Notes under the pieces: model-generated | The model's input: only the letters and a program-made list of their open reading frames with translations | The model's database searches: none | What the model was told of the DNA's origin: nothing | From: Patescibacteria group bacterium | GTDB taxonomy: Bacteria; Patescibacteriota; Minisyncoccia; Phycocordibacterales; Phycocordibacteraceae | NCBI GenBank assembly: GCA_019752595.1 | Contig: JAIELV010000001.1 | Span: forward strand, 726,240-790,239 | Reading direction: 5' to 3' | DNA: 64,000 nt | Program-made: the position numbers and the translations under genes | In this document: positions 1 to 64,000 of the stretch, one piece after another | Position numbering within the stretch: position 1 is the stretch's first letter | How the letters are laid out: every line of letters begins with the position of its first letter

Positions 1-6
1 CTTTAT

Positions 7-507
7 ATGCTACTATACATATATATGGATAAAATATTCAGAGGAGCAGCAATGGCAGTTGCCTTTGCGGGGGTCATGGGCACTGGGGAAGCCGTTGCGC
101 AGACTCGTTTTGATGAAGAACGTGACGCTGTTCGTGCGGACTACCAAGCTGAAACGGAACGTACAGCAAACGATATGTATGCCGAACTGCGCGATATGCA
201 GGATGTCCCTCGAGGTTGGATGCCGTATTTAACCCGAGTCGATTTGGCGAGATGCGAATATAATCCCGCCATTCGATTGCAACCAGCACCCACGGTCGCT
301 GAGCTAACGGGTACTCGTGCATTTGACGATCAGTATAGTTTTTCTCCAAGGAGCGATTTTTTGGCTCGCCAGGAATCAGTACGTGAGGATGTGCGAGATA
401 CAATTGTTGGTGCCTGTGCGGACATTCGTCAAAGTGGCATAGACCGTGAAAGAGAGCTTGCTGACATTGCCCGCGAAGAAGCGGAAGCACGCCGAAGCGG
501 GCAGTAA
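7..507 (+). CDS. hypothetical secreted protein; signal-peptide-like N-terminus (MDKIFRGAAMAVAFAGVMGTGEAVAQT). Likely starts at internal Met (~nt 25)
   Basis: ORF track; hydrophobic N-terminus followed by an acidic, Arg-rich region; intrinsic terminator follows. Confidence 0.4.
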   Translation: MLLYIYMDKIFRGAAMAVAFAGVMGTGEAVAQTRFDEERDAVRADYQAETERTANDMYAELRDMQDVPRGWMPYLTRVDLARCEYNPAIRLQPAPTVAELTGTRAFDDQYSFSPRSDFLARQESVREDVRDTIVGACADIRQSGIDRERELADIAREEAEARRSGQ

Positions 508-556
508 GCTAAAATCAAACTTTTTACTTGACTCTTGTCCCTAGAAGGAGTAGTAT

Positions 557-587
557 AAAAAAAGCCCCCGAAGGGCTTTTTTTATAA
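557..587 (+). terminator. rho-independent terminator (GCCCCCGAAGGGC hairpin + T-run)
   Basis: GC hairpin followed by TTTTTTT, read directly. Confidence 0.6.
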
Positions 588-687
588 GAATGAAACATTC
601 TTTCTTGTATCGCTCGTTCGGAAATGAAAAAGTCTTTTTCGTTTCCCTCACTCGCTAACAAGTAGGAGCAACCTTCGAAGGATATAT

Positions 688-879
688 ATGAATTCATTTC
701 TTGATTACTTGAGAGGCGTCCGTGCAGAATTAACCCACGTGTCATGGCCGTCACGCGGTCAGGCAGTTGCGTATACGGCGCTTGTTATTGGCATCTCACT
801 CATCACCGCATTCGTTCTCGGGGCTTTCGATTTCTTGTTTACCTTCGGCTTAGAAGAAATTTTGAGATTCACAAACTAG
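688..879 (+). CDS. secE: preprotein translocase subunit SecE
   Basis: 63-aa protein with one C-terminal TM helix, immediately upstream of nusG (conserved secE-nusG synteny); AGGAG 8 nt upstream. Confidence 0.8.
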
Positions 880-880
880 T

Positions 881-1423
881 ATGGCAAAACAAACTGAAGG
901 AAAGCGCGCGTGGTACGCGGTTCATACCTATTCAGGCTATGAGAATGCGGTTTTAAGAAACCTCAAACAGCGTATCGAATCCCTTGGCATGCAGGGGAAG
1001 ATTTTTAACGTAGTTATCCCGACCGAAAAGAAAATTAAAGTCACAGGAGGTAAGCGTCAGACGGTCGAAGAGAAAATTTATCCTGGCTACATCTTGGTCG
1101 ACATGATTGTCGATGATGAGAGCTGGTACATTGTCCGCAACACGCCTCGTGTTACAGGGTTCGTTGGTTCAGGTGTTACGCCAGTTCCTTTGACTGAAGA
1201 AGAAATCGGGATGCTCTTCAAGCGTATGTCGACCGATTCCGTGAAGCATAAAATTGACTTCATGGTGGGCGAGCCTGTGGTGGTTGCTGACGGACCGTTT
1301 AAGGATTTGGAAGGCAGGATTGGCGAGATTGATGAGGATAAGGGCAAGATTAAGGTCTTGGTATCAATGTTCGGTAGGGAAACCCCCGTTGAGCTCGATT
1401 TCTTGCAGGTTCGGAAAATTTAA
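881..1423 (+). CDS. nusG: transcription termination/antitermination protein NusG
   Basis: NGN + KOW domains ([14 protein letters not shown] ... [22 protein letters not shown]). Confidence 0.9.
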
Positions 1424-1445
1424 CGTAGTATCGTAATTCACGCAT

Positions 1446-1862
1446 ATGGCAAAAGTCGTAAAGAAAATCAAACTTCAGGTTCCAGGCGGGCAGGCAACTC
1501 CTGCTCCTCCAGTGGGAACAGCGCTCGGTCCTGCGGGCGTTAACATCGGTGAATTCGTAAAACAGTTCAACGATAAGACTCGCGATCAAATGGGGGATAT
1601 TCTTCCCGTTGAAATTTCAGTAATGGATGACCGCTCGTTTTCTTTCGTAGTCAAAGTCTCTCCCGCATCACGTCTTATTTTGAAATGGTTGAAGCTTGAG
1701 AAAGGTTCTCAGAAACCACCTTCCAAGGTTGGTACGCTCACAAAGGCGCAGGTTCGCGAAATTGCGGAGAAGAAAATGCCTGACCTGAACACGACCGATG
1801 TTGCACAGGCAGAAAAAATCATTGCAGGCACAGCTCGCTCAATGGGTATTGAAGTAAAGTAG
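1446..1862 (+). CDS. rplK: 50S ribosomal protein L11
   Basis: [42 protein letters not shown] is the L11 signature N-terminus. Confidence 0.92.
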
Positions 1863-1879
1863 CGTCTTTATTTCTGAGC

Positions 1880-2155
1880 ATGTTGAACACATCGCCCACC
1901 GAAAGAGAGCGTTTCTCGGCTCTTGTCGAATCCACTGTTGAGGGCGCGACAAAAGAACACACAACGGTTTTTAGTGCCGAACTCAACATGCTTAAGTTCA
2001 TGTACGATCAAAATAGTGATCCGGAAGTACGAGAGCGAATACTGGTTAAAGCGCGTTCCTTATACCGTAATTGGATGTTTACCTTGAATCGTATCGAGGA
2101 ATATCGCGCGATTGCTGCACCAGTTGACGAAAGTCTCGACGCTCGTGTCGAATAG
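1880..2155 (+). CDS. hypothetical protein (91 aa) at the position where rplA would be expected
   Basis: ORF track only; no recognisable L1 motifs. Confidence 0.3.
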   Translation: MLNTSPTERERFSALVESTVEGATKEHTTVFSAELNMLKFMYDQNSDPEVRERILVKARSLYRNWMFTLNRIEEYRAIAAPVDESLDARVE

Positions 2156-2187
2156 AGTTCCTGTCTCTCTCCACGTATACTTTTGAG

Positions 2188-2901
2188 ATGGAGATTATAG
2201 CAACCACAATTGAAGTCCTTCACCCCCCGAAGGACGATCTATTTTCAAAAATACAGGCGTCGGCGCTTTCGCTTGAGGAAGGTGACTGCATAGCAATCGC
2301 TTCTAAGGTAGTGGCAATTCATCAGGGCAGGTGCGTTGTGCGCGATGTTTCAAAAAAAGAAGAGCTCGTTCGGCAGGAAGCCGATTTTTATTTGGACGGA
2401 CCTGCAGAACACGGCGTTATTCATACAATTAAAAACGGGACGCTGATTGCAAATGCGGGTATCGACCCGTTTGGTGGGCATCACATACTGTGGCCAGAGA
2501 AGCCGAAAGAAGCCGCAGAGGAACTTTTAGAGTGGTTTAAGAAAACCTACAGTAAAAAAAATTTGTATCTAATCATCGTTGATTCACGAAGTGTTTTTAT
2601 GCGTCAGGGGGCGGTCGGCATCGCGCTCGGCTGGGCAGGGTTCAATCCGCTCCATGACAACAGAAAACGGAAAGATTTGCTCGGGTTTGATTCGGGGGGA
2701 ACACAGACGAATTTGCCAGATTCACTTGCCGCCGCCGCGGCGCTAGCAATGGGGGAGGCGAACGAGCAGACACCACTGGCAGTTATCCGTGGGTGCAGAT
2801 TTTTACCAAACGAAAAACCAAGCCCTGATGATTTCGAAATTCCGATCGAAAAAGACATCTACGCGCCTTTTCTAAAAAAAGACTGGAAGAAAGGGCGATA
2901 A
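2188..2901 (+). CDS. CofE-like protein (F420-0:gamma-glutamyl ligase family fold), paralog 1
   Basis: Motifs ANAGID..., IIVDSRS...RQGAVGIALGWAGF, LAAAAALAMGEANEQTPLAVIRG match the CofE/FbiB N-domain family. Confidence 0.6.
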   Translation: MEIIATTIEVLHPPKDDLFSKIQASALSLEEGDCIAIASKVVAIHQGRCVVRDVSKKEELVRQEADFYLDGPAEHGVIHTIKNGTLIANAGIDPFGGHHILWPEKPKEAAEELLEWFKKTYSKKNLYLIIVDSRSVFMRQGAVGIALGWAGFNPLHDNRKRKDLLGFDSGGTQTNLPDSLAAAAALAMGEANEQTPLAVIRGCRFLPNEKPSPDDFEIPIEKDIYAPFLKKDWKKGR

Positions 2902-2948
2902 CGCCAGTCAAAATCGTTTTGGTCTTTTGCTCTACCCATCCTTTCTTA

Positions 2949-2981
2949 TACCCCTAATTCGTGCGAATTAGGGGTATAAAG
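2949..2981. repeat. perfect 15-bp inverted repeat hairpin (TATACCCCTAATTCG-tgc-CGAATTAGGGGTATA) between convergent cofE-like and folA genes
   Basis: read directly; no T-run on either side. Confidence 0.7.
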
Positions 2982-3006
2982 GGCGCAGGAGATAGTGTGG
3001 GCTGTG

Positions 3007-3534
3007 TTATCGGTCGAGGGTAAGGAATGTGTAGCGAGTGCCTTCGTGTTCGCCTTTCTCTTCGGAAATTACTTTCGTAAATTCTGAATATTCAGGGAAG
3101 AATACGTCCGCGGGTTTTTCCGCGTGAATAAGCGTAAGGTAGAGGCGGTCAGTGAAGGGGAGCGCCTGTGTGTATATTTCGCCTCCGCCGATAATAAAAA
3201 CTTCTTCATCGTCCAACGCGGATGCGCGAGCCATTGCGTCTTCTATGGAATGCGCAATCACGCAGTTTTCGCGGCGGTATGCAGTGTCGCGAGTAACAAT
3301 GATGTTCATGCGTCCAGGGAGCGCCCGCCCTATAGATTCAAAGTTTTTGCGCCCCATGATGATGGGGTGCGCAAAGGTAATTTCTTTAAAGCGTTTTAAA
3401 TCAGCGGGTATTTTCCAAAGCAGGTCGTTATCCTTCCCGATGCCTCGGTCTTTTTCTGTTATCGCTGCTATCGCGGAAACTAACGGCTTTTTTTGTGCCA
3501 CGGTTGCTTCTTCTTGATGTCGCGGTCTGCCCAC
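3007..3534 (-). CDS. folA: dihydrofolate reductase
   Basis: LVSAIAAI...IGKDNDLLWKIPADLKRFKEITFAHPIIMGRKNFESIG ... IGGGEIY. True start probably downstream of 3534, which would remove the apparent overlap with dcd. Confidence 0.85.
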   Translation of the reverse strand: MGRPRHQEEATVAQKKPLVSAIAAITEKDRGIGKDNDLLWKIPADLKRFKEITFAHPIIMGRKNFESIGRALPGRMNIIVTRDTAYRRENCVIAHSIEDAMARASALDDEEVFIIGGGEIYTQALPFTDRLYLTLIHAEKPADVFFPEYSEFTKVISEEKGEHEGTRYTFLTLDR

Positions 3535-4181
3535 AAACGAGGGAGCATCATTTCAGGCTTCCACGCTTTCTTTAGTTTCGAAACGTCCGTTGATGACTGA
3601 TACTTTCCCGTTACAGTGTAGTCAGCTCCCACAATAGGGCCTGTTTCAAAGAAAACAATTTGCGCAATGCGTCGACCAACAACAAGCGGAATGAGGTAAT
3701 TTTTCGAGTTGTTCGTGATTTCCATCGTCCATCGGTTTACATAGCCAACGTCGCCCCAGCCTGCGCATTTGCAGACCTCAATAAAATTTCTACCGAGGGA
3801 TGAACGAGCCTTCATCATGGTGGTCACTGATTCGCGTCCGCCGATAAATTCATTTGTGTGTGCAAGAATCGTCTCTCCTGGGCGAAGCAGGATCACTTTG
3901 TCGTCAGGGCGAATTCCTTCCCACGTAAAGTTGTATTTCTTGAATGCTTCTTTTGCTGTTTCTGCGCGCTGCACTTTGTCCGCTCCCCACACATGTTCCA
4001 TGTGTTTCTTGCTCCAGATGTTGTAGAGCGAATGGTTGTAGCGGGTTGGCTGTTCGCGGAAGTAGTATTCGCCAAGCGTTACGTCGTAGCTTGAGGTCGC
4101 AAGGTTTTTTCGGTCAAAAGGTTCGATGAGAATCGTCCCTTTCTCCATGTGCTCTAAAATTTTTCTGTCAGACAATGCCAT
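3480..4181 (-). CDS. dcd: dCTP deaminase family protein (Dcd/Dut fold), 233 aa
   Basis: N-terminus MALSDRKILEHMEKGTILIEPF...SSYDVTLGEYYF matches the dCTP deaminase N-terminus; lies between thyA and folA. Confidence 0.7.
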   Translation of the reverse strand: MALSDRKILEHMEKGTILIEPFDRKNLATSSYDVTLGEYYFREQPTRYNHSLYNIWSKKHMEHVWGADKVQRAETAKEAFKKYNFTWEGIRPDDKVILLRPGETILAHTNEFIGGRESVTTMMKARSSLGRNFIEVCKCAGWGDVGYVNRWTMEITNNSKNYLIPLVVGRRIAQIVFFETGPIVGADYTVTGKYQSSTDVSKLKKAWKPEMMLPRLWADRDIKKKQPWHKKSR

Positions 4182-4191
4182 AAGGGTTTCA

Positions 4192-5148
4192 CTATACAGC
4201 CATTTTCGCTTTGATTGTAGGGTGCGATTGGTAGTTTTCGAGGTCTATATCCTCCATCTTAAAGTCGTCTATATTTTTCACGTTCGGGTTTAATTTCAAG
4301 GTTGGCAGTGGGTAGGGGGTGCGCGCAAGCTGTTCTTTTACCGCGTCAAAATGGTCATGATAAATGTGTACGTCGCCCAAGGAGTGTACAAATTCATGCG
4401 CTTTGAGCCCCGTTACTTGCGCGACCATGTGAAGCAATAGGGAATAAGATGCGATGTTAAACGGAACACCAAGAAACACATCGCACGAGCGCTGGTGCAT
4501 GAAGAGCGAAAGTTTTCCTGGTTCACCTTCTTTGTCTGAGGGGTCTACAAAAAACTGAAAGAACATATGGCACGGCGGAAGCGCCATCTCGGAAAGCTCC
4601 CCTGGGTTCCACGCCGACACTATCAATCTTCGGTCGCTCGGGTCTTTTTTTATTTTTTCAATCACTTCAGCAAGTTGATCAACGGTCGCTTGCCCTGAGG
4701 GATTCGAAGGGTCTGTGGGCTTTCGCCATGCGCGCCACTGCACTCCGTACACGCGACCCAAATCTCCCGGGAATTTTGCTTTCGGAGTCCAGTAGGGGGC
4801 TTCGGAGTTGTCTGTCCAAATAGTTCTCTCTGAGCCGTTTAATTCTTTCAATCGGTTGTCGTCTCCTGAGCCTTCAATGAACCACAAGAGTTCAGATTTC
4901 ACTGCTTTAAACGCCAGCTTCTTTGTGGTCATTGCGGGAAAACCGTCCGTCATATTGAAACGCATCTGAAGCCCAAACATCGCACGCGTCTTACCATTTC
5001 TGGTGTCGCGGTCGGCACCCTCGGCCATTACTTTTTTCAGAAGTGAGAGGTACTGTTGCATGAGTGTATGATATAGCCGCTTTACTCTTCGGCAAAATGC
5101 GGTTATAACGTCCTCCTGGTATGGGCTCCGAAAACAATGTTGCAGCAA
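4192..5148 (-). CDS. thyA: thymidylate synthase ThyA
   Basis: Active-site region LPPCHMFFQFFV, GVQWRAW and DLGRVYG motifs. Confidence 0.9.
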   Translation of the reverse strand: MLQHCFRSPYQEDVITAFCRRVKRLYHTLMQQYLSLLKKVMAEGADRDTRNGKTRAMFGLQMRFNMTDGFPAMTTKKLAFKAVKSELLWFIEGSGDDNRLKELNGSERTIWTDNSEAPYWTPKAKFPGDLGRVYGVQWRAWRKPTDPSNPSGQATVDQLAEVIEKIKKDPSDRRLIVSAWNPGELSEMALPPCHMFFQFFVDPSDKEGEPGKLSLFMHQRSCDVFLGVPFNIASYSLLLHMVAQVTGLKAHEFVHSLGDVHIYHDHFDAVKEQLARTPYPLPTLKLNPNVKNIDDFKMEDIDLENYQSHPTIKAKMAV

Positions 5149-5419
5149 TAAAGAGCCGAGGGGCCGCTCGAGCTACAGGTGGCGATTCTCTTCCTGCTGA
5201 GGGCTGGGTTCGTTGTTATAGGGGGGTATTGCAGAATCCTGACTCTAGCGAGGAAGATAGGATAGAAGCTTCTGCAGGAATAGCCGCATATAAAGCACGC
5301 GTTCGGGCTCGGGGAAATTTCAAACAGTGGCTAAAAGAAAATGAACAGAAAGTCGCAGAGATTCTCGCTAGCGAAGCAGTAGTGAAGTCCGAGTAGGTGG
5401 CCTTGCTATACTTCCCTCA

Positions 5420-6034
5420 ATGAAAGGGAAATTCATCGTTTTTGAAGGCGGGGAAGGTTCGGGCAAGGATACGCACATTGAGCTCCTGAAGCCGAAGTTT
5501 CCTGATGCGGTGTTTACTCGTGAGCCTGGGGGCACGAAATTCGGCATGGAAATGCGCCGCCTTTTACTTGAATGGCGAGAGAGCGAGATTGATGCACTGA
5601 CGGAACTTTTTTTCTTTTCAGGCGCGCGCGTGCAGTCGATGAAAGAAATCGTGTCGCCCGCGCTCGCCTCGGGGAAGACAGTTTTTTCTAACCGATGGGC
5701 GCTCGGCACAATCGCGTATCAGGTGTACGGGCGAGACCGCTTAGATCTCCTTGATATTGCTCAGGTTGCTATCAAGAAAGCTGTAGGGGATGACATGCCT
5801 GACTTGACGATATATCTCGACATAGACCCCGAGGTCGGAATCAAACGCGTGGAGTCGAGGAACGATGGTAAGACACGCTTTGACGCAGAATCTGTGGCAT
5901 TCCACACTCGCGTACGCGATGGCTTCCTGAAGCATCTTCCCGATTTCGGCAAAAATGCCGTTATCGATACGTCAGGGCCGATAGAGGATGTCCAAACACA
6001 GATAGAAAAAGCACTCACTTCCGCAGGTATTTAA
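5420..6034 (+). CDS. tmk: thymidylate kinase
   Basis: P-loop FIVFEGGEGSGKDT, REPGGT..., DRL motif. Confidence 0.85.
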   Translation: MKGKFIVFEGGEGSGKDTHIELLKPKFPDAVFTREPGGTKFGMEMRRLLLEWRESEIDALTELFFFSGARVQSMKEIVSPALASGKTVFSNRWALGTIAYQVYGRDRLDLLDIAQVAIKKAVGDDMPDLTIYLDIDPEVGIKRVESRNDGKTRFDAESVAFHTRVRDGFLKHLPDFGKNAVIDTSGPIEDVQTQIEKALTSAGI

Positions 6035-6070
6035 TTGGGCTAGACGCGAGTCCATTTTTATATATCAGCG

Positions 6071-6110
6071 TGTTACCATGTTAACACGCTGATATATTTC
6101 AAGAAGTCAA
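6071..6110. repeat. 17-bp inverted repeat (ATATATCAGCGTGTTA ... TAACACGCTGATATAT) between tmk and glyA
   Basis: read directly; half-sites contain CTGATAT/ATATCAG as in the 24-bp palindrome family. Confidence 0.6.
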
Positions 6111-6178
6111 TCAGCTCTCGGGTTATCCACGGGGACTGCTTTTAGACAAGTCTTCTTTGGCCGCGCTATACTTGCCAG

Positions 6179-7444
6179 ATGAAAATCCCATTTATCGACG
6201 CTCAAGACAGTGAAGTTTCAAAAGCGATCCACGGCGAAGAGGAGCGGGAGAAAGAGGGACTAGAACTCATTCCGTCAGAAAACTACGTCTCAAAAGCAGT
6301 CCACGAGGCTCTTGGCTCCGTGATGACCAATAAATATTCGGAAGGGTATCCTGGTGCGCGCTACTACGGCGGGCAGATGTACACCGATATCGTCGAAAAC
6401 ATCGCTCGCGACCGCGCCAAGCAACTTTTCAATTGTAAATTCGCAAATGTGCAGCCACTTTCTGGTGCTCCTGCGAACGTTGCTACGTATTTCGCGCTTC
6501 TTCAGCCTGGCGACACTGTGCTTGGCATGGACCTCTCACACGGAGGCCATCTCACGCACGGGCATCCCGTGACGTACCTGACCAAGATTTTCAAATTCGT
6601 CCGTTACAAGATGAAAGATACAGCAACGGGTGAGATTGATTACGATGAAATGCTCGAAGTCGCGAAACGCGAGAAACCAAAAATTGTTCTCGCAGGCTAT
6701 TCTGCATATTCGCGCGAATTGGATTACGCAAAAATTTCCGCAATAGCAAAAGAAGTGGGGGCGGTTTCAATGATGGACGCCGCGCACATTGCAGGCTTGA
6801 TTGCTGGCAAGGCACATAAAAATCCTTTTGATTTTGGTATTGATATTGTCACGACCACAACACACAAAACACTTCGTGGCCCGCGCGGAGGAATGATTCT
6901 CACTCGTGACAATGAAGAGATCGCAAAGAAGATCGACAAATCGATTTTCCCTGGTTTTCAGGGCGGCCCGCACATGCACCAGATAGCTGGGAAAGCTGTC
7001 GCGTTTGGTGAAGCGCTTCACCCGTCGTTTCAGGTATACGCAACGCAGATTTTGAAGAATGCGAAAGCAATGGAAGCAGTCTTTGCGAGAGAAAACGTTC
7101 GCATGATTGCTGGTGGTACTTCAAACCACTTGATTCTTGCCGATGTGTTCGGCTCTCTGGGTGTGACTGGCGCTGATGCAGAGCGAGTGTTGGATGAAGT
7201 GGGTATTACCCTGAACAAAAATGCGATTGCAGATGATGTCAGAAAACCGATGGACCCGTCAGGAATCCGTTTCGGTACGCCTGCAATCACTACTCGTAAA
7301 TTTACTGAAAAAGAATGCGCGCGTGTCGCAGAGTTGATGATTGAGACACTGAGAAACAAAGACAACACAGATATGAAAACCAAAATTCGTGCAGAGATAA
7401 AAGAAATGGCTCTGGCATTTCCAATCCCTGAATCTTTTGTATAA
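6179..7444 (+). CDS. glyA: serine hydroxymethyltransferase
   Basis: LIPSENYVS..., SEGYPGARYYGG, PLP-lysine region TTTTHKTLRGPRGG. Confidence 0.92.
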   Translation: MKIPFIDAQDSEVSKAIHGEEEREKEGLELIPSENYVSKAVHEALGSVMTNKYSEGYPGARYYGGQMYTDIVENIARDRAKQLFNCKFANVQPLSGAPANVATYFALLQPGDTVLGMDLSHGGHLTHGHPVTYLTKIFKFVRYKMKDTATGEIDYDEMLEVAKREKPKIVLAGYSAYSRELDYAKISAIAKEVGAVSMMDAAHIAGLIAGKAHKNPFDFGIDIVTTTTHKTLRGPRGGMILTRDNEEIAKKIDKSIFPGFQGGPHMHQIAGKAVAFGEALHPSFQVYATQILKNAKAMEAVFARENVRMIAGGTSNHLILADVFGSLGVTGADAERVLDEVGITLNKNAIADDVRKPMDPSGIRFGTPAITTRKFTEKECARVAELMIETLRNKDNTDMKTKIRAEIKEMALAFPIPESFV

Positions 7445-7452
7445 TCCTGCGG

Positions 7453-7884
7453 ATGTACGAAATTAAGCGTGCAAAAAAACGGCACTGGGGCCGTATCAAG
7501 ACGCTTATAGAAGCAAATCCTGAGACGCTTGAACAAAAGTACTTGCCGAAGAGGAAAGAATTTTTCGTGGCGCTCGGTCCTCGTCCTGAAGAAGGAGGGA
7601 GGCGGCCTGTGGTGGGATGCGTGGCGCTTGAGGCTCATCATAAACAACGATTGGGGGAGTTACGTTCTCTTGCAGTTACAGAAGAAGAGCGAGGGAACGG
7701 TTTGGCGCGCGTGCTCATTGAACACACCCTCCTCCATGCTCGAAAACGGGGAGTGAAGCAGGTGCTGACGATCACGGGAAGTCCGGATATGTTTCGGAAA
7801 TTTGGTTTTGACTTTTTCCGCGCGGACGAAAAGTACGCTCTCATAAATGATTTACTTGCAAAAGAAGACGATCGCTCTTCATAA
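7453..7884 (+). CDS. GNAT family N-acetyltransferase
   Basis: Acetyl-CoA motif A RGNGLARVL and GNAT-like core. Confidence 0.7.
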   Translation: MYEIKRAKKRHWGRIKTLIEANPETLEQKYLPKRKEFFVALGPRPEEGGRRPVVGCVALEAHHKQRLGELRSLAVTEEERGNGLARVLIEHTLLHARKRGVKQVLTITGSPDMFRKFGFDFFRADEKYALINDLLAKEDDRSS

Positions 7885-7904
7885 TATTTTACATTCTGCG
7901 GGGA

Positions 7905-7932
7905 TTGACGCGCTGCTTTCGGTGCCTATAAT
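7905..7932 (+). promoter_or_regulatory. sigma70-type promoter TTGACG-16-TATAAT
   Basis: TTGACG 7905-7910, TATAAT 7927-7932; ATG of a 16-aa ORF 9 nt downstream. Confidence 0.5.
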
Positions 7933-7941
7933 AGAAATTAT

Positions 7942-7992
7942 ATGAAGCACGTCGCTTCCATCATCGTTCGTCGTCGCGGCCTCAGAGTTTGA
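7942..7992 (+). CDS. 16-aa micro-ORF MKHVASIIVRRRGLRV with three consecutive Arg codons; candidate leader peptide upstream of the Zn-finger ORF and argS
   Basis: promoter directly upstream, intrinsic terminator directly downstream. Confidence 0.35.
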   Translation: MKHVASIIVRRRGLRV

Positions 7993-8031
7993 GGTTGTCT
8001 GCGAGCATTGGTTCACTAAAACGAATACTTC

Positions 8032-8060
8032 CAAACGACCTCAAACGAGGTCGTTTTTGT
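8032..8060 (+). terminator. rho-independent terminator (CGACCTC-aaac-GAGGTCG + TTTTT)
   Basis: read directly. Confidence 0.6.
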
Positions 8061-8081
8061 TTATATCTCTAACCAAAAAAC

Positions 8082-8429
8082 ATGGAAAAGAAATTAAAGG
8101 ATATTTTTTCTCACGGAGAAGGAACCTCAACCTGCTTTCACTGCGGTAAGGCGGTACCGTGGGGTTCAACAGAATCAATTGAGTTCGGTTCGCATTTTTC
8201 TTTGTGGCCTTTCCACGAAAATTGTGTACCACTATATATCGGGCATCTTTTAGAACATATGGAACTTTCGGAGGGGAGCGCACTCTCAAACTTCAAGGAA
8301 AATCTTGAACGAACTTATGCGGCCTGTCTGTTCTGTGGAGGCCTGGTTCTGAAAGAAAGAGCAAAATCTATAGACGGAGGGTATGTGCACGTCACGGCAA
8401 AATGCCTAAAATATTTCCATATCCGCTAA
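8082..8429 (+). CDS. hypothetical Cys-rich (zinc-finger-like) protein, 115 aa
   Basis: CFHCGK...C...CLFCGG...C pattern; overlaps upstream of argS. Confidence 0.4.
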   Translation: MEKKLKDIFSHGEGTSTCFHCGKAVPWGSTESIEFGSHFSLWPFHENCVPLYIGHLLEHMELSEGSALSNFKENLERTYAACLFCGGLVLKERAKSIDGGYVHVTAKCLKYFHIR

Positions 8430-8455
8430 TGCGGACTGGTTGTATAGTGTCGCTT

Positions 8456-16326: not shown

Positions 16327-18186
16327 ATGATAGTTCCTATGCAGGATGATTCCGCATTGGAGCGACTTTCAAAGCGTCTTGATGCTGGCAAAAATGAGCA
16401 AGAGCAGACTCGTTCGGGTTTGTATACTTCATACACAGGGGCTCCACAATCATGGAAGCCTGATGTTGATCAATCACCTATGAGTAAGAAGCCAAAAATG
16501 AAACCGCTTGAAATTTTGTTCGCCTCTTCGGTTGTTTTTTTCGTGGTTGCTTCTGCTGTTGCGGCACTTCTGTTCTTGGGAGGGAATAATACTGTTTCTA
16601 CGAAAAACGTTAGCGTGCAGGTCAGCGGCCCTGCGCAAATCGGTGCAGGTTCCACACTTTCGCTTCAGGTTGTGGTCACAAATAAAAATGCAGTTCCGAT
16701 GGAACTCACGGATCTTATTGTTGAATTTCCCGAAGGCACACGCTCTGATTTTGATATTGGTGTTGAATTGCCTCGCATACGCGAATCATTGGGCACTATT
16801 CAGCCTGGCGAAAGCGTGAATCGCACTATACGCGCGGTTTTATTTGGTCTTCAGGGCACGAACGCAACTATAAAAGCATCTGCTGAGTACCGTGTGCCGT
16901 CTTCAAACGCGGTATTTGTCTCAGGTTCAACGTACAGCGTAAATCTAAATGAATCGCCCGCGGTTATTTCTGTCGAAACTTTGAAAGAGGCGAGTGCGGG
17001 GCAGGAAGTAACGTTCGGTGTGTCAATTCGTTCCAACGCACCCGATGTGCTTTCCGATATGTTGCTCTTAGCGTCATACCCACCAGGATTTTCTTTCCTC
17101 TCCGCGAATCCGAAGGCGAGTGCGGGTACTACTGCATGGGAGTTAGGGGATATTGAACCAGGCGGTTCGCGCACGGTTCTTGTGACGGGCACGTTTTCGG
17201 GTGAAGACGGTGAGAGTAAAGTGGTGAAGTTTTCTGCAGGTAACAAAAAGCAAGGAGAGGTAGATAAAATTGCTGCACCACTCGCAACCTCCGACGTGTC
17301 GCTGACGTTGCGAAAGCCGTTCATGTCTCTTGAAATTACTGTTGATGGTAAAAACGCTGAAACTCATTCGGTTTCGCGTGGGGGCACTGTGCGGGGCACG
17401 GTGCAGTGGATGAACAATCTTCCAAACCGCGTCCAGAATGTCGTTATTGTCCTTACCCTGAACGGAGTTGCCATTGACCCGACGTCGATTAGAAGTCAAA
17501 ACGGATTTTATAACTCAAACATCAACTCAATTACGTGGGACAAGACGTCTGCCGCAGAGTATTCAGACGTCGGACCAGGAGAGTTTGGCTCAGAACAATT
17601 TACGTTTCAGATTTTGCCCGCCAACCGAGGCCCCCTCAAAAATGCGGAGGTACTTCTGACAGCGAACGTGAAAGCCAACCGCCTGACCGAAACGAATGTG
17701 CCTGAAGCGATTGAATCTTCTGATTCAACAAAAGTACTCGTGCTGACCGACTTTATTTTGAATACGGTCGCGGTACCAACGGGTGGCGCTATTCCGCCAA
17801 AGGCAGGAGCTGAGACGCAGTATTTGGTGACGTGGAATGTATCTAACTCAGGCAACGCTATCGCAAACGGTGTGACGACGGGGGTTTTGCCCTCGTATGT
17901 TACGTATGTCGATGCTCGGGGGAGTGACAGTGTGACGTATAACGCAGGCTCGCGAACGGTATCGTGGGACATTGGGGATGTGGCCGTGGGTCAGTCAAAG
18001 ACTGCATCATTTATCGTAAGTCTCCTACCGTCAGTATCTCAGGTCGGCCAAGCCCCTGAGCTTGTTATTAATCAACGTGCCGTTGGTGTCGACCGATTTG
18101 TTCGACAGAATGTTGAATCATCTGCACCAAACCTACGCACGGCGCCCTCAGGGGGCTCTTCGTCTAGTGGCATTGTGGTACCTTAG
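16327..18186 (+). CDS. large membrane-anchored surface protein with repetitive beta-rich ectodomain
   Basis: N-terminal TM LEILFASSVVFFVVASAVAALLFLGG, Thr/Ser/Val/Gly-rich repeats. Confidence 0.5.
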   Translation: MIVPMQDDSALERLSKRLDAGKNEQEQTRSGLYTSYTGAPQSWKPDVDQSPMSKKPKMKPLEILFASSVVFFVVASAVAALLFLGGNNTVSTKNVSVQVSGPAQIGAGSTLSLQVVVTNKNAVPMELTDLIVEFPEGTRSDFDIGVELPRIRESLGTIQPGESVNRTIRAVLFGLQGTNATIKASAEYRVPSSNAVFVSGSTYSVNLNESPAVISVETLKEASAGQEVTFGVSIRSNAPDVLSDMLLLASYPPGFSFLSANPKASAGTTAWELGDIEPGGSRTVLVTGTFSGEDGESKVVKFSAGNKKQGEVDKIAAPLATSDVSLTLRKPFMSLEITVDGKNAETHSVSRGGTVRGTVQWMNNLPNRVQNVVIVLTLNGVAIDPTSIRSQNGFYNSNINSITWDKTSAAEYSDVGPGEFGSEQFTFQILPANRGPLKNAEVLLTANVKANRLTETNVPEAIESSDSTKVLVLTDFILNTVAVPTGGAIPPKAGAETQYLVTWNVSNSGNAIANGVTTGVLPSYVTYVDARGSDSVTYNAGSRTVSWDIGDVAVGQSKTASFIVSLLPSVSQVGQAPELVINQRAVGVDRFVRQNVESSAPNLRTAPSGGSSSSGIVVP

Positions 18187-18236
18187 TCAGCTTTTAAGGA
18201 ATAGCGTTTAGGGTTTAGGGAAGATACAATCACAAA

Positions 18237-19634
18237 ATGCAAAAGTCGGACGGAGTGATGGAAAAAATAGTCTCTCTCGCGAAGCGCCGAGGCTTTGTGT
18301 ATCAGGGGTCTGAAATATACGGCGGTATGGCTGGCATGTATGACTTCGGTCCGTACGGTGTTGAACTCTTAAATAATCTGAAAGCTGCGTGGTGGAAGGA
18401 ACACGTACAAATTCGCGATGATTTTTTTGGGCTTGATTCAGCGATGTTTAAAGATCCACGTGTGTGGGAAGCATCTGGGCATACTTCAGGCTTTTCAGAC
18501 CCTTTGGCAGAATGCAAAAAGTGCAATACGCGTATTCGTGTCGACAAGGAACTGGAGAAAGTGGGAGTCAAAGCCGATGAGAAAATGTCAGAGGCTGAGT
18601 TGTCTAAGTTATTTGAGGAACATAAAAAAAACATCCCGTGTCCTAAGTGTGGGTCGCACGACTACACGCCCGTACGAGCATTCAATCTTTTGGTTAAAAC
18701 AAATATGGGTGATTTCACGGGTGTTAATGCCGAGCCCGTGTATCTTCCAGGGGAAGCCTGTCAGGGTATTTATTTGAATTTTAAAAACGTCGTAGACACG
18801 ACACGTGCCAAAGTCCCGTTTGGTATTGCGCAAATCGGCAAAGCATTTAGAAATGAAATTTCGCCGAGAAACTTTTTGTTCCGTACGCGCGAGATGGAGC
18901 AGGCGGATACCCAGTACTTTGTGAAACCGAACGAGAATAAAGACGCGTATGAGCGAATTAAGAAGGATCGTTTTGATTGGTATGTGCGCCTCGGTATTAA
19001 GCCAGAGAATTTGAGATGGAAACAACACGACAATTTGGTCTTTTACGCGAAGGACGCATGGGATATTGAATACAACTTCCCGACGGGCTTTGATGAATTG
19101 GAGGGAGTGCACGACCGCACTGACTATGACTTAACGCAACACATGAAGCATTCAGGTACCGACCTTACCTACACTGATCCGTATACTGCGGAAAAATATA
19201 TTCCCTGGATACTTGAAACATCAGTAGGCATGGGCCGTATGTTTCTCGCATTTTTTGCTGATGCGTACACCGAAGATGAGCTTGGCGGGGAAGTGCGCAC
19301 CGTATTAAAACTCTCACCGAAGCTCGCTCCGATTAAAGCAGCGGTATTTCCACTTCTCAAAAATAAACCTGAGTTAGTGGAAAAGGCGCGCGAAGTATAT
19401 GAACTTTTCAAAAAGGAAGTGCGTACCGAATGGGACGATAACGGCAACATAGGGAAGCGCTACAGGAGGCAAGATGAAATCGGCACCCCGTTTTGCATTA
19501 CGGTCGACTTCGATACTTTAGGTGAGACGCCTGAGCATAAAGATACCGTTACTGTGCGCAACCGCGATACAGGAGAGCAGGAAAGGCTTTCGATAGCGGA
19601 TGCTATCTGGAAGGTAAGACAGGCTGTTTCGTAG
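18237..19634 (+). CDS. glyQS: glycine--tRNA ligase (alpha2 type)
   Basis: MEKIVSLAKRRGFVYQGSEIYGG...GPYGVELLNNLK, class II motifs. Confidence 0.9.
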   Translation: MQKSDGVMEKIVSLAKRRGFVYQGSEIYGGMAGMYDFGPYGVELLNNLKAAWWKEHVQIRDDFFGLDSAMFKDPRVWEASGHTSGFSDPLAECKKCNTRIRVDKELEKVGVKADEKMSEAELSKLFEEHKKNIPCPKCGSHDYTPVRAFNLLVKTNMGDFTGVNAEPVYLPGEACQGIYLNFKNVVDTTRAKVPFGIAQIGKAFRNEISPRNFLFRTREMEQADTQYFVKPNENKDAYERIKKDRFDWYVRLGIKPENLRWKQHDNLVFYAKDAWDIEYNFPTGFDELEGVHDRTDYDLTQHMKHSGTDLTYTDPYTAEKYIPWILETSVGMGRMFLAFFADAYTEDELGGEVRTVLKLSPKLAPIKAAVFPLLKNKPELVEKAREVYELFKKEVRTEWDDNGNIGKRYRRQDEIGTPFCITVDFDTLGETPEHKDTVTVRNRDTGEQERLSIADAIWKVRQAVS

Positions 19635-19698
19635 AAGGCGCTCTCTTTGTCGTTTACGCTCGCTCGCTAAACAGTGAAAAAAGCGTTATCCTAAGCCA

Positions 19699-20757
19699 AT
19701 GGATAAGGGGCTCTTCTCGATAACTATCTCCCCGAATACGTTTGTGACCGCGATCGCAGTTGGCCTTTTGGCATGGCTTGTTTTTTATCTTCGAGATTTA
19801 GTTCTTATTGTTCTTGCTGCGGTTGTGCTTGCGTCCGCAGTGGAGCCCGCGGTGCAGTGGTTTATGGAAAAAAAGTTCGGTCGCGGATGGGCAGTTGGTG
19901 CTGTGTATGCGGGCATTTTTACCGCCTTCTTTGTTGTCACGTATCTTCTTGCCCCGCCGTTTATGCAGGAAGCAAAAGGTTTTATCGTCAACCTCCCGCA
20001 GTTTGCCAATTCATTTGATGTCGGGAATTACATACCAGACACAGGCACTGCAGCAGACGCTCTTGTTTCGCCATCAGCAGTGGCTGCATTGTTGATTCAA
20101 CTCCAAAATCTTATTATCCCAACAGGTGAAGGCGCGTTCTCTGCACTCGCTGGAGTTTTAGGTGGTGCTTTTGCGTTTCTTCTCATCATTATTCTTTCGA
20201 TTTATTTTGCCGCTCAAGAAACAGGCGTTGACGATTTCATTCGTCTTGTAGTTCCTGTAAAGCATCAGGAGTACGCAGTTAATTTGTGGAAACGCTCGCA
20301 CCATAAAATTGGTTTGTGGATGCAGGGGCAATTGATACTCTCTTTGATTATCGGCGTGTTGGGGTATTTGTGGCTCTCTATATTTCAAGTTCCGTACGCA
20401 TTCTTGCTCGCCATATTTGCAGCAATCATTGAAATCGTTCCTGTGTTCGGCTCTGTTATTTCGGGAATTGTGGCGGTGGTGATTGCCGCTTCCCATGGAG
20501 GCATGGAGCTCGCGCTTATTATCGGGGTCGGATTTTTGGTAATTAACCTTTTACAGTCAAACCTCATCTATCCATTGGTGGTGAAGCGCGTTGTTGGCGT
20601 TCCGCCAATCATGGTTATTCTCGCGATGATTGCAGGAGGGCAGATCGCAGGCTTTTTGGGAGTTCTTCTGTCGGTGCCGATTGCCGCTGCGATACAGGAG
20701 TTCGTGTCTGACATTGAGAAGGCGAAAGCGAAAGAACTGAAGGCACTGCAAAAATAG
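19699..20757 (+). CDS. AI-2E family transporter (UPF0118/PerM-like permease)
   Basis: multi-TM protein with conserved AIIEIVPVFGSVISGIVAVVIA segment. Confidence 0.65.
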   Translation: MDKGLFSITISPNTFVTAIAVGLLAWLVFYLRDLVLIVLAAVVLASAVEPAVQWFMEKKFGRGWAVGAVYAGIFTAFFVVTYLLAPPFMQEAKGFIVNLPQFANSFDVGNYIPDTGTAADALVSPSAVAALLIQLQNLIIPTGEGAFSALAGVLGGAFAFLLIIILSIYFAAQETGVDDFIRLVVPVKHQEYAVNLWKRSHHKIGLWMQGQLILSLIIGVLGYLWLSIFQVPYAFLLAIFAAIIEIVPVFGSVISGIVAVVIAASHGGMELALIIGVGFLVINLLQSNLIYPLVVKRVVGVPPIMVILAMIAGGQIAGFLGVLLSVPIAAAIQEFVSDIEKAKAKELKALQK

Positions 20758-20767
20758 TTGAAAAGTA

Positions 20768-22231
20768 ATGGGAAAACCGTTTTACCTCACCACGACGCTT
20801 CCGTATGTAAATTCAGACCCGCATATCGGGCACGCACTTGAATTGGTGCAAGCTGATGCACTGGTACGTTTTAGAAAGTCGCAAGGTGACGACGTATTTT
20901 TTAATACAGGCACTGATGAGCATGGCCAGAAAATATTTGAAGCTGCAGAAAAAGCAGGGAAGCCGATTCAAGAATACGTTGACCACTACGCAAACGAGTT
21001 TAAAAAACTAAACGGCGCGCTTGGGTTGTCCGAGGATCTGGTGTTTATCCGCACAACTGACGAGCACCACGTACAAGCGGCACAAGAAATGTGGAGGCGG
21101 TGTTCGGCAAAAGGCGATATTTACAAAAAAGAATTTGAAGGTTTGTATTGTGTAGGGTGCGAAAAATACTTAACGCAAAAAGAAATCGTTGACGGCAAGT
21201 GCGCAATTCATGGAACAGAACCAAAACTTTTAAAGGAGGAGAACTATTTCTTCAAGCTTTCAAACTACCAGAAACCCCTTGAAGAATATTTGAGCAAAGA
21301 AGGGGTCGTCATTCCTGAATGGAGGCGTCAGGAAGCCCTGAATTTCGTTCGCGAAGGGCTAGAGGATTTCAGCATTTCACGAGATAAAAGCAGGCTTTCG
21401 TGGGGTGTGCCAGTACCAGGGGATGAGAATCAGGTGATGTATGTGTGGTTTGACGCTTTGACCAATTACATTTCAACGTTGGGTTGGCCAAACGAAGGAG
21501 GGGATTTTAAAAAATTCTGGACGGATGGGGAAGTGCTGCAGGTTGCAGGCAAAGACCAAGTGCGCTTCCAATCAATCATGTGGCAGGCAATGCTCATGTC
21601 TGCTGAAATAAAAAATACCGACCAAGTGTTTTATCATGGCTTCATAAATTCCGACGGGCAGAAGATGAGTAAGTCGTTAGGAAATGTCATTAGTCCGTAC
21701 GACTTGGTAAAAAAATACGGCACGGACGCCACTCGATACCTCTTATTGCGTCACGTGCACCCGACAGAAGATTCTGACGTTACGTGGGCACGCCTTGATG
21801 AATGGTACACGGCGAACCTTGTAAACGGACTTGGTAATTTGGTTGCGCGCGTAATGAAGCTTGCAGAAGATAATATAGATGAACCTGTCGTCTTCAAAAC
21901 ATTCTCTTATTCTCAAGAATATGAGAATGTTTTGAAAGGCTTTCAATTTAATTACGCCATCGATGCTGTTTGGCAAAAGATCCAAGAAACCGACGAGCGC
22001 ATTACTCGCGATGAACCGTTTAAGGTCGTGAAGTCAGACCCAGTACGTGGCAAAGCAATGCTCGCTGCTCTTGCTGTCGAGATTTGGAATATTGGGTATT
22101 TGCTCGGTCCGTTCATGCCTGAAACAAGCAAAATAATTCTTAATGCAGTAAAGCAAAACAAAAAACCTGAAAATCTTTTTCCTCGACTTGCTGAAGCGCC
22201 ACGCGAAGGCAGTCCTCGCCTACCCGTATAG
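20768..22231 (+). CDS. metG: methionine--tRNA ligase
   Basis: YLTTTLPYVNSDPHIGHA (HIGH), CxxC knuckle, KMSKSLGNVI. Confidence 0.92.
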   Translation: MGKPFYLTTTLPYVNSDPHIGHALELVQADALVRFRKSQGDDVFFNTGTDEHGQKIFEAAEKAGKPIQEYVDHYANEFKKLNGALGLSEDLVFIRTTDEHHVQAAQEMWRRCSAKGDIYKKEFEGLYCVGCEKYLTQKEIVDGKCAIHGTEPKLLKEENYFFKLSNYQKPLEEYLSKEGVVIPEWRRQEALNFVREGLEDFSISRDKSRLSWGVPVPGDENQVMYVWFDALTNYISTLGWPNEGGDFKKFWTDGEVLQVAGKDQVRFQSIMWQAMLMSAEIKNTDQVFYHGFINSDGQKMSKSLGNVISPYDLVKKYGTDATRYLLLRHVHPTEDSDVTWARLDEWYTANLVNGLGNLVARVMKLAEDNIDEPVVFKTFSYSQEYENVLKGFQFNYAIDAVWQKIQETDERITRDEPFKVVKSDPVRGKAMLAALAVEIWNIGYLLGPFMPETSKIILNAVKQNKKPENLFPRLAEAPREGSPRLPV

Positions 22232-22234
22232 ATA

Positions 22235-22258
22235 ACTGATATGATATATCATATCAGT
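22235..22258. repeat. 24-bp perfect palindrome ACTGATATGATATATCATATCAGT, copy 2 (intergenic, metG-tatD)
   Basis: exact match to copy 1. Confidence 0.85.
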
Positions 22259-22296
22259 GAGTCGTCGTAAGTAATGTAATACGTTTTGACTTTAAA

Positions 22297-23106
22297 ATGA
22301 CACCACAGTATTTCGACATTCACTCACACGTAACCTTTAAGGAATACGACCAAGACCTTGAAGAGGTATTGGTGCGCATGCAGGAGGAGCGCGTGCACAC
22401 CATTACGGTCGGGGTTGATTATGCGACCTCGAAGGAAGCGGTGGAATTTGCAGAAACGCACGAAGGTTTCTACGCAACGATTGGTCTGCACCCGACAGAT
22501 ACCGTTACTGAAACATTCTCAGTTTCCGAATACGCAAAGTTCGCGAAACATCCGAAGGTCGTTGGCGTAGGGGAGTGCGGGGTAGATTATTTTAGGCTTG
22601 AGGGAGATGCAGTAGAAGAGAAGAAGCGTCAGTGGAATGAGTTTGAAAAACAAATGTACTTTGCAATTGAGCATGATCTACCACTCATGATTCATTGTCG
22701 ACCGAAAAAAGGAACAGTGGATGCGTATGAAGAAATGGCTACGCGCCTGGAGAGTGAGTTTAAACAAGTGGGGGAGAAGCTTCGCGGGAATATGCATTTC
22801 TTTGTCGGGAATGTGGACGTTGCGCGCAGGTTTTACGATATCGGTTTTACGACGTCATTTACAGGGGTGGTGACGTTTGCAAGAGAATATGACGAAGTCA
22901 TACAGTTCGCCCCCATAAACATGCTCATGACCGAAACAGACGCCCCGTATGCTTCCCCAGTGCCGTTTCGCGGTAAGCGCAATCAGCCTCCGTATATCAA
23001 ATACGTTGTCGATGCTTTGGCACGAATTAAGGGGTCTGATGTAGGCATTATGGAAAAGGCGCTTGTGGCTAATGCCGAGAGGGTCTTTTTAAGCCGTTTT
23101 TCCTAA
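22297..23106 (+). CDS. tatD: TatD family hydrolase
   Basis: MTPQYFDIHSHV..., metal-binding His/Glu pattern of TatD. Confidence 0.85.
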   Translation: MTPQYFDIHSHVTFKEYDQDLEEVLVRMQEERVHTITVGVDYATSKEAVEFAETHEGFYATIGLHPTDTVTETFSVSEYAKFAKHPKVVGVGECGVDYFRLEGDAVEEKKRQWNEFEKQMYFAIEHDLPLMIHCRPKKGTVDAYEEMATRLESEFKQVGEKLRGNMHFFVGNVDVARRFYDIGFTTSFTGVVTFAREYDEVIQFAPINMLMTETDAPYASPVPFRGKRNQPPYIKYVVDALARIKGSDVGIMEKALVANAERVFLSRFS

Positions 23107-23153
23107 GGCGCCCCTAAAACCTGCAACCTAAAACCTAACCCCTGCGCCGTTGC

Positions 23154-23729
23154 GTGGCAACGGAGCTCATGGTACGCTCTTCCGACATGGATACAAAAGC
23201 TGTTGATACTGAACTCGAAGAAGTCGGCACCATCGATACTGACGGTGACGAAGAGGCTGTACTTTCGGTCTACGAAATCGGCTACCACCTTTTACCCACG
23301 CTTTCTGAAGAGGAAGTCCCACAGGTAGTGACCAAATTTATGGACGCCCTCAAAGCAGAAGGGGCCGTCTTTGTCGGAGAGCGTTTTCCCTCTCTGATTG
23401 AACTTGCGTACCCAATTGCAAAAAGAACGAACTCGAAAAAAACGAATTATGAAAGCGCGTATTTCGGCTGGGTAGCATTTGAAGTTTCTCGCGATGCAAT
23501 TCTCCGCATCAAAACTCTTCTTGATGGGCATGCGAGCGTCCTTCGATACTTGATTGTTACTACAGAAAAAGAAGCAGTCCTTGCGGCAATGAGTGGGGCA
23601 GCGTCAGCACCGACAGGTTCTATCGAAAAGCCAAAACGTGCAGCTGAGGAAGGTGGTGAAGTTTCTGAGGCAGCACTTGATCAGGCCATCGAAACGATGG
23701 TCACCGAAGACGCGAAAGCAGCTGACTAA
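23154..23729 (+). CDS. rpsF: 30S ribosomal protein S6 with N- and C-terminal extensions (true start uncertain)
   Basis: VYEIGYHLLPTLSEEEVPQV...LAYPIAK... matches the S6 core; followed by ssb and rpsR (conserved operon). Confidence 0.65.
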   Translation: MATELMVRSSDMDTKAVDTELEEVGTIDTDGDEEAVLSVYEIGYHLLPTLSEEEVPQVVTKFMDALKAEGAVFVGERFPSLIELAYPIAKRTNSKKTNYESAYFGWVAFEVSRDAILRIKTLLDGHASVLRYLIVTTEKEAVLAAMSGAASAPTGSIEKPKRAAEEGGEVSEAALDQAIETMVTEDAKAAD

Positions 23730-23734
23730 CCACG

Positions 23735-24193
23735 ATGTACCTCAACAAAGTACTCCTCTACGGCAACCTGACTCGCGACCCAGAACTTCGCGCTCTTCCA
23801 TCAGGTCAGCAGGTGGCTTCTTTTGCGCTTGCTACAAATCGTAGCTACAAAAATAAAGAAGGTGAGAAGCAAGATGCGGTTGAGTACCACAACATCGTTG
23901 CCTTCGGCCGACAGGCCGAAGTCATCGGGCAGTATTTGAAGAAAGGCCGCCCCGTGTACATTGAAGGTAGAATTCAAACTCGCTCATGGGACGACAAGAC
24001 GAGTGGCGAGAAAAAATATAGAACCGAAATCGTTGTTGAAAGCTTCCAGTTCGGCCCTGGTGGTTCTGGCATGGGGGGTGGTGCACGCGATGACGGGGCA
24101 GCGCCTGCACCAAAAGCAAAAGCAGGAGGTGACAAATCAGGTGATATAGAGTATCCTGCCGAAGAAATAAGCCCAGACGATATTCCTTTTTAG
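23735..24193 (+). CDS. ssb: single-stranded DNA-binding protein
   Basis: OB fold MYLNKVLLYGNLTRDPELR...; C-terminal acidic tail ending DIPF. Confidence 0.85.
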   Translation: MYLNKVLLYGNLTRDPELRALPSGQQVASFALATNRSYKNKEGEKQDAVEYHNIVAFGRQAEVIGQYLKKGRPVYIEGRIQTRSWDDKTSGEKKYRTEIVVESFQFGPGGSGMGGGARDDGAAPAPKAKAGGDKSGDIEYPAEEISPDDIPF

Positions 24194-24264
24194 AAAATCT
24201 TATAAACGAAGTGCATTAGATTTTTTTATGTCGACCCGAAGGGGCGACGAAAATTAAAAAAAGT

Positions 24265-24465
24265 ATGGCTGACAATTCATCATCACCGACATTGCCCGTA
24301 TTCGTAGACTACAAAAATGTGGCCTATTTGAAAGGTTTTTTGAACGCTCACGCTCGTATGGTCAAGGGCCGAACATCAGATGTTCCCGCAAGCCACCAGA
24401 GAAAAATTGAGAAAGCAGTGAAGCGCGCACGCTTCATGGGTCTGCTTCCGTACATCGCTCGATAA
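24265..24465 (+). CDS. rpsR: 30S ribosomal protein S18
   Basis: VDYKNVAYLKGFLNAHARMVKGRTSDVPASHQRKIEKAVKRARFMGLLPY. Confidence 0.85.
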   Translation: MADNSSSPTLPVFVDYKNVAYLKGFLNAHARMVKGRTSDVPASHQRKIEKAVKRARFMGLLPYIAR

Positions 24466-24473
24466 ATTTCTCC

Positions 24474-24767
24474 ATGCCATCAGAGGAAGCGCCTGCACAG
24501 ACTGAGACGGCGGTATTTGAGGTGGCGTTAAACCAAGAGATAGACAAGTTTTTTGAATCTCAGAAATCAGGGTTAAAGCCAGGGCATTACGAAATTCGTG
24601 TACCGAATCGACCCGTTAACTATAGGAACGCGACGGAGAGTAAGACGAGCCCCGTTGCTCGGCTGAATGTATTGCGCCCTAGGGGAAAGAGGGAAGGAGT
24701 CACTGTAAAAATAGAGACGGACTATCGGAGAGACCTCACGATACATATCAATATTTTAAGAAAATAA
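24474..24767 (+). CDS. hypothetical protein (97 aa) at the position where rplI often lies; not L9-like
   Basis: ORF track only. Confidence 0.3.
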   Translation: MPSEEAPAQTETAVFEVALNQEIDKFFESQKSGLKPGHYEIRVPNRPVNYRNATESKTSPVARLNVLRPRGKREGVTVKIETDYRRDLTIHINILRK

Positions 24768-24792
24768 AAAACGCCCCAATGGGGCGTTTTTG
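24765..24792. terminator. bidirectional rho-independent terminator (ACGCCCC-aat-GGGGCGT flanked by A/T runs)
   Basis: read directly; sits between convergent hyp ORF and efp. Confidence 0.65.
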
Positions 24793-24798
24793 TCGGCA

Positions 24799-25374
24799 TT
24801 ACGATTTGGTGACTCTTTCAACGTATTCGCCAGTCTCTGTATTTATGCGCAGAATGTCGCCTTCGTTAATGAACATCGGCACGTTCAATGTTGCACCTGT
24901 CTCAAGGGTAATAATTTTTGTTCCGCCCTGCGCGGTGTTTCCTTTGACAGCTGGAGGAGCGTCAGTGACTTTAAAATCCATCTTTATCGGAAGTTTTACA
25001 GAAATCACCTCGCCTTCGTAACGCATAGCCTCGACGTCAGAGTTTTCTTTGAGGAACTTTGAGGCCTCACCAAGAACTGCTTCTTCAAGCTTAAAACGGT
25101 TTCTTGGATTTCCTTTTTCGCAGAACCAATATTCGCCGCGGTTGTGGTAGAGGTAGGTAATATCTTCAAACTCCAAGTCAGCTTCTTTTACGGTTTCATT
25201 CTGATGGAATGAATATTCCGTTACCTTACCTGATCTCAAATTACGCAATTTTGTCTGGTTCACAGGCTTTCTCTGCTGCATACGGAACACGTGAGAGGAG
25301 AGAACCTCAAACGGCTGGCCGTCCATCGTGATGACTTTTTTCGGGACTACTTCGTTGTAAGAAAGGACTGACAT
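24799..25374 (-). CDS. efp: elongation factor P
   Basis: full-length match to EF-P domain pattern. Confidence 0.9.
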   Translation of the reverse strand: MSVLSYNEVVPKKVITMDGQPFEVLSSHVFRMQQRKPVNQTKLRNLRSGKVTEYSFHQNETVKEADLEFEDITYLYHNRGEYWFCEKGNPRNRFKLEEAVLGEASKFLKENSDVEAMRYEGEVISVKLPIKMDFKVTDAPPAVKGNTAQGGTKIITLETGATLNVPMFINEGDILRINTETGEYVERVTKS

Positions 25375-25438
25375 AGGTGAAACCTGATTCGGTGTTTATG
25401 GGTAGTATAAATAGCGCTTTCGCGCCGAAGACAAGTAT

Positions 25439-26062
25439 ATGCCATCTCCAGCCATTGCTCAAACCGTTCTCCCGCGCTTTAGTATAGGAGTGCTTGAAGA
25501 TACTCAGACTCTTTCCGACGAGGTCCTCTTAGAAATGTCTCTTTCAAAGCCGAGTGCTTTTGAGGCATTGGTGGTGCGTTACCAGTCGCAATTCCTTTCA
25601 CGCGCTCAGGCTGTTCTCAAGGATCGGGACCGCGCGGAAGACGTAGTACAGGAAACGTTTGTGCGCATATATCGTTTCGCTCCACGTTTCAGTGCGGCAC
25701 AAGGTAATTTTCGTTCATGGTCGCTCACAATCCTTATGAATGTTGCGCGCACGCATTATCAAAAAACCGCCCGCGATCGTGGGCATACCGCCCCACTTGA
25801 GCCTGAGCACTATGAGTCGCTCGCCGACAATTCAATACATGCAAAAGAGGGGAATGAGGCATACGCAAAAGAGGTGGTAACAAAAGCGCTTGCGCACGCA
25901 CCAAAAGACGTAGCAGAAATTTTATCCTTAGCGTTCATTGATGGGCTACCGCATGCGGAGATAGCCGAGAAATTAGGCATATCGACCCCCGCAGTGAAGA
26001 CAAGGGTACACAGGGCAAAGGCAGACTTGAGAACTATTATTAAAGAGCACAATATTTTATGA
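25439..26062 (+). CDS. ECF-type RNA polymerase sigma factor
   Basis: region 2 (AEDVVQETFVRIYR) and region 4 HTH (LAFIDGLPHAEIAEKLGISTPAVKTRVHRAK). Confidence 0.75.
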   Translation: MPSPAIAQTVLPRFSIGVLEDTQTLSDEVLLEMSLSKPSAFEALVVRYQSQFLSRAQAVLKDRDRAEDVVQETFVRIYRFAPRFSAAQGNFRSWSLTILMNVARTHYQKTARDRGHTAPLEPEHYESLADNSIHAKEGNEAYAKEVVTKALAHAPKDVAEILSLAFIDGLPHAEIAEKLGISTPAVKTRVHRAKADLRTIIKEHNIL

Positions 26063-26376
26063 AGACCGATTCGCAACTAATAAAGAGCATTATGAGACGC
26101 GTCTATGGCGTCTATGTGGTTCGCCAATTGTCGCGCCCCGCAGTTCGTTTCGGCGCACTTCTTGCCCTCGCACTTGCTTTGAGGGAACTGACATGGGTTT
26201 CAAGCGTGCTTGAAAATATTTCAAAAAAGACCGATGTCGTAGAGTTTGTCAGTTACGGCTTCTCGGCGTTTATAGGCACAGAATTTATCGTTCAGCTTGT
26301 GGTTGTAGCGGGGGCATTCATTTTCGCCTACAGCATAAAAGATCTCTTCGGGTTCAGACAGCCACAGCTCGCATAA
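26059..26376 (+). CDS. membrane protein overlapping the sigma factor stop (ATGA); candidate anti-sigma factor
   Basis: translational coupling to the ECF sigma gene; two predicted TM segments. Confidence 0.4.
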   Translation: MKTDSQLIKSIMRRVYGVYVVRQLSRPAVRFGALLALALALRELTWVSSVLENISKKTDVVEFVSYGFSAFIGTEFIVQLVVVAGAFIFAYSIKDLFGFRQPQLA

Positions 26377-26377
26377 G

Positions 26378-26407
26378 AAAAAAGCCCCGAAGTGCGGGGC
26401 TTTTTTC
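26378..26407. terminator. bidirectional rho-independent terminator (GCCCCG-aagtg-CGGGGC flanked by A-run/T-run)
   Basis: read directly; between anti-sigma candidate and recA. Confidence 0.7.
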
Positions 26408-27436
26408 TTATGCATCCTCGTTCAATTTTGCGCGGATTTGTTTAAGTAGTTCGTTCGCGATGGGTTTGTTTTCCCTCAAGAACGTGCGAGTTGCATCATA
26501 CCCAACCGCCAGTTTTTCTTCTCCCATTCTGTAGGTAGAACCACTTTTAACCACGAGCCCATATTTTTCACCAAGGGCGATCAATTCGCCCTCGCGGGAA
26601 ATGCCCTCGTTGTACATGAGGTCGAATTCCGTTGTTTTAAACGGTGCTGCTACTTTGTTTTTTACGACTTTGACTTTCACACGTCCGCCAACCACTTCTT
26701 CTCCTTTCTTTATCTGCGCAATTCTTCTGATATCAAGACGCACTGAGGTGTAGAATTTCAAGGCTTTTCCTCCTGGAGTCGTTTCTGGATTACCAAACAT
26801 CACGCCGATTTGCATACGGATTTGGTTAATGAAAATCACCACTGTTTTTGAACGCGCGACAATTGCGGTCATCTTTCGAAGTGCCTGTGACATCAAACGA
26901 GCTTGGCGTCCTACGTGCTGAGCACCCATGTCGCCTTCAATTTCTGCTTGAGGAGTGAGCGCCGCAACTGAATCGATAACAATCACATCAATTTTTCCTG
27001 AGCGAATCAAAGATTCTGCAATGTCTAATGCCTGCTCTCCTGTATCAGGTTGCGAAACCAACAAATCATCAATTTTTACGCCAAGGCGCTTTGCATATTC
27101 AGGATCAAGCGCGTGTTCTGCGTCGATGAACGCACACACCCCACCTTTTTTCTGTGCTTCCGCAGTGATGTGGAGTGAAAGCGTTGTCTTGCCTGAAGAT
27201 TCAGGACCGAAGATTTCTATAATGCGTCCGCGAGGGACTCCGCCAATTCCAAGCGCGGCATCAAGACCAATAGAGCCAGTTGGAATTGCATCAACACCTG
27301 TCTTCGGACGCATGCCGAGCGTCGTAATAGCTTCGTCGCCGAATTTTGTTTTTATGGATGCGATTGCGTCGTTAATCGCAGAACTTTTATTTGAGGCGTC
27401 GTCTGCTTTTTCTTCTTTAGTTTTCTTCTTTGCCAT
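26408..27436 (-). CDS. recA: recombinase RecA
   Basis: Walker [11 protein letters not shown], full RecA core. Confidence 0.95.
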
Positions 27437-27791
27437 AGGTGGTGCTTGCTTGCTCTGTTACAAAGGTAAGTGTTTTTGTAATGGTTCGGCCGAAACGATC
27501 GCGACCGACTGCCGTGACCGCAGTATACCCCGATGGGTATGCGCGCTCCACGGAAAAACTCCCATCCTCTCCGACAGGAATTTCTGCCCCGTTTAGGGAA
27601 AGGTACGACACTCGCTCCGTGTCTCCATAGAGCGTGGTTAAGCCCTTTACAGAGGCAACAGAGAGGGTGAGGGAGGGTCCTTTGAGGTAAGGATAGGCGG
27701 CAAAAAGGGCATACCCGACAATTACGAGGAGGGCGAGTATTCCTCCCGCTATACCAAGCGTTTTCCTACCGTCACGCTCAATCTGCATCAT
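27417..27791 (-). CDS. small membrane protein (124 aa) translationally coupled between ftsK and recA
   Basis: one TM segment ([22 protein letters not shown]); overlaps both neighbours. Confidence 0.4.
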
Positions 27792-29955
27792 CCGCTTCTG
27801 ATTTCGAACCTCCAGTCGTCAACACATCTCTCGGGCGCGCGCCGTCTGCGGGCCCTATTACGCCTTTATTTTCAAGAATATCCATCAACCGCGCGGCGCG
27901 CGCGTACCCGATTCGAAGTTTTCTCTGAAGATACGACGTTGATGCTTTACCCGCCTCCTCTACAATCTGTTTCGCTTCCTGAAAGAGGTCATCTTCGTCA
28001 CCTTCGTCTTCAAGTGATGCAGAGAAAATAGGATTCGGAGTGTCTGAGGTTGTCCCCGAGAGAGCAATACCATCCACGCTCGGTTCGTTATTTTTTCTAA
28101 TGTATTCAACCACCGCTTTCACTTCAGCTTCTGATATGTATGCCGTCTGAATACGGTGAGGTTTTGGCATGTCTGAAGATTGGTACAGCATATCTCCCGC
28201 GCCAAGAAGTTTCTCCGCGCCTGCCGCATCAAGGATTGTTCGGGAATCAAACTGCGAAGCCACCTGAAGCGCAATCCTGGCAGGAACGTTTGCCTTAATA
28301 AGCCCCGTAATGACGTTCACTGACGGGCGCTGTGTAGAGAGAACGAGGTGAATACCAACAGCGCGCGACATTTGTGCCAAACGCACCACGGCAGCTTCAA
28401 GCTCGCGCGGGTATGTCTGCATAATGTCCGCCAATTCGTCGATAAATATAAGTATGTAGGGCATCTGGTCGGGTGCTTCACCTTCACCATTCCATTTCGC
28501 CACAATGTTTTCGTGGTACGAGTGAATATCACGAACCGCATGTCCTTCTAAGAGGTTGTATCGACGCTCCATCTCTTTCGCTGCCCATTTCAAGGAGAGA
28601 ATAGCTTTCTTTGGGTCAGTAATGACTGGCGTTAAGAGGTGAGGGATAGGGTTATAGAGGGTCAACTCCACACGCTTCGGGTCGATCATGATGAATCTGA
28701 GGGTTGCAGGGCCGTTTCTATAAAGAAGAGAGGTGATGAGAGCGTGAATCGCCACTGATTTACCTGAGCCCGTTGCTCCTGCAACCAAGAGGTGCGGCAT
28801 TTTACCCAGGTTTGCGAAGTGCGAATTACCTGTGATGTCGCGACCAAGGGCGACCGTAAGAGGTTTCTGGTCAGTCTGGAATTTAGCGTCGCCAATTAAT
28901 GAGCCCAAGCCAACTGTCGATTTTGTCGTGTTCGGCACTTCAATACCTACGAGAGATTTACCAGGGATAGGCGCCTCAATACGAATAGGGGATGCAGCGA
29001 GCGCAAGTTCCAAGTTGTTTTGGAGTGCGAGTATTTTCTGTAAGCGCACGCCTTCAGCAGGCTTCAGCGCGTAGCGGGTAACCGTGGGTCCAATTGATAC
29101 CTCATCCATCTCAACGTTGATACCGAAGTTTTGAAGCGTGCGCTTAATCAGATTCGCGCTTGCTTTTATGTCGCCTGTGTCAGGCTTACCGCGGTCACCT
29201 TTAATAAGAGAGACAGGTGGAGGATTGTATGCCTGATCGGCTGGTTTGAATGCAATCGCAGAAACTTCTACCTGAGGAATTGGTTCGGGCTTCTTTTCTT
29301 TCTTTATTCTCTGTGGTTCTGGTGCAGCTTCCTCTTCTTCGTATTCTTCTTCATCTTCATCCGCTTCTTCATACGCGCCAGTCACCGTAAGCTCCTCTTC
29401 TTCAGGAGTCTCTTCTTTTCGTTTCAAAAATTGAGGGAAGGCGAGTGAAGGAAACTTAAGCGGGGTATCGAGCGCAAGGAGCGCGCCGACAATAAAGAGC
29501 CCCGTGAGGATGATGAATGAGAATGCGTAGTCGAATAGATACAAAAACGGTGAGGAAATAAATCTTCCGGCCAGCCCACCCTGATCTCCGACTAGTGAAA
29601 GTATTGAAATACCTGAAAAGAAAAGTAATGCTGCACCAACAATTCGCGTACCACCCCATCCTGTCTCGGGGTTCTGTCTAAAGAAGCCGATAGCGAGCGC
29701 AATGAAGACGAGAGGAATTAAAAAGTATCCGAGTCCGAAAAGACCAGTCGAGCCAAGTGCGTCGTAGACCCACTCACCAAGGCGTCCGCCGATACCCATC
29801 GGCGCCAAAAGAAAAAGTCCTGCGACGATGATTGAAAGGACACCATAAATGCTTTTTGCGGTCTCTGTTTTTACGTCGAGTGAGGGGGCTTTGATGAGAG
29901 GGGAGTTTTTGTCTTTACCCTTTTCTTTATTCTTACGCCTCGTGTTTTTTGCCAT
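27778..29955 (-). CDS. ftsK: DNA translocase FtsK/SpoIIIE
   Basis: N-terminal TM helices, acidic linker, ATPase Walker A LLVAGATGSGKS, C-terminal winged-helix gamma domain. Confidence 0.9.
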   Translation of the reverse strand: MAKNTRRKNKEKGKDKNSPLIKAPSLDVKTETAKSIYGVLSIIVAGLFLLAPMGIGGRLGEWVYDALGSTGLFGLGYFLIPLVFIALAIGFFRQNPETGWGGTRIVGAALLFFSGISILSLVGDQGGLAGRFISSPFLYLFDYAFSFIILTGLFIVGALLALDTPLKFPSLAFPQFLKRKEETPEEEELTVTGAYEEADEDEEEYEEEEAAPEPQRIKKEKKPEPIPQVEVSAIAFKPADQAYNPPPVSLIKGDRGKPDTGDIKASANLIKRTLQNFGINVEMDEVSIGPTVTRYALKPAEGVRLQKILALQNNLELALAASPIRIEAPIPGKSLVGIEVPNTTKSTVGLGSLIGDAKFQTDQKPLTVALGRDITGNSHFANLGKMPHLLVAGATGSGKSVAIHALITSLLYRNGPATLRFIMIDPKRVELTLYNPIPHLLTPVITDPKKAILSLKWAAKEMERRYNLLEGHAVRDIHSYHENIVAKWNGEGEAPDQMPYILIFIDELADIMQTYPRELEAAVVRLAQMSRAVGIHLVLSTQRPSVNVITGLIKANVPARIALQVASQFDSRTILDAAGAEKLLGAGDMLYQSSDMPKPHRIQTAYISEAEVKAVVEYIRKNNEPSVDGIALSGTTSDTPNPIFSASLEDEGDEDDLFQEAKQIVEEAGKASTSYLQRKLRIGYARAARLMDILENKGVIGPADGARPRDVLTTGGSKSEADDAD

Positions 29956-30279
29956 TGTTATCTTGCGTTTCGTAAGAGGATTTTATCATGACGAGCGAAG
30001 AGTACTGTGAGCGCTTGCACTCACAGTGTCTGGGCGACGTCATGAAGAGCTTCACTTACCACGACTAGTGAGGAGGATCGTGAGTGATTGTACGCACGAT
30101 CTCCGAACGAAATCGGGGCAAGGTTTTCTTAACATGGTCAGTGAAGAGCGATGTGAAAGATTTTGCTTAGTTGCAGTTCGCGTCTTTCCGAATACGCCCT
30201 AAGAACCGCTCGGGGCAAAATTCGATGTGCTTTTTTCAGACATATTTCCTATCTGTCTCAGACGGCATAACGACACAAA

Positions 30280-31119
30280 ATGCCACTTGTCTGCAAGGTG
30301 TCCATGAGCGTACGATTGACCGATAAGAGGTTTAAAAAAGTCTTAAAAAATATGTCTGATAATCAAAGGGACACGCTAAAGGACGAAGGAATCAGGGGGC
30401 CAAATAGACACTCACTCCCTAAGAGCGTGCAGGACCTTATATTGGGGGATTATCGGACATACATAGTTAAGAAGTCTGAAAGATTGGCATCTGCCCTTTA
30501 CGTAGTGACTGGGTTCATACAGCCAAATGATCCTATGAGAAAAAGGTTGCGGACGGGAGCTCTGGACATAATCGGACTCTCAGCACGACCTTCAGGAATG
30601 AGCCTAGAAGGTATAGAAAAATTTAAGGCACTGTGTGTCGAGATGGGGGCACTTTTGACCACCGCTCGCGGCGCTGGTCTTTTGTCACAAATGAACGCAG
30701 GACTATTGTCTGAAGAGTACGCACTTTTAGGTTCTTTTGTCTCTGAGAATTCTCAGACCTTGAGAGAGGGGAAAGTATTGGCTTTCGAATCACTCCCCGC
30801 ACCTGTTCAAGGACCTACGGAATCAATTGCTGTTAAAGGACATACAAAGAGCACTCAGGAGAAAAAGAAAATAGTTAAAAGACAATTACCAGCTACGAAC
30901 GGTAGGGGTCAGTCCGATAGAAAAAGAACGATACTGAACCTCGTAGACTCAAAGGGCAAGATATCTATAAAGGACGCAACCTCGATGATTCCTGGTGTCA
31001 GCGAAAAGACAATTCAAAGAGAGCTTTTGGCGATGGTAAAGGAAGGCTTGCTCTTGAAAGAAGGGGAGAGGAGATGGAGTACATATAAGAAGCCGAACGT
31101 TGCGTCTAGCGCGGAGTAA
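30280..31119 (+). CDS. hypothetical protein with C-terminal winged-helix DNA-binding domain
   Basis: C-terminus KRTILNLVDSKGKISIKDATSMIPGVSEKTIQRELLAMVKEGLL resembles DeoR/ArsR-type wHTH. Confidence 0.4.
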   Translation: MPLVCKVSMSVRLTDKRFKKVLKNMSDNQRDTLKDEGIRGPNRHSLPKSVQDLILGDYRTYIVKKSERLASALYVVTGFIQPNDPMRKRLRTGALDIIGLSARPSGMSLEGIEKFKALCVEMGALLTTARGAGLLSQMNAGLLSEEYALLGSFVSENSQTLREGKVLAFESLPAPVQGPTESIAVKGHTKSTQEKKKIVKRQLPATNGRGQSDRKRTILNLVDSKGKISIKDATSMIPGVSEKTIQRELLAMVKEGLLLKEGERRWSTYKKPNVASSAE

Positions 31120-31233
31120 AGTCCACTTTTGTCTTATCTAGGTGCGAGGTGATTGCAACACATTTTGTGTCTTGCTGTTAAGGGGGTTTTCAGCTAGTAT
31201 GCCCCCTGTGGACTGGTAACCCTATCGACACAA

Positions 31234-31584
31234 CTACGGCCTCATATACGGGGCTTTTTTGCGTCGTTTGTCCACACTATGGCCTTCCAATGCTTCAGAT
31301 ACTGAGGCAATGAGACCGTATAATAGGGAGATTCCCGTACGCATGTTTCGGTTGCGCGTTTGTTGTGCCGCGTAACCGCTACCGCCTGAGAGATCCTTGT
31401 CATTTTCATATCCCGTTCCTCCCGTTGTGACACCGTCATGCACTGACGTTAATTTAGTGCGCTCCGAAAGAAAGAACATTCCACCACGTCTGTACTCTGC
31501 ACGTTTCTCTAACCGTGCCATTAGCTTCGGCGTAACAACCGAAGTGATGGAATCGTTTTTCTTCTCGTTCTTCTCCGGAATCAA
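31234..31584 (-). CDS. hypothetical protein, 116 aa
   Basis: ORF track only. Confidence 0.25.
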   Translation of the reverse strand: MIPEKNEKKNDSITSVVTPKLMARLEKRAEYRRGGMFFLSERTKLTSVHDGVTTGGTGYENDKDLSGGSGYAAQQTRNRNMRTGISLLYGLIASVSEALEGHSVDKRRKKAPYMRP

Positions 31585-31758
31585 AAAGAGATTCTACGAG
31601 TGAACATATATAAGAGAGGGAAAACATTTTGTTGTGCTATTTATCAGGTATGCGATGCCGACTTCGAAATTATCGAATGCGGCATACACCGGTTTTTGCT
31701 CTCACCATTATTAGTGACCGAGAGTAAAAATCATTCAATTAGAAAATTACAAAACGAT

Positions 31759-34700
31759 ATGTCTATCGCACAGAAATCAATGGCGTTCATCGCTGTGATT
31801 GCGGTAACGGTCGCTATTGTCTTCAGCTTCGTCGCAACTATAAACGTTGCACAGGCTGCAGCTCTGACTCAAACTCAGATCTCATCAATAGTTTCCTTGC
31901 TCCAGTCATTCGGCGCTGACGCGAATACGATTGCGAATGTTCAGGCTTCGTTGAATGGTCAGCCGACCACTCCGATGCCAAGCACTCCTTCGTCATCAGC
32001 ATGTACATTCACCCGCGACCTTACTTTGGGCGCAACGGGTGCTGATGTAACTTGTCTTCAGAACGCACTTATTGCTAAGGGCTACGGAATTGCAGCAGGT
32101 GCAACTGGGTACTTCGGTGCTCAGACACAAGCAGCAGTTATGAAGTGGCAGGCAGCAGCAGGTGTTTCTCCTGCAGCAGGTTACTTCGGTGCTAAGAGCC
32201 GCGCAGCATTCGGTTCATCTTCGACCACAACTGGTCCGACGACACCAGCTCCAGCAGGCACTGGCCTTACGGTCATGGCAGGCTCACAGCCAATGAATGC
32301 GCTTGCTGTCAACAATGCTTCTCGCATTCCATTCACTCGCATCACTTTGACTGCGGGTAACGACGGCGACGTAGTAGTGAATTCAGTTCAGGTTCAGCGC
32401 ACTGGCCTTGGCTCAGATGGAGCATTCGCAGGTGTAGTCCTCGTGGATGAATCAACTGGCATGCAGGTCGGACAAGCAAAGACCTTCAACTCGAATCACC
32501 AGGCAGCAGTCGGTCAGACTATGACGATTCCTCGCGGAACGTCAAAGACTTTCTTGATTGCAGGAAACATGCAGGCAAACCTTGCTTCTCCAACAAACTA
32601 CTCAGGCGAGGCTCCGTCCTTGTCAGTTGTTGGGGTCAACACATCTGCAACTGTTTCAGGCACTCTTCCGATTGTCGGTGCAACCCACGTCATCAACTCA
32701 ACGTTGAACGTCGGTACGCTTTCTCTTGATGTCTCTCAGGCGTTTTCTTCAAACGCTCCTGCTAGCAAGGAGATTGGAACGACTGCGTATAAGTCAACAG
32801 GATTCCGCCTTACCGCAGGATCTGCTGAAGACGTACGCTTGAAGTCGCTCACCTTCAATCAGACTGGCTCTGTTTCTTCAGGCGACCTCGCAAATGTCGC
32901 GATCATCGTAGGTGGAACTTCCTACCCTGCAGTTGTCTCTACGGACGGCAAATACTACTCTGCAACCCTTGGTTCAGGTGTGGTAATTCCAAAAGGTAAC
33001 CAAGTTGAAGTCTACGTTCAGTACGACATCATCGGTTCGAATGCCACGAACCGCACAGTTATCTTCGATGTAGACAAGACGACTGACATTTACGCAACAG
33101 GTGAGACCTATGGCTACGGAATTTCTCCGAATACCTCAGGAGGCTCATCTGTTCCGACCACTCGTACAAACCAGAACACTGTAGAAACTACGGGTACTCC
33201 GTACATCTATGGGGCTCAGGTTACCGTTACGGGTGCCTCGGTAACGACAATCGGCAAAGCAAACGAAGTTGCTGCGCAGAACGTTGCGCTCAATGTTCCG
33301 AACCAGCCTTTGGGCGGGTATGTCGTTGACCTTAAGGGAGAGGGCATTACAGTCCAATCTCAGGTCTTCAACTTCAACTACTCTTCTGGTTCTGCTGCAT
33401 CAAACCTTCTTACTAACGTAACATTGGTTGATGCGAACGGAACTGTAGTTGCAGGTCCAGTTGACGCGGTTAACGTCGCTGGAGTTGCTCAGAAAGTTAC
33501 CTTCAGTGATTCTGTTACCTACAAACCAGGTCGCATGGTGTACACCTTGCGCGGTAAGATCCCAAACACCGTTTCAAACGGTGTGACGATTAACGCATCG
33601 ACAACTCCGTCGGTTGACTGGAGCAACGTCCGCGGAGATGTCACTGGTAACACGATTTCACTCTCAGCCTTCTCGTCGCAAGTGCTCATGAACACCATGA
33701 CCATCAAGGCGGGTTCTATGGTGGTTAACCTCTCAACATCGCCTGCATCACAGACGATCGTTCCCGGTGGTCAGAGCCAGTTGTTCACGAACATTCAGTT
33801 CGACGCAACACAGTCAGGTGAGGACATTCGCTTCTCAACTGCAGCCCTTACCCTTACTTTGGGTGGTTCTGCGGCAATGGCGGATCTTACGGGCTGCCAG
33901 CTCTTCGATGGTGCTACGGCACTCAACACGGGTTCAAATACTCTTAACCCGTCTGGAACTTCAGGTGCTACGCAGACCTTCACTTTGGACAACCCAGTGA
34001 CGGCTACGAAGGGCACTGTGAAGACTTTGGGTCTCAAGTGTAACGTTTCAGGTTCTGCTGCAAACGCAGGTACCTACACGTGGGCACCTATTACAGGTCC
34101 TACGTTCTCAGGCGCAACTTCAGGAACGACAATCATAGCTGTTTACCCAACTGCTCCGACTATCACTGTTACTATCGGTGTAGGTTCAGTTACGGTATCA
34201 ACTGACGCTTCGTCACCTTCGTACATGCTTGCTGCCGCTGGTTCAACTGGCGTCACGAACGGTGTGTACAAGTTCCGCGCAACAAACGAGAACATCAACC
34301 TTACGAGAATTGGTTTGGTACTCTCAAACACAGCATCTTCGTCAGCAGGTGACGTCCTCAAGGCGTCTATCTACAACGGAGCAACGCTCGTTGGTGAGGC
34401 ATACTTCATCGGTTCTTCAGTGAACGCAACTTCAACCTTGATGACTCCTATTCTTCTCACGAAGGATCAGGACAAGGCAGTTACGATCAAGCTTGATTAC
34501 GCAGACGTTGGCTCAAGCCAGGCAGTCACGTTCTCAGGTCACTTGGTTGCGGTTAACGTAGACGTTGGTGGTACAAACACCCAGGGTACAGGCGCATCAT
34601 CAGGAGCTACCTTCAATGCAACAGGTTCTACCTCAGTTGCAGGTGCTCGTGTGATGAAGTCATACCCAACGTTAGCTCTCGACACTTTGTCTTCAACAGG

Positions 34701-35256
34701 TATTGCCGATGGTCGCCTCATGCGATTCAAGGTAACTGCTGATGCAAAGGGTCCTGTTGGTATCGCTCAGTTTGCGCTTAACCTCGCAACGTCAACTGCT
34801 TCAGTTACGAACGTCACTATCTACGGCTTTACGGATGCGAACTACTCGAATCCAGTATCAGGCGTAGCAAACGACGGTAACCTCCAGCAGACGAACGATG
34901 CGACAGTTCCGGCTACAGGCAACGTCACTATTGGTGTTGCTAACAGCTCGGGCGCAACTGCGCTTCAAGTTCCAGCAGGTTCAACGCTCTACTTCGAGGC
35001 TCGCGGTTCAGTAGCTGGTGTCGCTTCTGGCGCATCAGTTACGACCAAGCTCTTGGGTAGCACGTCGTTCCCATCAACTGCGGCTGGTGTAGCGGCTAAC
35101 CCGCTCCTCTCTGTCTCAGGTGTCTCTGATGTAAACGCATTCATCTGGTCTCCGAACTCGACCACAACTGTTGGTCAGACGGGTCAAGACTGGACGAACG
35201 GCTTTGGCGTCACTGGTCTTCCTTCAGGCGGTCTGATTCAGACTCGCTCGAACTAA
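31759..35256 (+). CDS. giant cell-surface protein (>1100 aa) with N-terminal signal/TM, a peptidoglycan-binding-like domain and a long Thr/Ser/Gly/Val-rich beta-repeat region
   Basis: MSIAQKSMAFIAVIAVTVAIVF signal; LTLGATGADVTCLQNALIAKGYG...AQTQAAVMKWQ matches PG-binding domain 1. ORF track start 31600; Met at 31759 is more likely. Confidence 0.6.
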   Translation: MSIAQKSMAFIAVIAVTVAIVFSFVATINVAQAAALTQTQISSIVSLLQSFGADANTIANVQASLNGQPTTPMPSTPSSSACTFTRDLTLGATGADVTCLQNALIAKGYGIAAGATGYFGAQTQAAVMKWQAAAGVSPAAGYFGAKSRAAFGSSSTTTGPTTPAPAGTGLTVMAGSQPMNALAVNNASRIPFTRITLTAGNDGDVVVNSVQVQRTGLGSDGAFAGVVLVDESTGMQVGQAKTFNSNHQAAVGQTMTIPRGTSKTFLIAGNMQANLASPTNYSGEAPSLSVVGVNTSATVSGTLPIVGATHVINSTLNVGTLSLDVSQAFSSNAPASKEIGTTAYKSTGFRLTAGSAEDVRLKSLTFNQTGSVSSGDLANVAIIVGGTSYPAVVSTDGKYYSATLGSGVVIPKGNQVEVYVQYDIIGSNATNRTVIFDVDKTTDIYATGETYGYGISPNTSGGSSVPTTRTNQNTVETTGTPYIYGAQVTVTGASVTTIGKANEVAAQNVALNVPNQPLGGYVVDLKGEGITVQSQVFNFNYSSGSAASNLLTNVTLVDANGTVVAGPVDAVNVAGVAQKVTFSDSVTYKPGRMVYTLRGKIPNTVSNGVTINASTTPSVDWSNVRGDVTGNTISLSAFSSQVLMNTMTIKAGSMVVNLSTSPASQTIVPGGQSQLFTNIQFDATQSGEDIRFSTAALTLTLGGSAAMADLTGCQLFDGATALNTGSNTLNPSGTSGATQTFTLDNPVTATKGTVKTLGLKCNVSGSAANAGTYTWAPITGPTFSGATSGTTIIAVYPTAPTITVTIGVGSVTVSTDASSPSYMLAAAGSTGVTNGVYKFRATNENINLTRIGLVLSNTASSSAGDVLKASIYNGATLVGEAYFIGSSVNATSTLMTPILLTKDQDKAVTIKLDYADVGSSQAVTFSGHLVAVNVDVGGTNTQGTGASSGATFNATGSTSVAGARVMKSYPTLALDTLSSTGIADGRLMRFKVTADAKGPVGIAQFALNLATSTASVTNVTIYGFTDANYSNPVSGVANDGNLQQTNDATVPATGNVTIGVANSSGATALQVPAGSTLYFEARGSVAGVASGASVTTKLLGSTSFPSTAAGVAANPLLSVSGVSDVNAFIWSPNSTTTVGQTGQDWTNGFGVTGLPSGGLIQTRSN

Positions 35257-35291
35257 TCTCTAGGCGAAAGCCTTAGGTTAGCGAAGATTCG

Positions 35292-35323
35292 CAAAAACCC
35301 CGCACGAAAGTGCGGGGTTTTTG
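35292..35323 (+). terminator. rho-independent terminator (CCCCGCAC-gaaag-TGCGGGG + TTTTT)
   Basis: read directly. Confidence 0.7.
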
Positions 35324-35476
35324 CTTGCCCGATGAGCGAGTTTCGACTCATAGTAATGCGCTGCTTCTCAAGTAACTCTGTCTTCTTATTTTAAGAATCA
35401 GCGCGGAGTCGAAACTCTGCTATTGGGTTTTTTCGGGCTTTTTGCCTTTAGTGGCTTAGTTGATTACAATGCCAAT

Positions 35477-36244
35477 ATGCAAAAGAAAATAATCATTACC
35501 GTTGCGGTGCTTATCGGCATCGGCGCCATCATAGGCGGAGTGTATTATTGGAACTCATCTGAGCCTCAGAAAGGGGAGAATGTGCAGGTTGGCGCTACTA
35601 CGACCCCAAACTACACCATTGAACTCGTTGATAATGCCGAAATTCGCGACATCATGCCGAACCTGGATCGTGGAATCACATTTGGCTCAACCGTGCCAGA
35701 AGCTGCACGTGTATCTATACAGAAAAACTACGACGCAGCAACGCTTCGATTAAAAGAAGATCCAATGCGCGCTGATGATTGGTTTAACCTTGGTATTTTT
35801 TATCACGCAGCAAATGATTTTAAGGGAGCAGAAGAAGTATGGCTCTTTCTTTTGAAAGTAGTACCAAACAGTGCAGTGCCCTTGGATAACCTTGGTAAGA
35901 TGTATAAGTTTCAGATTAAAGATTTCCCAAAAGCGGAAAGTTACTTCAAACAATCAATTGCACTTAACCCCGACTCAACAACGCCCTACTTTGAACTCTT
36001 CGAGTTGTATCGGTATCTCTACAAAACAGACACGAACTCAGCTATCGAAATCATCACGCAGGCAGCAAATAGATTCACCGAAAACCCCGACCCACACATG
36101 ATTCTTGGTTCTTACTATCGTGATATCAAAAACTACGCAGGCGCACGCGCAGAATTTACGAAAGCGCTCGACATTGCGCGCGAATTGAAAAACGTACAGC
36201 TTATTGATGCAATAGGGCAGGAGATTGCTAATTTGCCCCAATAA
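35477..36244 (+). CDS. membrane-anchored TPR-repeat protein
   Basis: N-terminal TM (IIITVAVLIGIGAIIGGVYYW) followed by TPR-like helical repeats. Confidence 0.5.
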   Translation: MQKKIIITVAVLIGIGAIIGGVYYWNSSEPQKGENVQVGATTTPNYTIELVDNAEIRDIMPNLDRGITFGSTVPEAARVSIQKNYDAATLRLKEDPMRADDWFNLGIFYHAANDFKGAEEVWLFLLKVVPNSAVPLDNLGKMYKFQIKDFPKAESYFKQSIALNPDSTTPYFELFELYRYLYKTDTNSAIEIITQAANRFTENPDPHMILGSYYRDIKNYAGARAEFTKALDIARELKNVQLIDAIGQEIANLPQ

Positions 36245-36369
36245 CATTCAGAAAAATTATGAAGAACTTCCTAACCCCTGATTTCTTCAAATTCCTTCTC
36301 GGCTTCTCTATTATTATCGTCCTTTCGTTTCTCGTCCTCACCTTCGCCAACGTCGCCTAGACCAAATGT

Positions 36370-36640
36370 GCTATACTTAGTGTAGCACATTGCCATTTCG
36401 ACTTCTGTTTGCTACTCTGATCCACAGCACGACTGGAGACAGCAGGGAGCTGAGGGGAAACTCGAAGCTTTAATCATCCTGCCGAAGTCGAAAAAGGTTT
36501 AAGGTCGAATCCTTTACCCAGTCTCGTGTTTTAGAAAACGTTAGGAGCTTTGCGATTTAGGTTTTCTAAACCCGCACACTAACTGTTAGTGCGCGGGCGC
36601 AGATATTTCTAAACTCGCGGACTCGTTAAGAACTATCAAC
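36370..36640 (+). promoter_or_regulatory. long structured 5' leader of rplJ-rplL (candidate L10 autoregulatory leader)
   Basis: 270-nt untranslated region with hairpins (e.g. CCCGCACACTAACTGTTAGTGCGCGGG) directly upstream of rplJ. Confidence 0.35.
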
Positions 36641-37138
36641 GTGGCAATTACAAAAGCAAAAAAAGTAACACTGCTTGCAAACATTACCGAGGCTCTCGCA
36701 AAGACTGTCTCGGGTGTGTTTGTTAGTTTCTCTGGTATTACGGTTGCGGAAGTGAACCAGCTTCGCAACGCGCTCAGAGCGGAAGGTGTGAAATACACTG
36801 TCGTCAAAAAGACACTCCTTAAGAAAGCACTCACCGAAAAAGGCGTTTCAGGCGACATGCCCGAACTTCCTGGTGAAATTGCATTCGTCTACCTCAAGGA
36901 AGGCGAGGATATCACCGCACCAGCGCGTGGGATCCACGGATTTATCAAGAAACTCCAGGGCAAAATTGCTCTCGTTGGAGGTCTTCTTGAAGGCAAATAC
37001 CTCTCGGAAGGGGAGGCAAAAGGAATCGCAACGATTCCGCCGATTCCAGTACTCCGCGGCATGTTTGCAAACATCATCAATTCGCCGATTCAGCGTTTGG
37101 CCATCGGTTTGAATGAAGTAGCTAAAGTTAAAAATTAA
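36641..37138 (+). CDS. rplJ: 50S ribosomal protein L10 (GTG start)
   Basis: AITKAKKVTLLANITEALAKTVSGVFVSFSGITVAEVNQLR. Confidence 0.9.
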   Translation: MAITKAKKVTLLANITEALAKTVSGVFVSFSGITVAEVNQLRNALRAEGVKYTVVKKTLLKKALTEKGVSGDMPELPGEIAFVYLKEGEDITAPARGIHGFIKKLQGKIALVGGLLEGKYLSEGEAKGIATIPPIPVLRGMFANIINSPIQRLAIGLNEVAKVKN

Positions 37139-37164
37139 GATAAAGGGTTTAGGTACTAGCTTCT

Positions 37165-37190
37165 AGCTTTTAAAGCTAACCCCTAGCACC
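37165..37190. repeat. AGCTTTTAAAGCT-containing motif, copy X (rplJ-rplL spacer)
   Basis: TAGCTTTTAAAGCTAACCCCTAGCACC; compare 43655-43680 and 40602-40678. Confidence 0.55.
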
Positions 37191-37210
37191 TATCACCTAA
37201 AAACTAAATT

Positions 37211-37573
37211 ATGACATCAGAACAAATCATTGAAGCGGTAGAGAAAATGACCGTGCTCGAACTCAACACACTCGTCAAAGCAATTGAAGAGAAGTGGGGC
37301 GTTTCTGCTACGGCAGTAGCAGCAGCAGGCCCAGCAGCAGCAGGCGAAGCGGCTGAAGAGAAATCTTCATACAACGTGAAACTTGTTTCAGCAGGTGACG
37401 CGAAAATCGGCGTCATTAAAGTCGTCAAAGAGGCTCTTGCTCTCGGCTTGAAAGAAGCAAAAGACTTGGTAGATGCAGCTCCGTCAGTCCTCAAAGAAGG
37501 AATGAAGAAGGAGGATGCAAACAAGCTCAAAGAAGCTATCGAAGCAGCTGGAGGAAAAGTCGAGTTGGCATAA
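37211..37573 (+). CDS. rplL: 50S ribosomal protein L7/L12
   Basis: [33 protein letters not shown]...Ala-rich hinge...[18 protein letters not shown]. Confidence 0.92.
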
Positions 37574-37593
37574 CTCTCTGTCACTGACTCTCA

Positions 37594-37625
37594 AAACGCC
37601 CCGCATTCGCGGGGTGTTTTTCTTT
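37594..37625 (+). terminator. rho-independent terminator after rplL
   Basis: CGCCCCGC-attc-GCGGGGTG + TTTTT. Confidence 0.7.
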
Positions 37626-37627
37626 GC

Positions 37628-37655
37628 TTGACTCTGTCTGAAACAGGCAGATAAT
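37628..37655 (+). promoter_or_regulatory. sigma70-type promoter TTGACT-16-GATAAT, 6 nt upstream of ATG 37662 (leaderless)
   Basis: read directly. Confidence 0.45.
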
Positions 37656-37661
37656 GCCGAC

Positions 37662-37847
37662 ATGGCAAAAGAAACAAAAGAACCCACGATCCCAGAACTT
37701 CGCGAAAAAGGTGTTGCCCTCGCTCGCGCACGTAGAATTAAAACCCCTACCGCAGACGCTCTTTTAGATTTCCAAGTTTGGAACGGATGGGCTAATGAGC
37801 GTCGCGCTCAGATCCGTGCAGCAGAGGAAGCTGAAAGATCAGAATAA
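37662..37847 (+). CDS. small hypothetical protein (61 aa) in its own promoter-terminator unit
   Basis: flanked by promoter 37628-37655 and terminator 37857-37887. Confidence 0.4.
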   Translation: MAKETKEPTIPELREKGVALARARRIKTPTADALLDFQVWNGWANERRAQIRAAEEAERSE

Positions 37848-37856
37848 CTAGCCCTC

Positions 37857-37887
37857 AAAAAGCCCCGAAATGGGCTTTTTGTTTTTT
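37857..37887 (+). terminator. rho-independent terminator
   Basis: AGCCC-cgaaa-TGGGCT + TTTTTGTTTTTT. Confidence 0.65.
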
Positions 37888-37914
37888 GAGACGAAGGCGC
37901 GTACAATACCTCTA

Positions 37915-38481
37915 ATGTTTAAAGAAATCTCCCGCCTGTTCCAGAATCCCGCCCGCATCAAAGTTCTCAAGTTTTTCACTCTTCAGCCCAATATAAAAAC
38001 GACCGCAAAAGACGTCGCTCAAACGATAGGAGGAGGTTCGACAAAAAATGAAACGGAAATTCGCGCACTGACCCGTGCGGGTGTTCTTGTCGGGAAGCGA
38101 CAGGGGAAACAAACACTCTACTCTCTTTCTCCGAACTTTCCGCACACAGAAGCCGTCCGCTCTTTCCTCGATGACATAACCCAGCCGAACGACAAATCAC
38201 TCTCGGATGCGTTTCGTGGAGTTCCTGGTATCACGCTTCTTGTCGCGAGCGGAGCATTAGTTCGCGAACATCGTGCGGCTATTGATTTACTTGTTGTTAC
38301 GCGACGCCCGAAAGATGCACGCATTGAGCGCGCGGTCAGACAGGTGGAGGCAAAGGCATCACTTCCCATTCGCTATGCGGTTTTTGATACCCGTGAATAT
38401 GAAGAGAGAAGGGTGGCGCGCGACAGGCTTCTAAGAGATATTTTCGAGTTCGAACACATGGTTATTGTGGGGCGCGCCTAA
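37915..38481 (+). CDS. putative transcriptional regulator with N-terminal winged HTH (ArsR-like)
   Basis: MFKEISRLFQNPARIKVLKFF...; TACAAT -10 box 7 nt upstream of ATG 37915. ORF-track start 37870 lies inside the terminator. Confidence 0.45.
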   Translation: MFKEISRLFQNPARIKVLKFFTLQPNIKTTAKDVAQTIGGGSTKNETEIRALTRAGVLVGKRQGKQTLYSLSPNFPHTEAVRSFLDDITQPNDKSLSDAFRGVPGITLLVASGALVREHRAAIDLLVVTRRPKDARIERAVRQVEAKASLPIRYAVFDTREYEERRVARDRLLRDIFEFEHMVIVGRA

Positions 38482-38673
38482 CAGGCAACTTCGCAGGTCA
38501 AAAAGAACCCAGAAATTAAGCCGTTTTGGCTTGGGGGAGTATATTCACAGCGCCCCTCCGAACCCCCATATAGGGTGTTACCATTTTCAGTAAGGCGGGT
38601 TCCTCCCTAGGGGAAGAAAACTAGGCAGGACAGCCCATCAATCTTTATTTAATTATTCGTAATTTATACCTAC

Positions 38674-39360
38674 ATGCTTATTCAAACATGGGCTGATGTA
38701 TTGACTGCCTCGTTCCAGAACCTCTGGCTTGGCATCATTGCATTCGTTCCAAACATTATTGTTGCAGTCATCATTTTCGTCTTGGGCTGGCTCGTTGGGG
38801 CAGCTCTTGGCAGAATCATTGCGCAGGTCATCAAGGCTATCAAGCTTGATGCAGCGCTCAAGAACACAGGTCTTAACGAGGCAGTAGAGCGCGCAGGATT
38901 TACGCTTGATTCAGGCGCATTCCTCGGCATGCTCGTGCAGTGGTTCTTCATCATCGTATTCTTGATGGCGTCATTGGAAGTCTTGGGATTGACTCAGGTT
39001 AACCTCTTCCTTCAGAACGTCGTTCTTGCATACTTGCCTCAGGTTATCGTCGCCGCTTTGATTCTTCTCGTCGGCGCGGTCGTGGCACAAGTTGCAAAAG
39101 ATATCGTGGGCGGCGCTGCAAAAGCAGCAGGCGTTCATGGTGCAGGATTCGCAGGTTCAATTGCAATGTGGGCAGTGTGGATTTTCACACTCATCGCAGC
39201 ATTGGATCAGCTTCAGGTCGCACAGGCTTTCATCCAGACTCTCTACACAGGCGTTATCATTGCAGTCTCACTTGCAGTTGGTCTCGCATTCGGTTTGGGC
39301 GGTCAGGAAGCAGCAGCGCGCGCAATCGAGAAGATGCGTTCGCAGTTGGGCGACAAATAG
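38674..39360 (+). CDS. integral membrane protein (Ala/Gly/Val-rich, ~5 TM)
   Basis: hydropathy by eye. Confidence 0.5.
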   Translation: MLIQTWADVLTASFQNLWLGIIAFVPNIIVAVIIFVLGWLVGAALGRIIAQVIKAIKLDAALKNTGLNEAVERAGFTLDSGAFLGMLVQWFFIIVFLMASLEVLGLTQVNLFLQNVVLAYLPQVIVAALILLVGAVVAQVAKDIVGGAAKAAGVHGAGFAGSIAMWAVWIFTLIAALDQLQVAQAFIQTLYTGVIIAVSLAVGLAFGLGGQEAAARAIEKMRSQLGDK

Positions 39361-39395
39361 TATTTAGGTTTTAGCTGACAGGTTTCAGCTTTCAG

Positions 39396-39431
39396 GAAAC
39401 GCCACAGGCAAAAGCCGTGGCGTTTTTTGTT
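39396..39431 (+). terminator. rho-independent terminator
   Basis: AACGCCAC...GTGGCGTT + TTTTTT. Confidence 0.65.
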
Positions 39432-39465
39432 TTGACAAACTCAAGATAAAAAGTATTCTTCGCTC

Positions 39466-39777
39466 ATGCTAGAGAAATCCCATCTCACCTCTTCTGCGAC
39501 TGGTATGGCATCCGTTCGTCTCGCTCAGCTTTTTGAAGAATATGACGCGGTAGAAGGCCTCGCTATCTCTGAAGAGGAGAAGACTACACGCAGGGCATTA
39601 AATCTATCAGAGCGTAGTGCGTTGCTTGCAGGCTTCTCGTTTGCCAGTATAAAAAAGATAGACCGCCTCGCGCATGACCATCGGAAAAGAACGTGGCGAA
39701 ACCAAGATGGAGGTATACGCAGAGATCTTTTGGAACGATTTCATGCTCACTATCGAAGACCGTTTCGCGGGTTTTGA
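39466..39777 (+). CDS. hypothetical protein, 103 aa; TTGACA-type promoter with ATG ~7 nt after the -10 box
   Basis: TTGACA 39432-39437; weak -10 TATTCT; leaderless arrangement. Confidence 0.3.
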   Translation: MLEKSHLTSSATGMASVRLAQLFEEYDAVEGLAISEEEKTTRRALNLSERSALLAGFSFASIKKIDRLAHDHRKRTWRNQDGGIRRDLLERFHAHYRRPFRGF

Positions 39778-40401
39778 CAGTTGGGTGGGGGAGGAATACT
39801 ATTCGAATATAAAAATATCTTTATATGATTGAACCAAAATTTCTCACGATGTCCGACATAGGAACCAAGGTGGCAGGATGGCCTGCTTCAAAAATCGGAG
39901 ATGCGAAGAACAGATTTCTTTCGAGAGCCACCCGCGTCGAAGCTACAGGTGCGCCTACGTCAGATACGCTTCGCGGTCTACGAAGTCTCGTGCAAGCTCT
40001 TGCAGAACTTGAAGGTGACCAGCAGCGTCGCGAAGCAGTTGCTGCAAAGGAGAGAGAATCGCGTGCAGCATAATTTTTTATGGCTACTCATAACGAAGGA
40101 CCGAATACGCCCGAACAGCGCTATGGAAGAGCTCGAGCAGTGTGGGAGAAACATTTTACGGGCACGACCGCGATTCACTACGGGTACAAACAAGTGTCCG
40201 CCGAAGAACAGCTAACAGTTGCTAAGAGGCGCGCTATCGCAGATGTCGCCATGGGAATAATGCAAAGAGCTTTGAGCGGGATGAGATAGGGGAAAAACTG
40301 TGGGAAACGGGCGCCGTAGGCGCCCGTTTTTCTAAAAAAACCTTTAAATAAGCCATTTCTCTTTTTAGACCAAAAAAGGGCTGAAAAGAGCCATTGTTTT
40401 C

Positions 40402-40430
40402 TTGACAGGGGCCTTCAAAAGGTATATCTT
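40402..40430 (+). promoter_or_regulatory. candidate promoter TTGACA-17-TATCTT driving a ~90-nt terminated transcript
   Basis: read directly; terminator at 40505-40528. Confidence 0.35.
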
Positions 40431-40436
40431 ACTGAA

Positions 40437-40528
40437 TAGGTTATATGAGTACTAACACGAAAGACGCAATGCGGTCATAGCGAAACATTTACGTGTTTCG
40501 TTTGAAGCCGCCGACAGCGGCTTTTTTG
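40437..40528 (+). ncRNA. candidate small RNA (~90 nt) upstream of the 23S rRNA gene
   Basis: promoter, internal hairpin CGAAACA-tttacg-TGTTTCG, terminator GCCGC-cgaca-GCGGC + TTTTTT. Confidence 0.3.
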
Positions 40529-40601
40529 TTCTCTTGTAAAACCAGTTCGTTGACAATTTAAGACATCATATAGAGAACATCGAGCATAAACAGAAAATAA
40601 T

Positions 40602-40678
40602 TAGGTGTTAGTGATTAGGGGTTAGGTTCTAGTTTGAAAAAGCTAAACTCTAAAACCTGAAAGCTAAAACCTGATTAA
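40602..40678. repeat. AGGTGTTAG...AAAGCTAAA motif, copy Z, immediately 5' of the 23S rRNA start
   Basis: AGGTGTTAGTGATTAGGGGTTAGGTTCTAG...AAAGCTAAACTCTAAAACCTGAAAGCTAAAACCTG; similar to 43627-43690. Confidence 0.5.
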
Positions 40679-42735
40679 GAACGTTATGTGGTTTTCAAGC
40701 TTCCTCGCGGAAGTTTGAAGGGTGTATGGTGGATGCCTTGACTTTAAAGAGCGATGAAGGACGCAGCACGTCTGCGAAAAGTTTCGGGGAGCTGACGAGC
40801 AAGCTTCGATCCGAAAATATCCGAATGGGGAAACCCCTCGTACTCCGTACGAGATCTGTGGAGTGTTCTGCAGATGCGCACCTCGGGAAGTGAAACATCT
40901 CAGTACCGAGAGGAAAAGAAACCAACAGTACATCTCGGTCTCTGCACAAATTTATTTTGTACAGGGACCGGGATTCTGGAATTTCCCTAGTAGCGGCGAG
41001 CGAAAAGGAATCAGCCCAAACCGTATCAGCAATGGTGCGGGGTTGTAAGGCGATGGCGTTCCAATTTATTGGAAGAGAAGTTATCAAAAATATTGGTAGA
41101 AGAATCTGCTGGGAAGCAGAACCCTAGTGGGTAATAGTCCCGTATTCGAAATCAATATTTCTTCTTTGCCATCGATCTTGAGTAATCCGAGACACGAATA
41201 GCTTGGATGAATCCGCCGGAACTAACCGGCAAGGCTAAATATCTTTAAAGATCGATAGTGAACCAGTACCGTGAGGGAAAGGTGAAAAGCAGCCCGGAAG
41301 GGCAGTGAAATAGTTCTGAAACCATACATCTACAAAGAGTCGAAGAGGTCGCAAGACCTCGACGGCGTGCCTATTGAAGAATGAGCCGGCGAGTTTACGC
41401 ACACGGCAGGCTAAGGGGCGATCCCCCGGAGCCGTAGGGAAACCGAGTGTGAATAGCGCGTTAGTCGCGTGCGTAAGACCCGAAGCCAGGTGAGCTTGTC
41501 ATGAGCAGGGTGAACCACTCCGAAAGGAGTGGGGAGGCCCGAACCCGTTGGTCGTACAACGCCTTGGGATGACTTGTGACAAGGAGTGAAAAGCTTATCG
41601 AACCTGGTAATAGCTGGTTCTCTCCGAAATAGCTTTTGGGCTAGCGTCTGACGTTCCCTCTGGGGGTAGAGCACTGGAAGGGTCAAATAGGGAGCAATCT
41701 CGTTGACCCTATCAAACTCCGAATACCAGAGATTAAAAGTCAGGCAGTTAGACTACGGGCGCTAAGGTCCGTTAGTCGAGAAGGGAAGAGCCTAGATCTC
41801 AAGTTAAGGTCCCTAAATATGCGCTAAGTGCATCACAAGGAAGTTGAAGTTCTATGACAGTGAGGATGTTGGCTTAGAAGCAGCCACCATTTAAAGAAAG
41901 CGTAACAGCTCACTCATCGAGAACTTCTGCGCCGAAGATAATCGGGGCTAAGCGCGTTACCGAAACTGAGGAATTACAGAAGATCCGTCTTCTGTATTTG
42001 GTAGGAGAGCGTTCCAAACCGCAATGAAGGATAAGGGGTGACCCATTCTGGAGCGTTTGGAAGTGAGAATGCCGGCACAAGTAACCACAATGTGGGTGAG
42101 AACCCCACACGCCGAAAGAATGAGGTTTCCTTCGCACTGATGATCAGCGAAGGGTTAGTCGGGCCTAAGGGAATGGCGAAAGCCGCACCCGATGGACACA
42201 CGGTTAATATTCCGTGACTTAGTATGTATGCGATGGAGAGACGGAGTGCTGTATCTACTGCCCGTTACTGGATTTGGGTTCAATGCATGAGGATGTGACT
42301 TCAGGAAAATCCGGGTCACGCCAGTCCGAGTGTAGTGGAAATGTCCTGGTTCGCCAGGATAAATAGTAGAGAGCGCGCTTCCCAGAAAATCTTCTAAGCT
42401 TCAGTACATACAATCCGTACCGCAAACCGACACAGGTATTCAGGTCGAGTAGACCAAGGCGAACGAGTGAGAGGTCCTCAAGGAACTCGGCAAAATAGCG
42501 GCCGTAACTTTGGAATAAGGCCTGCCCTCTCTTAATTGAGGGGGCCGCAGCGAAAGATTCCCAACCGACTGTTTATCAAAAACACAGCTCCCTGCGAACT
42601 CGTAAGAGGATGTATAGGGGGTGACACCTGACCAATGCCAGAAGGTCAACTATGGGTGGTGCGTGGTAGCAATACTATGTGCTGACCTATATAAGCCCTG
42701 GTCAATGTCGGCGATAACTATAATCGTCCTAAGGT

Positions 42736-42955
42736 TTCCGTCTTGAGTAATCGAGGCGGGAAGGATTGGGACGATTGTAGAGATAAACAGAAATAAAAAT
42801 ACACTAAGTTACCTTACATGCAGTAATGCATGCGTAATCCAATCATGACCAACAAGAGACCAAATGTCATGCTCCTTCAATTTTGCAAAAGGTTTATCCT
42901 GAGCGAAGTCGAAGGATGAAGATAGAGTCCTTCGTACAATAAATAGGAATCGAAG
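42736..42955 (+). other. ~220-nt insertion in 23S between CCUAAGGU and AGCGUAAUUCC (E. coli ~1931; helix 69-71 region); intron or intervening sequence
   Basis: exon junction reconstructs the universally conserved CCUAAGGU|AGCGAAAUUCC; insert ends in G. Confidence 0.65.
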
Positions 42956-43583
42956 AGCGTAATTCCTTGTCTGGTAAGTTCAGACGTGCACGAATGGTGT
43001 AACGAGTTGGGAACTGTCTCGAGGACTTGCTCGGTGAAAATACAGTACCGGTGAAGATGCCGGTTACTCATAGTTAGACGAAAAGACCCCAGAAGCTTTA
43101 CTGTAGCTTCGTATTGGGATTATGATTCATCTGCGTAGAATAGATGGGAGAGGTTGAAGCATGGGTTTTGGCTCATGTGGACTCGTCAGTGCAATACCAT
43201 CCTTATGCGTCGTAATTTCTAACCTCTGGAAAACACCAGGGAGACAGTGCGTGGTAGGCAGTTTGAGTGGGGCGCTCTCCTCCAAAAAAGTAACGGAGGA
43301 GTCTACAAAGGTCAGCTAGGCGCGAATGGAAACCGTGCCGGTCGTGTAATGGCACAAGCTGGCTTAACTGCGAGACGTGAATGTCGAGCAGACACGAAAG
43401 TGGAGCATAGTGAACCGCTGATTCGCATTAGATGCGGTCAAAGATTATCTGATAAAAGTTACTCTGGGGATAACAGGCTAGTTCCGCCTAAGCGTCCATA
43501 GCGACGGCGGAGTTCGGCACCTCGATGTCGGCTCACCACATCCCGGAGCTGGAGAAGGTTCCAAGGGTATGGCTGTTCGCCAT

Positions 43584-43615
<32 letters not shown>

Positions 43616-44037
43616 TTAATTAGAGAAGGTGTTAGGGACTAGGTGCCAGGTGTTAGCTTTAAAGCTAAAACCTAGTACCTGGGAGCTAGAACCTTGTCTG
43701 TTAAGCAGTCTGAACCCGATTGAGAGAGAAAGTTGTTCAAATGAATATCAGGTTTTTTCGTCACAAAAAGAAACAGAACCAATCATCACGGCGGCGCATG
43801 TACGAAATTACATGACGCACCGATCAACATATATCGGGAAAATCCTGCAAAGGACAATTCCGAGGGAAGCACGGCAGCTTGCTAACGCAACTGCACTTGG
43901 ATTTTCTAGAACGGTTTACCGTTAAGAAAATCTCGGCGCCCGTAGAGACTGCACGTTGATTACCCGAAACGATTTGTAAAAGAATTGGAGGGTAAAGATA
44001 CAGTCCGATACTTTCGGTAACGAAAGCAAACACATTG
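43616..44037 (+). other. ~422-nt insertion in 23S between GGGUUCAGACCGU and CGUGAGACAGGUUGGUC (E. coli ~2590-2593, canonical group I intron site); intron or intervening sequence
   Basis: exon junction reconstructs conserved AGAACGU|CGUGAGACAG; insert ends in G; contains a 98-aa ORF without recognisable homing-endonuclease motifs. Confidence 0.65.
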
Positions 44038-44180
44038 CGTGAGACAGGTTGGTCTCCTATCTACTATGAGCGTTGATATTTGAGGAGAGTCGTCCTTAGT
44101 ACGAGAGGACCGGGATGAACTGACCTCTGGTCTACCTGCTGTTCCGCCAGGAGCATTGCAGGGTAGCTATGTCGGGAAGA

Positions 44181-44211
<31 letters not shown>

Positions 44212-44437
44212 TCCCTCCAAGATTAGATATCGTTAAGGCCCGTGAGAGATGATCACGTTGATAGGCTCAAGGTGTACATGTAGCAATACATTCAGCCGAA
44301 GAGTACTAATTCGCCGATTTTTGCGGGGAAGCATGAAAATCCATAACCCTGTTTTGTGCTCGATGTTCTCTATGTGAATGAAGTCTTAAATTGAAATAAT
44401 AAAATCTTCGTATTGAATGTTTTGTTTTGGTGGTTTG

Positions 44438-44531
44438 TCAGTGGGGCCACACCCGTTCTCATTCCGAACACGGCAGTTAAGCCCACCAGAGCCGATGGTA
44501 CTCGTAAGGGGAGAGTAGGCGACCGCCAGAA
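44438..44531 (+). rRNA. rrf: 5S ribosomal RNA
   Basis: CCGAACACGGCAGTTAAGC...GATGGTACTCG...GAGAGTAGG core. Confidence 0.85.
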
Positions 44532-44547
44532 CAAAGTATTCAATACA

Positions 44548-44582
44548 AAAACACCGACCAGAAATGGTTGGTGTTTTTGTAT
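44548..44582 (+). terminator. rho-independent terminator after 5S
   Basis: ACACCGACC-agaaat-GGTTGGTGT + TTTTGT. Confidence 0.65.
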
Positions 44583-44659
44583 TGCTCTTGTTCTGGCGGC
44601 GGCCACTCCCGAGGACGGGAGAGTATCAGTTTCGAAAGTCCGAAACTGATACCGTCATC

Positions 44660-44708
44660 GTTCGCTCGGCAATCAGAAAGCGAGCTTTCCATTGCCCTCG
44701 CTCACTCG
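44660..44708. repeat. terminator-proximal stem-loop element, diverged copy D
   Basis: TTCGCTCGGCAATCAGAAAGC-gag-CTTTCCATTGCCCTCGCTCACTCG, preceded by perfect 12-bp hairpin 44623-44652. Confidence 0.45.
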
Positions 44709-44794
44709 ATGGTAGTCTTCTTCAGAACAAGCATCTGAAATGCTCGGTGTTAGGTGGCCGTCTTATAACGCGGGATTTTTGATATCATGCGCGT

Positions 44795-45532
44795 ATGCCG
44801 TGGGGAATGAAGCGCCAACTGTTCTATGCACTCGTCGTGCTCGGTGTTATCGCTGTCGTTTTGATTGTGTTGGGTTTTGTATTTTTCTATAAAGCACCGA
44901 CCTGTATTGACGGCAAGATGAATCAGAATGAAGAAGGTGTCGATTGTGGTGGTGTGTGCGTCAAAGTCTGTGAAGCTCCCGCAATTTCCGCAGTGTGGTC
45001 GCGATCGGTGAAAGTTGCGAACGGTGTCTATCACGCGGTCGCAATGATCAGGAACCCTTCGACGAACGCAGGCACTACCAATCTTCCGTATACGTTTTAT
45101 ATGTATGATGCCGATAATATTTTAGTTGCACAGAGAAGCGGCACCATGGTTCTCGATCCAGGGGAAACGGTTCCGCTCTTGGAGACAAATATTGTGACTC
45201 GCGAGCGTGCACCCACGAAAACATTTATAGAATTCGGCCAGGCTGTCTGGCGTGAAAAGTCCCGTCCACAGAGCCCTGTGGTTATTGACTCTGAAGTTTT
45301 GGATAGTGAAAATCTGCGCCTCACCGCACGCGTTTCAAACACAACGCCAAAATCGGTGCCGAAAGTGACAGTAACGGCACTTCTCTATGGGAAAGATGAA
45401 GTCTTAGTCGCAGCCTCGCAAACGGTACTTTCGGAAATTCCAGCACGTGGCGACGTGGAAGCGGTGTTTACGTGGCAAGAAAATTTCCCTGAAGAAATCG
45501 TGCGCACGGTTGTAACTGCACGCACCCGCTAA
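44795..45532 (+). CDS. membrane-anchored hypothetical protein upstream of ftsW/rodA
   Basis: N-terminal TM LFYALVVLGVIAVVLIVLGFVFF, Cys-rich segment, beta-rich ectodomain. Confidence 0.45.
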   Translation: MPWGMKRQLFYALVVLGVIAVVLIVLGFVFFYKAPTCIDGKMNQNEEGVDCGGVCVKVCEAPAISAVWSRSVKVANGVYHAVAMIRNPSTNAGTTNLPYTFYMYDADNILVAQRSGTMVLDPGETVPLLETNIVTRERAPTKTFIEFGQAVWREKSRPQSPVVIDSEVLDSENLRLTARVSNTTPKSVPKVTVTALLYGKDEVLVAASQTVLSEIPARGDVEAVFTWQENFPEEIVRTVVTARTR

Positions 45533-45535
45533 TCT

Positions 45536-46651
45536 ATGCAGTTTTTGCGCCGCACCGACTGGCTGATGTTGGGGAGCGCGGTTCTTATATCGCTCGCTGG
45601 CATGGTGTCCATGTACGCGTTTGGGCAGGGAACGACGTTCGGCGAGCGACAAACCATCTGGCTCTCATTAGGAGTCATTGTCTTTTTCGTCTTCAGTCTC
45701 ATTGATTTTAGATTCTTGAGGCGCACCAGTATCGTTACTCTGCTGTATCTCGGTGCCGTTGCAGCATTGGCGTTTCTTTTCGTTATCGGCGCAACATTTA
45801 AAGGTGCGCAAAGTTGGTACAATCTTGGTTTTTTTGCGGTTGAGCCCGTTGACCCTGCAAAATTTGCGCTTATTCTCGTATTGGCAAAATACTTTTCACG
45901 TCGTCACATTGAAATTGCACAAATCCGCCACCTCTTGGTTTCGGGGGCGTACATGTTTGTTATTTTTGCGCTCCTCTTTTTCCAGCCCGACTTCGGTTCG
46001 GCGGTTATTGTTGCAGGTGTGTGGATGGGAGTTGTCTTGATTGCAGGCATCCCCTTGCGGCACTTGTTGGGACTTCTGGCTATAGGCACGATTGCGTTTG
46101 CAGGGCTTTGGTTTTTTGCATTTGAGCCGTATCAAAAAGACAGAATTATGACGTTTATTCATCCCTTGTCCGACGTGTCTGGGGCAGGCTACAACGCGTT
46201 TCAGTCGACAGTCGCTGTCGGCTCGGGTGGGCTCTTAGGAAAAGGAATTGGGTACGGGACGCAATCAAGACTTCAGTTCTTGCCCGAGCATGAGACTGAC
46301 TTTATCTTTGCCGCGTTTGCTGAGGAGTGGGGGCTCATCGGGACACTCATTCTCCTTTTGTTGTTTGCAGTTTTATTTTTTCGACTTATTGAAAATGCAC
46401 GCGAAGGAGGTTCAAATTTCGAATCCCTCTTTATTCTCGGTGTCACCGTACTGTTTGCTGTGCATTCTGCGATTCATATCGGCATGAACATAGGCTTGCT
46501 CCCCGTAACCGGTATTACGTTGCCATTTATGAGCTATGGCGGTTCCCACCTTCTCACAGGCTATGCACTTCTTGGAATCGTGAACGCGATGCGACGCTAT
46601 AGCCGTACCGTTGCCGACTCTGAGCGACACGAAATGGTCGGCGTTGGCTAG
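45536..46651 (+). CDS. SEDS family peptidoglycan glycosyltransferase (FtsW/RodA)
   Basis: 10-TM pattern; motifs FAAFAEEWGLIG and LPFMSYGGS. Confidence 0.8.
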   Translation: MQFLRRTDWLMLGSAVLISLAGMVSMYAFGQGTTFGERQTIWLSLGVIVFFVFSLIDFRFLRRTSIVTLLYLGAVAALAFLFVIGATFKGAQSWYNLGFFAVEPVDPAKFALILVLAKYFSRRHIEIAQIRHLLVSGAYMFVIFALLFFQPDFGSAVIVAGVWMGVVLIAGIPLRHLLGLLAIGTIAFAGLWFFAFEPYQKDRIMTFIHPLSDVSGAGYNAFQSTVAVGSGGLLGKGIGYGTQSRLQFLPEHETDFIFAAFAEEWGLIGTLILLLLFAVLFFRLIENAREGGSNFESLFILGVTVLFAVHSAIHIGMNIGLLPVTGITLPFMSYGGSHLLTGYALLGIVNAMRRYSRTVADSERHEMVGVG

Positions 46652-46654
46652 AGG

Positions 46655-47629
46655 TTAGTTGTATACAGTAAGGGTCTTTTCAAGCATTCGCGTAAGCGAA
46701 AATTCACTCATATCTTTTGCATCCAGTATTTCGCCAACGCCGCCTACGCGGTTTGCAACAATCGGAAGTCCTGCGGCTTTTGCCTCAAGAAGCACGTAGG
46801 GGAGGCCTTCTTTAATTGAGGGAAGCGCAAACACATCAAATCCTTTCAATACGTTGCTTGCCCAATTAAATCCGATTATCTTCACTCGGTCATCAAGATT
46901 GTATTCTTCTATTTTTTTTATTAAAAACCGTCGATCCTCGCCGTCACCAACAATAGCCACGTGCATATCAGGATTCTTCCTGGCTTCTTCTATAAGTGCA
47001 ATCTGGTTTTTGTTTTTATTCAGCTCGCCGATGGTGCCCGTAATGCGGACACTTTTTGGAAATGACTGACGAATGATTTCGCCTGAGCCAAAGGTCTGTT
47101 CGCCGATGCCGTTATAAATACGCACCGCTTTGTGTCCGACGAAAAGCATTTCTTTCGCGACTTTTAAATCGTAATCGGACACCGTGATCACTTTGTCAGA
47201 GAGGACAGCGGTAAGCCATGAAAATAAATATATAAGAGCTCGCGCGAGTGTGCTTCGATTTTCCCAGAACGGCCAGCCATGCGCAGTAAAGATAATTTTT
47301 GGAACGCCTGCGACACGTGCCGCGAGTGCCCCTATTCCTCCTGCTTTTGAAGAATTGAGGTGTACGATATCGGGCTTTTCTTTGCGGAAAAGAGTCAGTA
47401 GTTCAAAAAAGCTACTCACGTCGCTCGTAAGCGAAATGTCGCGGTGCATACTTTTTATTGAAAAAGTCTGCACCCCTTTCTCCTCCAGTTTCTGTGCCAA
47501 AAGACCCTCAGTTCCAAAGGCGACCCGCACCTCAAAACGGTCTTTGGGGAGGTTCGTCGCAAGGTCGTAGACGTATCTTTGGGCGCCGCCCCAGTTTGCC
47601 TTGGTGATGAGATAAAGGATTTTCTTCAT
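46655..47629 (-). CDS. glycosyltransferase family 4
   Basis: N-terminal GT-B pattern (KANWGGAQRYV) and C-terminal E..K..GLPIVA-type motif. Confidence 0.75.
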   Translation of the reverse strand: MKKILYLITKANWGGAQRYVYDLATNLPKDRFEVRVAFGTEGLLAQKLEEKGVQTFSIKSMHRDISLTSDVSSFFELLTLFRKEKPDIVHLNSSKAGGIGALAARVAGVPKIIFTAHGWPFWENRSTLARALIYLFSWLTAVLSDKVITVSDYDLKVAKEMLFVGHKAVRIYNGIGEQTFGSGEIIRQSFPKSVRITGTIGELNKNKNQIALIEEARKNPDMHVAIVGDGEDRRFLIKKIEEYNLDDRVKIIGFNWASNVLKGFDVFALPSIKEGLPYVLLEAKAAGLPIVANRVGGVGEILDAKDMSEFSLTRMLEKTLTVYN

Positions 47630-47722
47630 GTTCGTCTATGTAACCCGCTCGGTAGGGCAATGGTAGCAATAAATATGGCTTCTTTTCAGGGTGTCCTGCC
47701 TCGGGTACTATGGACACCACAG

Positions 47723-49057
47723 ATGAAGATTTCTCAAAGGCGCGAAGCGCCCCTCCTCTTTTTAGGTGATATTTTCTTCTTGAGCGCCGCTCTCTTTGTG
47801 AGCATGGTTGTTCGGTACTCTGAATTTCCGGGGGCGTATCTTTTATCGATCCACTTCGTCCCTTTCTCGTTCCTATTTCTCGCTTCAACCCTCGTGTTCT
47901 TTATCGCGGGCCTGTATGAGAAACACACACTGGTCATGAAAGAGAGCTTGCCTGCGACAATATTCTACGCGCAGGTAGCAAACGTCATTCTCGCAGCAGC
48001 GTTCTTCTTTTTTATTCCGTTTTTTGACATTCAACCGAAAGGATTCCTTTTCATTTATCTTCTATTGTCAGTGGGGCTGGTATCGTTTTGGCGCATGTAC
48101 CTTTTCCCACTTATCTCACTTCGTGCGGCTGAGCCGGCCCTCCTTGTAGGGAGCGGTCAGGAAGCTCTCGATATATATGAAGAAGTGAACGGAAATACAC
48201 GCTATTCCGTTCGTTTCGCGCGACTCTACGATGTTGGTATTGAGGCTCCGCTTTCGGCAGATGTGCTGAGAGAACTTCTCACTGCATCAAAGGCGACAAT
48301 GCTGGTCATACCGTTCTCAGTGTTCAAGGATGCTTCGTTTGCTGCCGTACGCGTTGAAGCTATGAAGAACGGTGTGCGGTTTATCGACCAAGCAGATATA
48401 TATGAAGAACTTTTTGACCGCGTCTCATTCTCTTCGGTTGATGAGCACGTGCTCAAGGTGAAAGAGTCGTTCTTCTATTCGTCCGTAAAAAGGATTATTG
48501 ATATCGTGCTTTCTTCGTTTGCGCTCGTTACTCTCTCGCCATTGTTGGGCGCGGTGGCACTTATGTTAAAAACAGGCGAGGGGAGGAATGCATTTATTTT
48601 TCAGGAACGTGTCGGTAAAAACAACAAGCTGATTAAAATCATTAAATTCCGCACCATGTTGTTTGACGATGCGGGAGATCCTGAGCGTCAGAAGCAGAAC
48701 CGTGTCACAAAGCTGGGGGCGTTTTTGCGCAAAACACAGATAGATGAAATGCCACAGTTTTGGAATGTACTCGTCGGGGAACTATCACTCATCGGTCCGC
48801 GACCTGAAATACCCGCGCTCGTTGCCGAGTACGAAAAACAAATCCCGTATTATGCTGCGCGCCACATGCTCCAGCCAGGAATTTCTGGGTGGGCACAGAT
48901 TAAGCATGCGTCACCGCCGAAATGGAAGTTGGATGTCGAGGCGACCAGAAATAAACTTTCCTATGACCTCTACTACCTGAAGAAGCGCTCCGTTATTCTT
49001 GACTCAATTATCATTCTCCGCACCGTTCAGATTCTTCTGTCGCGCGCAGGTAAATAA
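47723..49057 (+). CDS. polyprenyl-phosphate sugar phosphotransferase (WbaP/bacterial sugar transferase family)
   Basis: TM N-domain; C-terminal catalytic domain IKIIKFRTM...DEMPQFWNVLVGELSLIGPRPE. ORF-track start 47579 overlaps the convergent GT4 gene. Confidence 0.8.
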   Translation: MKISQRREAPLLFLGDIFFLSAALFVSMVVRYSEFPGAYLLSIHFVPFSFLFLASTLVFFIAGLYEKHTLVMKESLPATIFYAQVANVILAAAFFFFIPFFDIQPKGFLFIYLLLSVGLVSFWRMYLFPLISLRAAEPALLVGSGQEALDIYEEVNGNTRYSVRFARLYDVGIEAPLSADVLRELLTASKATMLVIPFSVFKDASFAAVRVEAMKNGVRFIDQADIYEELFDRVSFSSVDEHVLKVKESFFYSSVKRIIDIVLSSFALVTLSPLLGAVALMLKTGEGRNAFIFQERVGKNNKLIKIIKFRTMLFDDAGDPERQKQNRVTKLGAFLRKTQIDEMPQFWNVLVGELSLIGPRPEIPALVAEYEKQIPYYAARHMLQPGISGWAQIKHASPPKWKLDVEATRNKLSYDLYYLKKRSVILDSIIILRTVQILLSRAGK

Positions 49058-49073
49058 AGGTACACTCATATAT

Positions 49074-49988
49074 ATGAATACTCAGAAAAAAAAGGCGGTG
49101 GTGACGGGCGGAGCAGGGTTCGTTGGTTCGCACGTTACCGATGCGTTGATTGCCCAAGGTTTCGAAGTTGCTGTCATCGATAACCTTTCAGGAGGTAAGG
49201 CGGAAAACGTAAACCCGAAAGCGGTTTTGCATGAGCTTGATGTCCGAGATTACGAAAAAATTCTTCCTATTATGGAAGGAGCACAGTATGTATTTCATCT
49301 CGCTGCACTTCCTCGTGTGCAGTATTCAATTGATTACCCCGAAGAAACAAATTCCGTAAATGTCGGAGGCACGCTTTCTGTGTTGCGTGCGGCGCATGCG
49401 GCAAAAGTTTCTCGCGTGGTGTATGCCGCTTCAAGTTCTGCATACGGCAATCAAGAGAAACTTCCACTCTCAGAAGACATGCTTGCAGACCCGTTATCGC
49501 CGTACGGCCTTCAGAAATATGTCGGCGAATTGTACGCAAAAGTGTTTGCGACCGTGTACGGCCTGCAGACCGTTTCAGTGCGCTTCTTCAACGTGTACGG
49601 ACCAAGGCTTGATCCTGATGGAGCGTATGCCCTGGTCATCGGTAAGTTCCTCAAACAGAGAAAGGAAGGGAAATTGATGACGATAACTGGGGATGGGGAA
49701 CAGACTCGCGATTTCACACACATAACTGACATCGTGAACGGCATGATTGCCGCTGCCACCTCTCCCAAAGTCGGGAAAGGGGAGGTCATCAATCTCGGGC
49801 GTGGGAAGCAGGTATCCGTGAATGAGCTTGCGAAACTGATTGGAGGGCCTGTGGAGTACATACCGCCCCGTATAGAGCCGAAACGTACGGAAGCTGATAT
49901 TCGCAAAGCAAAAGAACTTTTGGGCTGGGAGCCTAAAATAGGCCTTGAAGAGGGGGTGGCAGAGCTTAAGAAGATTTTCGGAGTGTAA
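49074..49988 (+). CDS. NAD-dependent epimerase/dehydratase (UDP-sugar 4-epimerase-like)
   Basis: Rossmann GGAGFVGSH, YxxxK (YGLQKYVGE). Confidence 0.8.
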   Translation: MNTQKKKAVVTGGAGFVGSHVTDALIAQGFEVAVIDNLSGGKAENVNPKAVLHELDVRDYEKILPIMEGAQYVFHLAALPRVQYSIDYPEETNSVNVGGTLSVLRAAHAAKVSRVVYAASSSAYGNQEKLPLSEDMLADPLSPYGLQKYVGELYAKVFATVYGLQTVSVRFFNVYGPRLDPDGAYALVIGKFLKQRKEGKLMTITGDGEQTRDFTHITDIVNGMIAAATSPKVGKGEVINLGRGKQVSVNELAKLIGGPVEYIPPRIEPKRTEADIRKAKELLGWEPKIGLEEGVAELKKIFGV

Positions 49989-50028
49989 TACGGTATACTT
50001 TCGGTGTCCGAAAGGGCTTTTTCTTTTT

Positions 50029-50865
50029 ATGGGAATTACTATTGACGGCAAAGCACTCGCAGAAAAAAGGCGCTTGGAAGTTTGGGCGGAGCGCAAGAAC
50101 CTTGCAGACCTTTCCCTCGGAGTCATTATTGCAACGACTGACAAAGTCACTTCCTCCTACGTCGGGATTAAGAAAAAAGCCGCCGCTTCTCTTGATATTT
50201 CAGTTACCGAATACCGCCTTCCTGAAACCTGCACCGAAGATGAAATCATTGCCGCGGTACACAAAGCACGCATTCATAACGGCATAATTCTTCAGCTCCC
50301 GATTCCAAAAGGGCTTGATGTCGAGCGTGTGAAAAACGCAATCCCGCATATGCTGGATGTCGACGTGATGAGTGATGCATCATTTGCGGAATTAAAACGA
50401 TGCGATTTTCTTGCAACGCCACCTGTGCCTGCTGCGATGCGCTATGTTTTGAAAGAATACAACGTTGATTTGAAAGGGAAGTACGTGGTGATTGTCGGTA
50501 AGGGAAGATTGGTAGGGAAACCCGCTGAAGTAATGTTTCAGTGTTTGGGTGCAAAAACAAAAGTCCTTCAGAAAGGAGATGATGTGGGCGCGAACACCAA
50601 AGATGCGGACATCATCGTTCTTGGAACAGGCGTATCGCACCTTATAAAGCCCGATATGATTAAAGAGGGAGCAATTATTATGGATGCAGGCGCGTCCGAG
50701 CTCGGAGGAAAATTGGTAGGCGATGCGGATCCAGCATGCGCAGAAAAATGTTCTATATTCACGAGCGTGCCAGGAGGCTTGGGCCCCATTGTTGTTGTCG
50801 AAATTTTTGCAAACCTTGTGGCGCTTGCTAGACAATACGAACCATCGTACGCTTCAGAAGTATGA
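50029..50865 (+). CDS. folD: bifunctional methylenetetrahydrofolate dehydrogenase/cyclohydrolase FolD
   Basis: IDGKALAEK..., ATPPVPAAM, VIVGKGRLVGKP, TSVPGGLGP. Confidence 0.85.
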   Translation: MGITIDGKALAEKRRLEVWAERKNLADLSLGVIIATTDKVTSSYVGIKKKAAASLDISVTEYRLPETCTEDEIIAAVHKARIHNGIILQLPIPKGLDVERVKNAIPHMLDVDVMSDASFAELKRCDFLATPPVPAAMRYVLKEYNVDLKGKYVVIVGKGRLVGKPAEVMFQCLGAKTKVLQKGDDVGANTKDADIIVLGTGVSHLIKPDMIKEGAIIMDAGASELGGKLVGDADPACAEKCSIFTSVPGGLGPIVVVEIFANLVALARQYEPSYASEV

Positions 50866-51110
50866 GCGAAAAGCCGCACGCCACTCGTCCCCTCTACACG
50901 TTCAAACTTCAAGGAAAGGATGCCATTTCGTTTCCAGGGGAAGTTCCTCTGAAGAAACGAACCGTTCGTGTTGCCGATGGACCTCGGGAGGGATACCAGT
51001 TTATTCTGACTGTTGACGACGCTGGGCAGTATGAGTCATTTCAAGTGCAGAGAGGAGAAGTGCATAAAGCAGGCAAGGGAACAGGTATAACACAAGTAAC
51101 GCTGTATTAA
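50862..51110 (+). CDS. hypothetical protein, 82 aa
   Basis: ORF track; overlaps folD stop. Confidence 0.3.
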   Translation: MSEKPHATRPLYTFKLQGKDAISFPGEVPLKKRTVRVADGPREGYQFILTVDDAGQYESFQVQRGEVHKAGKGTGITQVTLY

Positions 51111-51174
51111 ACTCTCATGATCTGACGACGCTTTTCATTCTGGCCTTTTATGAAAAACGTCTAATTACGTCTCT

Positions 51175-51837
51175 ATGATTCAACTTTCAGAAAAAGCATT
51201 TAAGAAACTCGTTATCGCGCTTGCGGTATACCTCGTGTCTTTGTTTGCAGCCAACACTCTTGGAGCAAAACTGATGCCATTTATCTTCGGTACCCAGCTT
51301 TCAGTTGGAATCTTTATGTTTCCGTTCGTGTTCTTGATGACCGATGTTGTGGGCGAGGTATATGGAAAGAAAGTAGCTAAATATTTCGTCTTGGCGGGTA
51401 TAGTTTCAACGGTACTTTTTATTGCGTACACATTCCTCTCGCTTGCAATGCCGTGGGGTCACCGCCTTCCAGTGCCGATGGAAAGTTATAACGATGTGTT
51501 CGGTTTGTCGGTCCGTTTCGCTATCGCTTCAGTAGTCGCATTCGTCGTTGCGCAATACCAAGACGTGCTCGCGTTCTTTTTCTTCAAGGCAAAGTTGGGT
51601 GAAAAATTGTTTTGGCTTCGCTCGACACTCTCAAACATCTGGTCGCAGGGGCTTGATACCGCTCTCTTCATGGCAATTGCGTATGTCGGAGTGCTACCGC
51701 TCTCTACGATTATCGGTATCGCAATACCATGGTGGCTCTATAAAGTGGCAATGGGCTTTTTGTACACCCCGCTTTCGTATGTAGGCATCAAGCTCTTGAA
51801 AGAGAAAGAACCAGCACCAGTCCCGCCTCAAAAATAA
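51175..51837 (+). CDS. yhhQ: queuosine precursor transporter YhhQ/DUF165 family
   Basis: 6-TM protein with FPFVFLMTDVVGEVYGKK signature of the VUT/YhhQ family. Confidence 0.6.
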   Translation: MIQLSEKAFKKLVIALAVYLVSLFAANTLGAKLMPFIFGTQLSVGIFMFPFVFLMTDVVGEVYGKKVAKYFVLAGIVSTVLFIAYTFLSLAMPWGHRLPVPMESYNDVFGLSVRFAIASVVAFVVAQYQDVLAFFFFKAKLGEKLFWLRSTLSNIWSQGLDTALFMAIAYVGVLPLSTIIGIAIPWWLYKVAMGFLYTPLSYVGIKLLKEKEPAPVPPQK

Positions 51838-51855
51838 AAAGCATTACGTGTTGGT

Positions 51856-51879
51856 AGTGATATGATATATCATATCACT
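51856..51879. repeat. 24-bp perfect palindrome AGTGATATGATATATCATATCACT, copy 3 (outer base variant), overlapping the predicted start of the CofE-like gene
   Basis: 22/24 identical to copies 1 and 2. Confidence 0.85.
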
Positions 51880-52578
51880 TATACTGTTCATGGGACTTCT
51901 ATGAATATTTTTTCGGTTAAGACAAAAATCTTTAAAGAGGGAGAAGGCCTTCCAGATTTTGTTCTTACACATATACCGAAACTGAAAGAGGGAAGTGTTG
52001 TTGTTATTTCCTCTAAAATTGTCTCCTTGTCTGAAGGGCGAACCGCAAATCCGAAAGATCGGGAACGCCTGATTAAAAAAGAAAGCGCGTGGGCAAAAAA
52101 AACGCAAAAAGTGTGGCTTACAGAGAAAGACGGAATACTGATGGCAAATGCTGGTATTGATGAGTCAAACGGGAACGGAAAAATAATTCTTTTACCGCGT
52201 GACAGTTACAAAAGCGCCATCCGTTTGCGAGCGGTGCTCAAAAAGAAATTCAAGCTGAAAAAACTTGGCGTCATTATTGCTGATTCAGTGCCAATGTCAC
52301 GCCGAAAAGGGGTCGTGGGGGTTGCGCTTGGGTATGCGGGGTTTAAGGGGGTGAAAGACTACAAAGGCAAGAAAGATTTGTTCGGACGCACATTCAAATT
52401 CGCCTCTACAAACGTTGCGGATTCTCTCGCGACTGCCGCAATGCTTACGATGGGTGAGGGGAGTGAGCGCCAGCCGCTCGCGGTAATCGAAAACGCTCCA
52501 GTGGTCTTTACGGGTACGGTTCGGAAAGGGGATATCCAAGTTTCTTCGAAGGAAGATATGTTCCGCATGCTCGGCTAA
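51862..52578 (+). CDS. CofE-like protein, paralog 2 (true start may be Met at 51901)
   Basis: MANAGIDESNG, IIADSVPMSRRKGVVGVALGYAGF, LATAAMLTMGEGSERQPLAVI. Confidence 0.6.
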   Translation: MIYHITYTVHGTSMNIFSVKTKIFKEGEGLPDFVLTHIPKLKEGSVVVISSKIVSLSEGRTANPKDRERLIKKESAWAKKTQKVWLTEKDGILMANAGIDESNGNGKIILLPRDSYKSAIRLRAVLKKKFKLKKLGVIIADSVPMSRRKGVVGVALGYAGFKGVKDYKGKKDLFGRTFKFASTNVADSLATAAMLTMGEGSERQPLAVIENAPVVFTGTVRKGDIQVSSKEDMFRMLG

Positions 52579-52856
52579 GTATTGACAAGCCCACTTCTCA
52601 CTGCATTGTTGTTTTATGTCAGTAGATCGTCGCACCTCTAGATACGTTGGTCGCCTCGTGAGTGGTAGCCGCGTAAACGTCGCTGCGTTTTTTGACAGCC
52701 CTGAGTGTCAGTTTTGGGTACGACAGTCGCTTCTCGGTTCGGCTTCCTCTCGGACTGAGAGTAAGGGTTCTGGTAAACCCGTAAAGGGCGGGGGGTGGAG
52801 AGTCCACTCGTTCGGGTGACTAAGTTTCCTATTTGCATATAGCCTCGTTGCGATAA

Positions 52857-54173
52857 GTGCCCCAAAAGGGCATACTGTTCCAAATGACGATGGTACGTAT
52901 TTGGGCGGTTATTCTCCTTTTGGCAGGAGCAGGAATAGGGTGGGTTGCCACAGGTGTGTATGGCGCTCCAAATATACCTTTCAAATTTGGTCTCGATTTA
53001 GCGGGTGGTACACACCTTCTCTATAAAGCTGATGTATCAAAAGTGCAGGGTGATCCACAGGACGCCATGGATTCATTGCGAGAAGTGGTGGAGCGTCGGG
53101 TGAACATCTTCGGTGTCTCAGAGCCATTGGTTCAGACTGAGAAAGGAGGAGTGAGTGGTAATGAACACCGACTGGTGGTCGAACTTCCAGGAGTTTCAAA
53201 TCTTTCAGATGCAGTGCGCGCGATCGGCTCAACTCCAGTTCTTGAATTTAAATTACAGCAATCATTCGGCACTTCCTCAGTCACGTATATCGAAACAGGT
53301 CTTACGGGCGCACTTCTTTCTCGCGCAACGCTTGAGTTTGCAAGTACGGCATCAGGAGGTGTTTCAAATGAGCCTGTTATCGTCATTAACTTCAATACCG
53401 AAGGTGCGGAACTTTTCAAAAAAATAACAACGGAAAATATTGGGCAACCCCTCGCCATTTTCCTCGACGGCGCGCCGATTTCAACTCCTGTTATTCAAGA
53501 GGCAATCCCGAACGGCACAGCGACAATCACAGGTCGATTCACTCCTGAGGAAGCAAAGCAGTTGGTGCGCGATTTGAACTTTGGCGCGTTGCCTGTGCCC
53601 GTTGAGCTCGTTTCCTCACAATCTATTGGTCCATCGTTGGGGCAAACAGCGCTCGAACAAAGCGTTATGGCAGGTATGTGGGGTTTTGTGCTAGTCGCGG
53701 TGTTTTTGGTTCTTTGGTATCGCTTACCAGGGTTGATTGCTGTCGTCGCGCTCCTCATGTATGTCGTGATTTCGCTTTTAATTTTCAAATTAATTCCAGT
53801 CACCTTGACGGTTGCGGGATTGGCAGCGTTCATTCTTTCAATCGGTATGGCGGTTGACGCAAACATTCTTATTTTCGAGCGCACGAAAGAAGAGCTTGAG
53901 AAAGGAAAAGATTTACCCGAAGCAATTAAAGAGGGGTTCCACCGTGCGTGGTCCTCAATCCGCGATTCAAACCTCTCATCTATCATCACAGGCGTCATTC
54001 TATTCTGGTTTGGTGGCACGGCAGTGATTAAAGGTTTCGCGCTCGTGTTCGTTATCGGTGTTTTGATTTCTATGTTCACTGCAACAACCGTCACGCGCAC
54101 GTTCCTTCTCGCGCTTGGCCTTGCGCACTCGAAAGCAGCCCACTTCTTATTCGGTCACGGTCTTAGTAAATAA
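52857..54173 (+). CDS. secD: protein translocase subunit SecD (likely start at Met 52887)
   Basis: N-terminal TM, periplasmic domain, C-terminal 6-TM block (FGLDLAGGTHLLY...). Confidence 0.85.
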   Translation: MPQKGILFQMTMVRIWAVILLLAGAGIGWVATGVYGAPNIPFKFGLDLAGGTHLLYKADVSKVQGDPQDAMDSLREVVERRVNIFGVSEPLVQTEKGGVSGNEHRLVVELPGVSNLSDAVRAIGSTPVLEFKLQQSFGTSSVTYIETGLTGALLSRATLEFASTASGGVSNEPVIVINFNTEGAELFKKITTENIGQPLAIFLDGAPISTPVIQEAIPNGTATITGRFTPEEAKQLVRDLNFGALPVPVELVSSQSIGPSLGQTALEQSVMAGMWGFVLVAVFLVLWYRLPGLIAVVALLMYVVISLLIFKLIPVTLTVAGLAAFILSIGMAVDANILIFERTKEELEKGKDLPEAIKEGFHRAWSSIRDSNLSSIITGVILFWFGGTAVIKGFALVFVIGVLISMFTATTVTRTFLLALGLAHSKAAHFLFGHGLSK

Positions 54174-54289
54174 AGGAGTATGACGACTATTATTTACTTA
54201 GATCCCGCCCTCTGTGCTCCGAAAGCCAAGATGCTTAGAGGGCGGGATATAGCGTTTTCTAATTCTCTTCGTTCATAAGAAAACCCAAC

Positions 54290-55213
54290 ATGTGGATTGT
54301 AAAAAACAGAAAGATTTTCTACGGCATATCAATCGCGGTTTCGGTTCTTTCCATCGCGGCGCTCCTCGTGTGGGGATTGAAGTTTGGCATCGATTTCAAA
54401 GGGGGCTCACTACTTGAAATTGCGTACACCGAAGGTGCGCCAAGCACCGCGGACATCACTGCAACACTTGAAACAGTAGGCATCGAGGGCTCATCGATTC
54501 GCTCCACAGAAGGGAACGGCTTCCTTATCCGCACCCCGTTTCTAGATTCAGCTGGCTATGATTCGGCAAAGCGTGGCCTTGCTACCCTCGGTCAGTTTGA
54601 AGAAAAACGCTTTGACTCTGTTGGCCCCGTTATCGGAGAAGAGCTTCAGACGAAATCCCTCTGGGCAATCATCGGAGTGCTTATTGCAATCGCCCTTTTC
54701 GTCATGTTTGCGTTTCGGCATGTGTCGAAGCCTGTGGCAAGCTGGAAGTACGGCTTAGTCACACTTCTCGCACTCGCGCACGACGTGATTGTTCCCTTGG
54801 GCGCTTTTGCCCTCATGGGTCATTTCTTTGGTGCTGAAGTCGATACGCTATTCGTCACCGCTATTTTAGTTATCTTAGGTTTCTCCGTCCACGACTCTAT
54901 TGTGGTGTTTGACCGAGTTCGCGAAAATCTAAAGATTAATCAGGACAAAAATCTGAAAGAACCGTTTGAAGAAGTGGTGGGGCGTTCGGTAAACCAAACA
55001 CTTTCGCGTTCAATAAATACTTCGTTGACAACTATACTTGCGCTTTTGGCGCTCTACTTCTTTGGGCCTGAAGTTTCCCAGAACTTCGTCCTTGCGCTCA
55101 TAATCGGTATCGCAACGGGAACGTATTCATCTATATTCTTTGGTTCGCCGATGTTAGTGACCTTAGAGAAAATGCAGAAACCGGAGGTAATCGACCACAA
55201 AAAGAAGAAATAG
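54290..55213 (+). CDS. secF: protein translocase subunit SecF
   Basis: LKFGIDFKGGS..., 6-TM, follows secD. Confidence 0.85.
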   Translation: MWIVKNRKIFYGISIAVSVLSIAALLVWGLKFGIDFKGGSLLEIAYTEGAPSTADITATLETVGIEGSSIRSTEGNGFLIRTPFLDSAGYDSAKRGLATLGQFEEKRFDSVGPVIGEELQTKSLWAIIGVLIAIALFVMFAFRHVSKPVASWKYGLVTLLALAHDVIVPLGAFALMGHFFGAEVDTLFVTAILVILGFSVHDSIVVFDRVRENLKINQDKNLKEPFEEVVGRSVNQTLSRSINTSLTTILALLALYFFGPEVSQNFVLALIIGIATGTYSSIFFGSPMLVTLEKMQKPEVIDHKKKK

Positions 55214-55780
55214 AATAAATTCCAAATAGTGGTATTCTGGAGAGGTTAGCAACCTTTAAATAAAAACTGTATGGTGGGAGATAAAAGAGACTTCGGTCCT
55301 GCTAGTGCACCTCAAAGACCTAGGCTCACCGAAAAGGGGGATCCTGTGGCAGACGAGGCTGCGTTAAGGCAGGCTATTGCAGAGGGTAGAATTGCAGGTA
55401 AAGGTTTACATAAGCTATTGTCGAAAGATGGGGGTAATGTTGTGGAGGATACAGGTGTTTCAACCGCGCAACCTCCGCGTCGTCCTCGCCTCAAGTTTGA
55501 TGACAGAGCTTAAGTGGTTTCAAAATAAAAATGATTCGCGAGCTCGAGCTTCACGTGAATCGCCGACAACTTCCAGTTAGGTATCGCGCCGACGATGAAC
55601 GGCATTTGGTGGAAACTCAAAATGGATTTGTTGCCGAGGTGCGTTTCAGAAAGCTTGACGACGGCAGAATTCGAAGAGAAATACTGCGACGTTTGCTAGT
55701 AGTAAAAACTCCGCTTCCGCGCTCTAGATCGCTAGTTTTGGTGCATGTGAGCGACGCAGAGAGAGGGCGCTGAAGAATAT

Positions 55781-55809
55781 TTGACATATAAGCAATAAAA
55801 GTGTATAAT
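55781..55809 (+). promoter_or_regulatory. perfect consensus sigma70 promoter TTGACA-17-TATAAT
   Basis: read directly; ATG 55816 is 6 nt downstream. Confidence 0.6.
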
Positions 55810-55815
55810 ATATAC

Positions 55816-56058
55816 ATGGTAGAAGGAGAGATAAAATTGCTTCCTTTACGGGCTGGCGATGCTCGAATGGAACCGCAGCATTGTAAGGAAAACCTCGGCT
55901 CAAGCGGATGTGTGAAGAAAATTAAAAACGGTCGGTGTCCTACAAATTGTGCGGTCACCAGCGAGTGTGGTGGGTGGCGACCTCGAGACAACGCTTTGCC
56001 GACGTGGGGTGTTTTCAAAGGGAAACTGAATCCTCCTGACAAATCTCGGTCTACGTAA
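55816..56058 (+). CDS. small Cys-rich protein (~80 aa; CX8CX9CX3CX6C)
   Basis: consensus promoter directly upstream; alternative TTG start at 55837 preceded by AAGGAG. Confidence 0.4.
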   Translation: MVEGEIKLLPLRAGDARMEPQHCKENLGSSGCVKKIKNGRCPTNCAVTSECGGWRPRDNALPTWGVFKGKLNPPDKSRST

Positions 56059-56105
56059 TTCGTGTTCCTTCGGATTCTTTGTTGTTTATTGCTGAAAGAA
56101 CGTCT

Positions 56106-56381
56106 TTAGCGTTTCGGTCTTTTGTATAAATCAGGAATTCGTTCACCGTCTTCTGTCACAACGCGAATACCACGGTCTGCCGCCCGAAGTCTTTTTACAA
56201 TCCCCGCCACAGCTTCACGAGAAACTGTAGGCAGACTTTTCATCATTTCGTCACCACGCACCCGAGCCTCTCGTCCTTTTTCGCTCAGTATTATTCCTCG
56301 ACCGAGGCAGAGTTCGCACCCGTTCCCGAAGCAGGTAGGACAATCGGCAAAAAGTTCTCCGATGTCATCTTCAAAATCCAT
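56106..56381 (-). CDS. hypothetical zinc-ribbon protein, 91 aa, downstream of pyrH
   Basis: CPTCFGNGCELCLG. Confidence 0.35.
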   Translation of the reverse strand: MDFEDDIGELFADCPTCFGNGCELCLGRGIILSEKGREARVRGDEMMKSLPTVSREAVAGIVKRLRAADRGIRVVTEDGERIPDLYKRPKR

Positions 56382-56382
56382 A

Positions 56383-57096
56383 TTAATTTTGTATACTTGT
56401 CCCTTTAAATTCCTTGCCGTCGATTGCGGAAAGAGCGTTTTCTAGGTCTGCGCCGTTTACTATCGAAACGGATATTTTGAGTGCCTCTGCTTCTTTTGCA
56501 GCGATAGGGTCAAACGGAGCAGAGATAGAAGGGCTCCATTCATGGGGGAGCATGGCGCGAAGTTGGATCCAGGAAATCTTTTCGATAGGTTTTGCGTTAG
56601 GGTCTTTCTTTGGATCCGCGGTGTAGACGTAGTCAATGTTTGAAATATTTACCATTTTGGTCGCGCCGTACATTTTTGAAAGCAAGACGGCATCGTAATC
56701 AGTTGAACGTCCCGGCACCCATCCGCCCGCAATCAATACAGGAGTTTTCCAGTCCATTTTTTTCGTCGGGTCTTTGTTCACGTCGGGGTGGGCGATTTCG
56801 CCGAATGTAAGGCGTACTAATTCTGCGTTCAGGTGCGTGGCGTAGATGCCTATCCAATCTCCGTCTTCCGGTTTTTGATTACCTGCCGCTTTCAGAGCTT
56901 CGTAGTAGTTTCGTGCAGTTCTTCCGCCTCCGACGACAATCACGAATCGGCGCCCTTCTTTTGTACGTGCCGTTATTTGGTCAACAAACGCCTTTACCAG
57001 GACTCCGTTCGGGAGCTCAGGGGCGACCATAGAACCGCCGAGGGATATGACCGTAATAGGGGACTTTTTGTCGTCAAAACCGAACATACAAAGCAC
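56383..57096 (-). CDS. pyrH: UMP kinase, archaeal-type (amino-acid kinase fold)
   Basis: ITVISLGGSMVAPE...VIVVGGGRTARNY...YTADPKKDP pattern matches archaeal-type PyrH (~225 aa). Confidence 0.65.
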   Translation of the reverse strand: MLCMFGFDDKKSPITVISLGGSMVAPELPNGVLVKAFVDQITARTKEGRRFVIVVGGGRTARNYYEALKAAGNQKPEDGDWIGIYATHLNAELVRLTFGEIAHPDVNKDPTKKMDWKTPVLIAGGWVPGRSTDYDAVLLSKMYGATKMVNISNIDYVYTADPKKDPNAKPIEKISWIQLRAMLPHEWSPSISAPFDPIAAKEAEALKISVSIVNGADLENALSAIDGKEFKGTSIQN

Positions 57097-57110
57097 TATA
57101 GCAGGCTCTG

Positions 57111-57413
57111 TTATTTCGATTGGAGTTTTTCTCTTATGACCTGGTTAACCAATGCAAAGTTATCAGATTGAATCTGGCTTAATCCCGTTTCTGTCCTATG
57201 TCCTTGAAACCTGCCCCCCGCGGAGTAGACGGCTACTTTTTGCGGCTTCTGCTGCGCATCAGTAAGGTAATCCCTTATCTCCAGTAATGTTCCGGCAGAA
57301 AAATCCACAACCTCTTCATGAGTGTAGTGCCTAAATCCATAAAAATAGACCCGCGTTTGTCCGTTCGGTAAGTCTGTCCTGCCCCCGCTCGCTTCAATAC
57401 CTGCTCTTGGCAT
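57111..57413 (-). CDS. hypothetical protein, 100 aa
   Basis: ORF track. Confidence 0.3.
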   Translation of the reverse strand: MPRAGIEASGGRTDLPNGQTRVYFYGFRHYTHEEVVDFSAGTLLEIRDYLTDAQQKPQKVAVYSAGGRFQGHRTETGLSQIQSDNFALVNQVIREKLQSK

Positions 57414-57515
57414 AAGATTGGATTATGTATCATTTTGACTATTTTGTCAAAAACCCCCTTTATATAAGGAGTTTTTATCCACCCGTTCTCCCCAAAAGGC
57501 CTATTTTGAGGCTAG

Positions 57516-57544
57516 TTGACGCGCCCGTAGGGCTAGGGTAGTAT
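57516..57544 (+). promoter_or_regulatory. sigma70-type promoter TTGACG-17-TAGTAT upstream of the 16S gene
   Basis: read directly. Confidence 0.5.
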
Positions 57545-57550
57545 GCCCGA

Positions 57551-57713
57551 ACGTCTGAGCTATGGCTCGGCGGACTGTTCGGGAGGGTCTGCGGATCAAC
57601 CCGACGGTAAAGCTAATCTTCACATCTCTGATGCCCATGATTGAGTAACTATCGATTCATTCGAAAGAAACAAAATCCTGTTGGTGTCGAAGTGTGAGCT
57701 TCGGCTTTTTTTT
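57551..57713 (+). ncRNA. ~160-nt promoter-to-terminator unit upstream of 16S (small RNA or 28-aa micro-ORF MARRTVREGLRINPTVKLIFTSLMPMIE)
   Basis: hairpin CCCGAAC...GTTCGGG; terminator GTCGAAG-tgtgag-CTTCGGC + TTTTTTTT at 57686-57713. Confidence 0.3.
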
Positions 57714-57966
57714 GCCCATAGCGATCTTTGACAACTAAATAACCAATCTATCTGTAGCAATCAGATAGGTTGTGTACCACAAGTACAATTAAACCAAGTG
57801 TACTCATTAGACAGCTTAGGAGCGGTCTGATGAGTTAAGTGTTAAGTAACCAGTACCTTCCGGAGATGTAAAAATTTTCGTTAGGGAAAGTAACCAAGAG
57901 CTTTTGTTTTTCTTCTGTTCCGTCTGTTGATTCATGCATCTCAATTGAATGCATGAATCTTTACTG

Positions 57967-59420
57967 AGAGTTTGATCCTAGCTCAGGGTGAATGCTGGCG
58001 GCGTGGATAAGGCATGCAAGTCGAGTGGGTTTAGACCCACGGCAGACGAGGTAGTAACACGTAGGAACGTACCCCGAAGTCTGGGATATTCTGTCGAAAG
58101 ACAGCGCAATACCAGATGGTCTCTAAGGAGTAAAGATTTATCGCTTCGGGAGCGGCCTGCGCAATATCAGCTAGTTGGTGAGGTAATGGCTCACCAAGGC
58201 TATGACGTTTAGGGGAGCTGAGAGGCTGACCCCCACCGATGGAACTGAGATACGGTCCTTACTCCTACGGGAGGCCGCAGTCGAGAATCTTCCGCAATGG
58301 ACGAAAGTCTGACGGAGCGACGCCGCGTGGTGGATGAAGTCCCTCTGGGACGTAAACACCTTTTATAGGGGATGAAGTTTTGACAGTACCCTAAGAATAA
58401 GGGGCTCCTAACTCTGTGCCAGCAGGAGCGGTAATACAGAGGCCCCAAGCATTACCCGGAATCACTGGGCGTAAAGGGTGCGTAGGTGGCGTGATTAGTC
58501 CTTCTTTAAATTCTCCGGGCTCAACCCGGAGACTCGGAGGGAAACGGTCATGCTGGAGGGTGTACGAGGTGTGTAGAACTCTAGGTGTAGGGGTGAAATC
58601 CGTTGATATCTAGGGGAATACCGAATGCGAAGGCAGCACACTGGGACATTCCTGACACTGAGGCACGAAAGCGTGGGTAGCGAAAAGGATTAGATACCCT
58701 TGTAGTCCACGCCCTAAACTATGTTCTCTGGCTTTGAGGAGTATCGACCCTCTTCGAGGCGAAGCTAACGCGTTAAGAGAACCGCCTGGGTAGTACGATC
58801 GCAAGATTAAAACTCAAAGGAATAGACGGGAACTCGCACAAGTAGTGGATCATGTGGCTTAATTCGTAGGTAAGCGAAGAACCTTACCAAGACTTGAAAC
58901 CTAGCTGCACGGCCTCCGAAAGGAGATCAGCCTTCGAGGGTGCTAGGCAGGTGGTGCATGGTCGTCGTCAGTTCGTGGCTTGAGCTGTTCCCTTAAGTGG
59001 GGAAACGAACGCAACCCCCGTTGCCTGTTTTAAATGTCAGGCGAGACTGCTCCCTCACGGGAGAGGAAGGTGGGGATGACGCCAGATCAGCATGCCCCTC
59101 TGATGTCTTGGGCTGCACACGTGATACAATGGCAACAACAAAGAGACGCAAGACGGTAACGTGGAGCAAATCTCAAAATGTTGCCTCAGTACGGATTGAG
59201 GTCTGCAACCCGACCTCATGAAGCTGGAATTACTAGTAATCGTGGGTCAGCCATACCACGGTGAATACGTTCTCGAGTTTTGTACTCACCGCCCATCAAC
59301 TCAAGGGAGCCGGGAATACCCGACGCTCGCGTTTATCGCGGTCCACGGTAAGTTCGGTGACAGGGAGTAAGTTGTAACAAGGCACGGGTAGCGGAAGCTG
59401 CTCGTGGAACAATTCCATGA
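57967..59420 (+). rRNA. rrs: 16S ribosomal RNA (~1454 nt), not adjacent to 23S; 3' tail CAAUUCC instead of CACCUCC
   Basis: AGAGTTTGATCCTAGCTCAG 5' end; conserved 515/800/1400 regions; helix 45 GGAA loop; processing stem CTGTTCCGTCTGTT (57917) / AACAGACGGAACAG (59534). Confidence 0.9.
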
Positions 59421-59634
59421 GGAAAAATGTTTCGCTTCGGCGAAATTGATAGTGTCGATTGTCTCTTCTTCTGGAGACATGGTAATGATGTACAACCATA
59501 AATGACATCCGGTACGCAGATTGCCGAAACTGCAACAGACGGAACAGAATAAAGATTGAAGCTCAAAAATTTGGTTCAGTGTCACTTGTGATTTTTTGCC
59601 CCATACCGCACGCCCTCGTGCGGTCTTTGTATAT

Positions 59635-59662
59635 TTGACTTACTGTTTCAAAGTGGTATAAT
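59635..59662 (+). promoter_or_regulatory. sigma70-type promoter TTGACT-16-TATAAT, 7 nt upstream of ATG 59670
   Basis: read directly. Confidence 0.55.
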
Positions 59663-59669
59663 ATAAAAA

Positions 59670-60023
59670 ATGGCTAATGCAGCAGAAAAACGAATATTTT
59701 CCTATCCCGATGGAGATCGCATGTGCGCATCTGGCCAGCGTCGCGCTGCGTTAACCGCGCTTGAACTCACACTCCGCGGAGCTGAAAAAGTGAAGGAGAG
59801 AATACTAAAGCGCGCGCTCATCGGCGAGAAAATGGTGCGAAACGGAGGCACTGCAAACAAACACGATCTTATTGCGTTTGTCGTTGCTGATTTGGTAACA
59901 GGTGGGGGTGTAGGCGAATTCATCGACCTCGAGACAGGCGATTACACACTCAACACGTTTGATGGGCGTTCATTCTCGAATAACATTTGGAACGACTTAC
60001 TGGCTGGTAAGCACATCTTTTAG
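59670..60023 (+). CDS. hypothetical protein, 117 aa
   Basis: consensus promoter directly upstream. Confidence 0.4.
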   Translation: MANAAEKRIFSYPDGDRMCASGQRRAALTALELTLRGAEKVKERILKRALIGEKMVRNGGTANKHDLIAFVVADLVTGGGVGEFIDLETGDYTLNTFDGRSFSNNIWNDLLAGKHIF

Positions 60024-60088
60024 TAAAAAAAGGTTGACATCGCGTCCACATTTCATACACTAGTGCTTCCACTGAATAATTCACTGAG

Positions 60089-61486
60089 TTGAAAACTACA
60101 CAAAAAAAGAAGGCGAAAAAGAACGGCTTTAAGCGGTTCTGGAAGTTAGGTCGCGAAGAATTCAATACGCAGTTTTTTGATATTACCGAAGGGGGCGACC
60201 TTTTGGTGAAAGAGGGGAATCACACCTACAACGTTCACTCACTTTTGAAAAAATACGGCTCTCCTTTGGAGGTGGTGTTTCCGTTCATTTTGGAATCCCG
60301 CGTTCGAAACCTCATCGACATTTTTGATGCGTACATCAAGCTGTACGGCTACAAAGGTAAGTTCTTCTACCACTACGCGATGAAGGTGAATCAGAACAAA
60401 GAGTTCGTCCTACCGGTTGTTTCCGAAGGCGGGCATTTTGACGTGGCATCTGTGAACGAACTATGGCTCGTGAAGAGGATGCTTGAGCAGAATCGCTTTA
60501 GCCCAAAAATCCGCGTAACCTGCAACGGCCCGAAAACAGAAGCGTACATCGCGCTTATTGAAGAATTGCGCGCAAAGGGGTTGACCATCATTCCGATTAT
60601 TGAGGACCATAATGAATTGGAGCGTTTCAAAAATTTCAAAGGTGAGACGGGCATTCGTTTGAATATGAACGTCCGTGTGCAATCGCACTGGGACAAGCGC
60701 TTCAACCGCTACGGCTTCCGCGAAGACGAAATTTTGAAGCTCGGCAAAATCAGAAACCTCTCTGTCTTGCACTACCACATCTCTTCCCAGATTGAGAAAG
60801 TAGAGGGTCTTATTGTTCCCTTGAAACGCGCCCTCTACATCTACGAAAAACTTCGCGAGAAGAATCCAAACTTGGACACCATCGACATGGGTGGCGGCGC
60901 AGGTATTCCGTATGAAAAGAAAGGGAAGTTCTATACGGGCAAGTCTGCCATCAACCGCATAGTGCGAACTGCAAAAACGTACTGTGAGAAATCAGGTATA
61001 AAGCACCCGAATCTCATTGTGGAGTGGGGGCGTTTCGTAGCAGCACCTGCACAGCTCACTCTGTACAAAATCATTTCAGAGAAAACCGTTTCCGAAGAAG
61101 GGAAGCGAAAGTGGTACATCATCGACGGGTCTTTCATGAACGACCTCTTGGACACGTGGGCGCTGAAACAAAAGTGGCACGTGACACCAGTCAACAACAT
61201 GAAGACGCGCAAGCTTCAGCGTGTGTGGTTTGCAGGCTCTTCCTGCGACTCTGACGACAAATACACAGCGGGAGGCGGGGATATTTCCATGCCGCGCCTT
61301 GAGGACTTGGAAAATGGCGACAGCCAGTTCGTAGCGTTCTACGACACAGGCGCGTACCAAGACCCATTGGCGTCGCACCATTGTTTATTGTCATCCCCTG
61401 CAAAAATCATCTGTCAGGACGGCGAGATAAAGGTTGCCCGTAAGCGTGAGACGAGCGAGGAGGTAGGGAAGCAGTTTGGTTGGTAG
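60089..61486 (+). CDS. speA: PLP-dependent arginine decarboxylase-like enzyme (SpeA-like, fold III Orn/DAP/Arg decarboxylase family), compact 465 aa
   Basis: SPLEVVFPFILESRVRNLIDIF parallels SpeA PLLIRFPQILQHRVRSIN; YAMKVNQN (PLP-Lys region); C-terminal beta-barrel domain. Confidence 0.6.
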   Translation: MKTTQKKKAKKNGFKRFWKLGREEFNTQFFDITEGGDLLVKEGNHTYNVHSLLKKYGSPLEVVFPFILESRVRNLIDIFDAYIKLYGYKGKFFYHYAMKVNQNKEFVLPVVSEGGHFDVASVNELWLVKRMLEQNRFSPKIRVTCNGPKTEAYIALIEELRAKGLTIIPIIEDHNELERFKNFKGETGIRLNMNVRVQSHWDKRFNRYGFREDEILKLGKIRNLSVLHYHISSQIEKVEGLIVPLKRALYIYEKLREKNPNLDTIDMGGGAGIPYEKKGKFYTGKSAINRIVRTAKTYCEKSGIKHPNLIVEWGRFVAAPAQLTLYKIISEKTVSEEGKRKWYIIDGSFMNDLLDTWALKQKWHVTPVNNMKTRKLQRVWFAGSSCDSDDKYTAGGGDISMPRLEDLENGDSQFVAFYDTGAYQDPLASHHCLLSSPAKIICQDGEIKVARKRETSEEVGKQFGW

Positions 61487-61490
61487 AAAA

Positions 61491-61518
61491 AACGACACGG
61501 GGTGTCGTTTTTTCTTCA
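61491..61518 (+). terminator. rho-independent terminator after speA-like gene
   Basis: AACGACACGG-ggtgtcgtt + TTTTTT. Confidence 0.65.
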
Positions 61519-61522
61519 GCCG

Positions 61523-61578
61523 TCCTCGGCTCGGAAATGAAAACTCAGAAGCTTTCATTTCCCTCGCTCTACGTCGGC
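61523..61578. repeat. terminator-proximal stem-loop element, copy C
   Basis: TCCTCGGCTCG-GAAATGAAA-actcagaagc-TTTCATTTCC-CTCGCTCTACGTCGGC. Confidence 0.6.
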
Positions 61579-61593
61579 TGTAAAATGTTTTGA

Positions 61594-62256
61594 ATGGCAA
61601 ATCTAAGAAAACTCAATTGGTTTGCGTTATCCGCGCTTCACAACGCAGTTCGACTGCATGGTGATGCAATCTATCTTTACCAAAACCAACGCTACCCGTC
61701 GGCATTTCTACTATCAGTTCTTTCTCAAGAAGAAATCGGGAAAGCATTGATGATAAGTAACTATATTTTTTCAAACTCTGAAGGGGGTATCCCTTCAGAA
61801 TATGAAACTGAATGGCTCAAGCTTTTATATAAACACCCGCATAAACAAGCAGTATTTCTCACTGGGGCTTTTGACTTAATTTTAAAAAGAAATTGGGGGA
61901 TTCAGGGCAGCGTATTCGATGGAGCTCTTGAAACCAAAAAACAGAACGCCACATACGTAAGCTTACAAAAAAGAGCTAAGAAAATAGATATAAAAGGGAA
62001 GGTTTTACAGCCAAATATCAAGCGTGCAACCGCCGAAAAACAAATAACTCTGATAAATGATTACTTGCTTAACGCCAGCGCAGGGCAGATTACCAAAACT
62101 TTTGGATTGGAAATCGATGACATAAATCGTGTTTTAAACAGGAAGCTTCTAAAAGAATTGAAAAGAGATTGGAAAAAGCGGGGCGCTCACATTAAAAAAC
62201 GGCTCCAGATGTTCAAAGAATTCTCAAAAAAATACAATATTCCGCTAGAGATATAA
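61594..62256 (+). CDS. hypothetical protein, possibly AbiV/HEPN-like (abortive-infection family)
   Basis: N-terminal helical pattern ALSALHNAVRLHGDAIYLYQNQRYPSAFLLSVLSQEEIGKAL resembles AbiV-family N-termini; AT-rich gene. Confidence 0.3.
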   Translation: MANLRKLNWFALSALHNAVRLHGDAIYLYQNQRYPSAFLLSVLSQEEIGKALMISNYIFSNSEGGIPSEYETEWLKLLYKHPHKQAVFLTGAFDLILKRNWGIQGSVFDGALETKKQNATYVSLQKRAKKIDIKGKVLQPNIKRATAEKQITLINDYLLNASAGQITKTFGLEIDDINRVLNRKLLKELKRDWKKRGAHIKKRLQMFKEFSKKYNIPLEI

Positions 62257-62293
62257 ATGGGCGCCCCCAAGGGAAGGCGACTATAATGGTCTC

Positions 62294-62791
62294 ATGAAGC
62301 AATTGCTTTTACTTAACCCCGAAAATGCCTCTGAAGAGGATGTTGCACAGTGGCAATTGCGAGAGGCGGCACGCGCAGTTGTTACGGACGAGGAAGGTCT
62401 GGTGGCTCTTTTGCATGTTTCTAAAGAAAATTACTACAAACTTCCTGGGGGTGGATTAGACAAAGCGGAAGATAAAATCACGGCGCTTCGCCGTGAGTGT
62501 ATCGAGGAAATAGGCTGCGATGTGGAGGTAACAAGTGAACTCGGCACTGTTGTTGAATACAGAAAGATTTTTGGGTTAAGACAGATTTCGTACTGCTATA
62601 CAGCCCGAGTTATAGGTGAGAAAGGGATTCCAGATTTTACGGAGAAAGAGAGAAGTAAGGGCTTTGAAATTGTGTGGCTTTCACCTGACGATGCCAAAAA
62701 AGCTCTCCTTACTAGTGAGGCAACAACGCCAGAAGGGAAGTTGTATATAGTTCCGCGAGATATTGCGATTCTCGAAGCCGCGGGATTTTAG
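62294..62791 (+). CDS. NUDIX hydrolase
   Basis: Nudix box GGGLDKAEDKITALRRECIEEIGC. Confidence 0.8.
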   Translation: MKQLLLLNPENASEEDVAQWQLREAARAVVTDEEGLVALLHVSKENYYKLPGGGLDKAEDKITALRRECIEEIGCDVEVTSELGTVVEYRKIFGLRQISYCYTARVIGEKGIPDFTEKERSKGFEIVWLSPDDAKKALLTSEATTPEGKLYIVPRDIAILEAAGF

Positions 62792-62836
62792 AGGTCAAGA
62801 AGCACTGCTGCTGTACAGGGGAAGGCAATGACGTCG

Positions 62837-63603
62837 TTATTCGGCTTTTTGGGTTTTGTCTATGCGGATAATCATTTTCTTATCTCGACTTTCAGTGACC
62901 GAAACTAAACACCCTAACTGACTAAAAAAAGCCTTGAATTCTTTTTGAAATACGGGCGATCGTTCCCAACCAACATACGGGTAGTCTGTGGAGTGAAGAC
63001 TAATACCGTCTTTTTTCAATTTTCCCACGAGGCTCTTAAAGACGTTTTTGCTCTGCTCTCCGAAAGTGAAAAAACTACCCCTTTGAAGACCTGCTTGTAA
63101 CTCAGCAGGATTTTCCGGACGTTCGTACTTTAAGTCCGAATAAAACGGGAATCCGCATACAGATACCGCCACGTCATACGTTTCATCCTGTATAGAAGAT
63201 AGGTCGTTCCAATCAAGAGCCAGAAAGTTTGCTCGGGCTTTTTCTTTTGCTTCTTCAAAGTCTTCTTGCTGTATTGCACCCGGGAAACTTGGCGGCCTGG
63301 TAATTTTTGGCTCCCGTTCGTTTTTTGCGATGTCCGCCGCCAATACTTCGTAGTCGGGGGCCGCATACGCTAGATTCAGAGAATCAACCCTGTCAGGGGC
63401 GGGTTGTTTTAGTTTTTTCCAGAGACGCATTTCAGCTGCGTAGCGACCCACACCTGAACCGACATCCAGCACAGTCTTCCCTCGCGTTATTGCTTGTAGT
63501 TCCGCTACGGACATCCCCAACTCCTCGGCGTATTTAGCGGTGTTTCTATCTGTGTGACTTGCAGCCACTTCGTACGCCGACTCTATTTTCGGCCCCGCCA
63601 TAA
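62837..63603 (-). CDS. class I SAM-dependent methyltransferase (start likely Met at 63601-63603)
   Basis: motif I VLDVGSGVGRY; acidic residue after beta-2. Confidence 0.6.
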
Positions 63604-63999
63604 TTACAGATCCAAAAGGACGGCAGCAATCCAGGGGAAGGCGACGGTGACGTCGGACTGGATGATGTTGTAGTAGCTGGAGGTTGAGAGTTTGTCCCAA
63701 GTGATTTTTTCTTTTCCGCCTGCGCCTGAGTATGAACCGTAGGACATTGGGGATGAGCCGATTTCTACGAATCCTGCCCAATCGCGCACGTCGTGCATTT
63801 TGAGGTCGTGCTTCATTGAAGGCACCGCGCAGATGACGAAGTCTGCAGCAATACCGCCACCGAGCTGGAGGAATGCTATCGGAGCGTCTTTTGATTCCTT
63901 TGCGTACCAGTCGTACATCAGGTGGAAATAATCAGGTCCTGTTTTCATCACGCTACCGTTGATGACGGTGTCGCTCTTATCTTTCAGGTCGCCCGTGTA
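63604..63999 (-). CDS. deoxyhypusine synthase family protein (homospermidine/deoxyhypusine synthase-like), C-terminal part; N-terminus runs off the window
   Basis: FLQLGGGIAADF and SYGSYSGAGGKEKITWDKL parallel the DHS ILGGGVVKHH and GSDSGARPDEAVSWGKI motifs. Confidence 0.5.
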   Translation of the reverse strand, partial: YTGDLKDKSDTVINGSVMKTGPDYFHLMYDWYAKESKDAPIAFLQLGGGIAADFVICAVPSMKHDLKMHDVRDWAGFVEIGSSPMSYGSYSGAGGKEKITWDKLSTSSYYNIIQSDVTVAFPWIAAVLLDL

Positions 64000-64000
64000 G

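What the first reader, a model, noticed from the sequence alone, without database searches (positions are those of the whole stretch)
7905..8060. Promoter / 16-aa Arg-codon-run micro-ORF / terminator cassette upstream of argS
A TTGACG-16-TATAAT promoter drives a 16-codon ORF MKHVASIIVRRRGLRV containing CGT-CGT-CGC (three consecutive Arg codons). It is followed within 40 nt by a clean intrinsic terminator. Downstream lie a 115-aa zinc-finger ORF and then argS (arginyl-tRNA synthetase). A run of codons for the cognate amino acid in a short leader peptide followed by a terminator is the classic layout of ribosome-mediated attenuation. Here it would couple argS expression to charged tRNA-Arg availability. 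I could not identify a convincing alternative antiterminator pairing by eye, so this remains a hypothesis.
Basis: inference. Interest (0 to 1): 0.5.

Follow-up and report, generated by a model that had tools for sequence, protein, structure and literature searches.

The report
Arginine-codon leader-peptide transcription attenuator
A short conserved leader gene with three arginine codons, wired to a terminator/antiterminator RNA switch, probably lets this tiny symbiotic (Patescibacteria) bacterium turn on a small zinc-finger protein gene, and perhaps its arginyl-tRNA synthetase gene, when charged arginine tRNA runs low; the mechanism is textbook, but I found no description of it for arginine or for this phylum.

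Summary
The missing piece, an antiterminator, also exists: a 23-bp hairpin (7987-8046, about -24 kcal/mol; 0 of 1000 shuffles as stable). It contains the micro-ORF's stop codon in its 5' arm and sequesters the terminator's 5' arm.

Folding with a ribosome footprint on the Arg codons gives the antiterminator. A footprint on the stop codon gives the terminator.

The cassette occurs in five Paceibacteria genomes. In all five the peptide has invariant Arg-Arg-Arg. Variable sites in the ORF fall 3/3/11 by codon position, and there is one in-frame codon indel. All helices are kept, two of them with compensatory pairs.

In every genome the cassette precedes an orphan two-zinc-finger protein gene that lacks a promoter of its own. 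argS lies downstream in the four genomes where the contig reaches that far. But argS carries its own conserved leaderless promoter, and the closest relatives lack the cassette altogether.

Verdict: a well-supported classical ribosome-mediated attenuator with a leaderless leader ORF. Its primary target is the zinc-finger gene; control of argS is plausible but secondary. It is a new member of a known kind. No experiment exists.

A second cassette of the same design lies 3 kb downstream.

The parts
7905..7932 (+). Sigma-70-type promoter: -35 TTGACG (7905-7910), 16-nt spacer, -10 TATAAT (7927-7932). The expected transcription start is about 7939-7942.
   Evidence: 11 of 12 match. -35 TTGAC and -10 TAnnnT are kept at the same place in L001, L082 and L090; in L083 only the -10 lies on the contig. 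The distance from the -10 to the ATG is 7-9 nt in all five.
7942..7992 (+). Leaderless leader ORF of 16 codons plus a UGA stop: MKHVASIIVRRRGLRV.
   Evidence: Five orthologues of 16-17 codons; variable sites by codon position 3/3/11 (P = 0.008); one in-frame codon indel. L083 and L001 differ only at five third positions.
7969..7977 (+). Regulatory run of three Arg codons, CGT CGT CGC.
   Evidence: Arg-Arg-Arg is invariant in all five genomes, with synonymous CGT/CGC changes. CGC and CGT are the two commonest Arg codons of this genome.
7944..7958 (+). 5'-terminal hairpin H1 (GAAGC/GCUUC, 5 bp) that starts at the G of the AUG.
   Evidence: paired in 5 of 5 genomes, with one compensatory pair (G-C in 3, A-U in 2). 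Its role is unknown; transcript stability or control of leaderless initiation is inference.
7966..8006 (+). Hairpin A (regions 1:2, anti-antiterminator, possibly a pause hairpin). Its 5' arm contains the Arg codons; its 3' arm contains the stop codon.
   Evidence: 16 core pairs, 100% paired in five genomes. The third-position changes in the 5' arm keep pairing (C-G to U-G). Energy -12.4 to -19.6 kcal/mol in the four genomes folded.
7987..8046 (+). Hairpin B (regions 2:3, antiterminator): 23 bp, interrupted. GUUUGAGGUUGU (contains UGA 7990-7992) pairs with ACGACCUCAAAC, the 5' arm of the terminator.
   Evidence: -23.1 to -25.2 kcal/mol in the four genomes folded; it is the lowest-energy fold when a ribosome footprint covers the Arg codons. 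(0 of 2000 and 0 of 1000 shuffles reach it). (99% paired in five genomes; indels only in the loop).
8033..8062 (+). Hairpin C (regions 3:4): intrinsic terminator, stem 8033-8056, then a U-rich tract.
   Evidence: -14.2 to -16.3 kcal/mol in the four genomes folded; 9 pairs, 100% paired, one compensatory A-U to G-C.
8082..8429 (+). Orphan 115-aa protein with two Cys2-His-Cys zinc-finger-like modules. It is the first gene behind the attenuator and the presumed primary target.
   Evidence: only three 50%-identity clusters among about 15 billion proteins. All genomic copies found follow the leader. No -10 element near its ATG. No Pfam or NCBIfam family. AF2 model pLDDT 74, with no significant fold match.
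8443..8448 (+). argS's own -10 element, TATAGT, 7 nt before the ATG (leaderless argS mRNA).
   Evidence: TGTATAGT(G/A)TC plus 3-4 nt plus ATG is conserved in all nine relatives, with or without the cassette. The same geometry is seen at 19 or more of 46 genes in the window.
8456..10135 (+). argS (arginyl-tRNA synthetase), downstream on the same strand. No terminator lies between it and the zinc-finger gene.
   Evidence: (three ArgRS Pfam domains), (no good terminator on the + strand in 8060-8860).

Best explanation
This is a classical ribosome-mediated transcription attenuator of the trp/his/pheST type, built on a leaderless leader ORF.

Transcription starts about 7 nt after TATAAT, so the RNA begins at or just before the AUG. 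A 70S ribosome translates the 16-codon ORF while RNA polymerase moves on.

When Arg-tRNA(Arg) is plentiful, the ribosome runs to the UGA stop codon (7990-7992). That codon lies inside the 5' arm of the antiterminator, so the ribosome blocks the arm. If the ribosome has already left, hairpin A re-forms and has the same effect. The terminator (8033-8056 plus the U-tract) then folds, and a transcript of about 120 nt is released.

When Arg-tRNA(Arg) is scarce, the ribosome stalls on CGU-CGU-CGC (7969-7977). It covers the 5' arm of hairpin A but leaves 7987-7998 free. That segment pairs with 8035-8046 as soon as it is transcribed, forming hairpin B. The terminator cannot form, and polymerase reads into the zinc-finger protein gene and on towards argS.

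Shown by computation: the parts, their mutual exclusivity, their conservation, and coding-type selection on the ORF. Inferred: the actual stalling, the coupling of transcription to translation, the response to arginine, and any effect on argS.
For: 1. Anatomy. Promoter, ORF and terminator are as described.

2. Three mutually exclusive hairpins, measured in the four genomes folded: A (-12 to -20 kcal/mol), B (-23 to -25) and C (-14 to -16). The free full-length RNA folds as A plus C.
- With a 28-nt footprint whose A-site is on Arg codon 1, 2 or 3, B is the lowest-energy fold in the window.
- In transcripts cut at the terminator loop, the same holds for all four genomes tested.
- With the footprint on the stop codon, B cannot form.

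3. The pairing of B is far beyond chance. Duplex energy is -17.3 against -8.1 +/- 1.9 in shuffles (0 of 2000 reach it). The hairpin is -23.5 against -9.9 +/- 2.6 (0 of 1000).

4. Conservation in five genomes (window, L083, L001, L082, L090).
- RRR and the UGA stop are invariant.
- Variable sites fall 3/3/11 by codon position, with an in-frame indel of one codon.
- L083 and L001 differ at five sites, all third positions, and at none in the following 84 nt.
- H1, A and C are 100% paired with two compensatory pairs; B is 99% paired, with indels only in its loop.

5. The non-coding 3' part of the leader stays 84-95% identical while glyA third positions are only 44-56% identical.

6. Leaderless, SD-independent translation is the rule in this genome. 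Only 1 of 46 genes has an SD-like motif, 19 or more of 46 have TAnnnT 4-11 nt before the ATG, and the 16S anti-SD core is lost.

7. The gene behind the terminator has no promoter of its own. The leader and that gene co-occur 5 of 5 times, including one copy found independently through a remote protein homologue.

8. argS follows on the same strand in the four genomes where the contig extends far enough.

9. A second cassette of the same design, with the stop codon inside the 5' arm of the antiterminator, lies at 11121-11262 and is conserved in eight relatives.

10. Precedents exist: attenuators in front of pheST, trpS, leuS and hisS paralogues (PMC1262725, PMC2965389); sensing through Arg codons (PMC6386406); leaderless sensory short ORFs (bioRxiv 10.1101/834739).
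Against: - There is no experimental data of any kind.
- Only five sequences from one narrow clade are available, and two of them are close relatives.
- Hairpin B is almost invariant, so it has no covariation support. Its support is energy, shuffles and conservation.
- Every base of regions 1-4 is locked by overlapping pairings. The invariance of the Arg codons therefore cannot be cleanly separated from RNA-structure constraint.
- The rest of the peptide is also fairly conserved (MKH..S.IV...GL.V), which the classical model does not require.
- At equilibrium on the full-length RNA, with the ribosome on the Arg codons, the terminator still wins in L082 and L001. In ribosome-free truncated transcripts B outcompetes A. 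The switch therefore has to be kinetic, and termination in Arg-replete cells depends on a ribosome sitting at or near the stop codon.
- argS has its own promoter, and the closest relatives lack the cassette. Control of argS is thus dispensable and unproven.
- Transcription-translation coupling and intrinsic termination have not been characterised in Patescibacteria.
Confidence: 0.68

Rival explanations
1. A stand-alone small gene. The cassette simply encodes a functional 16-aa basic peptide and/or a roughly 120-nt small RNA, with its own promoter and terminator. The zinc-finger gene and argS are expressed only by incidental read-through, and arginine is not sensed.
For: - The peptide is conserved beyond RRR.
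- The default product of the free RNA is a terminated, stable, highly structured transcript (z = -4.7).
- A second conserved leaderless micro-ORF, also with a basic C-terminus (...KRRG), exists nearby.
- Released attenuator RNAs and leader peptides can act in trans in other bacteria (trpL of Sinorhizobium; abstracts listed).
Against: - A plain small gene does not need a 23-bp hairpin that contains its own stop codon and sequesters half of its terminator.
- It also does not need near-invariance of 70 nt of 3' untranslated sequence.
- The downstream gene has no promoter of its own and always travels with the cassette.
- A trans function could exist in addition to attenuation without replacing it.
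Confidence: 0.12
2. A nascent-peptide (arrest-peptide) sensor. The conserved peptide stalls the ribosome in response to a small molecule such as free arginine, or to some other signal, as TnaC, SpeFL or the fungal arginine attenuator peptide do. That stall, rather than shortage of charged tRNA, sets the choice between hairpins.
For: - Peptide conservation beyond the Arg run, and conservative substitutions only (V/L/I, A/V).
- The stop codon is embedded in the switch, so a release defect at UGA would favour termination.
Against: - From my own knowledge of their sequences (not tested here), the peptide shows no similarity to known arrest peptides.
- At 16 residues it barely spans the exit tunnel.
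- The spacing between the Arg codons and the hairpin arms is exactly that of hunger-codon attenuators.
- Part of the peptide conservation is explained by RNA constraints. For example, the K2 and A5/V5 codons covary as a base pair of hairpin H1.
Confidence: 0.08
3. Protein- or tRNA-mediated attenuation. A trans factor binds the invariant 7993-8046 RNA and chooses between the antiterminator and the terminator. The factor could be the zinc-finger protein acting in autoregulation, ArgRS, or uncharged tRNA-Arg. The micro-ORF would be secondary.
For: - Sequence conservation of regions 2-3 is greater than base-pairing alone strictly needs.
- The downstream protein has nucleic-acid-binding-like zinc fingers, with weak resemblance to C2H2 fingers and to eL24.
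- Autoregulatory leaders are common for RNA-binding proteins (PMC2965389).
Against: - No T-box or any other Rfam family is found, even at E <= 10.
- This model does not explain the coding-type substitution pattern, the in-frame indel, or the stop codon placed inside the antiterminator arm.
- The overlap of three pairings already explains the invariance.
Confidence: 0.07
4. A chance juxtaposition of a promoter-like site, a short ORF and the terminator of an upstream gene.
For: The number of promoter-like sites is not enriched in the region. Short ORFs are everywhere.
Against: - The whole unit is conserved in five genomes whose synonymous sites are nearly saturated.
- It sits in two different positions relative to the GNAT gene.
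- A promoter lies between the upstream gene (GNAT in the window, glyA in L082 and L090) and the hairpin, so the hairpin is not that gene's terminator.
Confidence: 0.01

Closest known systems
Classical leader-peptide attenuators of amino-acid operons (E. coli trpL, hisL, pheL, thrL, leuL; Rfam leader families)
   Same: A short leader ORF with a run of codons for the sensed amino acid. Regions 1-4 form anti-antiterminator, antiterminator and intrinsic terminator. The stop codon is placed so that a ribosome which finishes the ORF blocks region 2.
   Different: - The leader ORF has no SD and is leaderless.
- It senses Arg, for which I found no classical attenuator.
- It shows no sequence or covariance-model similarity to any Rfam leader.
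- The host is a Patescibacteria lineage; my own knowledge of the phylum, not tested here, is that it lacks amino-acid biosynthesis.
- The regulated gene is not biosynthetic.
Leader-peptide attenuators of aminoacyl-tRNA synthetase genes: pheST (gamma-proteobacteria), trpS and leuS (Streptomyces), hisS paralogues (Bacillus)
   Same: The cognate-codon leader peptide plus terminator lies upstream of a synthetase gene (PMC1262725; PMC2965389).
   Different: Here the synthetase is not the first gene behind the terminator, keeps its own promoter, and lacks the cassette in the nearest relatives. The amino acid and the phylum are different.
Polycysteine leaderless short ORFs of mycobacteria (Cys-responsive attenuators)
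   Same: A leaderless sensory short ORF is the first cistron. Ribosome stalling at a codon run remodels downstream RNA structure and turns on operon genes (bioRxiv 10.1101/834739).
   Different: [quoted passage not shown] Here the output element is an intrinsic terminator.
Salmonella speF leader orf34 (SpeFL)
   Same: Consecutive Arg codons in an upstream ORF report arginine supply through ribosome pausing and alternative mRNA folds (PMC6386406).
   Different: orf34 acts through Rho, RBS unmasking and RNase G sensitivity, and also senses ornithine. It has no intrinsic terminator/antiterminator pair and no sequence relation to this element.
T-box riboswitches upstream of argS and arg genes in Firmicutes
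   Same: The same physiological logic: synthetase or amino-acid genes respond to tRNA-Arg charging through a terminator/antiterminator choice (PMC1262725).
   Different: There is no Stem I, specifier loop or T-box motif, and no Rfam T-box match even at E <= 10. The sensor here is a translating ribosome, not direct tRNA binding.

Membership tests
Classical ribosome-mediated (leader-peptide) transcription attenuator | A short translated leader ORF at the 5' end of the transcript. | tested here: met
   A 16-17-codon ORF is conserved in five genomes. Variable sites fall 3/3/11 by codon position and there is an in-frame codon indel. The start context matches this genome's leaderless genes. Translation itself has not been observed.
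Classical ribosome-mediated (leader-peptide) transcription attenuator | A run of codons for the regulatory amino acid within the leader ORF. | tested here: met
   Arg-Arg-Arg is invariant in 5 of 5 genomes, with synonymous CGT/CGC variation. The chance expectation is about 0.0013 per ORF.
Classical ribosome-mediated (leader-peptide) transcription attenuator | An intrinsic terminator between the leader ORF and the first structural gene. | tested here: met
   A stem of 9-10 bp plus a U-tract at 8033-8062, with a compensatory A-U to G-C change.
Classical ribosome-mediated (leader-peptide) transcription attenuator | An antiterminator mutually exclusive with the terminator, and an upstream hairpin (1:2) mutually exclusive with the antiterminator. 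| tested here: met
   Hairpins A, B and C share arms. B exceeds 0 of 1000-2000 shuffles. All are kept in five genomes. There is no covariation in B.
Classical ribosome-mediated (leader-peptide) transcription attenuator | Geometry: a ribosome stalled on the regulatory codons frees region 2, and a ribosome at the stop codon masks it. | tested here: met
   Footprint-masked folds. The last Arg codon ends 10 nt before B starts, and UGA lies inside B's 5' arm. At full-length equilibrium only 2 of 4 genomes favour B, so kinetics must be invoked.
Classical ribosome-mediated (leader-peptide) transcription attenuator | Read-through rises when the cognate charged tRNA is limiting. | not testable with these tools
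   This needs in vitro coupled transcription-translation or reporter assays.
Classical ribosome-mediated (leader-peptide) transcription attenuator | The regulated genes are functionally linked to the sensed amino acid. | tested here: inconclusive
   argS follows in 4 of 4 genomes where the contig extends far enough, but it has its own promoter. The first gene is an orphan zinc-finger protein of unknown function. In L082 an AstE/AspA-family deacylase gene also lies behind the leader.
T-box riboswitch (RF00230) | Stem I with a specifier loop and the conserved T-box sequence in the antiterminator; a match to the Rfam covariance model. | tested here: not met
   No T-box hit in 7800-8500 even at E <= 10, and none at gathering score in the window.
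Any described RNA family (Rfam 15, including the His, Leu, Thr, Trp and Phe leaders) | A covariance-model match. | tested here: not met
   only two chance-level hits (AsxR at E = 3.9, a nematode snoRNA at E = 5.9).
Leaderless sensory short-ORF attenuators (mycobacterial Cys type) | A leaderless short ORF with a codon run as the first cistron; stalling unmasks the RBS of the next gene. | tested here: inconclusive
   The first part is met. The output differs: here it is a terminator, with no SD or RBS to unmask, since the genome is SD-less.

The most novel reading that the evidence does not exclude
The cassette is one of at least two leaderless leader-ORF attenuators in this genome. The Arg leader is at 7905-8062. 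A second, Thr/Ile/Lys-rich leader is at 11121-11262. Each switches on a small, otherwise unknown zinc-finger protein gene that has no promoter of its own.

On this reading, a clade of amino-acid-auxotrophic Paceibacteria uses ribosome stalling as its direct gauge of amino-acid supply from its surroundings. It answers with dedicated small zinc-finger effectors that act on translation, on ArgRS/tRNA or on RNA, rather than with biosynthetic enzymes. The abundant terminated leader RNA or peptide may in addition act in trans.
Probability: 0.25. Interest if true: 0.65.

Novelty: new member of a known kind. Interest (0 to 1): 0.5.

Why it matters
Very little is known about gene regulation in Patescibacteria (the CPR). 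A search of the held literature for 'Candidate Phyla Radiation' together with 'transcription attenuation' returned nothing.

If confirmed, the element would show three things. First, transcription and translation are coupled in these reduced-genome bacteria. Second, leaderless mRNAs can drive a classical terminator/antiterminator switch. Third, the cell monitors arginine supply through tRNA charging.

It would add arginine to the amino acids sensed by leader-peptide attenuation. It would also give a functional handle, induction by Arg starvation, on an orphan zinc-finger protein family.

The regulatory principle itself is textbook, so the gain is in breadth and not a new concept.

Tried and rejected
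- Known RNA families. An Rfam scan of the window at gathering score and of 7800-8500 at E <= 10 gave no leader, T-box, riboswitch or sRNA family. No tRNA or tmRNA is present.
- A gene on the opposite strand. The 51-aa minus-strand ORF 7879-8034 was rejected. The variable sites fall on its first codon positions, and its length is not conserved in L001 (inference).
- A repeated or mobile element. There is no second copy in the window or in 89 loci by blastn, nhmmer or the covariance model R1. Two conserved 22-27-nt patterns have no match in IMG/VR viral contigs. The metagenome scan returned only a duplicate of L001.
- An Arg leader as a general feature of Paceibacteria argS genes. It was rejected. 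A scan for ATG-started micro-ORFs with 3 or more consecutive Arg codons within 1.5 kb upstream of argS in 88 loci found only the known copies plus chance hits inside coding regions.
- Function of the zinc-finger protein. Nothing is assignable.
  - There is no Pfam or NCBIfam family.
  - PDB sequence hits are only weak matches to C2H2 fingers.
  - Foldseek gave no match better than E = 0.2.
  - The afdb50 library was not available.
- Equilibrium folding alone as the test. It was insufficient, because in L082 and L001 the terminator remains the lowest-energy fold even with the Arg codons masked. Truncated (co-transcriptional) folds were used as well.
- The second cassette as a negative control. 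I first took it for a plain small gene, because full-length masked folds always gave the terminator. Truncated folds then showed a conserved antiterminator there too.
Full report
**The observation**

- The promoter is TTGACG (7905-7910), a 16-nt spacer, and TATAAT (7927-7932). It matches 11 of 12 positions and is the best promoter-like site in 6500-10500.
- The ORF runs from ATG 7942 to TGA 7990-7992 and encodes MKHVASIIVRRRGLRV. CGT CGT CGC lie at 7969-7977.
- The best terminator-like site of the region is a stem at 8033-8056 (10 pairs, loop of 4) followed by a T-run. It starts 40 nt after the stop codon.
- A 115-aa Cys/His-rich ORF (8082-8429) and argS (8456-10135, three ArgRS Pfam domains) follow.

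The 127-nt RNA folds much better than shuffles: -42.9 kcal/mol, z = -4.7. No Rfam family matches, even at E <= 10.

There is no Shine-Dalgarno sequence, and the ATG lies only 9 nt behind the -10 hexamer.

**The organism and its translation style**

ArgS and the 115-aa protein place the window in a Patescibacteria (Paceibacteria/Parcubacteria) genome; the NCBI locus tag is K2P56_04425 on an 831-kb contig.

Shine-Dalgarno-dependent initiation appears to be lost.
- Only 1 of 46 long ORFs in the window has an SD-like motif.
- At least 19 of 46 have a TAnnnT hexamer 4-11 nt (mostly 6-7 nt) before the ATG.
- The 16S rRNA ends in GGAACAAUUCCAUG, where the consensus is GGAUCACCUCCUUU. The anti-SD core is gone.

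Leaderless mRNAs are therefore the norm here. A micro-ORF that starts 9 nt after TATAAT fits the way ordinary genes of this genome are expressed.

**The missing antiterminator**

The 3' half of the first large hairpin is GUUUGAGGUUGU (7987-7998). It contains the UGA stop codon. It is complementary to ACGACCUCAAAC (8035-8046), the 5' arm of the terminator. The pairing extends into an interrupted 23-bp hairpin (7987-8046) of -23.5 to -25.2 kcal/mol.

Three hairpins therefore share arms:
- A, 7966-8006: the Arg codons lie in its 5' arm and the stop codon in its 3' arm.
- B, 7987-8046: the antiterminator.
- C, 8033-8056: the terminator.

The folding results are as follows.
- The free full-length RNA folds as A plus C.
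- With a 28-nt ribosome footprint whose A-site is on Arg codon 1, 2 or 3, the lowest-energy fold is B.
- With the footprint on the stop codon, B is impossible and C forms.
- In transcripts cut at the terminator loop, which is the situation just before the termination decision, B forms in all four genomes tested when the ribosome is on the Arg codons, and does not form when it is on the stop codon.

The B pairing is not chance. None of 2000 dinucleotide shuffles of the upstream segment pairs as well with the terminator arm (-17.3 against -8.1 +/- 1.9). None of 1000 shuffles gives as stable a hairpin.

There are caveats. At full-length equilibrium the terminator still wins in L082 and L001. Without a ribosome, B outcompetes A in truncated transcripts. 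The switch must therefore work kinetically, as it does in trp.

**Conservation**

nhmmer and blastn against fetched loci found the element in L083, L001 and L082. L084, the only hit of the metagenome pattern scan, is the same contig as L001. A fifth copy, in L090, was found independently through a remote homologue (P0127) of the 115-aa protein.

| Genome | Leader peptide |
|---|---|
| window | MKHVASIIVRRRGLRV |
| L083 | MKHLVSVIVRRRGLIV |
| L001 | MKHLVSVIVRRRGLIV |
| L082 | MKHVASIIIVRRRGLIV |
| L090 | MKHIASITIVRRRGLII |

- Arg-Arg-Arg and the UGA stop are invariant.
- Variable sites fall 3/3/11 by codon position (binomial P = 0.008), and the only indel is one codon.
- L083 and L001 differ at five sites in the element. 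All five are third positions of the ORF, and the next 84 nt show no difference.
- The -35 TTGAC and the -10 TAnnnT are kept where the contig reaches them, 7-9 nt before the ATG.
- Helices H1, A and C are paired in 100% of cells, with two compensatory pairs. B is paired in 99% of cells, and all indels fall in its loop.
- The non-coding 3' part stays 84-95% identical, while glyA third positions in the same genomes are only 44-56% identical.

This near-invariance is what overlapping pairings predict. It also means that B has no covariation support. The Arg codons lie in the 5' arm of A, so they cannot be fully separated from structural constraint.

**What is regulated**

The nearest relatives have tmk-glyA-GNAT-argS with only 24-33 nt between GNAT and argS, or glyA-argS directly in L086. 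None carries the cassette. They are L081 (ArgS 89% identical), L085, L086, L087/L088 and L089. The element is also absent from about 80 more distant Paceibacteria argS loci.

All nine close relatives keep TGTATAGT(G/A)TC 3-4 nt before the argS ATG. This is argS's own leaderless promoter.

The 115-aa gene has no -10 element near its start. It belongs to a family with only three 50%-identity clusters among about 15 billion proteins. It is found behind the leader in 5 of 5 genomes.

The arrangement varies between genomes.
- In the window, L083 and L001 the order is leader, zinc-finger gene, argS. In the window the leader follows the GNAT gene.
- In L082 it is glyA, leader, ORF105, an AstE/AspA-like deacylase gene, the zinc-finger gene, GNAT, argS.
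- In L090 it is glyA, leader, zinc-finger gene, and then the contig ends.

No good terminator separates the zinc-finger gene from argS.

The primary target is therefore the zinc-finger gene. argS is co-directional and could receive read-through transcripts, but it does not depend on them.

The function of the zinc-finger protein remains unknown. It has two Cys2-His-Cys modules (invariant C18, C21, H45, C48 and C82, C85, H103, C108). The AF2 model has pLDDT 74. Only weak resemblance to generic treble-clef, C2H2 or eL24 fingers was found.

**Mechanism**

The best-supported reading is classical ribosome-mediated attenuation on a leaderless leader ORF.
- With ample Arg-tRNA, the ribosome reaches UGA and masks the 5' arm of B. 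The terminator forms, and a transcript of about 120 nt is released.
- With scarce Arg-tRNA, the ribosome stalls at codons 10-12 and covers the 5' arm of A. B forms, and polymerase reads into the zinc-finger gene and on towards argS.

The anatomy, mutual exclusivity, conservation and coding selection are shown by computation. The stalling, the coupling, the arginine response and any effect on argS are inferred.

Rivals, with my probabilities:
- a stand-alone small peptide or sRNA gene (0.12);
- a nascent-peptide sensor (0.08);
- protein- or tRNA-mediated attenuation (0.07);
- chance (0.01).

**Comparison with what is known**

- Leader-peptide attenuators precede pheST in gamma-proteobacteria and trpS and leuS in Streptomyces (PMC1262725).
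- They also precede hisS paralogues in bacilli (PMC2965389).
- Two consecutive Arg codons in Salmonella orf34 report arginine, through RNA refolding and RNase G (PMC6386406).
- Leaderless poly-Cys short ORFs in mycobacteria are Cys-responsive attenuators that act on translation (bioRxiv 10.1101/834739).
- Arginine genes in Firmicutes use T-boxes (PMC1262725).

In the searchable library I found no Arg-codon terminator/antiterminator attenuator, no attenuator in front of argS, and none in Patescibacteria. That library is incomplete, so this is not proof of absence.

The element is a new member of a known kind. It has a new sequence family, a new amino acid and a new phylum. It combines a leaderless leader ORF with an intrinsic terminator.

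**A second cassette**

A genome-style scan of the window looked for a -10 element, a short ORF and a strong terminator together. It found exactly two hits: the Arg leader and one at 11121-11262.

- The second cassette reads TTGACA, 17 nt, TACAAT, 5 nt, ATG, followed by the ORF MSGFAVITTIKKTTAKRRG and then a strong terminator.
- Behind it lies a 78-aa gene with a CxxCxG zinc-finger-like motif and no promoter of its own.
- It is conserved in eight relatives, with in-frame length variation.
- Its last codons, its stop codon and UUGUC pair with GACAA and GCCCCC, the 5' arm of its terminator. This pairing forms in truncated folds of all eight sequences.

The design is the same, which supports the idea that this lineage uses leaderless leader-ORF attenuators. 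Its regulatory amino acid is unclear.

**Verdict**

The attenuation hypothesis is well supported computationally (confidence about 0.68). The claim that the element regulates argS is only partly supported. Interest is moderate (0.5): a textbook mechanism in an unexpected lineage, for a new amino acid, in front of an orphan gene.

Noticed in passing
window 11121-11262 (next gene 11288-11524): A second cassette of the same design: TTGACA-17-TACAAT-5-ATG, a 19-codon leaderless ORF MSGFAVITTIKKTTAKRRG, and the strong terminator AAAAGCCCCCAAATGGGGGCTTTT. A 78-aa gene with a CxxCxG zinc-finger-like motif and no promoter of its own follows. The cassette is conserved in eight relatives, with peptide pattern ..A(I/V)(I/T)T(T/I)(T/I)KKT..KRRG. 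In truncated folds of all eight, the last codons, the stop codon and UUGUC pair with the 5' arm of the terminator. It is probably another leader-ORF attenuator. Its regulatory amino acid is unknown; ileS lies 1 kb downstream.
   Followed up: partly
window 59406-59419 (16S rRNA 3' end) and gene starts throughout the window: The 16S rRNA tail reads GGAACAAUUCCAUG where the consensus is GGAUCACCUCCUUU, so the anti-Shine-Dalgarno core is lost. Only 1 of 46 genes has an SD-like motif, and 19 or more of 46 have a TAnnnT hexamer 4-11 nt before the ATG. The genome appears to rely largely on leaderless, SD-independent initiation.
   Followed up: partly
window 8440-8455, and the same position in L001, L081-L083 and L085-L089: The motif TGTATAGT(G/A)TC sits 3-4 nt before the argS ATG in all nine relatives, whatever gene lies upstream. 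It is probably argS's own leaderless promoter; no conserved -35 was seen.
   Followed up: partly
window 40706-44531 and 57960-59419: The rRNA genes are unlinked. 23S (3622 nt, about 700 nt longer than the 2925-nt model, with no ORF of 130 aa or more in the inserts) and 5S lie together. 16S lies 13 kb downstream on the same strand. No tRNA gene occurs in the 64 kb.
   Followed up: no
window 7453-7884, and relatives L081, L082, L085, L087-L089: A small GNAT acetyltransferase, weakly similar to ArgA-type amino-acid N-acetyltransferases but below NCBIfam cut-offs, is syntenic with argS (tmk-glyA-GNAT-argS) in most close relatives (not L086). This hints at an arginine-related role in a lineage that, to my knowledge, lacks arginine biosynthesis.
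   Followed up: no
L082 1546-3059: In this relative the Arg leader is followed by an unassigned 105-aa ORF and a 333-aa AstE/AspA-family (succinylglutamate desuccinylase/aspartoacylase-like) gene, ahead of the zinc-finger gene, GNAT and argS. A zinc deacylase or carboxypeptidase-like enzyme under an Arg-starvation switch could serve arginine salvage; this is speculation.
   Followed up: no
L083 1-75 compared with L001 47-121: These two close relatives differ at 5 of 17 third positions in the micro-ORF and throughout the promoter region. In the 115-codon zinc-finger gene they differ at only 8 of 345 nt, 3 of them third positions. This suggests a recombination breakpoint inside the leader.
   Followed up: no
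window 8421-8436: A 5-bp hairpin (UCCGC-UAAU-GCGGA) contains the stop codon of the zinc-finger gene and is identical in L083 and L001. No U-tract follows, so it is not a terminator. Its significance is unknown.
   Followed up: no
window 10221-10745 (- strand) and 10646-11134: Between argS and ileS lies a string of small ORFs (65-78 aa) with their own TATAGT-N7-ATG starts, and a minus-strand ORF with a weak DnaA C-terminal helix-turn-helix match. Relatives have similar arrays of 61-88-aa genes there.
   Followed up: no

What the first reader, a model, noticed from the sequence alone, without database searches (positions are those of the whole stretch)
42736..42955. ~220-nt insertion in 23S rRNA at the L1931-type site (helix 69-71 junction)
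The conserved sequence CCUAAGGU|AGCG(A/U)AAUUCCUUGUC is interrupted after GGU by 220 nt that have no counterpart in standard 23S. The position corresponds to E. coli ~1931, a recognised group I intron site in LSU rRNA. The insert ends with G, consistent with an omega-G. It is short for a complete group I intron, and I could not place P1/IGS convincingly near its 5' end. It contains a 7-bp hairpin CGAAGGA...TCCTTCG near its 3' end.
Basis: partly seen in the sequence, partly recalled or inferred. Interest (0 to 1): 0.55.

Follow-up and report, generated by a model that had tools for sequence, protein, structure and literature searches.

The report
Group I intron lacking P4-P6 domain
The 220-base insert in this bacterium's 23S rRNA gene is a stripped-down group I intron that keeps the catalytic core but has lost a whole domain (P4-P6) thought to be present in all such ribozymes, and at least 18 distinct versions of it sit at the same site in related ultra-small (CPR) bacteria.

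Summary
Exactly 220 nt (42736-42955) interrupt the 23S rRNA after E. coli U1931; the flanking exons join to the canonical GGU|AGCG. The host is a CPR bacterium (Paceibacterota). The insert follows U and ends in G. It carries the group I R and S core elements (AGAGACCAAAUG, GAAGAUAGAGUCC), which give a P7 with the bulged-A guanosine site. It also has a P3/P7 pseudoknot, P8, a P2 hairpin with a GNRA loop, and a 15-bp guide pairing with the 5' exon. Only 6 nt (CAACAA) join the P3 5' strand to P7, so the entire P4-P6 domain is missing. This explains the Rfam Intron_gpI score of 19 bits (cut-off 50). Pattern scans found 17 further distinct homologues at the same site, in Saccharibacteria-type and Paceibacteria-type 23S genes. 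In the alignment 96% of cells are paired, 17-30 pairs carry compensatory changes, and there is exon-intron covariation. Two relatives (L013, L019) have the same core plus a normal P4-P6 and score 65 bits. The most likely reading is a reduced but still spliced group I-type intron. Splicing is inferred, not shown. CPR rRNA introns at site 1931 are known. I found no description of this P4-P6-less architecture.

The parts
42718..42732 (+). 5' exon strand of P1 (CUAUAAUCGUCCUAA; 3' strand of 23S helix 69 and the linker that follows)
   Evidence: Pairs 15 bp with 42766-42780 in the MFE fold. 14 bp are conserved in 17/17 family members, and one exon C/U change is matched by an intron G/A change (UA:15, CG:2).
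42733..42735 (+). Last three exon bases GGU; the 5' splice site follows U42735 (= E. coli U1931)
   Evidence: U-1 faces an A (42762) in 16-17 of 17 members. It could alternatively form a U-G wobble with G42763.
42736..42762 (+). Intron hairpin that extends P1 ('P1a'): 42736-42746 pairs with 42751-42761, loop GUAA 42747-42750
   Evidence: MFE fold. 7-9 of its 10 pairs show compensatory changes. In 10 of 18 relatives its 3' strand is also complementary to the 3' exon from +1 (P10, 8-13 bp), but not in the window copy.
42763..42765 (+). Invariant GGA between P1a and the guide sequence
   Evidence: Invariant in 17/17 members and present in the classical relative L019. Its role is not resolved.
42766..42780 (+). 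Internal guide sequence UUGGGACGAUUGUAG (3' strand of P1)
42781..42816 (+). A-rich joiner followed by the conserved block AGUUACCUUA
   Evidence: AG.UAC.U is invariant. ACCUU could pair with exon AAGGU, or UUACCU with 3' exon GGGUAA, but both sides are invariant so neither can be tested.
42817..42832 (+). P2 hairpin CAUGCA-GUAA-UGCAUG
   Evidence: Per-sequence folds. Loop-anchored count: 6 bp, 16-18 of 18 paired at each position with many pair types, and 17 of 18 loops are 4-nt GNRA, AAAA or UAAA. It corresponds to the first helix of the Rfam model in L019.
42833..42843 (+). J2/3 (CGUAAUCCAAU)
   Evidence: A conserved UCCAAAU-type block. The classical relative L019 has GGUCCUAAAAU at the same place.
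42844..42849 (+). P3 5' strand CAUGAC
   Evidence: Pairs with 42866-42871. 5 of 6 pairs carry compensatory changes and 99% of cells are paired.
42850..42855 (+). 6-nt linker CAACAA, where P4-P6 (J3/4, P4, P5, P6, J6/7) should be
   Evidence: The Rfam alignment deletes 81 model positions here with 0 inserted. L019 and L013 carry about 68 nt of P4-P5-P6 at this exact point.
42856..42865 (+). R element GAGACCAAAU; the P7 5' strand is G42856, (A42857 bulged), G42858, A42859, C42860
   Evidence: Matches the Rfam consensus AaAGACUAAAcG. Pairs with GUCC 42927-42930 in 17/17 members, but is invariant, partly because the search pattern fixed it.
42866..42871 (+). P3 3' strand GUCAUG
42873..42916 (+). 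P8 (UCCUUC 42873-42878 pairs with GAAGGA 42911-42916, plus an inner stem)
   Evidence: Base and inner stems are 87-89% paired, and 9 of 12 pairs carry compensatory changes.
42917..42930 (+). S element: J8/7 UGAAGAUAGA and the P7 3' strand GUCC
   Evidence: Matches the Rfam consensus UgAAGAUAUAGUC.
42931..42955 (+). 3' tail without a P9 hairpin; AGGAAU (42945-42950) pairs with 3' exon AUUCCU (42962-42967); terminal G42955 (omega-G)
   Evidence: The terminal G is present in 18/18 members. The tail-exon helix is 97% paired and an exon A/U change is matched by an intron U/A change (AU:12, UA:3). Most relatives have a P9 hairpin; the window, L009 and L024 lack it.

Best explanation
The insert is a reduced group I-type intron in the single 23S rRNA gene of a Paceibacterota (CPR) bacterium, at E. 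coli position 1931. It is transcribed as part of the pre-23S rRNA. Its guide sequence (42766-42780) base-pairs with 15 nt of the 5' exon (the 3' strand of helix 69). Together with the first intron hairpin this forms a long P1 that presents U42735. The P3/P7 pseudoknot, P8 and J8/7 form the guanosine-binding catalytic core. An external guanosine attacks after U42735, the terminal G42955 then occupies the same site, and the freed 5' exon attacks after G42955. This joins GGU to AGCG, releases the intron, and lets helix 69 fold. Unlike every canonical group I intron, the P4-P6 domain is entirely absent: 6 nt join P3 to P7. Catalysis must therefore rest on the P3-P9 half alone. The unusually long exon pairings, the GNRA-capped P2, or a host factor may help. 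Shown here: the site, the family, the helices with covariation, the core motifs, the absence of P4-P6, and relatives that still have P4-P6. Inferred: that the insert is spliced, and that splicing uses group I chemistry.
For: Site and boundaries. Core motifs aligned to Rfam Intron_gpI over the full model, with 81 P4-P6 positions deleted. Pattern scans found 17 further distinct homologues at the same 23S site. All follow U and end in G. All score below threshold in Rfam (18-33 bits). All score 169-295 bits with a family model. Structure: 96% of cells are paired against about 40% when partners are slid. 17 pairs (MAFFT alignment) or 30 pairs (model-fitted alignment) carry compensatory changes. 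The covariation score exceeded all 500 shuffles. Exon-intron covariation occurs in P1 and in the 3' tail helix. A P10-type complementarity of 8-13 bp to the 3' exon is present in 10 of 18 members; this is useful only for exon ligation. The 22-nt core is identical among members whose helices and loops have diverged heavily. It is also shared with L013 and L019, which have a normal P4-P6 and pass Rfam (65 bits). Literature: site 1931 is a frequent group I intron site in CPR 23S genes, and Brown et al. are cited as reporting that CPR rRNA insertions are removed from transcripts (PMC11270868). From my own knowledge, and seen here only as a reference-list entry in PMC13011429: Ikawa, Shiraishi and Inoue 2000 reported that a Tetrahymena ribozyme deprived of P4-P6 keeps activity.
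Against: There are no RNA data for this organism or this family. P4-P6 normally supplies the J4/5 contacts to the splice-site wobble pair and the J3/4 and J6/7 triples, and its loss cripples model ribozymes. The splice-site U faces A rather than the canonical G in the simplest register. The window copy is the most reduced type, with no P9 and no detectable P10. The invariance of the R and S blocks is partly forced by the search patterns. P7 shows no covariation. A Simkania 23S intron at this site was reported as unspliced (my recollection of Everett et al. 1999; not checked here).
Confidence: 0.6

Rival explanations
1. It is a dead relic. After losing P4-P6 the intron can no longer catalyse splicing and stays in the mature 23S rRNA as a tolerated, structured expansion at the helix 69-71 junction. 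Its helices are kept only so that it folds compactly out of the way.
For: P4-P6 is absent. The score is below the Rfam threshold. There is no P9 or P10 in the window copy. An unspliced L1931 intron has been reported in Simkania (recalled, not checked here).
Against: Single-stranded catalytic segments (J8/7, the R element, terminal G) stay identical while the helices diverge. The guide-exon, tail-exon and P10 complementarities track exon changes; a retained expansion segment would have no need for these. The site lies at the subunit interface, next to helix 69, in what appears to be the only 23S gene. Brown et al. are cited as finding CPR rRNA insertions removed from transcripts.
Confidence: 0.2
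2. It is removed by host nucleases without ligation, like an RNase III-processed intervening sequence, leaving a fragmented 23S rRNA.
For: Short ORF-less rRNA insertions in CPR that Rfam did not classify were suggested to be this type (PMC11270868). The P1 plus P1a stack is a double helix of about 27 bp.
Against: The two ends of the insert do not pair with each other as they do in known intervening sequences. The long helix contains essential exon sequence (the helix 69 3' strand), so cutting it would damage the rRNA. The site is not one of the known intervening-sequence sites. The insert carries a group I catalytic core and is homologous to bona fide group I introns.
Confidence: 0.07
3. Splicing depends on a P4-P6 domain, or a protein that replaces it, supplied in trans. 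Candidates are the second, P4-P6-containing intron of the same transcript (L2593), another RNA, or a maturase-like host protein.
For: The same 23S gene carries a classical-type intron at L2593. From my own knowledge, group I domains can assemble in trans in vitro (Doudna and Cech 1995).
Against: L004's 23S is only 3015 nt long and so has room for this one intron alone. An nhmmer search with the L013/L019 P4-P6 found nothing in the 64-kb window (E >= 2), though this is a weak test. No homing endonuclease or maturase ORF lies in or beside the intron.
Confidence: 0.1

Closest known systems
Group I introns at 23S position 1931 in CPR bacteria ('23IS7', e.g. the 691-nt I-ShaI intron; Tsurumaki et al. 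2024, PMC11270868), represented here by L013 and L019
   Same: Same insertion site. Same R and S core (GAGACCAAA ... GAAGAUAGAGUCC). Same P1 design (first hairpin, then (A)GGA, then an anti-exon guide such as CUGGGACGAUU). Same P2 with a GNRA loop, same J2/3 block, P3, P8 and terminal G.
   Different: Those introns have P4, P5 and P6 between P3 and P7 and pass the Rfam threshold (65 bits). Many encode a LAGLIDADG endonuclease. The window element has 6 nt there, no ORF, and scores 19 bits.
Engineered Tetrahymena ribozyme without P4-P6 (Ikawa, Shiraishi and Inoue 2000, Nat Struct Biol 7:1032; seen here only as a reference-list entry in PMC13011429)
   Same: A P3-P9 half that carries the guanosine site without the P4-P6 domain.
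   Different: That is a laboratory deletion that, as I recall, needs peripheral elements and high Mg2+ or polyamine. This is a natural family conserved across lineages, with different peripheral elements (a long P1, P2, and a tail-exon helix).
Small bacterial group I introns (Azoarcus tRNA-Ile about 205 nt, Anabaena tRNA-Leu about 249 nt; from my own knowledge)
   Same: Similar length, no ORF, GNRA-capped P2.
   Different: Those keep a complete P4-P6, reside in tRNA anticodon loops, and use short P1 helices with a G-U wobble.
RNase III-processed intervening sequences of bacterial 23S rRNA
   Same: Short, ORF-less insertions in 23S genes of bacteria with reduced genomes.
   Different: Those sit in other helices, form one stem from their two ends, and have no ribozyme core. 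None of this applies here.

Membership tests
Group I intron (Rfam RF00028) | Follows a U in the 5' exon and ends with G (omega-G) | tested here: met
   U42735 and G42955. The terminal G is present in 18/18 family members.
Group I intron (Rfam RF00028) | P1: an internal guide sequence pairs with the end of the 5' exon | tested here: met
   15 bp, 42718-32 with 42766-80; 99.6% of cells paired; one exon-intron compensatory pair.
Group I intron (Rfam RF00028) | U-G wobble pair at the 5' splice site | tested here: inconclusive
   U-1 faces A in 16-17 of 17 members. A U-G pair with the invariant GGA needs a bulge. The exon is invariant, so covariation cannot decide.
Group I intron (Rfam RF00028) | P3/P7 pseudoknot with R and S elements and a guanosine-binding P7 (G-C pair next to a bulged A) | tested here: met
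   AGAGACCAAAUG and GAAGAUAGAGUCC align to the model consensus. P3 covaries in 5 of 6 pairs. P7 is 4 bp plus a bulged A in 17/17 members, but invariant.
Group I intron (Rfam RF00028) | P8 between P3' and J8/7 | tested here: met
Group I intron (Rfam RF00028) | P4-P6 domain (P and Q elements, J3/4, J4/5, J6/7) | tested here: not met
   Only CAACAA (42850-42855) lies between P3 and P7. 81 model positions are deleted. No substitute helices exist in the 26-nt A-rich J1/2. The domain is present in relatives L013 and L019.
Group I intron (Rfam RF00028) | P10: guide sequence pairs with the start of the 3' exon | tested here: not met
   The window copy has 3 bp, no better than shuffled sequence. 10 of 18 relatives have 8-13 bp from +1.
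Group I intron (Rfam RF00028) | Score at or above the family's gathering threshold (50 bits) | tested here: not met
   19.3 bits, E = 0.014 in a 561-nt search. Relatives score 18-33 bits.
Group I intron (Rfam RF00028) | Guanosine-dependent self-splicing | not testable with these tools
   Needs an in vitro assay or RNA-seq.
RNase III-type 23S intervening sequence | The 5' and 3' ends of the insert pair into one long stem that replaces a hairpin loop at a known intervening-sequence site | tested here: not met
   Each end of the insert pairs with exon sequence, not with the other end. The site is the helix 69-71 junction.

The most novel reading that the evidence does not exclude
A natural, evolutionarily maintained family of group I-type ribozymes splices without any P4-P6 domain. 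The fold would be P1-P2-P3-P7-P8, with or without P9, in 199-256 nt, of which about 45 nt is guide and P1 hairpin. The family may account for some of the short, so far unclassified insertions reported in Saccharibacteria rRNA genes; that report gives no positions in the text I could read, so this link is untested. If true, P4-P6 is dispensable in vivo, and this would be a natural minimal group I catalytic core for structural and mechanistic study.
Probability: 0.5. Interest if true: 0.8.

Novelty: new variant of a known kind. Interest (0 to 1): 0.62.

Why it matters
All described group I introns are built from two core domains, P4-P6 and P3-P9, and textbook models place essential contacts in P4-P6. 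A family that lost P4-P6 yet stays under strong structural and sequence constraint, in the only 23S rRNA gene of many CPR bacteria, would define the natural minimum for this ribozyme class. It would explain why standard covariance models miss a large share of CPR rRNA insertions, and it might reclassify the 'unclassified short insertions' of Saccharibacteria as introns. Saccharibacteria include cultivated strains, so splicing may be testable directly if a cultured strain carries the intron. The 15-bp pairing with the helix 69 3' strand also suggests that this intersubunit-bridge helix cannot form until splicing has occurred.

Tried and rejected
1. A global MAFFT alignment to E. coli suggested a 392-nt insert at Ec2895. 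blastn showed this was a misalignment of a 422-nt intron at L2593.
3. An alternative short P1 (exon AAGGU with conserved ACCUU, 42812-42816) is possible in all members. Both sides are invariant, and it would form a pseudoknot with the covarying long P1. It remains unresolved.
4. RNAalifold's pairing of UUACCU with 3' exon GGGUAA is likewise invariant.
5. I looked for a P10 in the window copy and found none.
6. I looked for a P4-P6 supplied elsewhere in the window with nhmmer and found none.
7. I looked for a homing endonuclease or other ORF and found none.
8. MAFFT alignment of the reduced introns with the classical ones (A2) wrongly aligned P2 with P6. I made the comparison by hand.
9. The RNase III intervening-sequence reading was rejected on anatomy.
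10. Four literature searches for natural group I introns lacking P4-P6 found nothing relevant in the held library. This does not prove that no such report exists.
11. An exact-protein look-up for RodA failed to identify the genome.

Full report
**Observation.** The window carries a bacterial 23S rRNA gene (40706-44327, + strand, 2328 bits), a 5S gene (44426-44531) and an unlinked 16S gene (57960-59419). Around the finding the sequence reads ...AUCGUCCUAAGGU(42735)|UUCCGUC...AUCGAAG(42955)|AGCGUAAUUCCUUGUC. The Rfam LSU alignment skips 223 nt at this point. blastn against E. coli rrlH gives exon blocks Ec290-1931 = 41094-42735 and Ec1932-2593 = 42956-43615. No ORF longer than 64 aa overlaps it.

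**Host.** The glycyl-tRNA synthetase at 18237-19634 has its best named relatives (77-84% identity) in Candidatus Paceibacterota and Patescibacteria MAGs. The window also encodes IleRS, MetRS, ArgRS, FtsK, RodA and SecD. The host is therefore a CPR bacterium, a group in which rRNA insertions are common (PMC11270868).

**Affinity to group I introns.** A permissive Rfam scan gives Intron_gpI over 42732-42950, across the full model, at only 19.3 bits (gathering score 50, E = 0.014). The alignment matches AGAGACCAAAUG to the consensus AaAGACUAAAcG, and GAUGAAGAUAGAGUCC to gaUgAAGAUAUAGUCu. It deletes 81 consensus positions, with no residues in their place. These two blocks are the classical R and S elements. 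They give a P7 made of G42856-C42930, a bulged A42857, G42858-C42929, A42859-U42928 and C42860-G42927. From my knowledge of the Tetrahymena and consensus cores, this is the arrangement of the guanosine-binding site.

**Relatives.** Two pattern scans built on the R and S blocks found homologues at the same 23S site.
- The genome collection gave L003 (a Saccharibacteria MAG) and L004.
- The metagenome collection gave 20 same-site loci out of 25 hits.
- Together with the window these make 18 distinct sequences of 199-415 nt. L018 is a further copy, truncated at its 5' end.
- All follow ...CUAAGGU, precede AGCG(U/C)A(U/A)UUCC, and end in G.
- L009 and L016 share the window's exon variant. Most others have the exon type seen in the Saccharibacteria MAG L003.
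- The members tested scored below threshold in Rfam: 18-33 bits for seven, and three gave no match at E <= 10.
- A family covariance model built here scores them 169-295 bits, and finds one sense-strand copy in the window (180.9 bits).

**Anatomy, with window coordinates.**
- *P1.* Exon CUAUAAUCGUCCUAA (42718-42732) pairs with UUGGGACGAUUGUAG (42766-42780). The first intron hairpin follows (42736-46 with 42751-61, loop GUAA), and U42735 faces A42762.
- *Invariant GGA.* It lies at 42763-65.
- *P2.* CAUGCA-GUAA-UGCAUG (42817-32), flanked by the conserved blocks AGUUACCUUA and GUAAUCCAAU.
- *P3.* CAUGAC (42844-49) pairs with GUCAUG (42866-71).
- *P8.* It spans 42873-42916.
- *J8/7 and the P7 3' strand.* They span 42917-30.
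- *Tail.* It has no P9. AGGAAU (42945-50) pairs with 3' exon AUUCCU (42962-67).
- *Omega-G.* This is G42955.

**Support for the structure.**
- On the MAFFT alignment, 47 pairs are 96% paired, against 39-47% when partners are slid. 17 pairs carry compensatory changes, and the covariation score is 0.355 against 0.165 for shuffles (0 of 500 reach it).
- On the model-fitted alignment, 54 pairs are 96% paired and 30 carry compensatory changes. That alignment leans towards the structure by construction.
- P3 covaries in 5 of 6 pairs.
- P2 keeps 6 bp with many pair types, and 17 of 18 loops are GNRA, AAAA or UAAA tetraloops.
- Two exon-intron pairs covary. Exon C/U in helix 69 goes with guide G/A (UA:15, CG:2). 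Exon A/U at +6 goes with tail U/A (AU:12, UA:3).
- In 10 of 18 members the 3' strand of the first hairpin is complementary to the 3' exon from +1 for 8-13 bp, which is a P10. The window copy has none.

**The missing domain.** Between the P3 5' strand and P7 there are only six bases, CAACAA (42850-55). The 26-nt joiner after P1 is A-rich and unstructured. The elements P4, P5, P6, J4/5 and the P and Q sequences are therefore absent.

Two loci from the same scan, L019 (intron 5913-6189, 277 nt) and L013, carry the same R and S blocks and the same P1 design: a first hairpin, then (A)GGA, then an anti-exon guide. L019 also has the P2-J2/3-P3 arrangement; L013 lacks the P2 hairpin, as far as I can read it. 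Both have about 68 nt forming P4, P5 and P6 exactly where the window has CAACAA. They pass Rfam at 65 bits, with P4-P6 aligned. The window family therefore looks like a clean deletion derivative of the CPR L1931 group I intron.

**Mechanism.** The most likely reading is that the element is still removed by group I chemistry.
- The single-stranded catalytic segments and omega-G are identical among members whose helices and loops differ almost completely. If about 40% of positions had diverged neutrally, 22 of 22 identities would be expected about once in 10^5 sequences. Selection by my search pattern cannot by itself explain 17 such hits.
- The guide-exon, tail-exon and P10 complementarities make sense only for aligning exons.
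- The site is at the subunit interface, in what appears to be the only 23S gene.
- CPR rRNA insertions are reported to be absent from transcripts (Brown et al., as cited in PMC11270868).
- As I recall, a laboratory Tetrahymena ribozyme without P4-P6 keeps activity (Ikawa et al. 2000; seen here only as a reference-list entry).

Against this reading:
- No RNA evidence exists for this family.
- P4-P6 normally recognises the splice-site wobble pair, and here U-1 faces A.
- The window copy lacks P9 and P10.
- P7 is invariant, and its blocks were fixed by the search pattern.

I put 0.6 on splicing by group I chemistry, self-catalysed or assisted. I put about 0.9 on the narrower statement that this is a group I-derived element lacking P4-P6.

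**Rivals.**
- A dead relic retained in the ribosome (0.2).
- Nuclease excision without ligation (0.07).
- Dependence on a P4-P6 or a protein supplied in trans (0.1). The same gene has a second, classical-type intron at L2593. However, L004's 23S has room for only this one intron, and nhmmer found no P4-P6-like sequence elsewhere in the window.

**Comparison with what is known.** Group I introns at 23S position 1931 are established in CPR ('23IS7', often with a LAGLIDADG gene) and in a few other bacteria (PMC11270868). The same paper classified only 45% of CPR 23S insertions as group I with Rfam. [quoted passage not shown] The family described here fits that description, but the paper gives no positions in the text I could read, so the identification is an inference. 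Four full-text searches found no report of a natural group I intron without P4-P6. I therefore rate the element a new variant of a known kind.

**Caveats.**
- The relatives were found through the R and S blocks, so conservation of those 22 nt is partly ascertained.
- Only two classical relatives are in hand.
- The roles of the GGA, AGUUACCUU and UCCAAAU blocks are unresolved.
- The register of the splice-site pair is unresolved.

Noticed in passing
window 43616-44037: A second intron of 422 nt in the same 23S gene, at E. coli position 2593. It gets a sub-threshold Rfam Intron_gpI hit (43745-44027, 26.1 bits, E = 1.2e-4) with P4-P6 aligned. The 98-aa ORF at 43629-43925 has no Pfam family. A homologous intron sits at the same site in L009 (around 1520-1727).
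   Followed up: partly
window 12248-15739 (+): The isoleucyl-tRNA synthetase (1163 aa) has a histidine-phosphatase / phosphoglycerate-mutase-like domain inserted at about residues 488-665, between the two halves of the synthetase match.
   Followed up: no
window 40706-44531 and 57960-59419: The rRNA genes are unlinked and in the order 23S-5S ... 16S, on the same strand and 13.4 kb apart. ARAGORN finds no tRNA gene anywhere in the 64 kb.
   Followed up: no
window 40927-41093: About 105 nt more than E. coli between Ec228 and Ec290 in 23S domain I. Rfam shows a 52-nt and a 21-nt insertion here. Their nature (expansion or intervening sequence) was not examined.
   Followed up: no
L006 2198-2656 and L022: The same P4-P6-less intron, with an extra 205 nt inserted just after the guide sequence. 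The ends of this extra segment form a long inverted repeat (AAACUACUACCAAGUCUCA ... UGAGACUUGGUAGUAGUUU).
   Followed up: no
L018 2-439; L013 6640-6700; L019 6185-6215: In these 23S genes a further intron begins only 11 nt (L018, after AGCGCAAUUCC) or about 21 nt (L013 and L019, after ...GUCGGGUA) downstream of the L1931 intron. Parts of the 3' exon used for pairing are therefore themselves interrupted.
   Followed up: no
L004, L015, L027, L010, L029 and others, first 12 nt of the intron: In many Saccharibacteria-type members the first intron bases (for example CGAGCGCAUUUC) copy the 3' junction (AG|AGCGUAUUUCC). The hairpin's 3' strand can therefore pair either with the intron start or with the 3' exon.
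   Followed up: partly
L007 34-314 (-): The same R and S core occurs in what looks like a group I intron inside a mitochondrial cox1-like gene; the downstream sequence reads like a cox1 coding region by eye. The family model scores it 29 bits.
   Followed up: no
window 8402-22231: Four aminoacyl-tRNA synthetase genes (ArgRS, IleRS, GlyRS, MetRS) lie within 14 kb on the same strand.
   Followed up: no

Follow-up and report, generated by a model that had tools for sequence, protein, structure and literature searches.

A very probable group I intron without an endonuclease gene in helix 93 of a Patescibacteria 23S rRNA gene

Introduction

The 23S rRNA gene of the Patescibacteria genome analysed here is interrupted, in the part that encodes the peptidyl-transferase region, by 422 nt that have no counterpart in the E. 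coli gene. What kind of element is this: a group I intron that is spliced out of the precursor, a segment cut out without ligation, a stretch that stays in the mature rRNA, or an error of assembly? We addressed this question in a stretch of 64,000 nt (the window), for which a sequence-only reading had proposed a group I intron at the L2593-type site. Group I introns in CPR 23S genes cluster around the peptidyl-transferase centre, at positions 1917, 1931, 1952, 2593, 2604 and 2657 (Tsurumaki et al, 2024; PMC11270868). For CPR 23S genes, that survey also counts 222 group I introns without an ORF, and it describes near-identical RNA in the ORF-less and the LAGLIDADG-bearing forms. ORF-less L2593 group I introns in Patescibacteria are already published, and the insert studied here adds one more case.

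Results

A precise interruption after U2593

The sole 23S gene in the window is a bacterial LSU rRNA at 40706-44327 on the forward strand (Rfam, 2328 bits), about 700 nt longer than the Rfam model; the same search placed a 5S gene at 44426-44531 (+) and a 16S gene at 57960-59419 (+). The rRNA exons share 78-87% identity with those of CPR loci and 67% with E. coli. For the placement of the insert, 43616-44037 was taken out of the window 23S beforehand and the remainder was aligned with E. coli rrlH (L001:2060-4963) as the reference. The flanks, GGGTTCAGACCGT and CGTGAGACAGGTTGGTC, then align with E. coli 2581-2610 without a gap, and the break falls between U2593 and C2594, in helix 93 of domain V, within the peptidyl-transferase region. 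Both ends are fixed, as a shift by one base would change one of two conserved positions, U2593 or C2594. The 5' exon ends with T43615 and the insert with G44037, so that a U precedes the insert and a G closes it, as in group I introns. The length, site and end bases given by the sequence-only reading are therefore exact.

43616-44037, plus strand: very probable group I intron of 422 nt (from the site, the RF00028 alignment, homology and covariation)
44037, plus strand: terminal guanosine (omega G), from the sequence; most retrieved inserts end in ...ATG, in a scan whose pattern demanded a G before the 3' exon

Several other features of the rRNA region were recorded. The 23S gene carries expansions of 50 nt (40926-40975) and 56 nt (41026-41081) at E. 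coli positions 227 and 277, which may be expansion segments or IVS-type inserts. Inverted repeats surround both the 23S gene (40554-40590 and 44353-44393; 25 nt at 92% and 16 nt at 94%) and the 5S gene (44407-44434 and 44522-44549; 28 nt at 82%), as expected of precursor processing stems, and a 20-bp hairpin 3' of the 5S gene (44541-44584) is probably a terminator. The 16S gene is unlinked from the 23S-5S pair: it follows 13.4 kb downstream, on the same strand, after genes for RodA, a sugar transferase, SecD, SecF and others. ARAGORN found no tRNA genes in the 64-kb window; some Patescibacteria tRNA genes are missed on account of group I introns in the anticodon loop (PMC13011429).

A covarying ribozyme core

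At the gathering thresholds, Rfam reported no family in the insert. A local RF00028 search of 551 nt aligned the full model (1-253) with 43745-44027 at 26.1 bits (E=1.2e-4), as against a gathering score of 50 and just beyond the E-value cut-offs of published CPR surveys (E<=1e-4 or E<1e-4; PMC11270868 and PMC13011429). The sequence-only reading had named a covariance model as a check and the lack of any model match as a refuting outcome; the model aligns end to end, if below threshold. The confidently aligned stretches are GUAGAGACUGCACG, the classical R element (P7/P3'), and AAAGAUACAGUCC, the S element (J8/7-P7'); the R element GUAGAGACUG and the S element AAGAUACAGUCC both fall inside the full-length alignment. 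Since the score is below the 50-bit cut-off, we sought independent evidence.

This came from A1, a MAFFT alignment of 32 inserts together with 14 and 12 nt of flanking exon, made without structural guidance. Helices were read off the window sequence and afterwards projected onto A1. With the named structure, 85.2% of the cells are paired; sliding the 3' partners by 1-3 columns lowers this to 31-48%. Changes on both sides occur in 34 of the 61 pairs, and none of 500 shuffles reached the observed value on any of five measures. Compensatory changes are present in each of P3, P5, P7, P8 and P9; P4 and P6 are near-invariant yet paired. P3 and P7 interlock, forming the pseudoknot that defines the group I core, and P7 itself appears as GACUG/CAGUC, GACUA/UAGUC or GACGA/UCGUC, with two covarying positions. 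The family-invariant columns are all kept in the window intron, and its core helices, guide and terminal G are intact. These results, with the homologous inserts described below, bear out the assignment to group I made from the sequence alone. The core elements are as follows.

43794-43818, plus strand: P2 hairpin, a 9-bp stem with one bulge and the loop CGAAAU (folding)
43822-43828, plus strand: 5' strand of P3, partner 43955-43961 (changes on both sides in 6 of 7 pairs)
43834-43863, plus strand: P4 (43834-39 with 43858-63) around P5 (43843-46 with 43851-54, loop GCAA) (RF00028, A1)
43864-43941, plus strand: P6 (43864-66 with 43939-41) and its two-hairpin extension (~43869-43937) (homology, fold)
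43947-43951, plus strand: 5' strand of P7, GACUG, inside the R element GUAGAGACUG, partner 44001-44005 (100% paired)
43955-43961, plus strand: 3' strand of P3, 3 nt past P7 (sequence, A1)
43962-43993, plus strand: P8 (changes on both sides in 4 of 4 basal pairs)
43994-44005, plus strand: J8/7 and the 3' strand of P7, AAAGAUACAGUC, the S element (RF00028, A1)
44011-44026, plus strand: P9 hairpin with a GUAA tetraloop (99.5% paired; changes on both sides in 5 of 6 pairs)

Single-sequence folding agrees with this structure. The minimum free energy of the intron with short flanks has a z-score of -8.5 relative to shuffles, and the fold recovers the exon-clamp helix described below as well as P2, P4, P5, P6, P8 and P9. 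The hairpin at 43794-43818 is named P2 because it lies directly 3' of the guide. An equivalent 9-bp hairpin, differing in sequence and mostly with a GNRA loop, is present in 30 of the 30 relatives that could be folded; the window loop, CGAAAU, departs from the GNRA tetraloop of the family. A first register of P2 on A1 was abandoned at 22-43% paired cells: the 6-nt loop of the window shifts it by one column, and folds of single sequences resolved this.

Two pairings with the exons

Within the intron there is a single 9/9 complement to the exon junction CCGU-CGUGA, namely UCACGGCGG; a comparable guide arose in 141 of 20000 dinucleotide shuffles of the intron. Its UCACG pairs with the 3' exon at 44038-44042 (P10) and its GCGG with the 5' exon at 43612-43615 (P1), and the sole G.U pair of the guide is G43791.U43615, opposite U(-1). 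Among the 103 same-site inserts listed, the guide is identical in 46 and takes the form ACACGGCGG in about 25 more, so that it is conserved in about 70 of them; guide and exons are invariant in the set on both sides of P1 and P10. A longer complementarity lies closer to the splice site, with 13 nt of the 5' exon and the first 4 nt of the intron facing a strand at 43701-43717.

43603-43619, plus strand: 5' side of the exon clamp, spanning the splice site (13 exon and 4 intron nt), partner 43701-43717 (17 nt, 88% complementary)
43701-43717, plus strand: 3' strand of the exon clamp, UUAAGCAGUCUGAACCC (complementarity, A1)
43718-43785, plus strand: variable peripheral hairpin region between clamp and guide, with the motif UUUUCGUC...AGAACCAAUC (17-173 nt in relatives)
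43786-43794, plus strand: guide UCACG-GCGG, the only 9/9 guide in the intron
44038-44042, plus strand: first 5 nt of the 3' exon, CGUGA, P10 partner of 43786-43790 (guide search)

The clamp covaries with polymorphisms of the exon at A1 columns 7/178, 9/176 and 15-17/167-169: the exon has G or A facing C or U in 12 sequences and C, U or A facing G, A or U in 3, and covariation is seen on the intron side too. Because it covaries with natural exon polymorphisms, the proximal helix is real. It was tried as P1 and rejected. At A1 columns 14/170 (43615/43705), the splice-site U faces A in 27 of the 32 sequences and G in 5, the window included, and the proximal helix offers no P10. For these reasons P1 was reassigned to 43786-43794: on sequence comparison, we read UCACG-GCGG as the canonical P10-P1 guide and regard the proximal helix as a further clamp on the exon, located in an enlarged L1. 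The UUUUCGUC...AGAACCAAUC motif of the region between them is common to several relatives.

Splicing of 43616-44037 would follow the steps that are standard for group I introns. GCGG of the guide would pair with the final exon bases CCGU and set U43615 in a G.U wobble (P1), and an external guanosine bound in P7 (43947-51 with 44001-05) would attack the bond 43615/43616. The terminal G44037 would next occupy the guanosine site, UCACG would keep hold of the 3' exon CGUGA (P10), and exon ligation would restore GACCGU-CGUGAGACAGGUUGGUC (the junction may also be written GACCGU-CGUGAGACAG). The 170 nt from the 5' splice site to the guide would form the enlarged L1 loop. The clamp and guide pairings are mutually exclusive because both use exon bases -4 to -1. 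The clamp strand may present the 5' exon and then retain it after cleavage.

Absence of an endonuclease gene

The sole long ORF of the insert (43629-43925, 98 aa) had been read as free of LAGLIDADG, GIY-YIG and H-N-H motifs, and Pfam agrees, with no significant match (best E=0.057); nor did a 69-aa minus-strand ORF give a significant Pfam match. Both ORFs overlap the structured RNA core. With the LAGLIDADG proteins of relatives as tblastn queries, the only match in the intron was weak (35 aa on the minus strand, E=0.019 against 422 nt), and the window gave none at E<=1e-3. The window intron accordingly contains no recognisable homing-endonuclease ORF of the LAGLIDADG, GIY-YIG, HNH or His-Cys box kinds. 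The earlier wording, "ORF-less or degenerate", holds in its first half, the endonuclease gene being absent, and falls in its second, the core being intact.

Relatives of about 700 nt (L036, L058, L103 and L115) carry a single-motif LAGLIDADG_1 gene between the P6 strands; the two that were tested with Pfam gave E=6e-8 (L103) and E=3e-11 (L058). The window has its two-hairpin P6 extension at this position. The extension is 90% identical to that of the Saccharibacteria inserts L043 and L029, and relative to L043 its second hairpin contains a compensatory change from G-C to U-A.

Relatives at the same site

We scanned one genome per species for a G followed by the 3' exon GCGTGAGACAGKTYGGTC, which returned at least 120 loci. 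Among the matches listed, at least 103 loci hold an insert of 213-1034 nt at exactly L2593, mostly in Patescibacteria (Saccharibacteria, Paceibacterota, Kaiserbacteria, Nomurabacteria and others), with some in Acidimicrobiaceae, Chloroflexota and other groups. Among the inserts listed, the window intron had nhmmer matches to L029 (E=3.6e-21), L043 (E=1.8e-20) and L089 (E=3.5e-14), and the clamp strand occurs together with the motif CACGGCGG in 60 of 104 (window included). The best local match among the retrieved relatives is 90% over 97 nt, in P6-P7; for the 23S exons, identity with the retrieved loci does not exceed 83-87%. The SecD of the window has 100% identity with an NCBI protein of a Patescibacteria group bacterium, and the next relatives by SecD are Kaiserbacteria and Paceibacterota; an exact look-up of RodA gave no match. 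A separate metagenome scan with the 20-mer AAGCAGTCTGAACCCGATTG was discarded: its four loci are chance matches, none of which matches 40000-45000 by blastn or the L2593 exon patterns.

A sister subfamily, which includes L076 (5229-5554), L011, L053, L085 and L121, begins with CAAA... and has its guide, ACACGGCGG, at a distance of about 28 nt from the splice site, which is where guides normally lie. Its clamp is short, GAACCC on the exon GGGUUC, and two hairpins stand between P7 and P3', at the position of P7.1/P7.2. From this structure it follows that CPR L2593 introns have at least two structural forms.

A repeat-built L1 loop

Between the splice site and the clamp strand, most members of the family have 25-30 nt and the window has 88 nt; relatives align with the window intron only from about intron position 80 onwards. 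The additional sequence is a near-perfect hairpin built from degenerate heptamers, with free energies of -40.9 (plus strand) and -28.6 kcal/mol (minus strand), and two further hairpins of this kind occur in the window.

43620-43700, plus strand: 81-nt hairpin of TAGGNNN-type heptamers, missing from most relatives (repeat search, folding)
40598-40678, plus strand: second heptamer hairpin, within the pre-23S leader, 3' of the processing stem (40554-40590) and 5' of the start of the mature rRNA (40706)
37135-37210, minus strand: third heptamer hairpin, intergenic

The likeness of the 5' part of the insert to 40602-40678, already noticed from the sequence alone, amounts to 76-79% identity over 34-37 nt ungapped. 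The leader and intron hairpins are in the same orientation, and the three hairpins have a mean column identity of 78% in a three-way alignment and share a centre of the form AGCTT-(0-2 nt)-(T/A)AAAGCTA. Against an expectation of 0.73, the window contains 13 occurrences of the heptamer motif. One-armed arrays lie at 15229-15263, 18202-18222, 23110-23144 and 39365-39399; most arrays are intergenic, and that at 15229-15263 is inside a long ORF (12248-15739). The hairpin of the intron is a dispersed element, located in the expanded L1 outside the ribozyme core.

Several relatives with a long L1 likewise have hairpins there, made from other short tandem repeats (among them L106, L004, L064, L019, L009 and L029). 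L106, from a Nomurabacteria MAG, has TAGG heptamers, and L004 (Parcubacteria) and L064 (Saccharibacteria) share TACGAAT units. L078 and L057 are also among the relatives with repeat-built L1 hairpins. Copies of the L1 repeats elsewhere in the relatives' short loci were mostly not found, with clear matches only in L078 (an 8-kb locus), so a genome-wide repeat origin is shown for the window alone. L127, with a SecD 89% identical to that of the window, is syntenic only downstream of the rRNA, on a contig without 23S, so no hairpin-less allele could be shown there.

A further intron-like insert at L1931

The same 23S gene contains a 220-nt insert (42736-42955) exactly after E. coli U1931 (L1931), where again U ends the exon and G ends the insert. 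RF00028 aligns over the full length of the model at 19.3 bits (E=0.01). The layout is that of the L2593 intron: a 13-bp exon clamp joins 42718-42730 to 42768-42780, AGUUACCUUA at 42807-42816 is a candidate guide with a GUAA-capped hairpin directly 3' of it, and GAAGAUAGAGUCC makes up the S element. Similar inserts occur in L089, L021, L068 and L074. By these features the insert is intron-like, and we regard it as a candidate second small group I intron.

Discussion

We conclude, with high confidence, that 43616-44037 is a group I intron with an intact ribozyme and no endonuclease gene, inserted in helix 93 of a Patescibacteria 23S rRNA. Other fates for the insert deserve weighing against this. 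It might derive from a group I intron that has ceased to splice and is kept in the mature 23S as an expansion or tolerated insertion. An unspliced bacterial 23S group I intron is on record (Everett et al, 1999, in the reference list of PMC11270868), and the window departs from the family in its P2 loop and stays below the RF00028 threshold. Such decay sits poorly with the full retention of the invariant columns, core helices, guide and terminal G. The window has a single 23S gene, moreover, and 422 extra nt in helix 93 at the peptidyl-transferase centre would hardly be compatible with function. We consider a retained insertion improbable. Removal by RNase III or another RNase without ligation, leaving a fragmented 23S, would make the insert an intervening sequence (IVS). 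Bacterial 23S IVSs exist, short non-intron inserts are common in CPR 23S according to PMC11270868, and the long hairpins of the insert could serve as RNase III substrates. The IVSs described there (23IS2/23IS4) replace hairpin tips, however, and not helix 93. An IVS is marked by an end-to-end stem at a helix tip (H9, H25 or H45); our repeat search gave no stem joining the ends of the insert, which sits in helix 93. Nor would processing without ligation account for a group I core that is conserved and covaries, or for its guide and terminal G; this outcome is very improbable.

That a foreign intron sequence was fused into the rRNA gene during assembly or binning is barely credible, even granted that metagenome-assembled rRNA genes are often mis-assembled (PMC13011429). 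The insert joins its flanks with single-base precision at a classical intron site, the gene's own exons are complementary to its clamp and guide, the L1 hairpin is a repeat of the same genome, and homologous inserts occupy the same site in more than 100 independent assemblies. An intact intron, which we infer to be spliced, remains our reading of the locus.

Its closest counterparts are the CPR L2593 introns of PMC11270868, with which it shares phylum, site and ribozyme class, and it is directly homologous to inserts from Saccharibacteria, Kaiserbacteria, Nomurabacteria and Paceibacterota. The relatives that we retrieved have near-identical RNA outside the ORF in both ORF-less and LAGLIDADG forms, as that survey reports. 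The window intron is near-identical to none of the CPR inserts retrieved, and its own L1 holds the heptamer-repeat hairpin of the host genome. The passages of PMC11270868 that were consulted describe neither the exon clamp and the guide nor L1 hairpins built of repeats.

Cyanobacterial L2593 introns (Synechococcus C9/C1 and Thermosynechococcus; I-CreI-type) are 744-748 nt long, with a full HEG, P7.1/P7.2 of about 65 nt and a short P2 (Haugen et al, 2007; PMC1995217). Like those of chloroplasts, they share with the present family the site after U2593, the group I ribozyme and the single-motif LAGLIDADG of its ORF-bearing members. The window intron differs from the cyanobacterial ones in having no HEG, 3 nt (CAC, 43952-43954) between P7 and P3', and a 170-nt L1. 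It lacks the P7.1/P7.2 of subgroup IA-type L2593 introns and, with only 3 nt between P7 and P3', is not of the cyanobacterial structural type, to which the sister CPR subfamily does belong. Its P1 of 3-4 bp, the family's GNRA-capped P2 immediately after the guide, the short P5, the GNRA-capped P9 and the lack of P5abc and P7.1/7.2 may place it near the compact Azoarcus-type architecture, which has no counterpart to the large L1 module and extended P6 of the window.

The heptamer hairpin has its nearest precedent in the Nostoc tRNA-Leu(UAA) group I intron, whose P6b hairpin consists of heptanucleotide repeats (Costa et al, 2002, cited after PMC3488679). Both are peripheral hairpins of mutually pairing degenerate heptanucleotide repeats that vary in length between relatives. 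The Nostoc hairpin belongs to another phylum, gene, intron subgroup and loop (P6b, as against L1), and the window has the unit TAGGNNN and also carries the hairpin outside the intron. The simplest reading is a tolerated passenger repeat, because both copies in the rRNA operon sit in RNA that is discarded. A bolder alternative, which we hold to be unlikely, is that the L1 module is functional, or else that the short-repeat hairpins represent a new class of expanding or mobile repeat in Patescibacteria. Were the module functional, the 13-nt exon clamp may be a second exon-binding site, and the leader and intron hairpins may be a shared mark for a host RNase or chaperone that joins leader removal to splicing; under the other version, an undescribed repeat class could be settling in disposable RNA.

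For annotation, the 98-aa ORF should not be entered as a gene, and the 23S exons would be 40706-42735, 42956-43615 and 44038-44327, separated by two group I introns, that at L1931 as a candidate. The locus fits an already documented pattern of group I introns that interrupt Patescibacteria rRNA genes near the peptidyl-transferase centre. Intron specialists may note that the subfamily is without the P7.1/P7.2 of other L2593 introns, that the conserved canonical guide sits far downstream of a covarying exon clamp, and that L1 loops of the family have repeatedly been enlarged by genome-specific short tandem repeats; the overall picture is unchanged.

Follow-up and report, generated by a model that had tools for sequence, protein, structure and literature searches.

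Consensus promoters next to start codons point to leaderless initiation in a Patescibacteria lineage without the canonical anti-Shine-Dalgarno sequence

In the 64-kb window, the whole stretch of DNA analyzed here from an ultra-small Patescibacteria (CPR) bacterium, sigma70-type promoters recur at a short and narrowly defined distance from ATG codons. Judged from the sequence, these are most likely genuine promoters placed for mRNAs with a 5′-terminal AUG, and a large share of the genes would be leaderless. The first-pass annotation had listed seven such promoter/ATG pairs, all of which are present in the sequence (Table 1), and its suggestion that leaderless initiation is a major mode in this organism is supported by our analysis: the spacing is enriched both from the motif side and from the gene side, it is kept in orthologues while the flanks diverge, and the CCUCC anti-Shine-Dalgarno (anti-SD) as well as SD-like motifs are absent. 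About a third or more of the genes probably lie directly behind promoters, with mRNAs that begin at the start codon.

Spacing between promoters and start codons in the window

A scan of the window for sigma70-like promoters returned 13 matches with a score of at least 10/12, nine of which have an ATG 6–9 nt past the −10 box. All five matches with a score of at least 11/12 show this gap. In dinucleotide-preserving shuffles (n = 100), promoter-ATG sites occurred 0.41 times on average and at most twice, indicating that the spacing is far more common than expected by chance. From the gene side, a TANNNT hexamer at a gap of 5–9 nt precedes 21 of 61 first-ATG starts, set by simple ORF rules and not by a trained gene finder, versus 98 of 1734 other ATGs (5.7%; binomial P = 8e-12). 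The strongest sites also carry TTGACA-like −35 boxes at 16–18 nt. The distribution of the gaps between the −10 box and the ATG has a sharp peak at 6–7 nt, which is the distance from a −10 box to position +1. Several sites have gaps of 8–9 nt and may leave a leader of 1–3 nt. As a control, we analyzed a locus from Selenomonas, where the motif precedes none of 14 genes and SD-like motifs precede 43% of them.

Beyond the seven listed pairs, ∼19 more candidate starts in the window share the same layout, e.g., those of serine hydroxymethyltransferase (SHMT, 6179), GNAT (7453), thyA (5061, minus strand), tmk (5420), argS (8456), secD (52884), an ORF at 57413 (minus strand), and NUDIX (62294). The promoter-adjacent ATG agrees with the N-termini of thyA, tmk, SHMT, and dcd in Pfam alignments, in which residue 2 of thyA and residue 8 of tmk fall on profile position 1 and residue 7 of SHMT on position 2. 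The starts at 55816, 59670, secD, and argS are backed by alignments of homologues. For secD, the −10 hexamer and its gap to the ATG recur in one relative (L002), and TATCCT is found at gap 7 in another (L010).

Table 1. Promoter-start pairs and further features in the window. Elements are given as −35 box, spacer length, and −10 box, followed by the distance from the −10 box to the ATG.
Feature	Positions	Strand	Elements	Product or basis
Predicted promoter, ATG 5061	5059–5095	-	TTGCCG-16-TATCAT, 6 nt	thymidylate synthase (thyA)
Predicted promoter, ATG 6179	6143–6181	+	TAGACA-18-TATACT, 6 nt	serine hydroxymethyltransferase (SHMT)
Predicted promoter, ATG 7453	7418–7455	+	TTTCCA-16-TATAAT, 7 nt	GNAT; promoter inside 3′ end of SHMT gene
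Predicted promoter, ATG 7942	7905–7944	+	TTGACG-16-TATAAT, 9 nt	sequence; L012 counterpart
Predicted own −10 box of argS, ATG 8456	8419–8458	+	TATAGT, 7 nt	sequence; ArgRS orthologues
Predicted promoter, ATG 11155	11121–11157	+	TTGACA-16-(TG)TACAAT, 6 nt	sequence
Predicted promoter, ATG 37662	37628–37664	+	TTGACT-16-GATAAT, 6 nt	61-aa ORF to 37847
Predicted promoter, ATG 37915	37879–37917	+	TTGTTT (weak)-17-TACAAT (37902–37907), 7 nt	188-aa wHTH-like protein
Predicted promoter, ATG 39466	39432–39468	+	TTGACA-16-TATTCT, 6 nt	103-aa orphan ORF to 39777
Predicted promoter, ATG 52884	52848–52886	+	CATACT, 7 nt	secD
Focal promoter, ATG 55816–55818	55781–55818	+	TTGACA (55781–55786)-17-TATAAT (55804–55809), 6 nt	perfect 12/12
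80-aa Cys-rich small protein gene	55816–56058	+		predicted leaderless mRNA; homologues
Predicted promoter, ATG 57413	57411–57450	-	TTGACA-17-CATAAT, 8 nt	100-aa ORF
16S rRNA 3′ tail	59406–59419	+	GGAACAAUUCCAUG	Rfam alignment, SSU model positions 1520–1533, consensus GGAUcACCUCCUUu
Predicted promoter, ATG 59670	59635–59672	+	TTGACT-16-(TG)TATAAT, 7 nt	117-aa ORF to 60023

Small genes and leader ORFs behind the promoters

The gene behind the focal promoter encodes a Cys-rich protein with homologues in five relatives (P0001–P0004 and L002). Comparison of these with the window gave dN/dS values of 0.06–0.14 at saturated synonymous sites. Among the six diverged sequences there is no change in the −35 box, the GTATAATA block, or the ATG, while the spacer and the flanks vary. 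The promoter at 55781–55809 probably drives the conserved 80-aa gene in a leaderless fashion. The protein has no match in Pfam or NCBIfam, and an AlphaFold2 model built from five sequences was unusable (pLDDT 38.8).

Two other readings of this region were considered and rejected. The focal transcript as a non-coding RNA has no Rfam match (E up to 5) and no excess structure (z = +0.8), and its ORF evolves at a dN/dS of ∼0.1. An in-frame TTG downstream (55837), preceded by GGAGAG as a would-be SD, was discarded as the true start, since neither element is kept in the homologues and the organism is without an anti-SD.

Promoter adjacency had also been taken as support for several small ORFs, and this view holds for part of them. 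Besides 55816, it stands for 59670, which likewise belongs to a homologue family, and for 37662 and 37915, which have gene-like codon usage. The ORF at 7942, although conserved, looks more like that of a regulatory leader peptide than like a separate protein gene, and the ORF at 39466 is an orphan whose codon usage is neutral. The 117-aa protein encoded at 59670 is a member of a family of 20 homologues, the closest of which align either from the N-terminus onwards or from a point no more than about 10 residues away from it, and the architecture TTGACT-16/17-TATAAT-7-ATG is kept in L093 and L096/L097 at 55–85% amino-acid identity. Its promoter lies directly behind a terminator (59605–59624). 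Similarly, an in-frame ATG upstream of 37915 (37870) falls within a terminator hairpin around 37853–37885, read by eye from the sequence, so that leaders generated by read-through are unlikely at both sites. The protein starting at 37915 has a weak match to an ArsR-type HTH from residue 4, and the codon-usage LLR of the 37662 ORF, 0.29 per codon, is inside the range of confident genes. For the 39466 ORF, the sole match among 5.8 billion proteins is an identical NCBI protein, labelled Patescibacteria group bacterium, with the same annotated start. No homologues of the ORFs at 11155, 37662, 39466, and 57413 (minus strand) were found in the related loci that we fetched.

The ORF at 7942 (MKHVASIIVRRRGLRV; 16 codons, 7942–7992, plus strand) contains the Arg codons CGT CGT CGC at positions 7969–7977. 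The region 7942–8062 can fold into alternative hairpins, namely 1:2 at about 7976–7998, 2:3 between 7987–7995 and 8038–8046, and a terminator at 8034–8055 with a T-run. Hairpin 1:2 has the Arg codons in its 5′ arm, and region 2 can pair with the 5′ arm of the terminator; the fold has a z-score of −4.2. One relative, L012, carries a counterpart that is 84% identical to the window and shows synonymous changes in the Arg codons, 3-way compensatory changes, and 13 of the 16 peptide residues. Its site orthologous to the 7905 promoter reads TTGACA-17-TACCAT-7-ATG. No Arg-rich leader ORF was found near argS in other relatives, and the element is represented by two distinct sequences. Taken together, the region probably acts on the 8082 ORF and argS downstream of it as a leader-peptide attenuator with Arg codons. 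Like the classical attenuators of trpL, hisL, and pheM-pheST, it combines a short ORF with tandem codons (RRR) for one amino acid, a terminator with a U-tail, and alternative hairpins (1:2, 2:3, and 3:4), and it precedes argS, the gene of the cognate tRNA synthetase. In contrast to these, the mRNA for its leader peptide would itself be leaderless, and in the window the element is separated by an unrelated 115-aa ORF from argS, which has a −10 box of its own.

A second candidate of this kind is the 19-codon ORF at 11155 (MSGFAVITTIKKTTAKRRG, to 11214), which is followed by an intrinsic terminator (11241–11266) and whose region shows weak matches to Thr/Phe leaders in Rfam (E about 0.3–0.5). The 19-aa product is probably a regulatory leader peptide like the one at 7942. 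Alternatively, the promoters could be genuine while some of the ORFs next to them yield no protein, so that the short transcripts at 7942, 11155, and possibly 39466 would represent non-coding or purely regulatory RNAs with an incidental ATG. The shortness of the first two ORFs and the terminators after both would fit such RNAs, as would the neutral codon usage of the orphan at 39466 and the lack of a family match for any of the three. Nevertheless, we consider this explanation doubtful: an ATG at gap 6–9 behind every promoter match of at least 11/12 is unlikely to be incidental, the residues kept in L012 together with the synonymous changes in the Arg codons fit a translated leader peptide, and the genes at 55816 and 59670 are clearly protein-coding.

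Ribosomal features and conservation in related loci

The 3′ tail of the 16S rRNA reads AAUUCC in place of the consensus ACCUCC, i.e., the canonical CCUCC anti-SD is absent. Because of this loss, SD-guided initiation is not available. SD-like motifs precede only one of 53 genes in the window compared to a background of 9.6%. We also considered a re-tuned pairing with the altered 16S tail, and discarded it based on the occurrence of 5-mers of CATGGAATTGTTCC before one of 54 starts versus 10% in the background. In addition, the 5S rRNA is without the tip of helix IV, and the L11 gene (1446–1862) is followed by a 91-aa ORF and a CofE-like gene with no L1 gene there, in the 64 kb analyzed of the 831-kb contig.

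Conservation of the layout was analyzed in 80 related metagenomic loci with 537 genes. Relatives carry the labels of Saccharibacteria or Paceibacterota MAGs. Here, the −10 motif occurs at the same spacing before 182 of the 537 genes (34%) compared to a background of 8.5%, and SD-like motifs remain at background level. A TGn extension accompanies 39% of the motif matches in these relatives, where about 6% would be expected, and TT(G) is over-represented where a −35 box would lie. In the case of ArgRS, 32 of 61 orthologues from metagenomic relatives carry TANNNT 6–9 nt before the ATG. A scan of the 80 distant relatives anchored on a strong −35 box (plus −10 box) showed no enrichment, with an ATG at gap 5–9 in 20 of 217 matches; only scans anchored on the −10 box or TGn did so. 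The signal in the distant relatives is carried by extended −10 promoters.

Same-strand genes that start at most 15 nt behind their neighbour carry the motif less often than others (25% versus 29–47%; P = 0.012), and it is still enriched among them. This requires that promoters lie within the coding sequence of the preceding gene, or that the motif has a second role. Upstream of internal genes that lack the motif, positions −9 to −3 are very A-rich and poor in G, and there is no SD.

Based on these observations, we propose that promoters with a TTGACA-like −35 box and/or a TGn-extended −10 box would direct RNA polymerase to start at the A of the start codon, 7–10 nt past the last base of the −10 box, or within 0–3 nt of it. 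The resulting mRNAs would have neither a 5′ leader nor an SD, and ribosomes would initiate directly on the 5′-terminal AUG. For genes within operons that are without the motif, initiation would follow an A-rich, G-poor spacer or be coupled to the stop codon of the gene before. Both the sites of transcription initiation and the use of 5′-terminal AUGs in translation are predicted by analogy with Mycobacterium and Deinococcus, in which this signature was confirmed by dRNA-seq.

It might be argued that TANNNT, 6–9 nt ahead of the ATG, does not serve as a promoter element but as an AT-rich, SD-independent signal for ribosome recruitment, or for an unstructured region, on longer leadered mRNAs. Such a role would account for the motif in a quarter of the tightly packed genes, the composition upstream of motif-less internal genes indicates that it matters for initiation, and the lack of an anti-SD calls for some alternative signal. 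We nevertheless judge this improbable, as the motif shows features of promoters, with TTGACA at 16–18 nt in the strongest sites, the TGn extension in 28–39% of hits, and a sharp peak at gap 6–7 instead of a broad AT-rich plateau, and terminators are located directly upstream of some sites. Moreover, dRNA-seq in Mycobacterium tuberculosis and Deinococcus deserti has shown genes with the same signature to be leaderless (PMC6028130). That the layout reflects chance or an annotation artefact of AT-rich intergenic DNA has already been refuted by the statistics and is next to impossible, since, despite a loose TANNNT motif that background ATGs carry at gap 5–9 in 5.7–8.5% of cases, nine sites were observed versus 0.41 in shuffled sequence, the gene-centred P-value is about 1e-11, the gaps are peaked, orthologues keep the architecture, and the Selenomonas control has no motif before its genes.

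Comparison with known systems and implications for Patescibacteria

Bacteria of GeneMarkS-2 group C, i.e., Actinobacteria such as M. tuberculosis and members of Deinococcus-Thermus such as D. deserti, have a Pribnow box 6–8 nt from the start of many genes without an SD, with ATG and occasionally GTG as start codon, and their share of leaderless transcripts is predicted to be about 25–50% (PMC6028130). The window resembles group C in its −10 boxes near SD-less starts, and the share of motif-bearing genes is of the same order. Taxa of group C have kept the canonical anti-SD, and SD sites serve their leadered and internal genes. In contrast, the anti-SD is lost here, all genes show an absence or depletion of SD motifs, and the lineage belongs to the Patescibacteria. 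The internal genes, which are A-rich and G-poor at −9 to −3 and lack an SD, are reminiscent of Bacteroidota (group B). Bacteroidota retain the anti-SD sequence. Group B genomes have one non-SD motif before all genes that cannot be a promoter (PMC6028130), whereas a promoter-type −10 box adjoins many starts here. In archaea of group D, leaderless transcripts are a major class and the promoter box is found about 26 nt from the start (PMC6028130). Leaderless transcripts would likewise be a major class in our case, but with a bacterial sigma70 −10 box about 6–9 nt away.

A subgroup of Parcubacteria lacks the anti-SD and probably does not form SD helices, and a shortened 5S rRNA is typical of Parcubacteria; the same study makes no statement on alternative initiation and leaves leaderless mRNAs unmentioned (Tsurumaki et al. 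2022, RNA 28:1041; PMC9297842). In line with such Parcubacteria, the window encodes a 16S 3′ end without CCTCCT and a 5S rRNA without the helix IV tip. The subgroup is also marked by the absence of ribosomal protein uL1 from the genome; within the 64 kb analyzed here, no L1 gene comes after L11. Our literature search found no report of leaderless genes in CPR, Patescibacteria, or Parcubacteria. The mechanism itself is known from other bacteria, and what differs is the setting in a CPR lineage without an anti-SD.

On balance, we lean towards a scenario in which this Patescibacteria clade gave up the SD/anti-SD interaction, leaderless initiation, often from promoters embedded in genes, became a main mode for many genes, the remaining genes rely on A-rich, SD-less spacers, and regulatory leader peptides, such as that of the Arg-codon attenuator before argS, are started in the same leaderless way. 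This offers a testable answer to how translation starts in Parcubacteria without an anti-SD, a question left by Tsurumaki et al. (2022). Gene callers and start annotation for CPR/Patescibacteria MAGs hinge on the initiation signal they assume, and in an SD-less lineage rich in leaderless genes, SD-based prediction will set starts at wrong positions and overlook small genes. In such genomes, a promoter next to a short ORF is useful evidence for it, as in the families of the 80-aa and the 117-aa protein. Leaderless initiation is commonly viewed as an ancestral mode. The reduced genomes of Patescibacteria are in keeping with leaderless mRNAs and with promoters that lie inside upstream genes, and the leaderless leader-peptide attenuator of argS, if true, would provide compact regulation in organisms where few regulators are known.

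Spacing between promoters and start codons

The 80-codon cysteine-rich ORF at ATG 55816 is preceded by a promoter (site 55781–55818, ATG included) that matches TTGACA-17-TATAAT perfectly and leaves 6 nt between the −10 hexamer and the ATG, just as the first-pass annotation had described this promoter. The six other promoter/ATG pairs on its list (ATGs 7942, 11155, 37662, 37915, 39466 and 59670) are likewise present in the sequence. In a scan of both strands with a score threshold of ≥10/12, nine of 13 promoter matches, and all five of those scoring ≥11/12, were followed by an ATG 6–9 nt past the −10. Dinucleotide-preserving shuffles (n = 100) contained 8.75 ± 2.6 promoters of ≥10/12 each, with an ATG at this distance in a mean of 0.41 and a maximum of 2 cases compared to the nine observed.

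When every long ORF was assigned its first ATG as start, a rule blind to promoters, the loose −10 motif TANNNT ended 5–9 nt upstream of 21/61 gene starts but of only 98/1734 other ATGs (5.7%; binomial P = 8e-12). The layout was counted at ~26 starts in the window, so that the list of seven was an under-count and the proposed recurrent leaderless gene architecture extends further than claimed.

Genes with a leaderless-type layout and rRNA genes in the window
Feature	Position	Strand	Remark
thyA	ATG 5061	minus	leaderless-type layout
tmk	ATG 5420		leaderless-type layout
SHMT	ATG 6179		leaderless-type layout
GNAT gene	ATG 7453		leaderless-type layout
argS	ATG 8456		leaderless-type layout
secD	ATG 52884		leaderless-type layout
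UMP-kinase-like gene	ATG 57087	minus	leaderless-type layout
57413 ORF	ATG 57413	minus	leaderless-type layout
NUDIX gene	ATG 62294		leaderless-type layout
23S-5S rRNA pair	40706-44531	same as 16S
Solitary 16S gene	57960-59419		13 kb downstream of 23S-5S

The predicted N-termini of conserved families coincide with the beginnings of their Pfam profiles, which argues that the promoter-adjacent ATGs are real starts: profile position 1 corresponds to residue 2 in thymidylate synthase and to residue 8 in thymidylate kinase, and position 2 to residue 7 in SHMT and residue 3 in dCTP deaminase. The secD product begins with MTMVRIW in the window and MTAVRVW in the related metagenomic locus L002, and both genes carry CATACT-7-ATG.

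Small ORFs behind adjacent promoters

The 80-codon ORF has four database homologues and one in L002 (46–89% identity), a family in which five cysteines are invariant and the motif CPTNC...CGGW is shared; its dN/dS is 0.06–0.14, with synonymous sites saturated. When the DNA upstream of the six genes is aligned, no variation is seen in TTTGACA, GTATAATA or the ATG, the spacer and the DNA before the −35 box have diverged, and the gap between −10 and ATG measures 6 nt in all but one of the six, where it is 8 nt. The ORF is a real gene. A Shine-Dalgarno (SD)-led start at the in-frame TTG 55837 with its preceding GGAGAG was rejected, since neither is conserved in the homologues. The region matched no known RNA family and showed no unusual secondary structure (z = +0.8); the protein had no family matches, and its AlphaFold2 model was unusable (pLDDT 39).

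The 117-aa ORF at 59670 has 20 homologues of like length, most of which align from the N-terminus or close by. Its TTGACT-16/17-(TG)TATAAT-7-ATG is preserved in relatives that share 85% and 55% identity with it, and a terminator lies immediately upstream of the promoter. The 37662 and 37915 ORFs show gene-like codon usage; on our reading of the sequence, another, upstream ATG of 37915 falls in a terminator loop, and the 37915 protein gives a weak wHTH match beginning at residue 4. The 39466 ORF (39466–39777) is an orphan whose codon usage is neutral; its product is 100% identical to the NCBI entry 'hypothetical protein K2P56_04590 [Patescibacteria group bacterium]'. The suggestion that adjacent promoters support small ORFs is backed by homologues for 55816 and 59670 and by codon usage for 37662 and 37915; what supports 39466 is its promoter only.

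The smallest ORF resembles a leader peptide, and the second smallest may do so too. The 7942 ORF (16 codons), located upstream of argS, encodes MKHVASIIVRRRGLRV, and its three consecutive Arg codons (7969–7977) form part of the 5′ arm of a hairpin, followed by a segment able to pair with the 5′ arm of a terminator and then by the terminator with its U-run; the fold z-score of the 7942–8062 element is −4.2. The same element lies immediately upstream of argS in the related locus L012 (5669–5785; ArgRS 62% identical), with the promoter TTGACA-17-TACCAT-7-ATG and the peptide MKHLASVIVRRRGLSV. The Arg codons are synonymously altered (CGT CGT CGC in the window vs CGC CGC CGC in L012), and three matching substitutions leave the pairing intact in the terminator as well as in the anti-terminator. 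Based on these two distinct sequences, 7942–8062 is a probable Arg-tRNA-sensing attenuator of the leader-peptide type, whose ORF would be translated from a leaderless mRNA; relatives other than L012 yielded no such element. In L012, argS (start region 5985–6004) begins in the leaderless position, 7 nt after TATAGT, with GTG and not ATG.

For the Ile/Thr-rich 11155 ORF (19 codons) the predicted peptide is MSGFAVITTIKKTTAKRRG; a strong intrinsic terminator comes next, ORF and terminator together spanning 11155–11266, and Rfam Thr/Phe-leader matches are weak only. Downstream lie a 78-aa CxxCxGxG zinc-finger ORF (11288–11524) with a weak anti-TRAP-like match and, 1 kb beyond, ileS. This element, for which no relative was found, may be a second attenuator.

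Loss of the Shine-Dalgarno system and the pattern in relatives

The 3′ tail of the 16S rRNA (59406–59419) reads GGAACAAUUCCAUG compared to the consensus GGAUcACCUCCUUu, and the CCUCC anti-SD core is gone in the Rfam alignment. SD-like tetramers (GGAG, GAGG or AGGA at −18 to −4) precede 1/53 window genes vs 9.6% of all ATGs; a Selenomonas control locus has SD-like motifs before 43% of its genes and the −10 motif before none. No enrichment was seen for motifs that would pair with the altered 16S tail. CTAAC(T/C)AAAAAA(T/C) recurs immediately before the ATG at 8065–8084, 11645–11663 and 11930–11948, ahead of small ORFs (8082, 11661 and 11946), at least two of them Cys-rich. CTAA and TAAC are 6–7 times over-represented before non-leaderless starts, an excess to which upstream stop codons may partly contribute.

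A Parcubacteria subgroup without the anti-SD motif overlaps a uL1-lacking group (Tsurumaki et al., PMC9297842). In the window, the genes after rplK (L11; region 1446–2901) are an uncharacterised 91-aa ORF and a CofE-like gene rather than rplA (L1), and rplJ-rplL (36641–37573) lies 35 kb away, a gene order that fits the uL1-lacking CPR group without proving membership. The nearest genomic relatives, all CPR MAGs, bear the label Saccharibacteria or Paceibacterota. The window (G+C ~47–48%) carries nusG, rplK, thyA, tmk, SHMT, argS, ileS, secDF, rplJL and other housekeeping genes, and no tRNA gene was found in its 64 kb. The rRNA genes are unlinked, the 23S-5S pair standing apart from the 16S gene. 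The 23S match (40706–44327) spans 3622 nt vs a 2925-position model, so that ~700 nt of inserted sequence is present, and contains no convincing protein ORF. In the 106-nt 5S rRNA (44426–44531) the helix IV/loop D tip is cut from 15 to 4 nt; lack of the helix IV tip is a trait of most Parcubacteria (PMC9297842). The ileS product (12248–15739, 1163 aa) has a His_Phos_1 histidine-phosphatase domain (residues 498–663) inserted in its catalytic domain, and the gene for an AbiV-type HEPN domain protein (61594–62256), a candidate for abortive-infection defence, has a leaderless-type start of its own, TAAAAT-7-ATG.

A metagenome scan with ArgRS retrieved 80 loci of relatives (47–62% identity, many from groundwater). 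TANNNT stands at gaps of 5–9 nt before 182/537 of their genes (34%) vs 8.5% of all ATGs; gap 6 was counted 79 times, and most other gaps from 10 upward ~10–20 times. SD-like motifs are at background (10% of genes vs 9%). Alignment on the −10 brings out T and G at positions −3 and −2, an extended −10 (TGn) found in 39% of sites vs ~6% expected, together with a weak TT(G) where the −35 box would lie. Scanning by motif, 44/154 TGnTAnAAT sites had an ATG at gap 5–9, again peaking at 6. A good −10 lies exactly 6–9 nt before the ATG in 32/61 ArgRS orthologues; many of those lacking it are close behind an upstream gene. Four CPR loci retrieved with SecF show the same pattern, which holds across the lineage. 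With a strong −35 required, distant relatives showed no enrichment; well-defined TTGACA boxes seem particular to this genome and those closest to it.

The motif is rarer in genes ≤15 nt behind a same-strand neighbour (25% vs 29–47% in other classes, P = 0.012). Such tight genes are still enriched for it, keeping the gap-6 peak and TGn in 28%. The simplest reading is that these motifs are promoters lying within the preceding gene, at its 3′ end, as for the GNAT gene; a translational role for TANNNT is possible but less likely. Tight genes without the motif have 55–60% A and 5–12% G at −9 to −3, a composition that suggests initiation from A-rich spacers independently of SD, or coupling. Some genes of this genome and its relatives are, by their promoter positions, leadered: an Orn/Arg-decarboxylase-like gene at 60089 (60034–60091) has TTGACA-16-TACACT 27 nt before a TTG start conserved in the related locus L093 (~645–702) and appears to be leadered with a non-ATG start, and in the UMP-kinase-like orthologues of L002 and L008 the −10 lies ~22 nt upstream.

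Comparison with known leaderless systems

The start codon sits at the 7th–10th nt past a sigma70-type −10, the usual transcription start position; these promoters are conserved in relatives, and SD and anti-SD are absent. In Mycobacterium tuberculosis and Deinococcus deserti, a Pribnow box 6–8 nt from the start marks leaderless mRNAs mapped by dRNA-seq (PMC6028130). Because the identical signature is leaderless there, transcripts would begin at the AUG or an adjoining nucleotide and ribosomes would start on the 5′-terminal AUG, a reading of the promoter-adjacent starts that we consider quite likely. In line with the earlier suggestion, spacing enrichment, start agreement, conservation and SD/anti-SD absence support leaderless initiation as a major mode in this organism.

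The NCBI annotation of the 39466 ORF uses the identical leaderless ATG start; as NCBI's pipeline relies on gene calling in which leaderless starts are modelled, existing annotation may already contain the pattern implicitly. We found no report in the searchable literature linking leaderless genes to CPR, Patescibacteria or Parcubacteria. The layout resembles GeneMarkS-2 group C, a known bacterial leaderless architecture reported mainly for Actinobacteria and Deinococcus-Thermus (PMC6028130), but occurs here in Patescibacteria alongside a complete lack of the SD system. Anti-SD loss is already published (PMC9297842). Thus, the architecture itself is known, and what differs is the lineage and the accompanying absence of the SD system.
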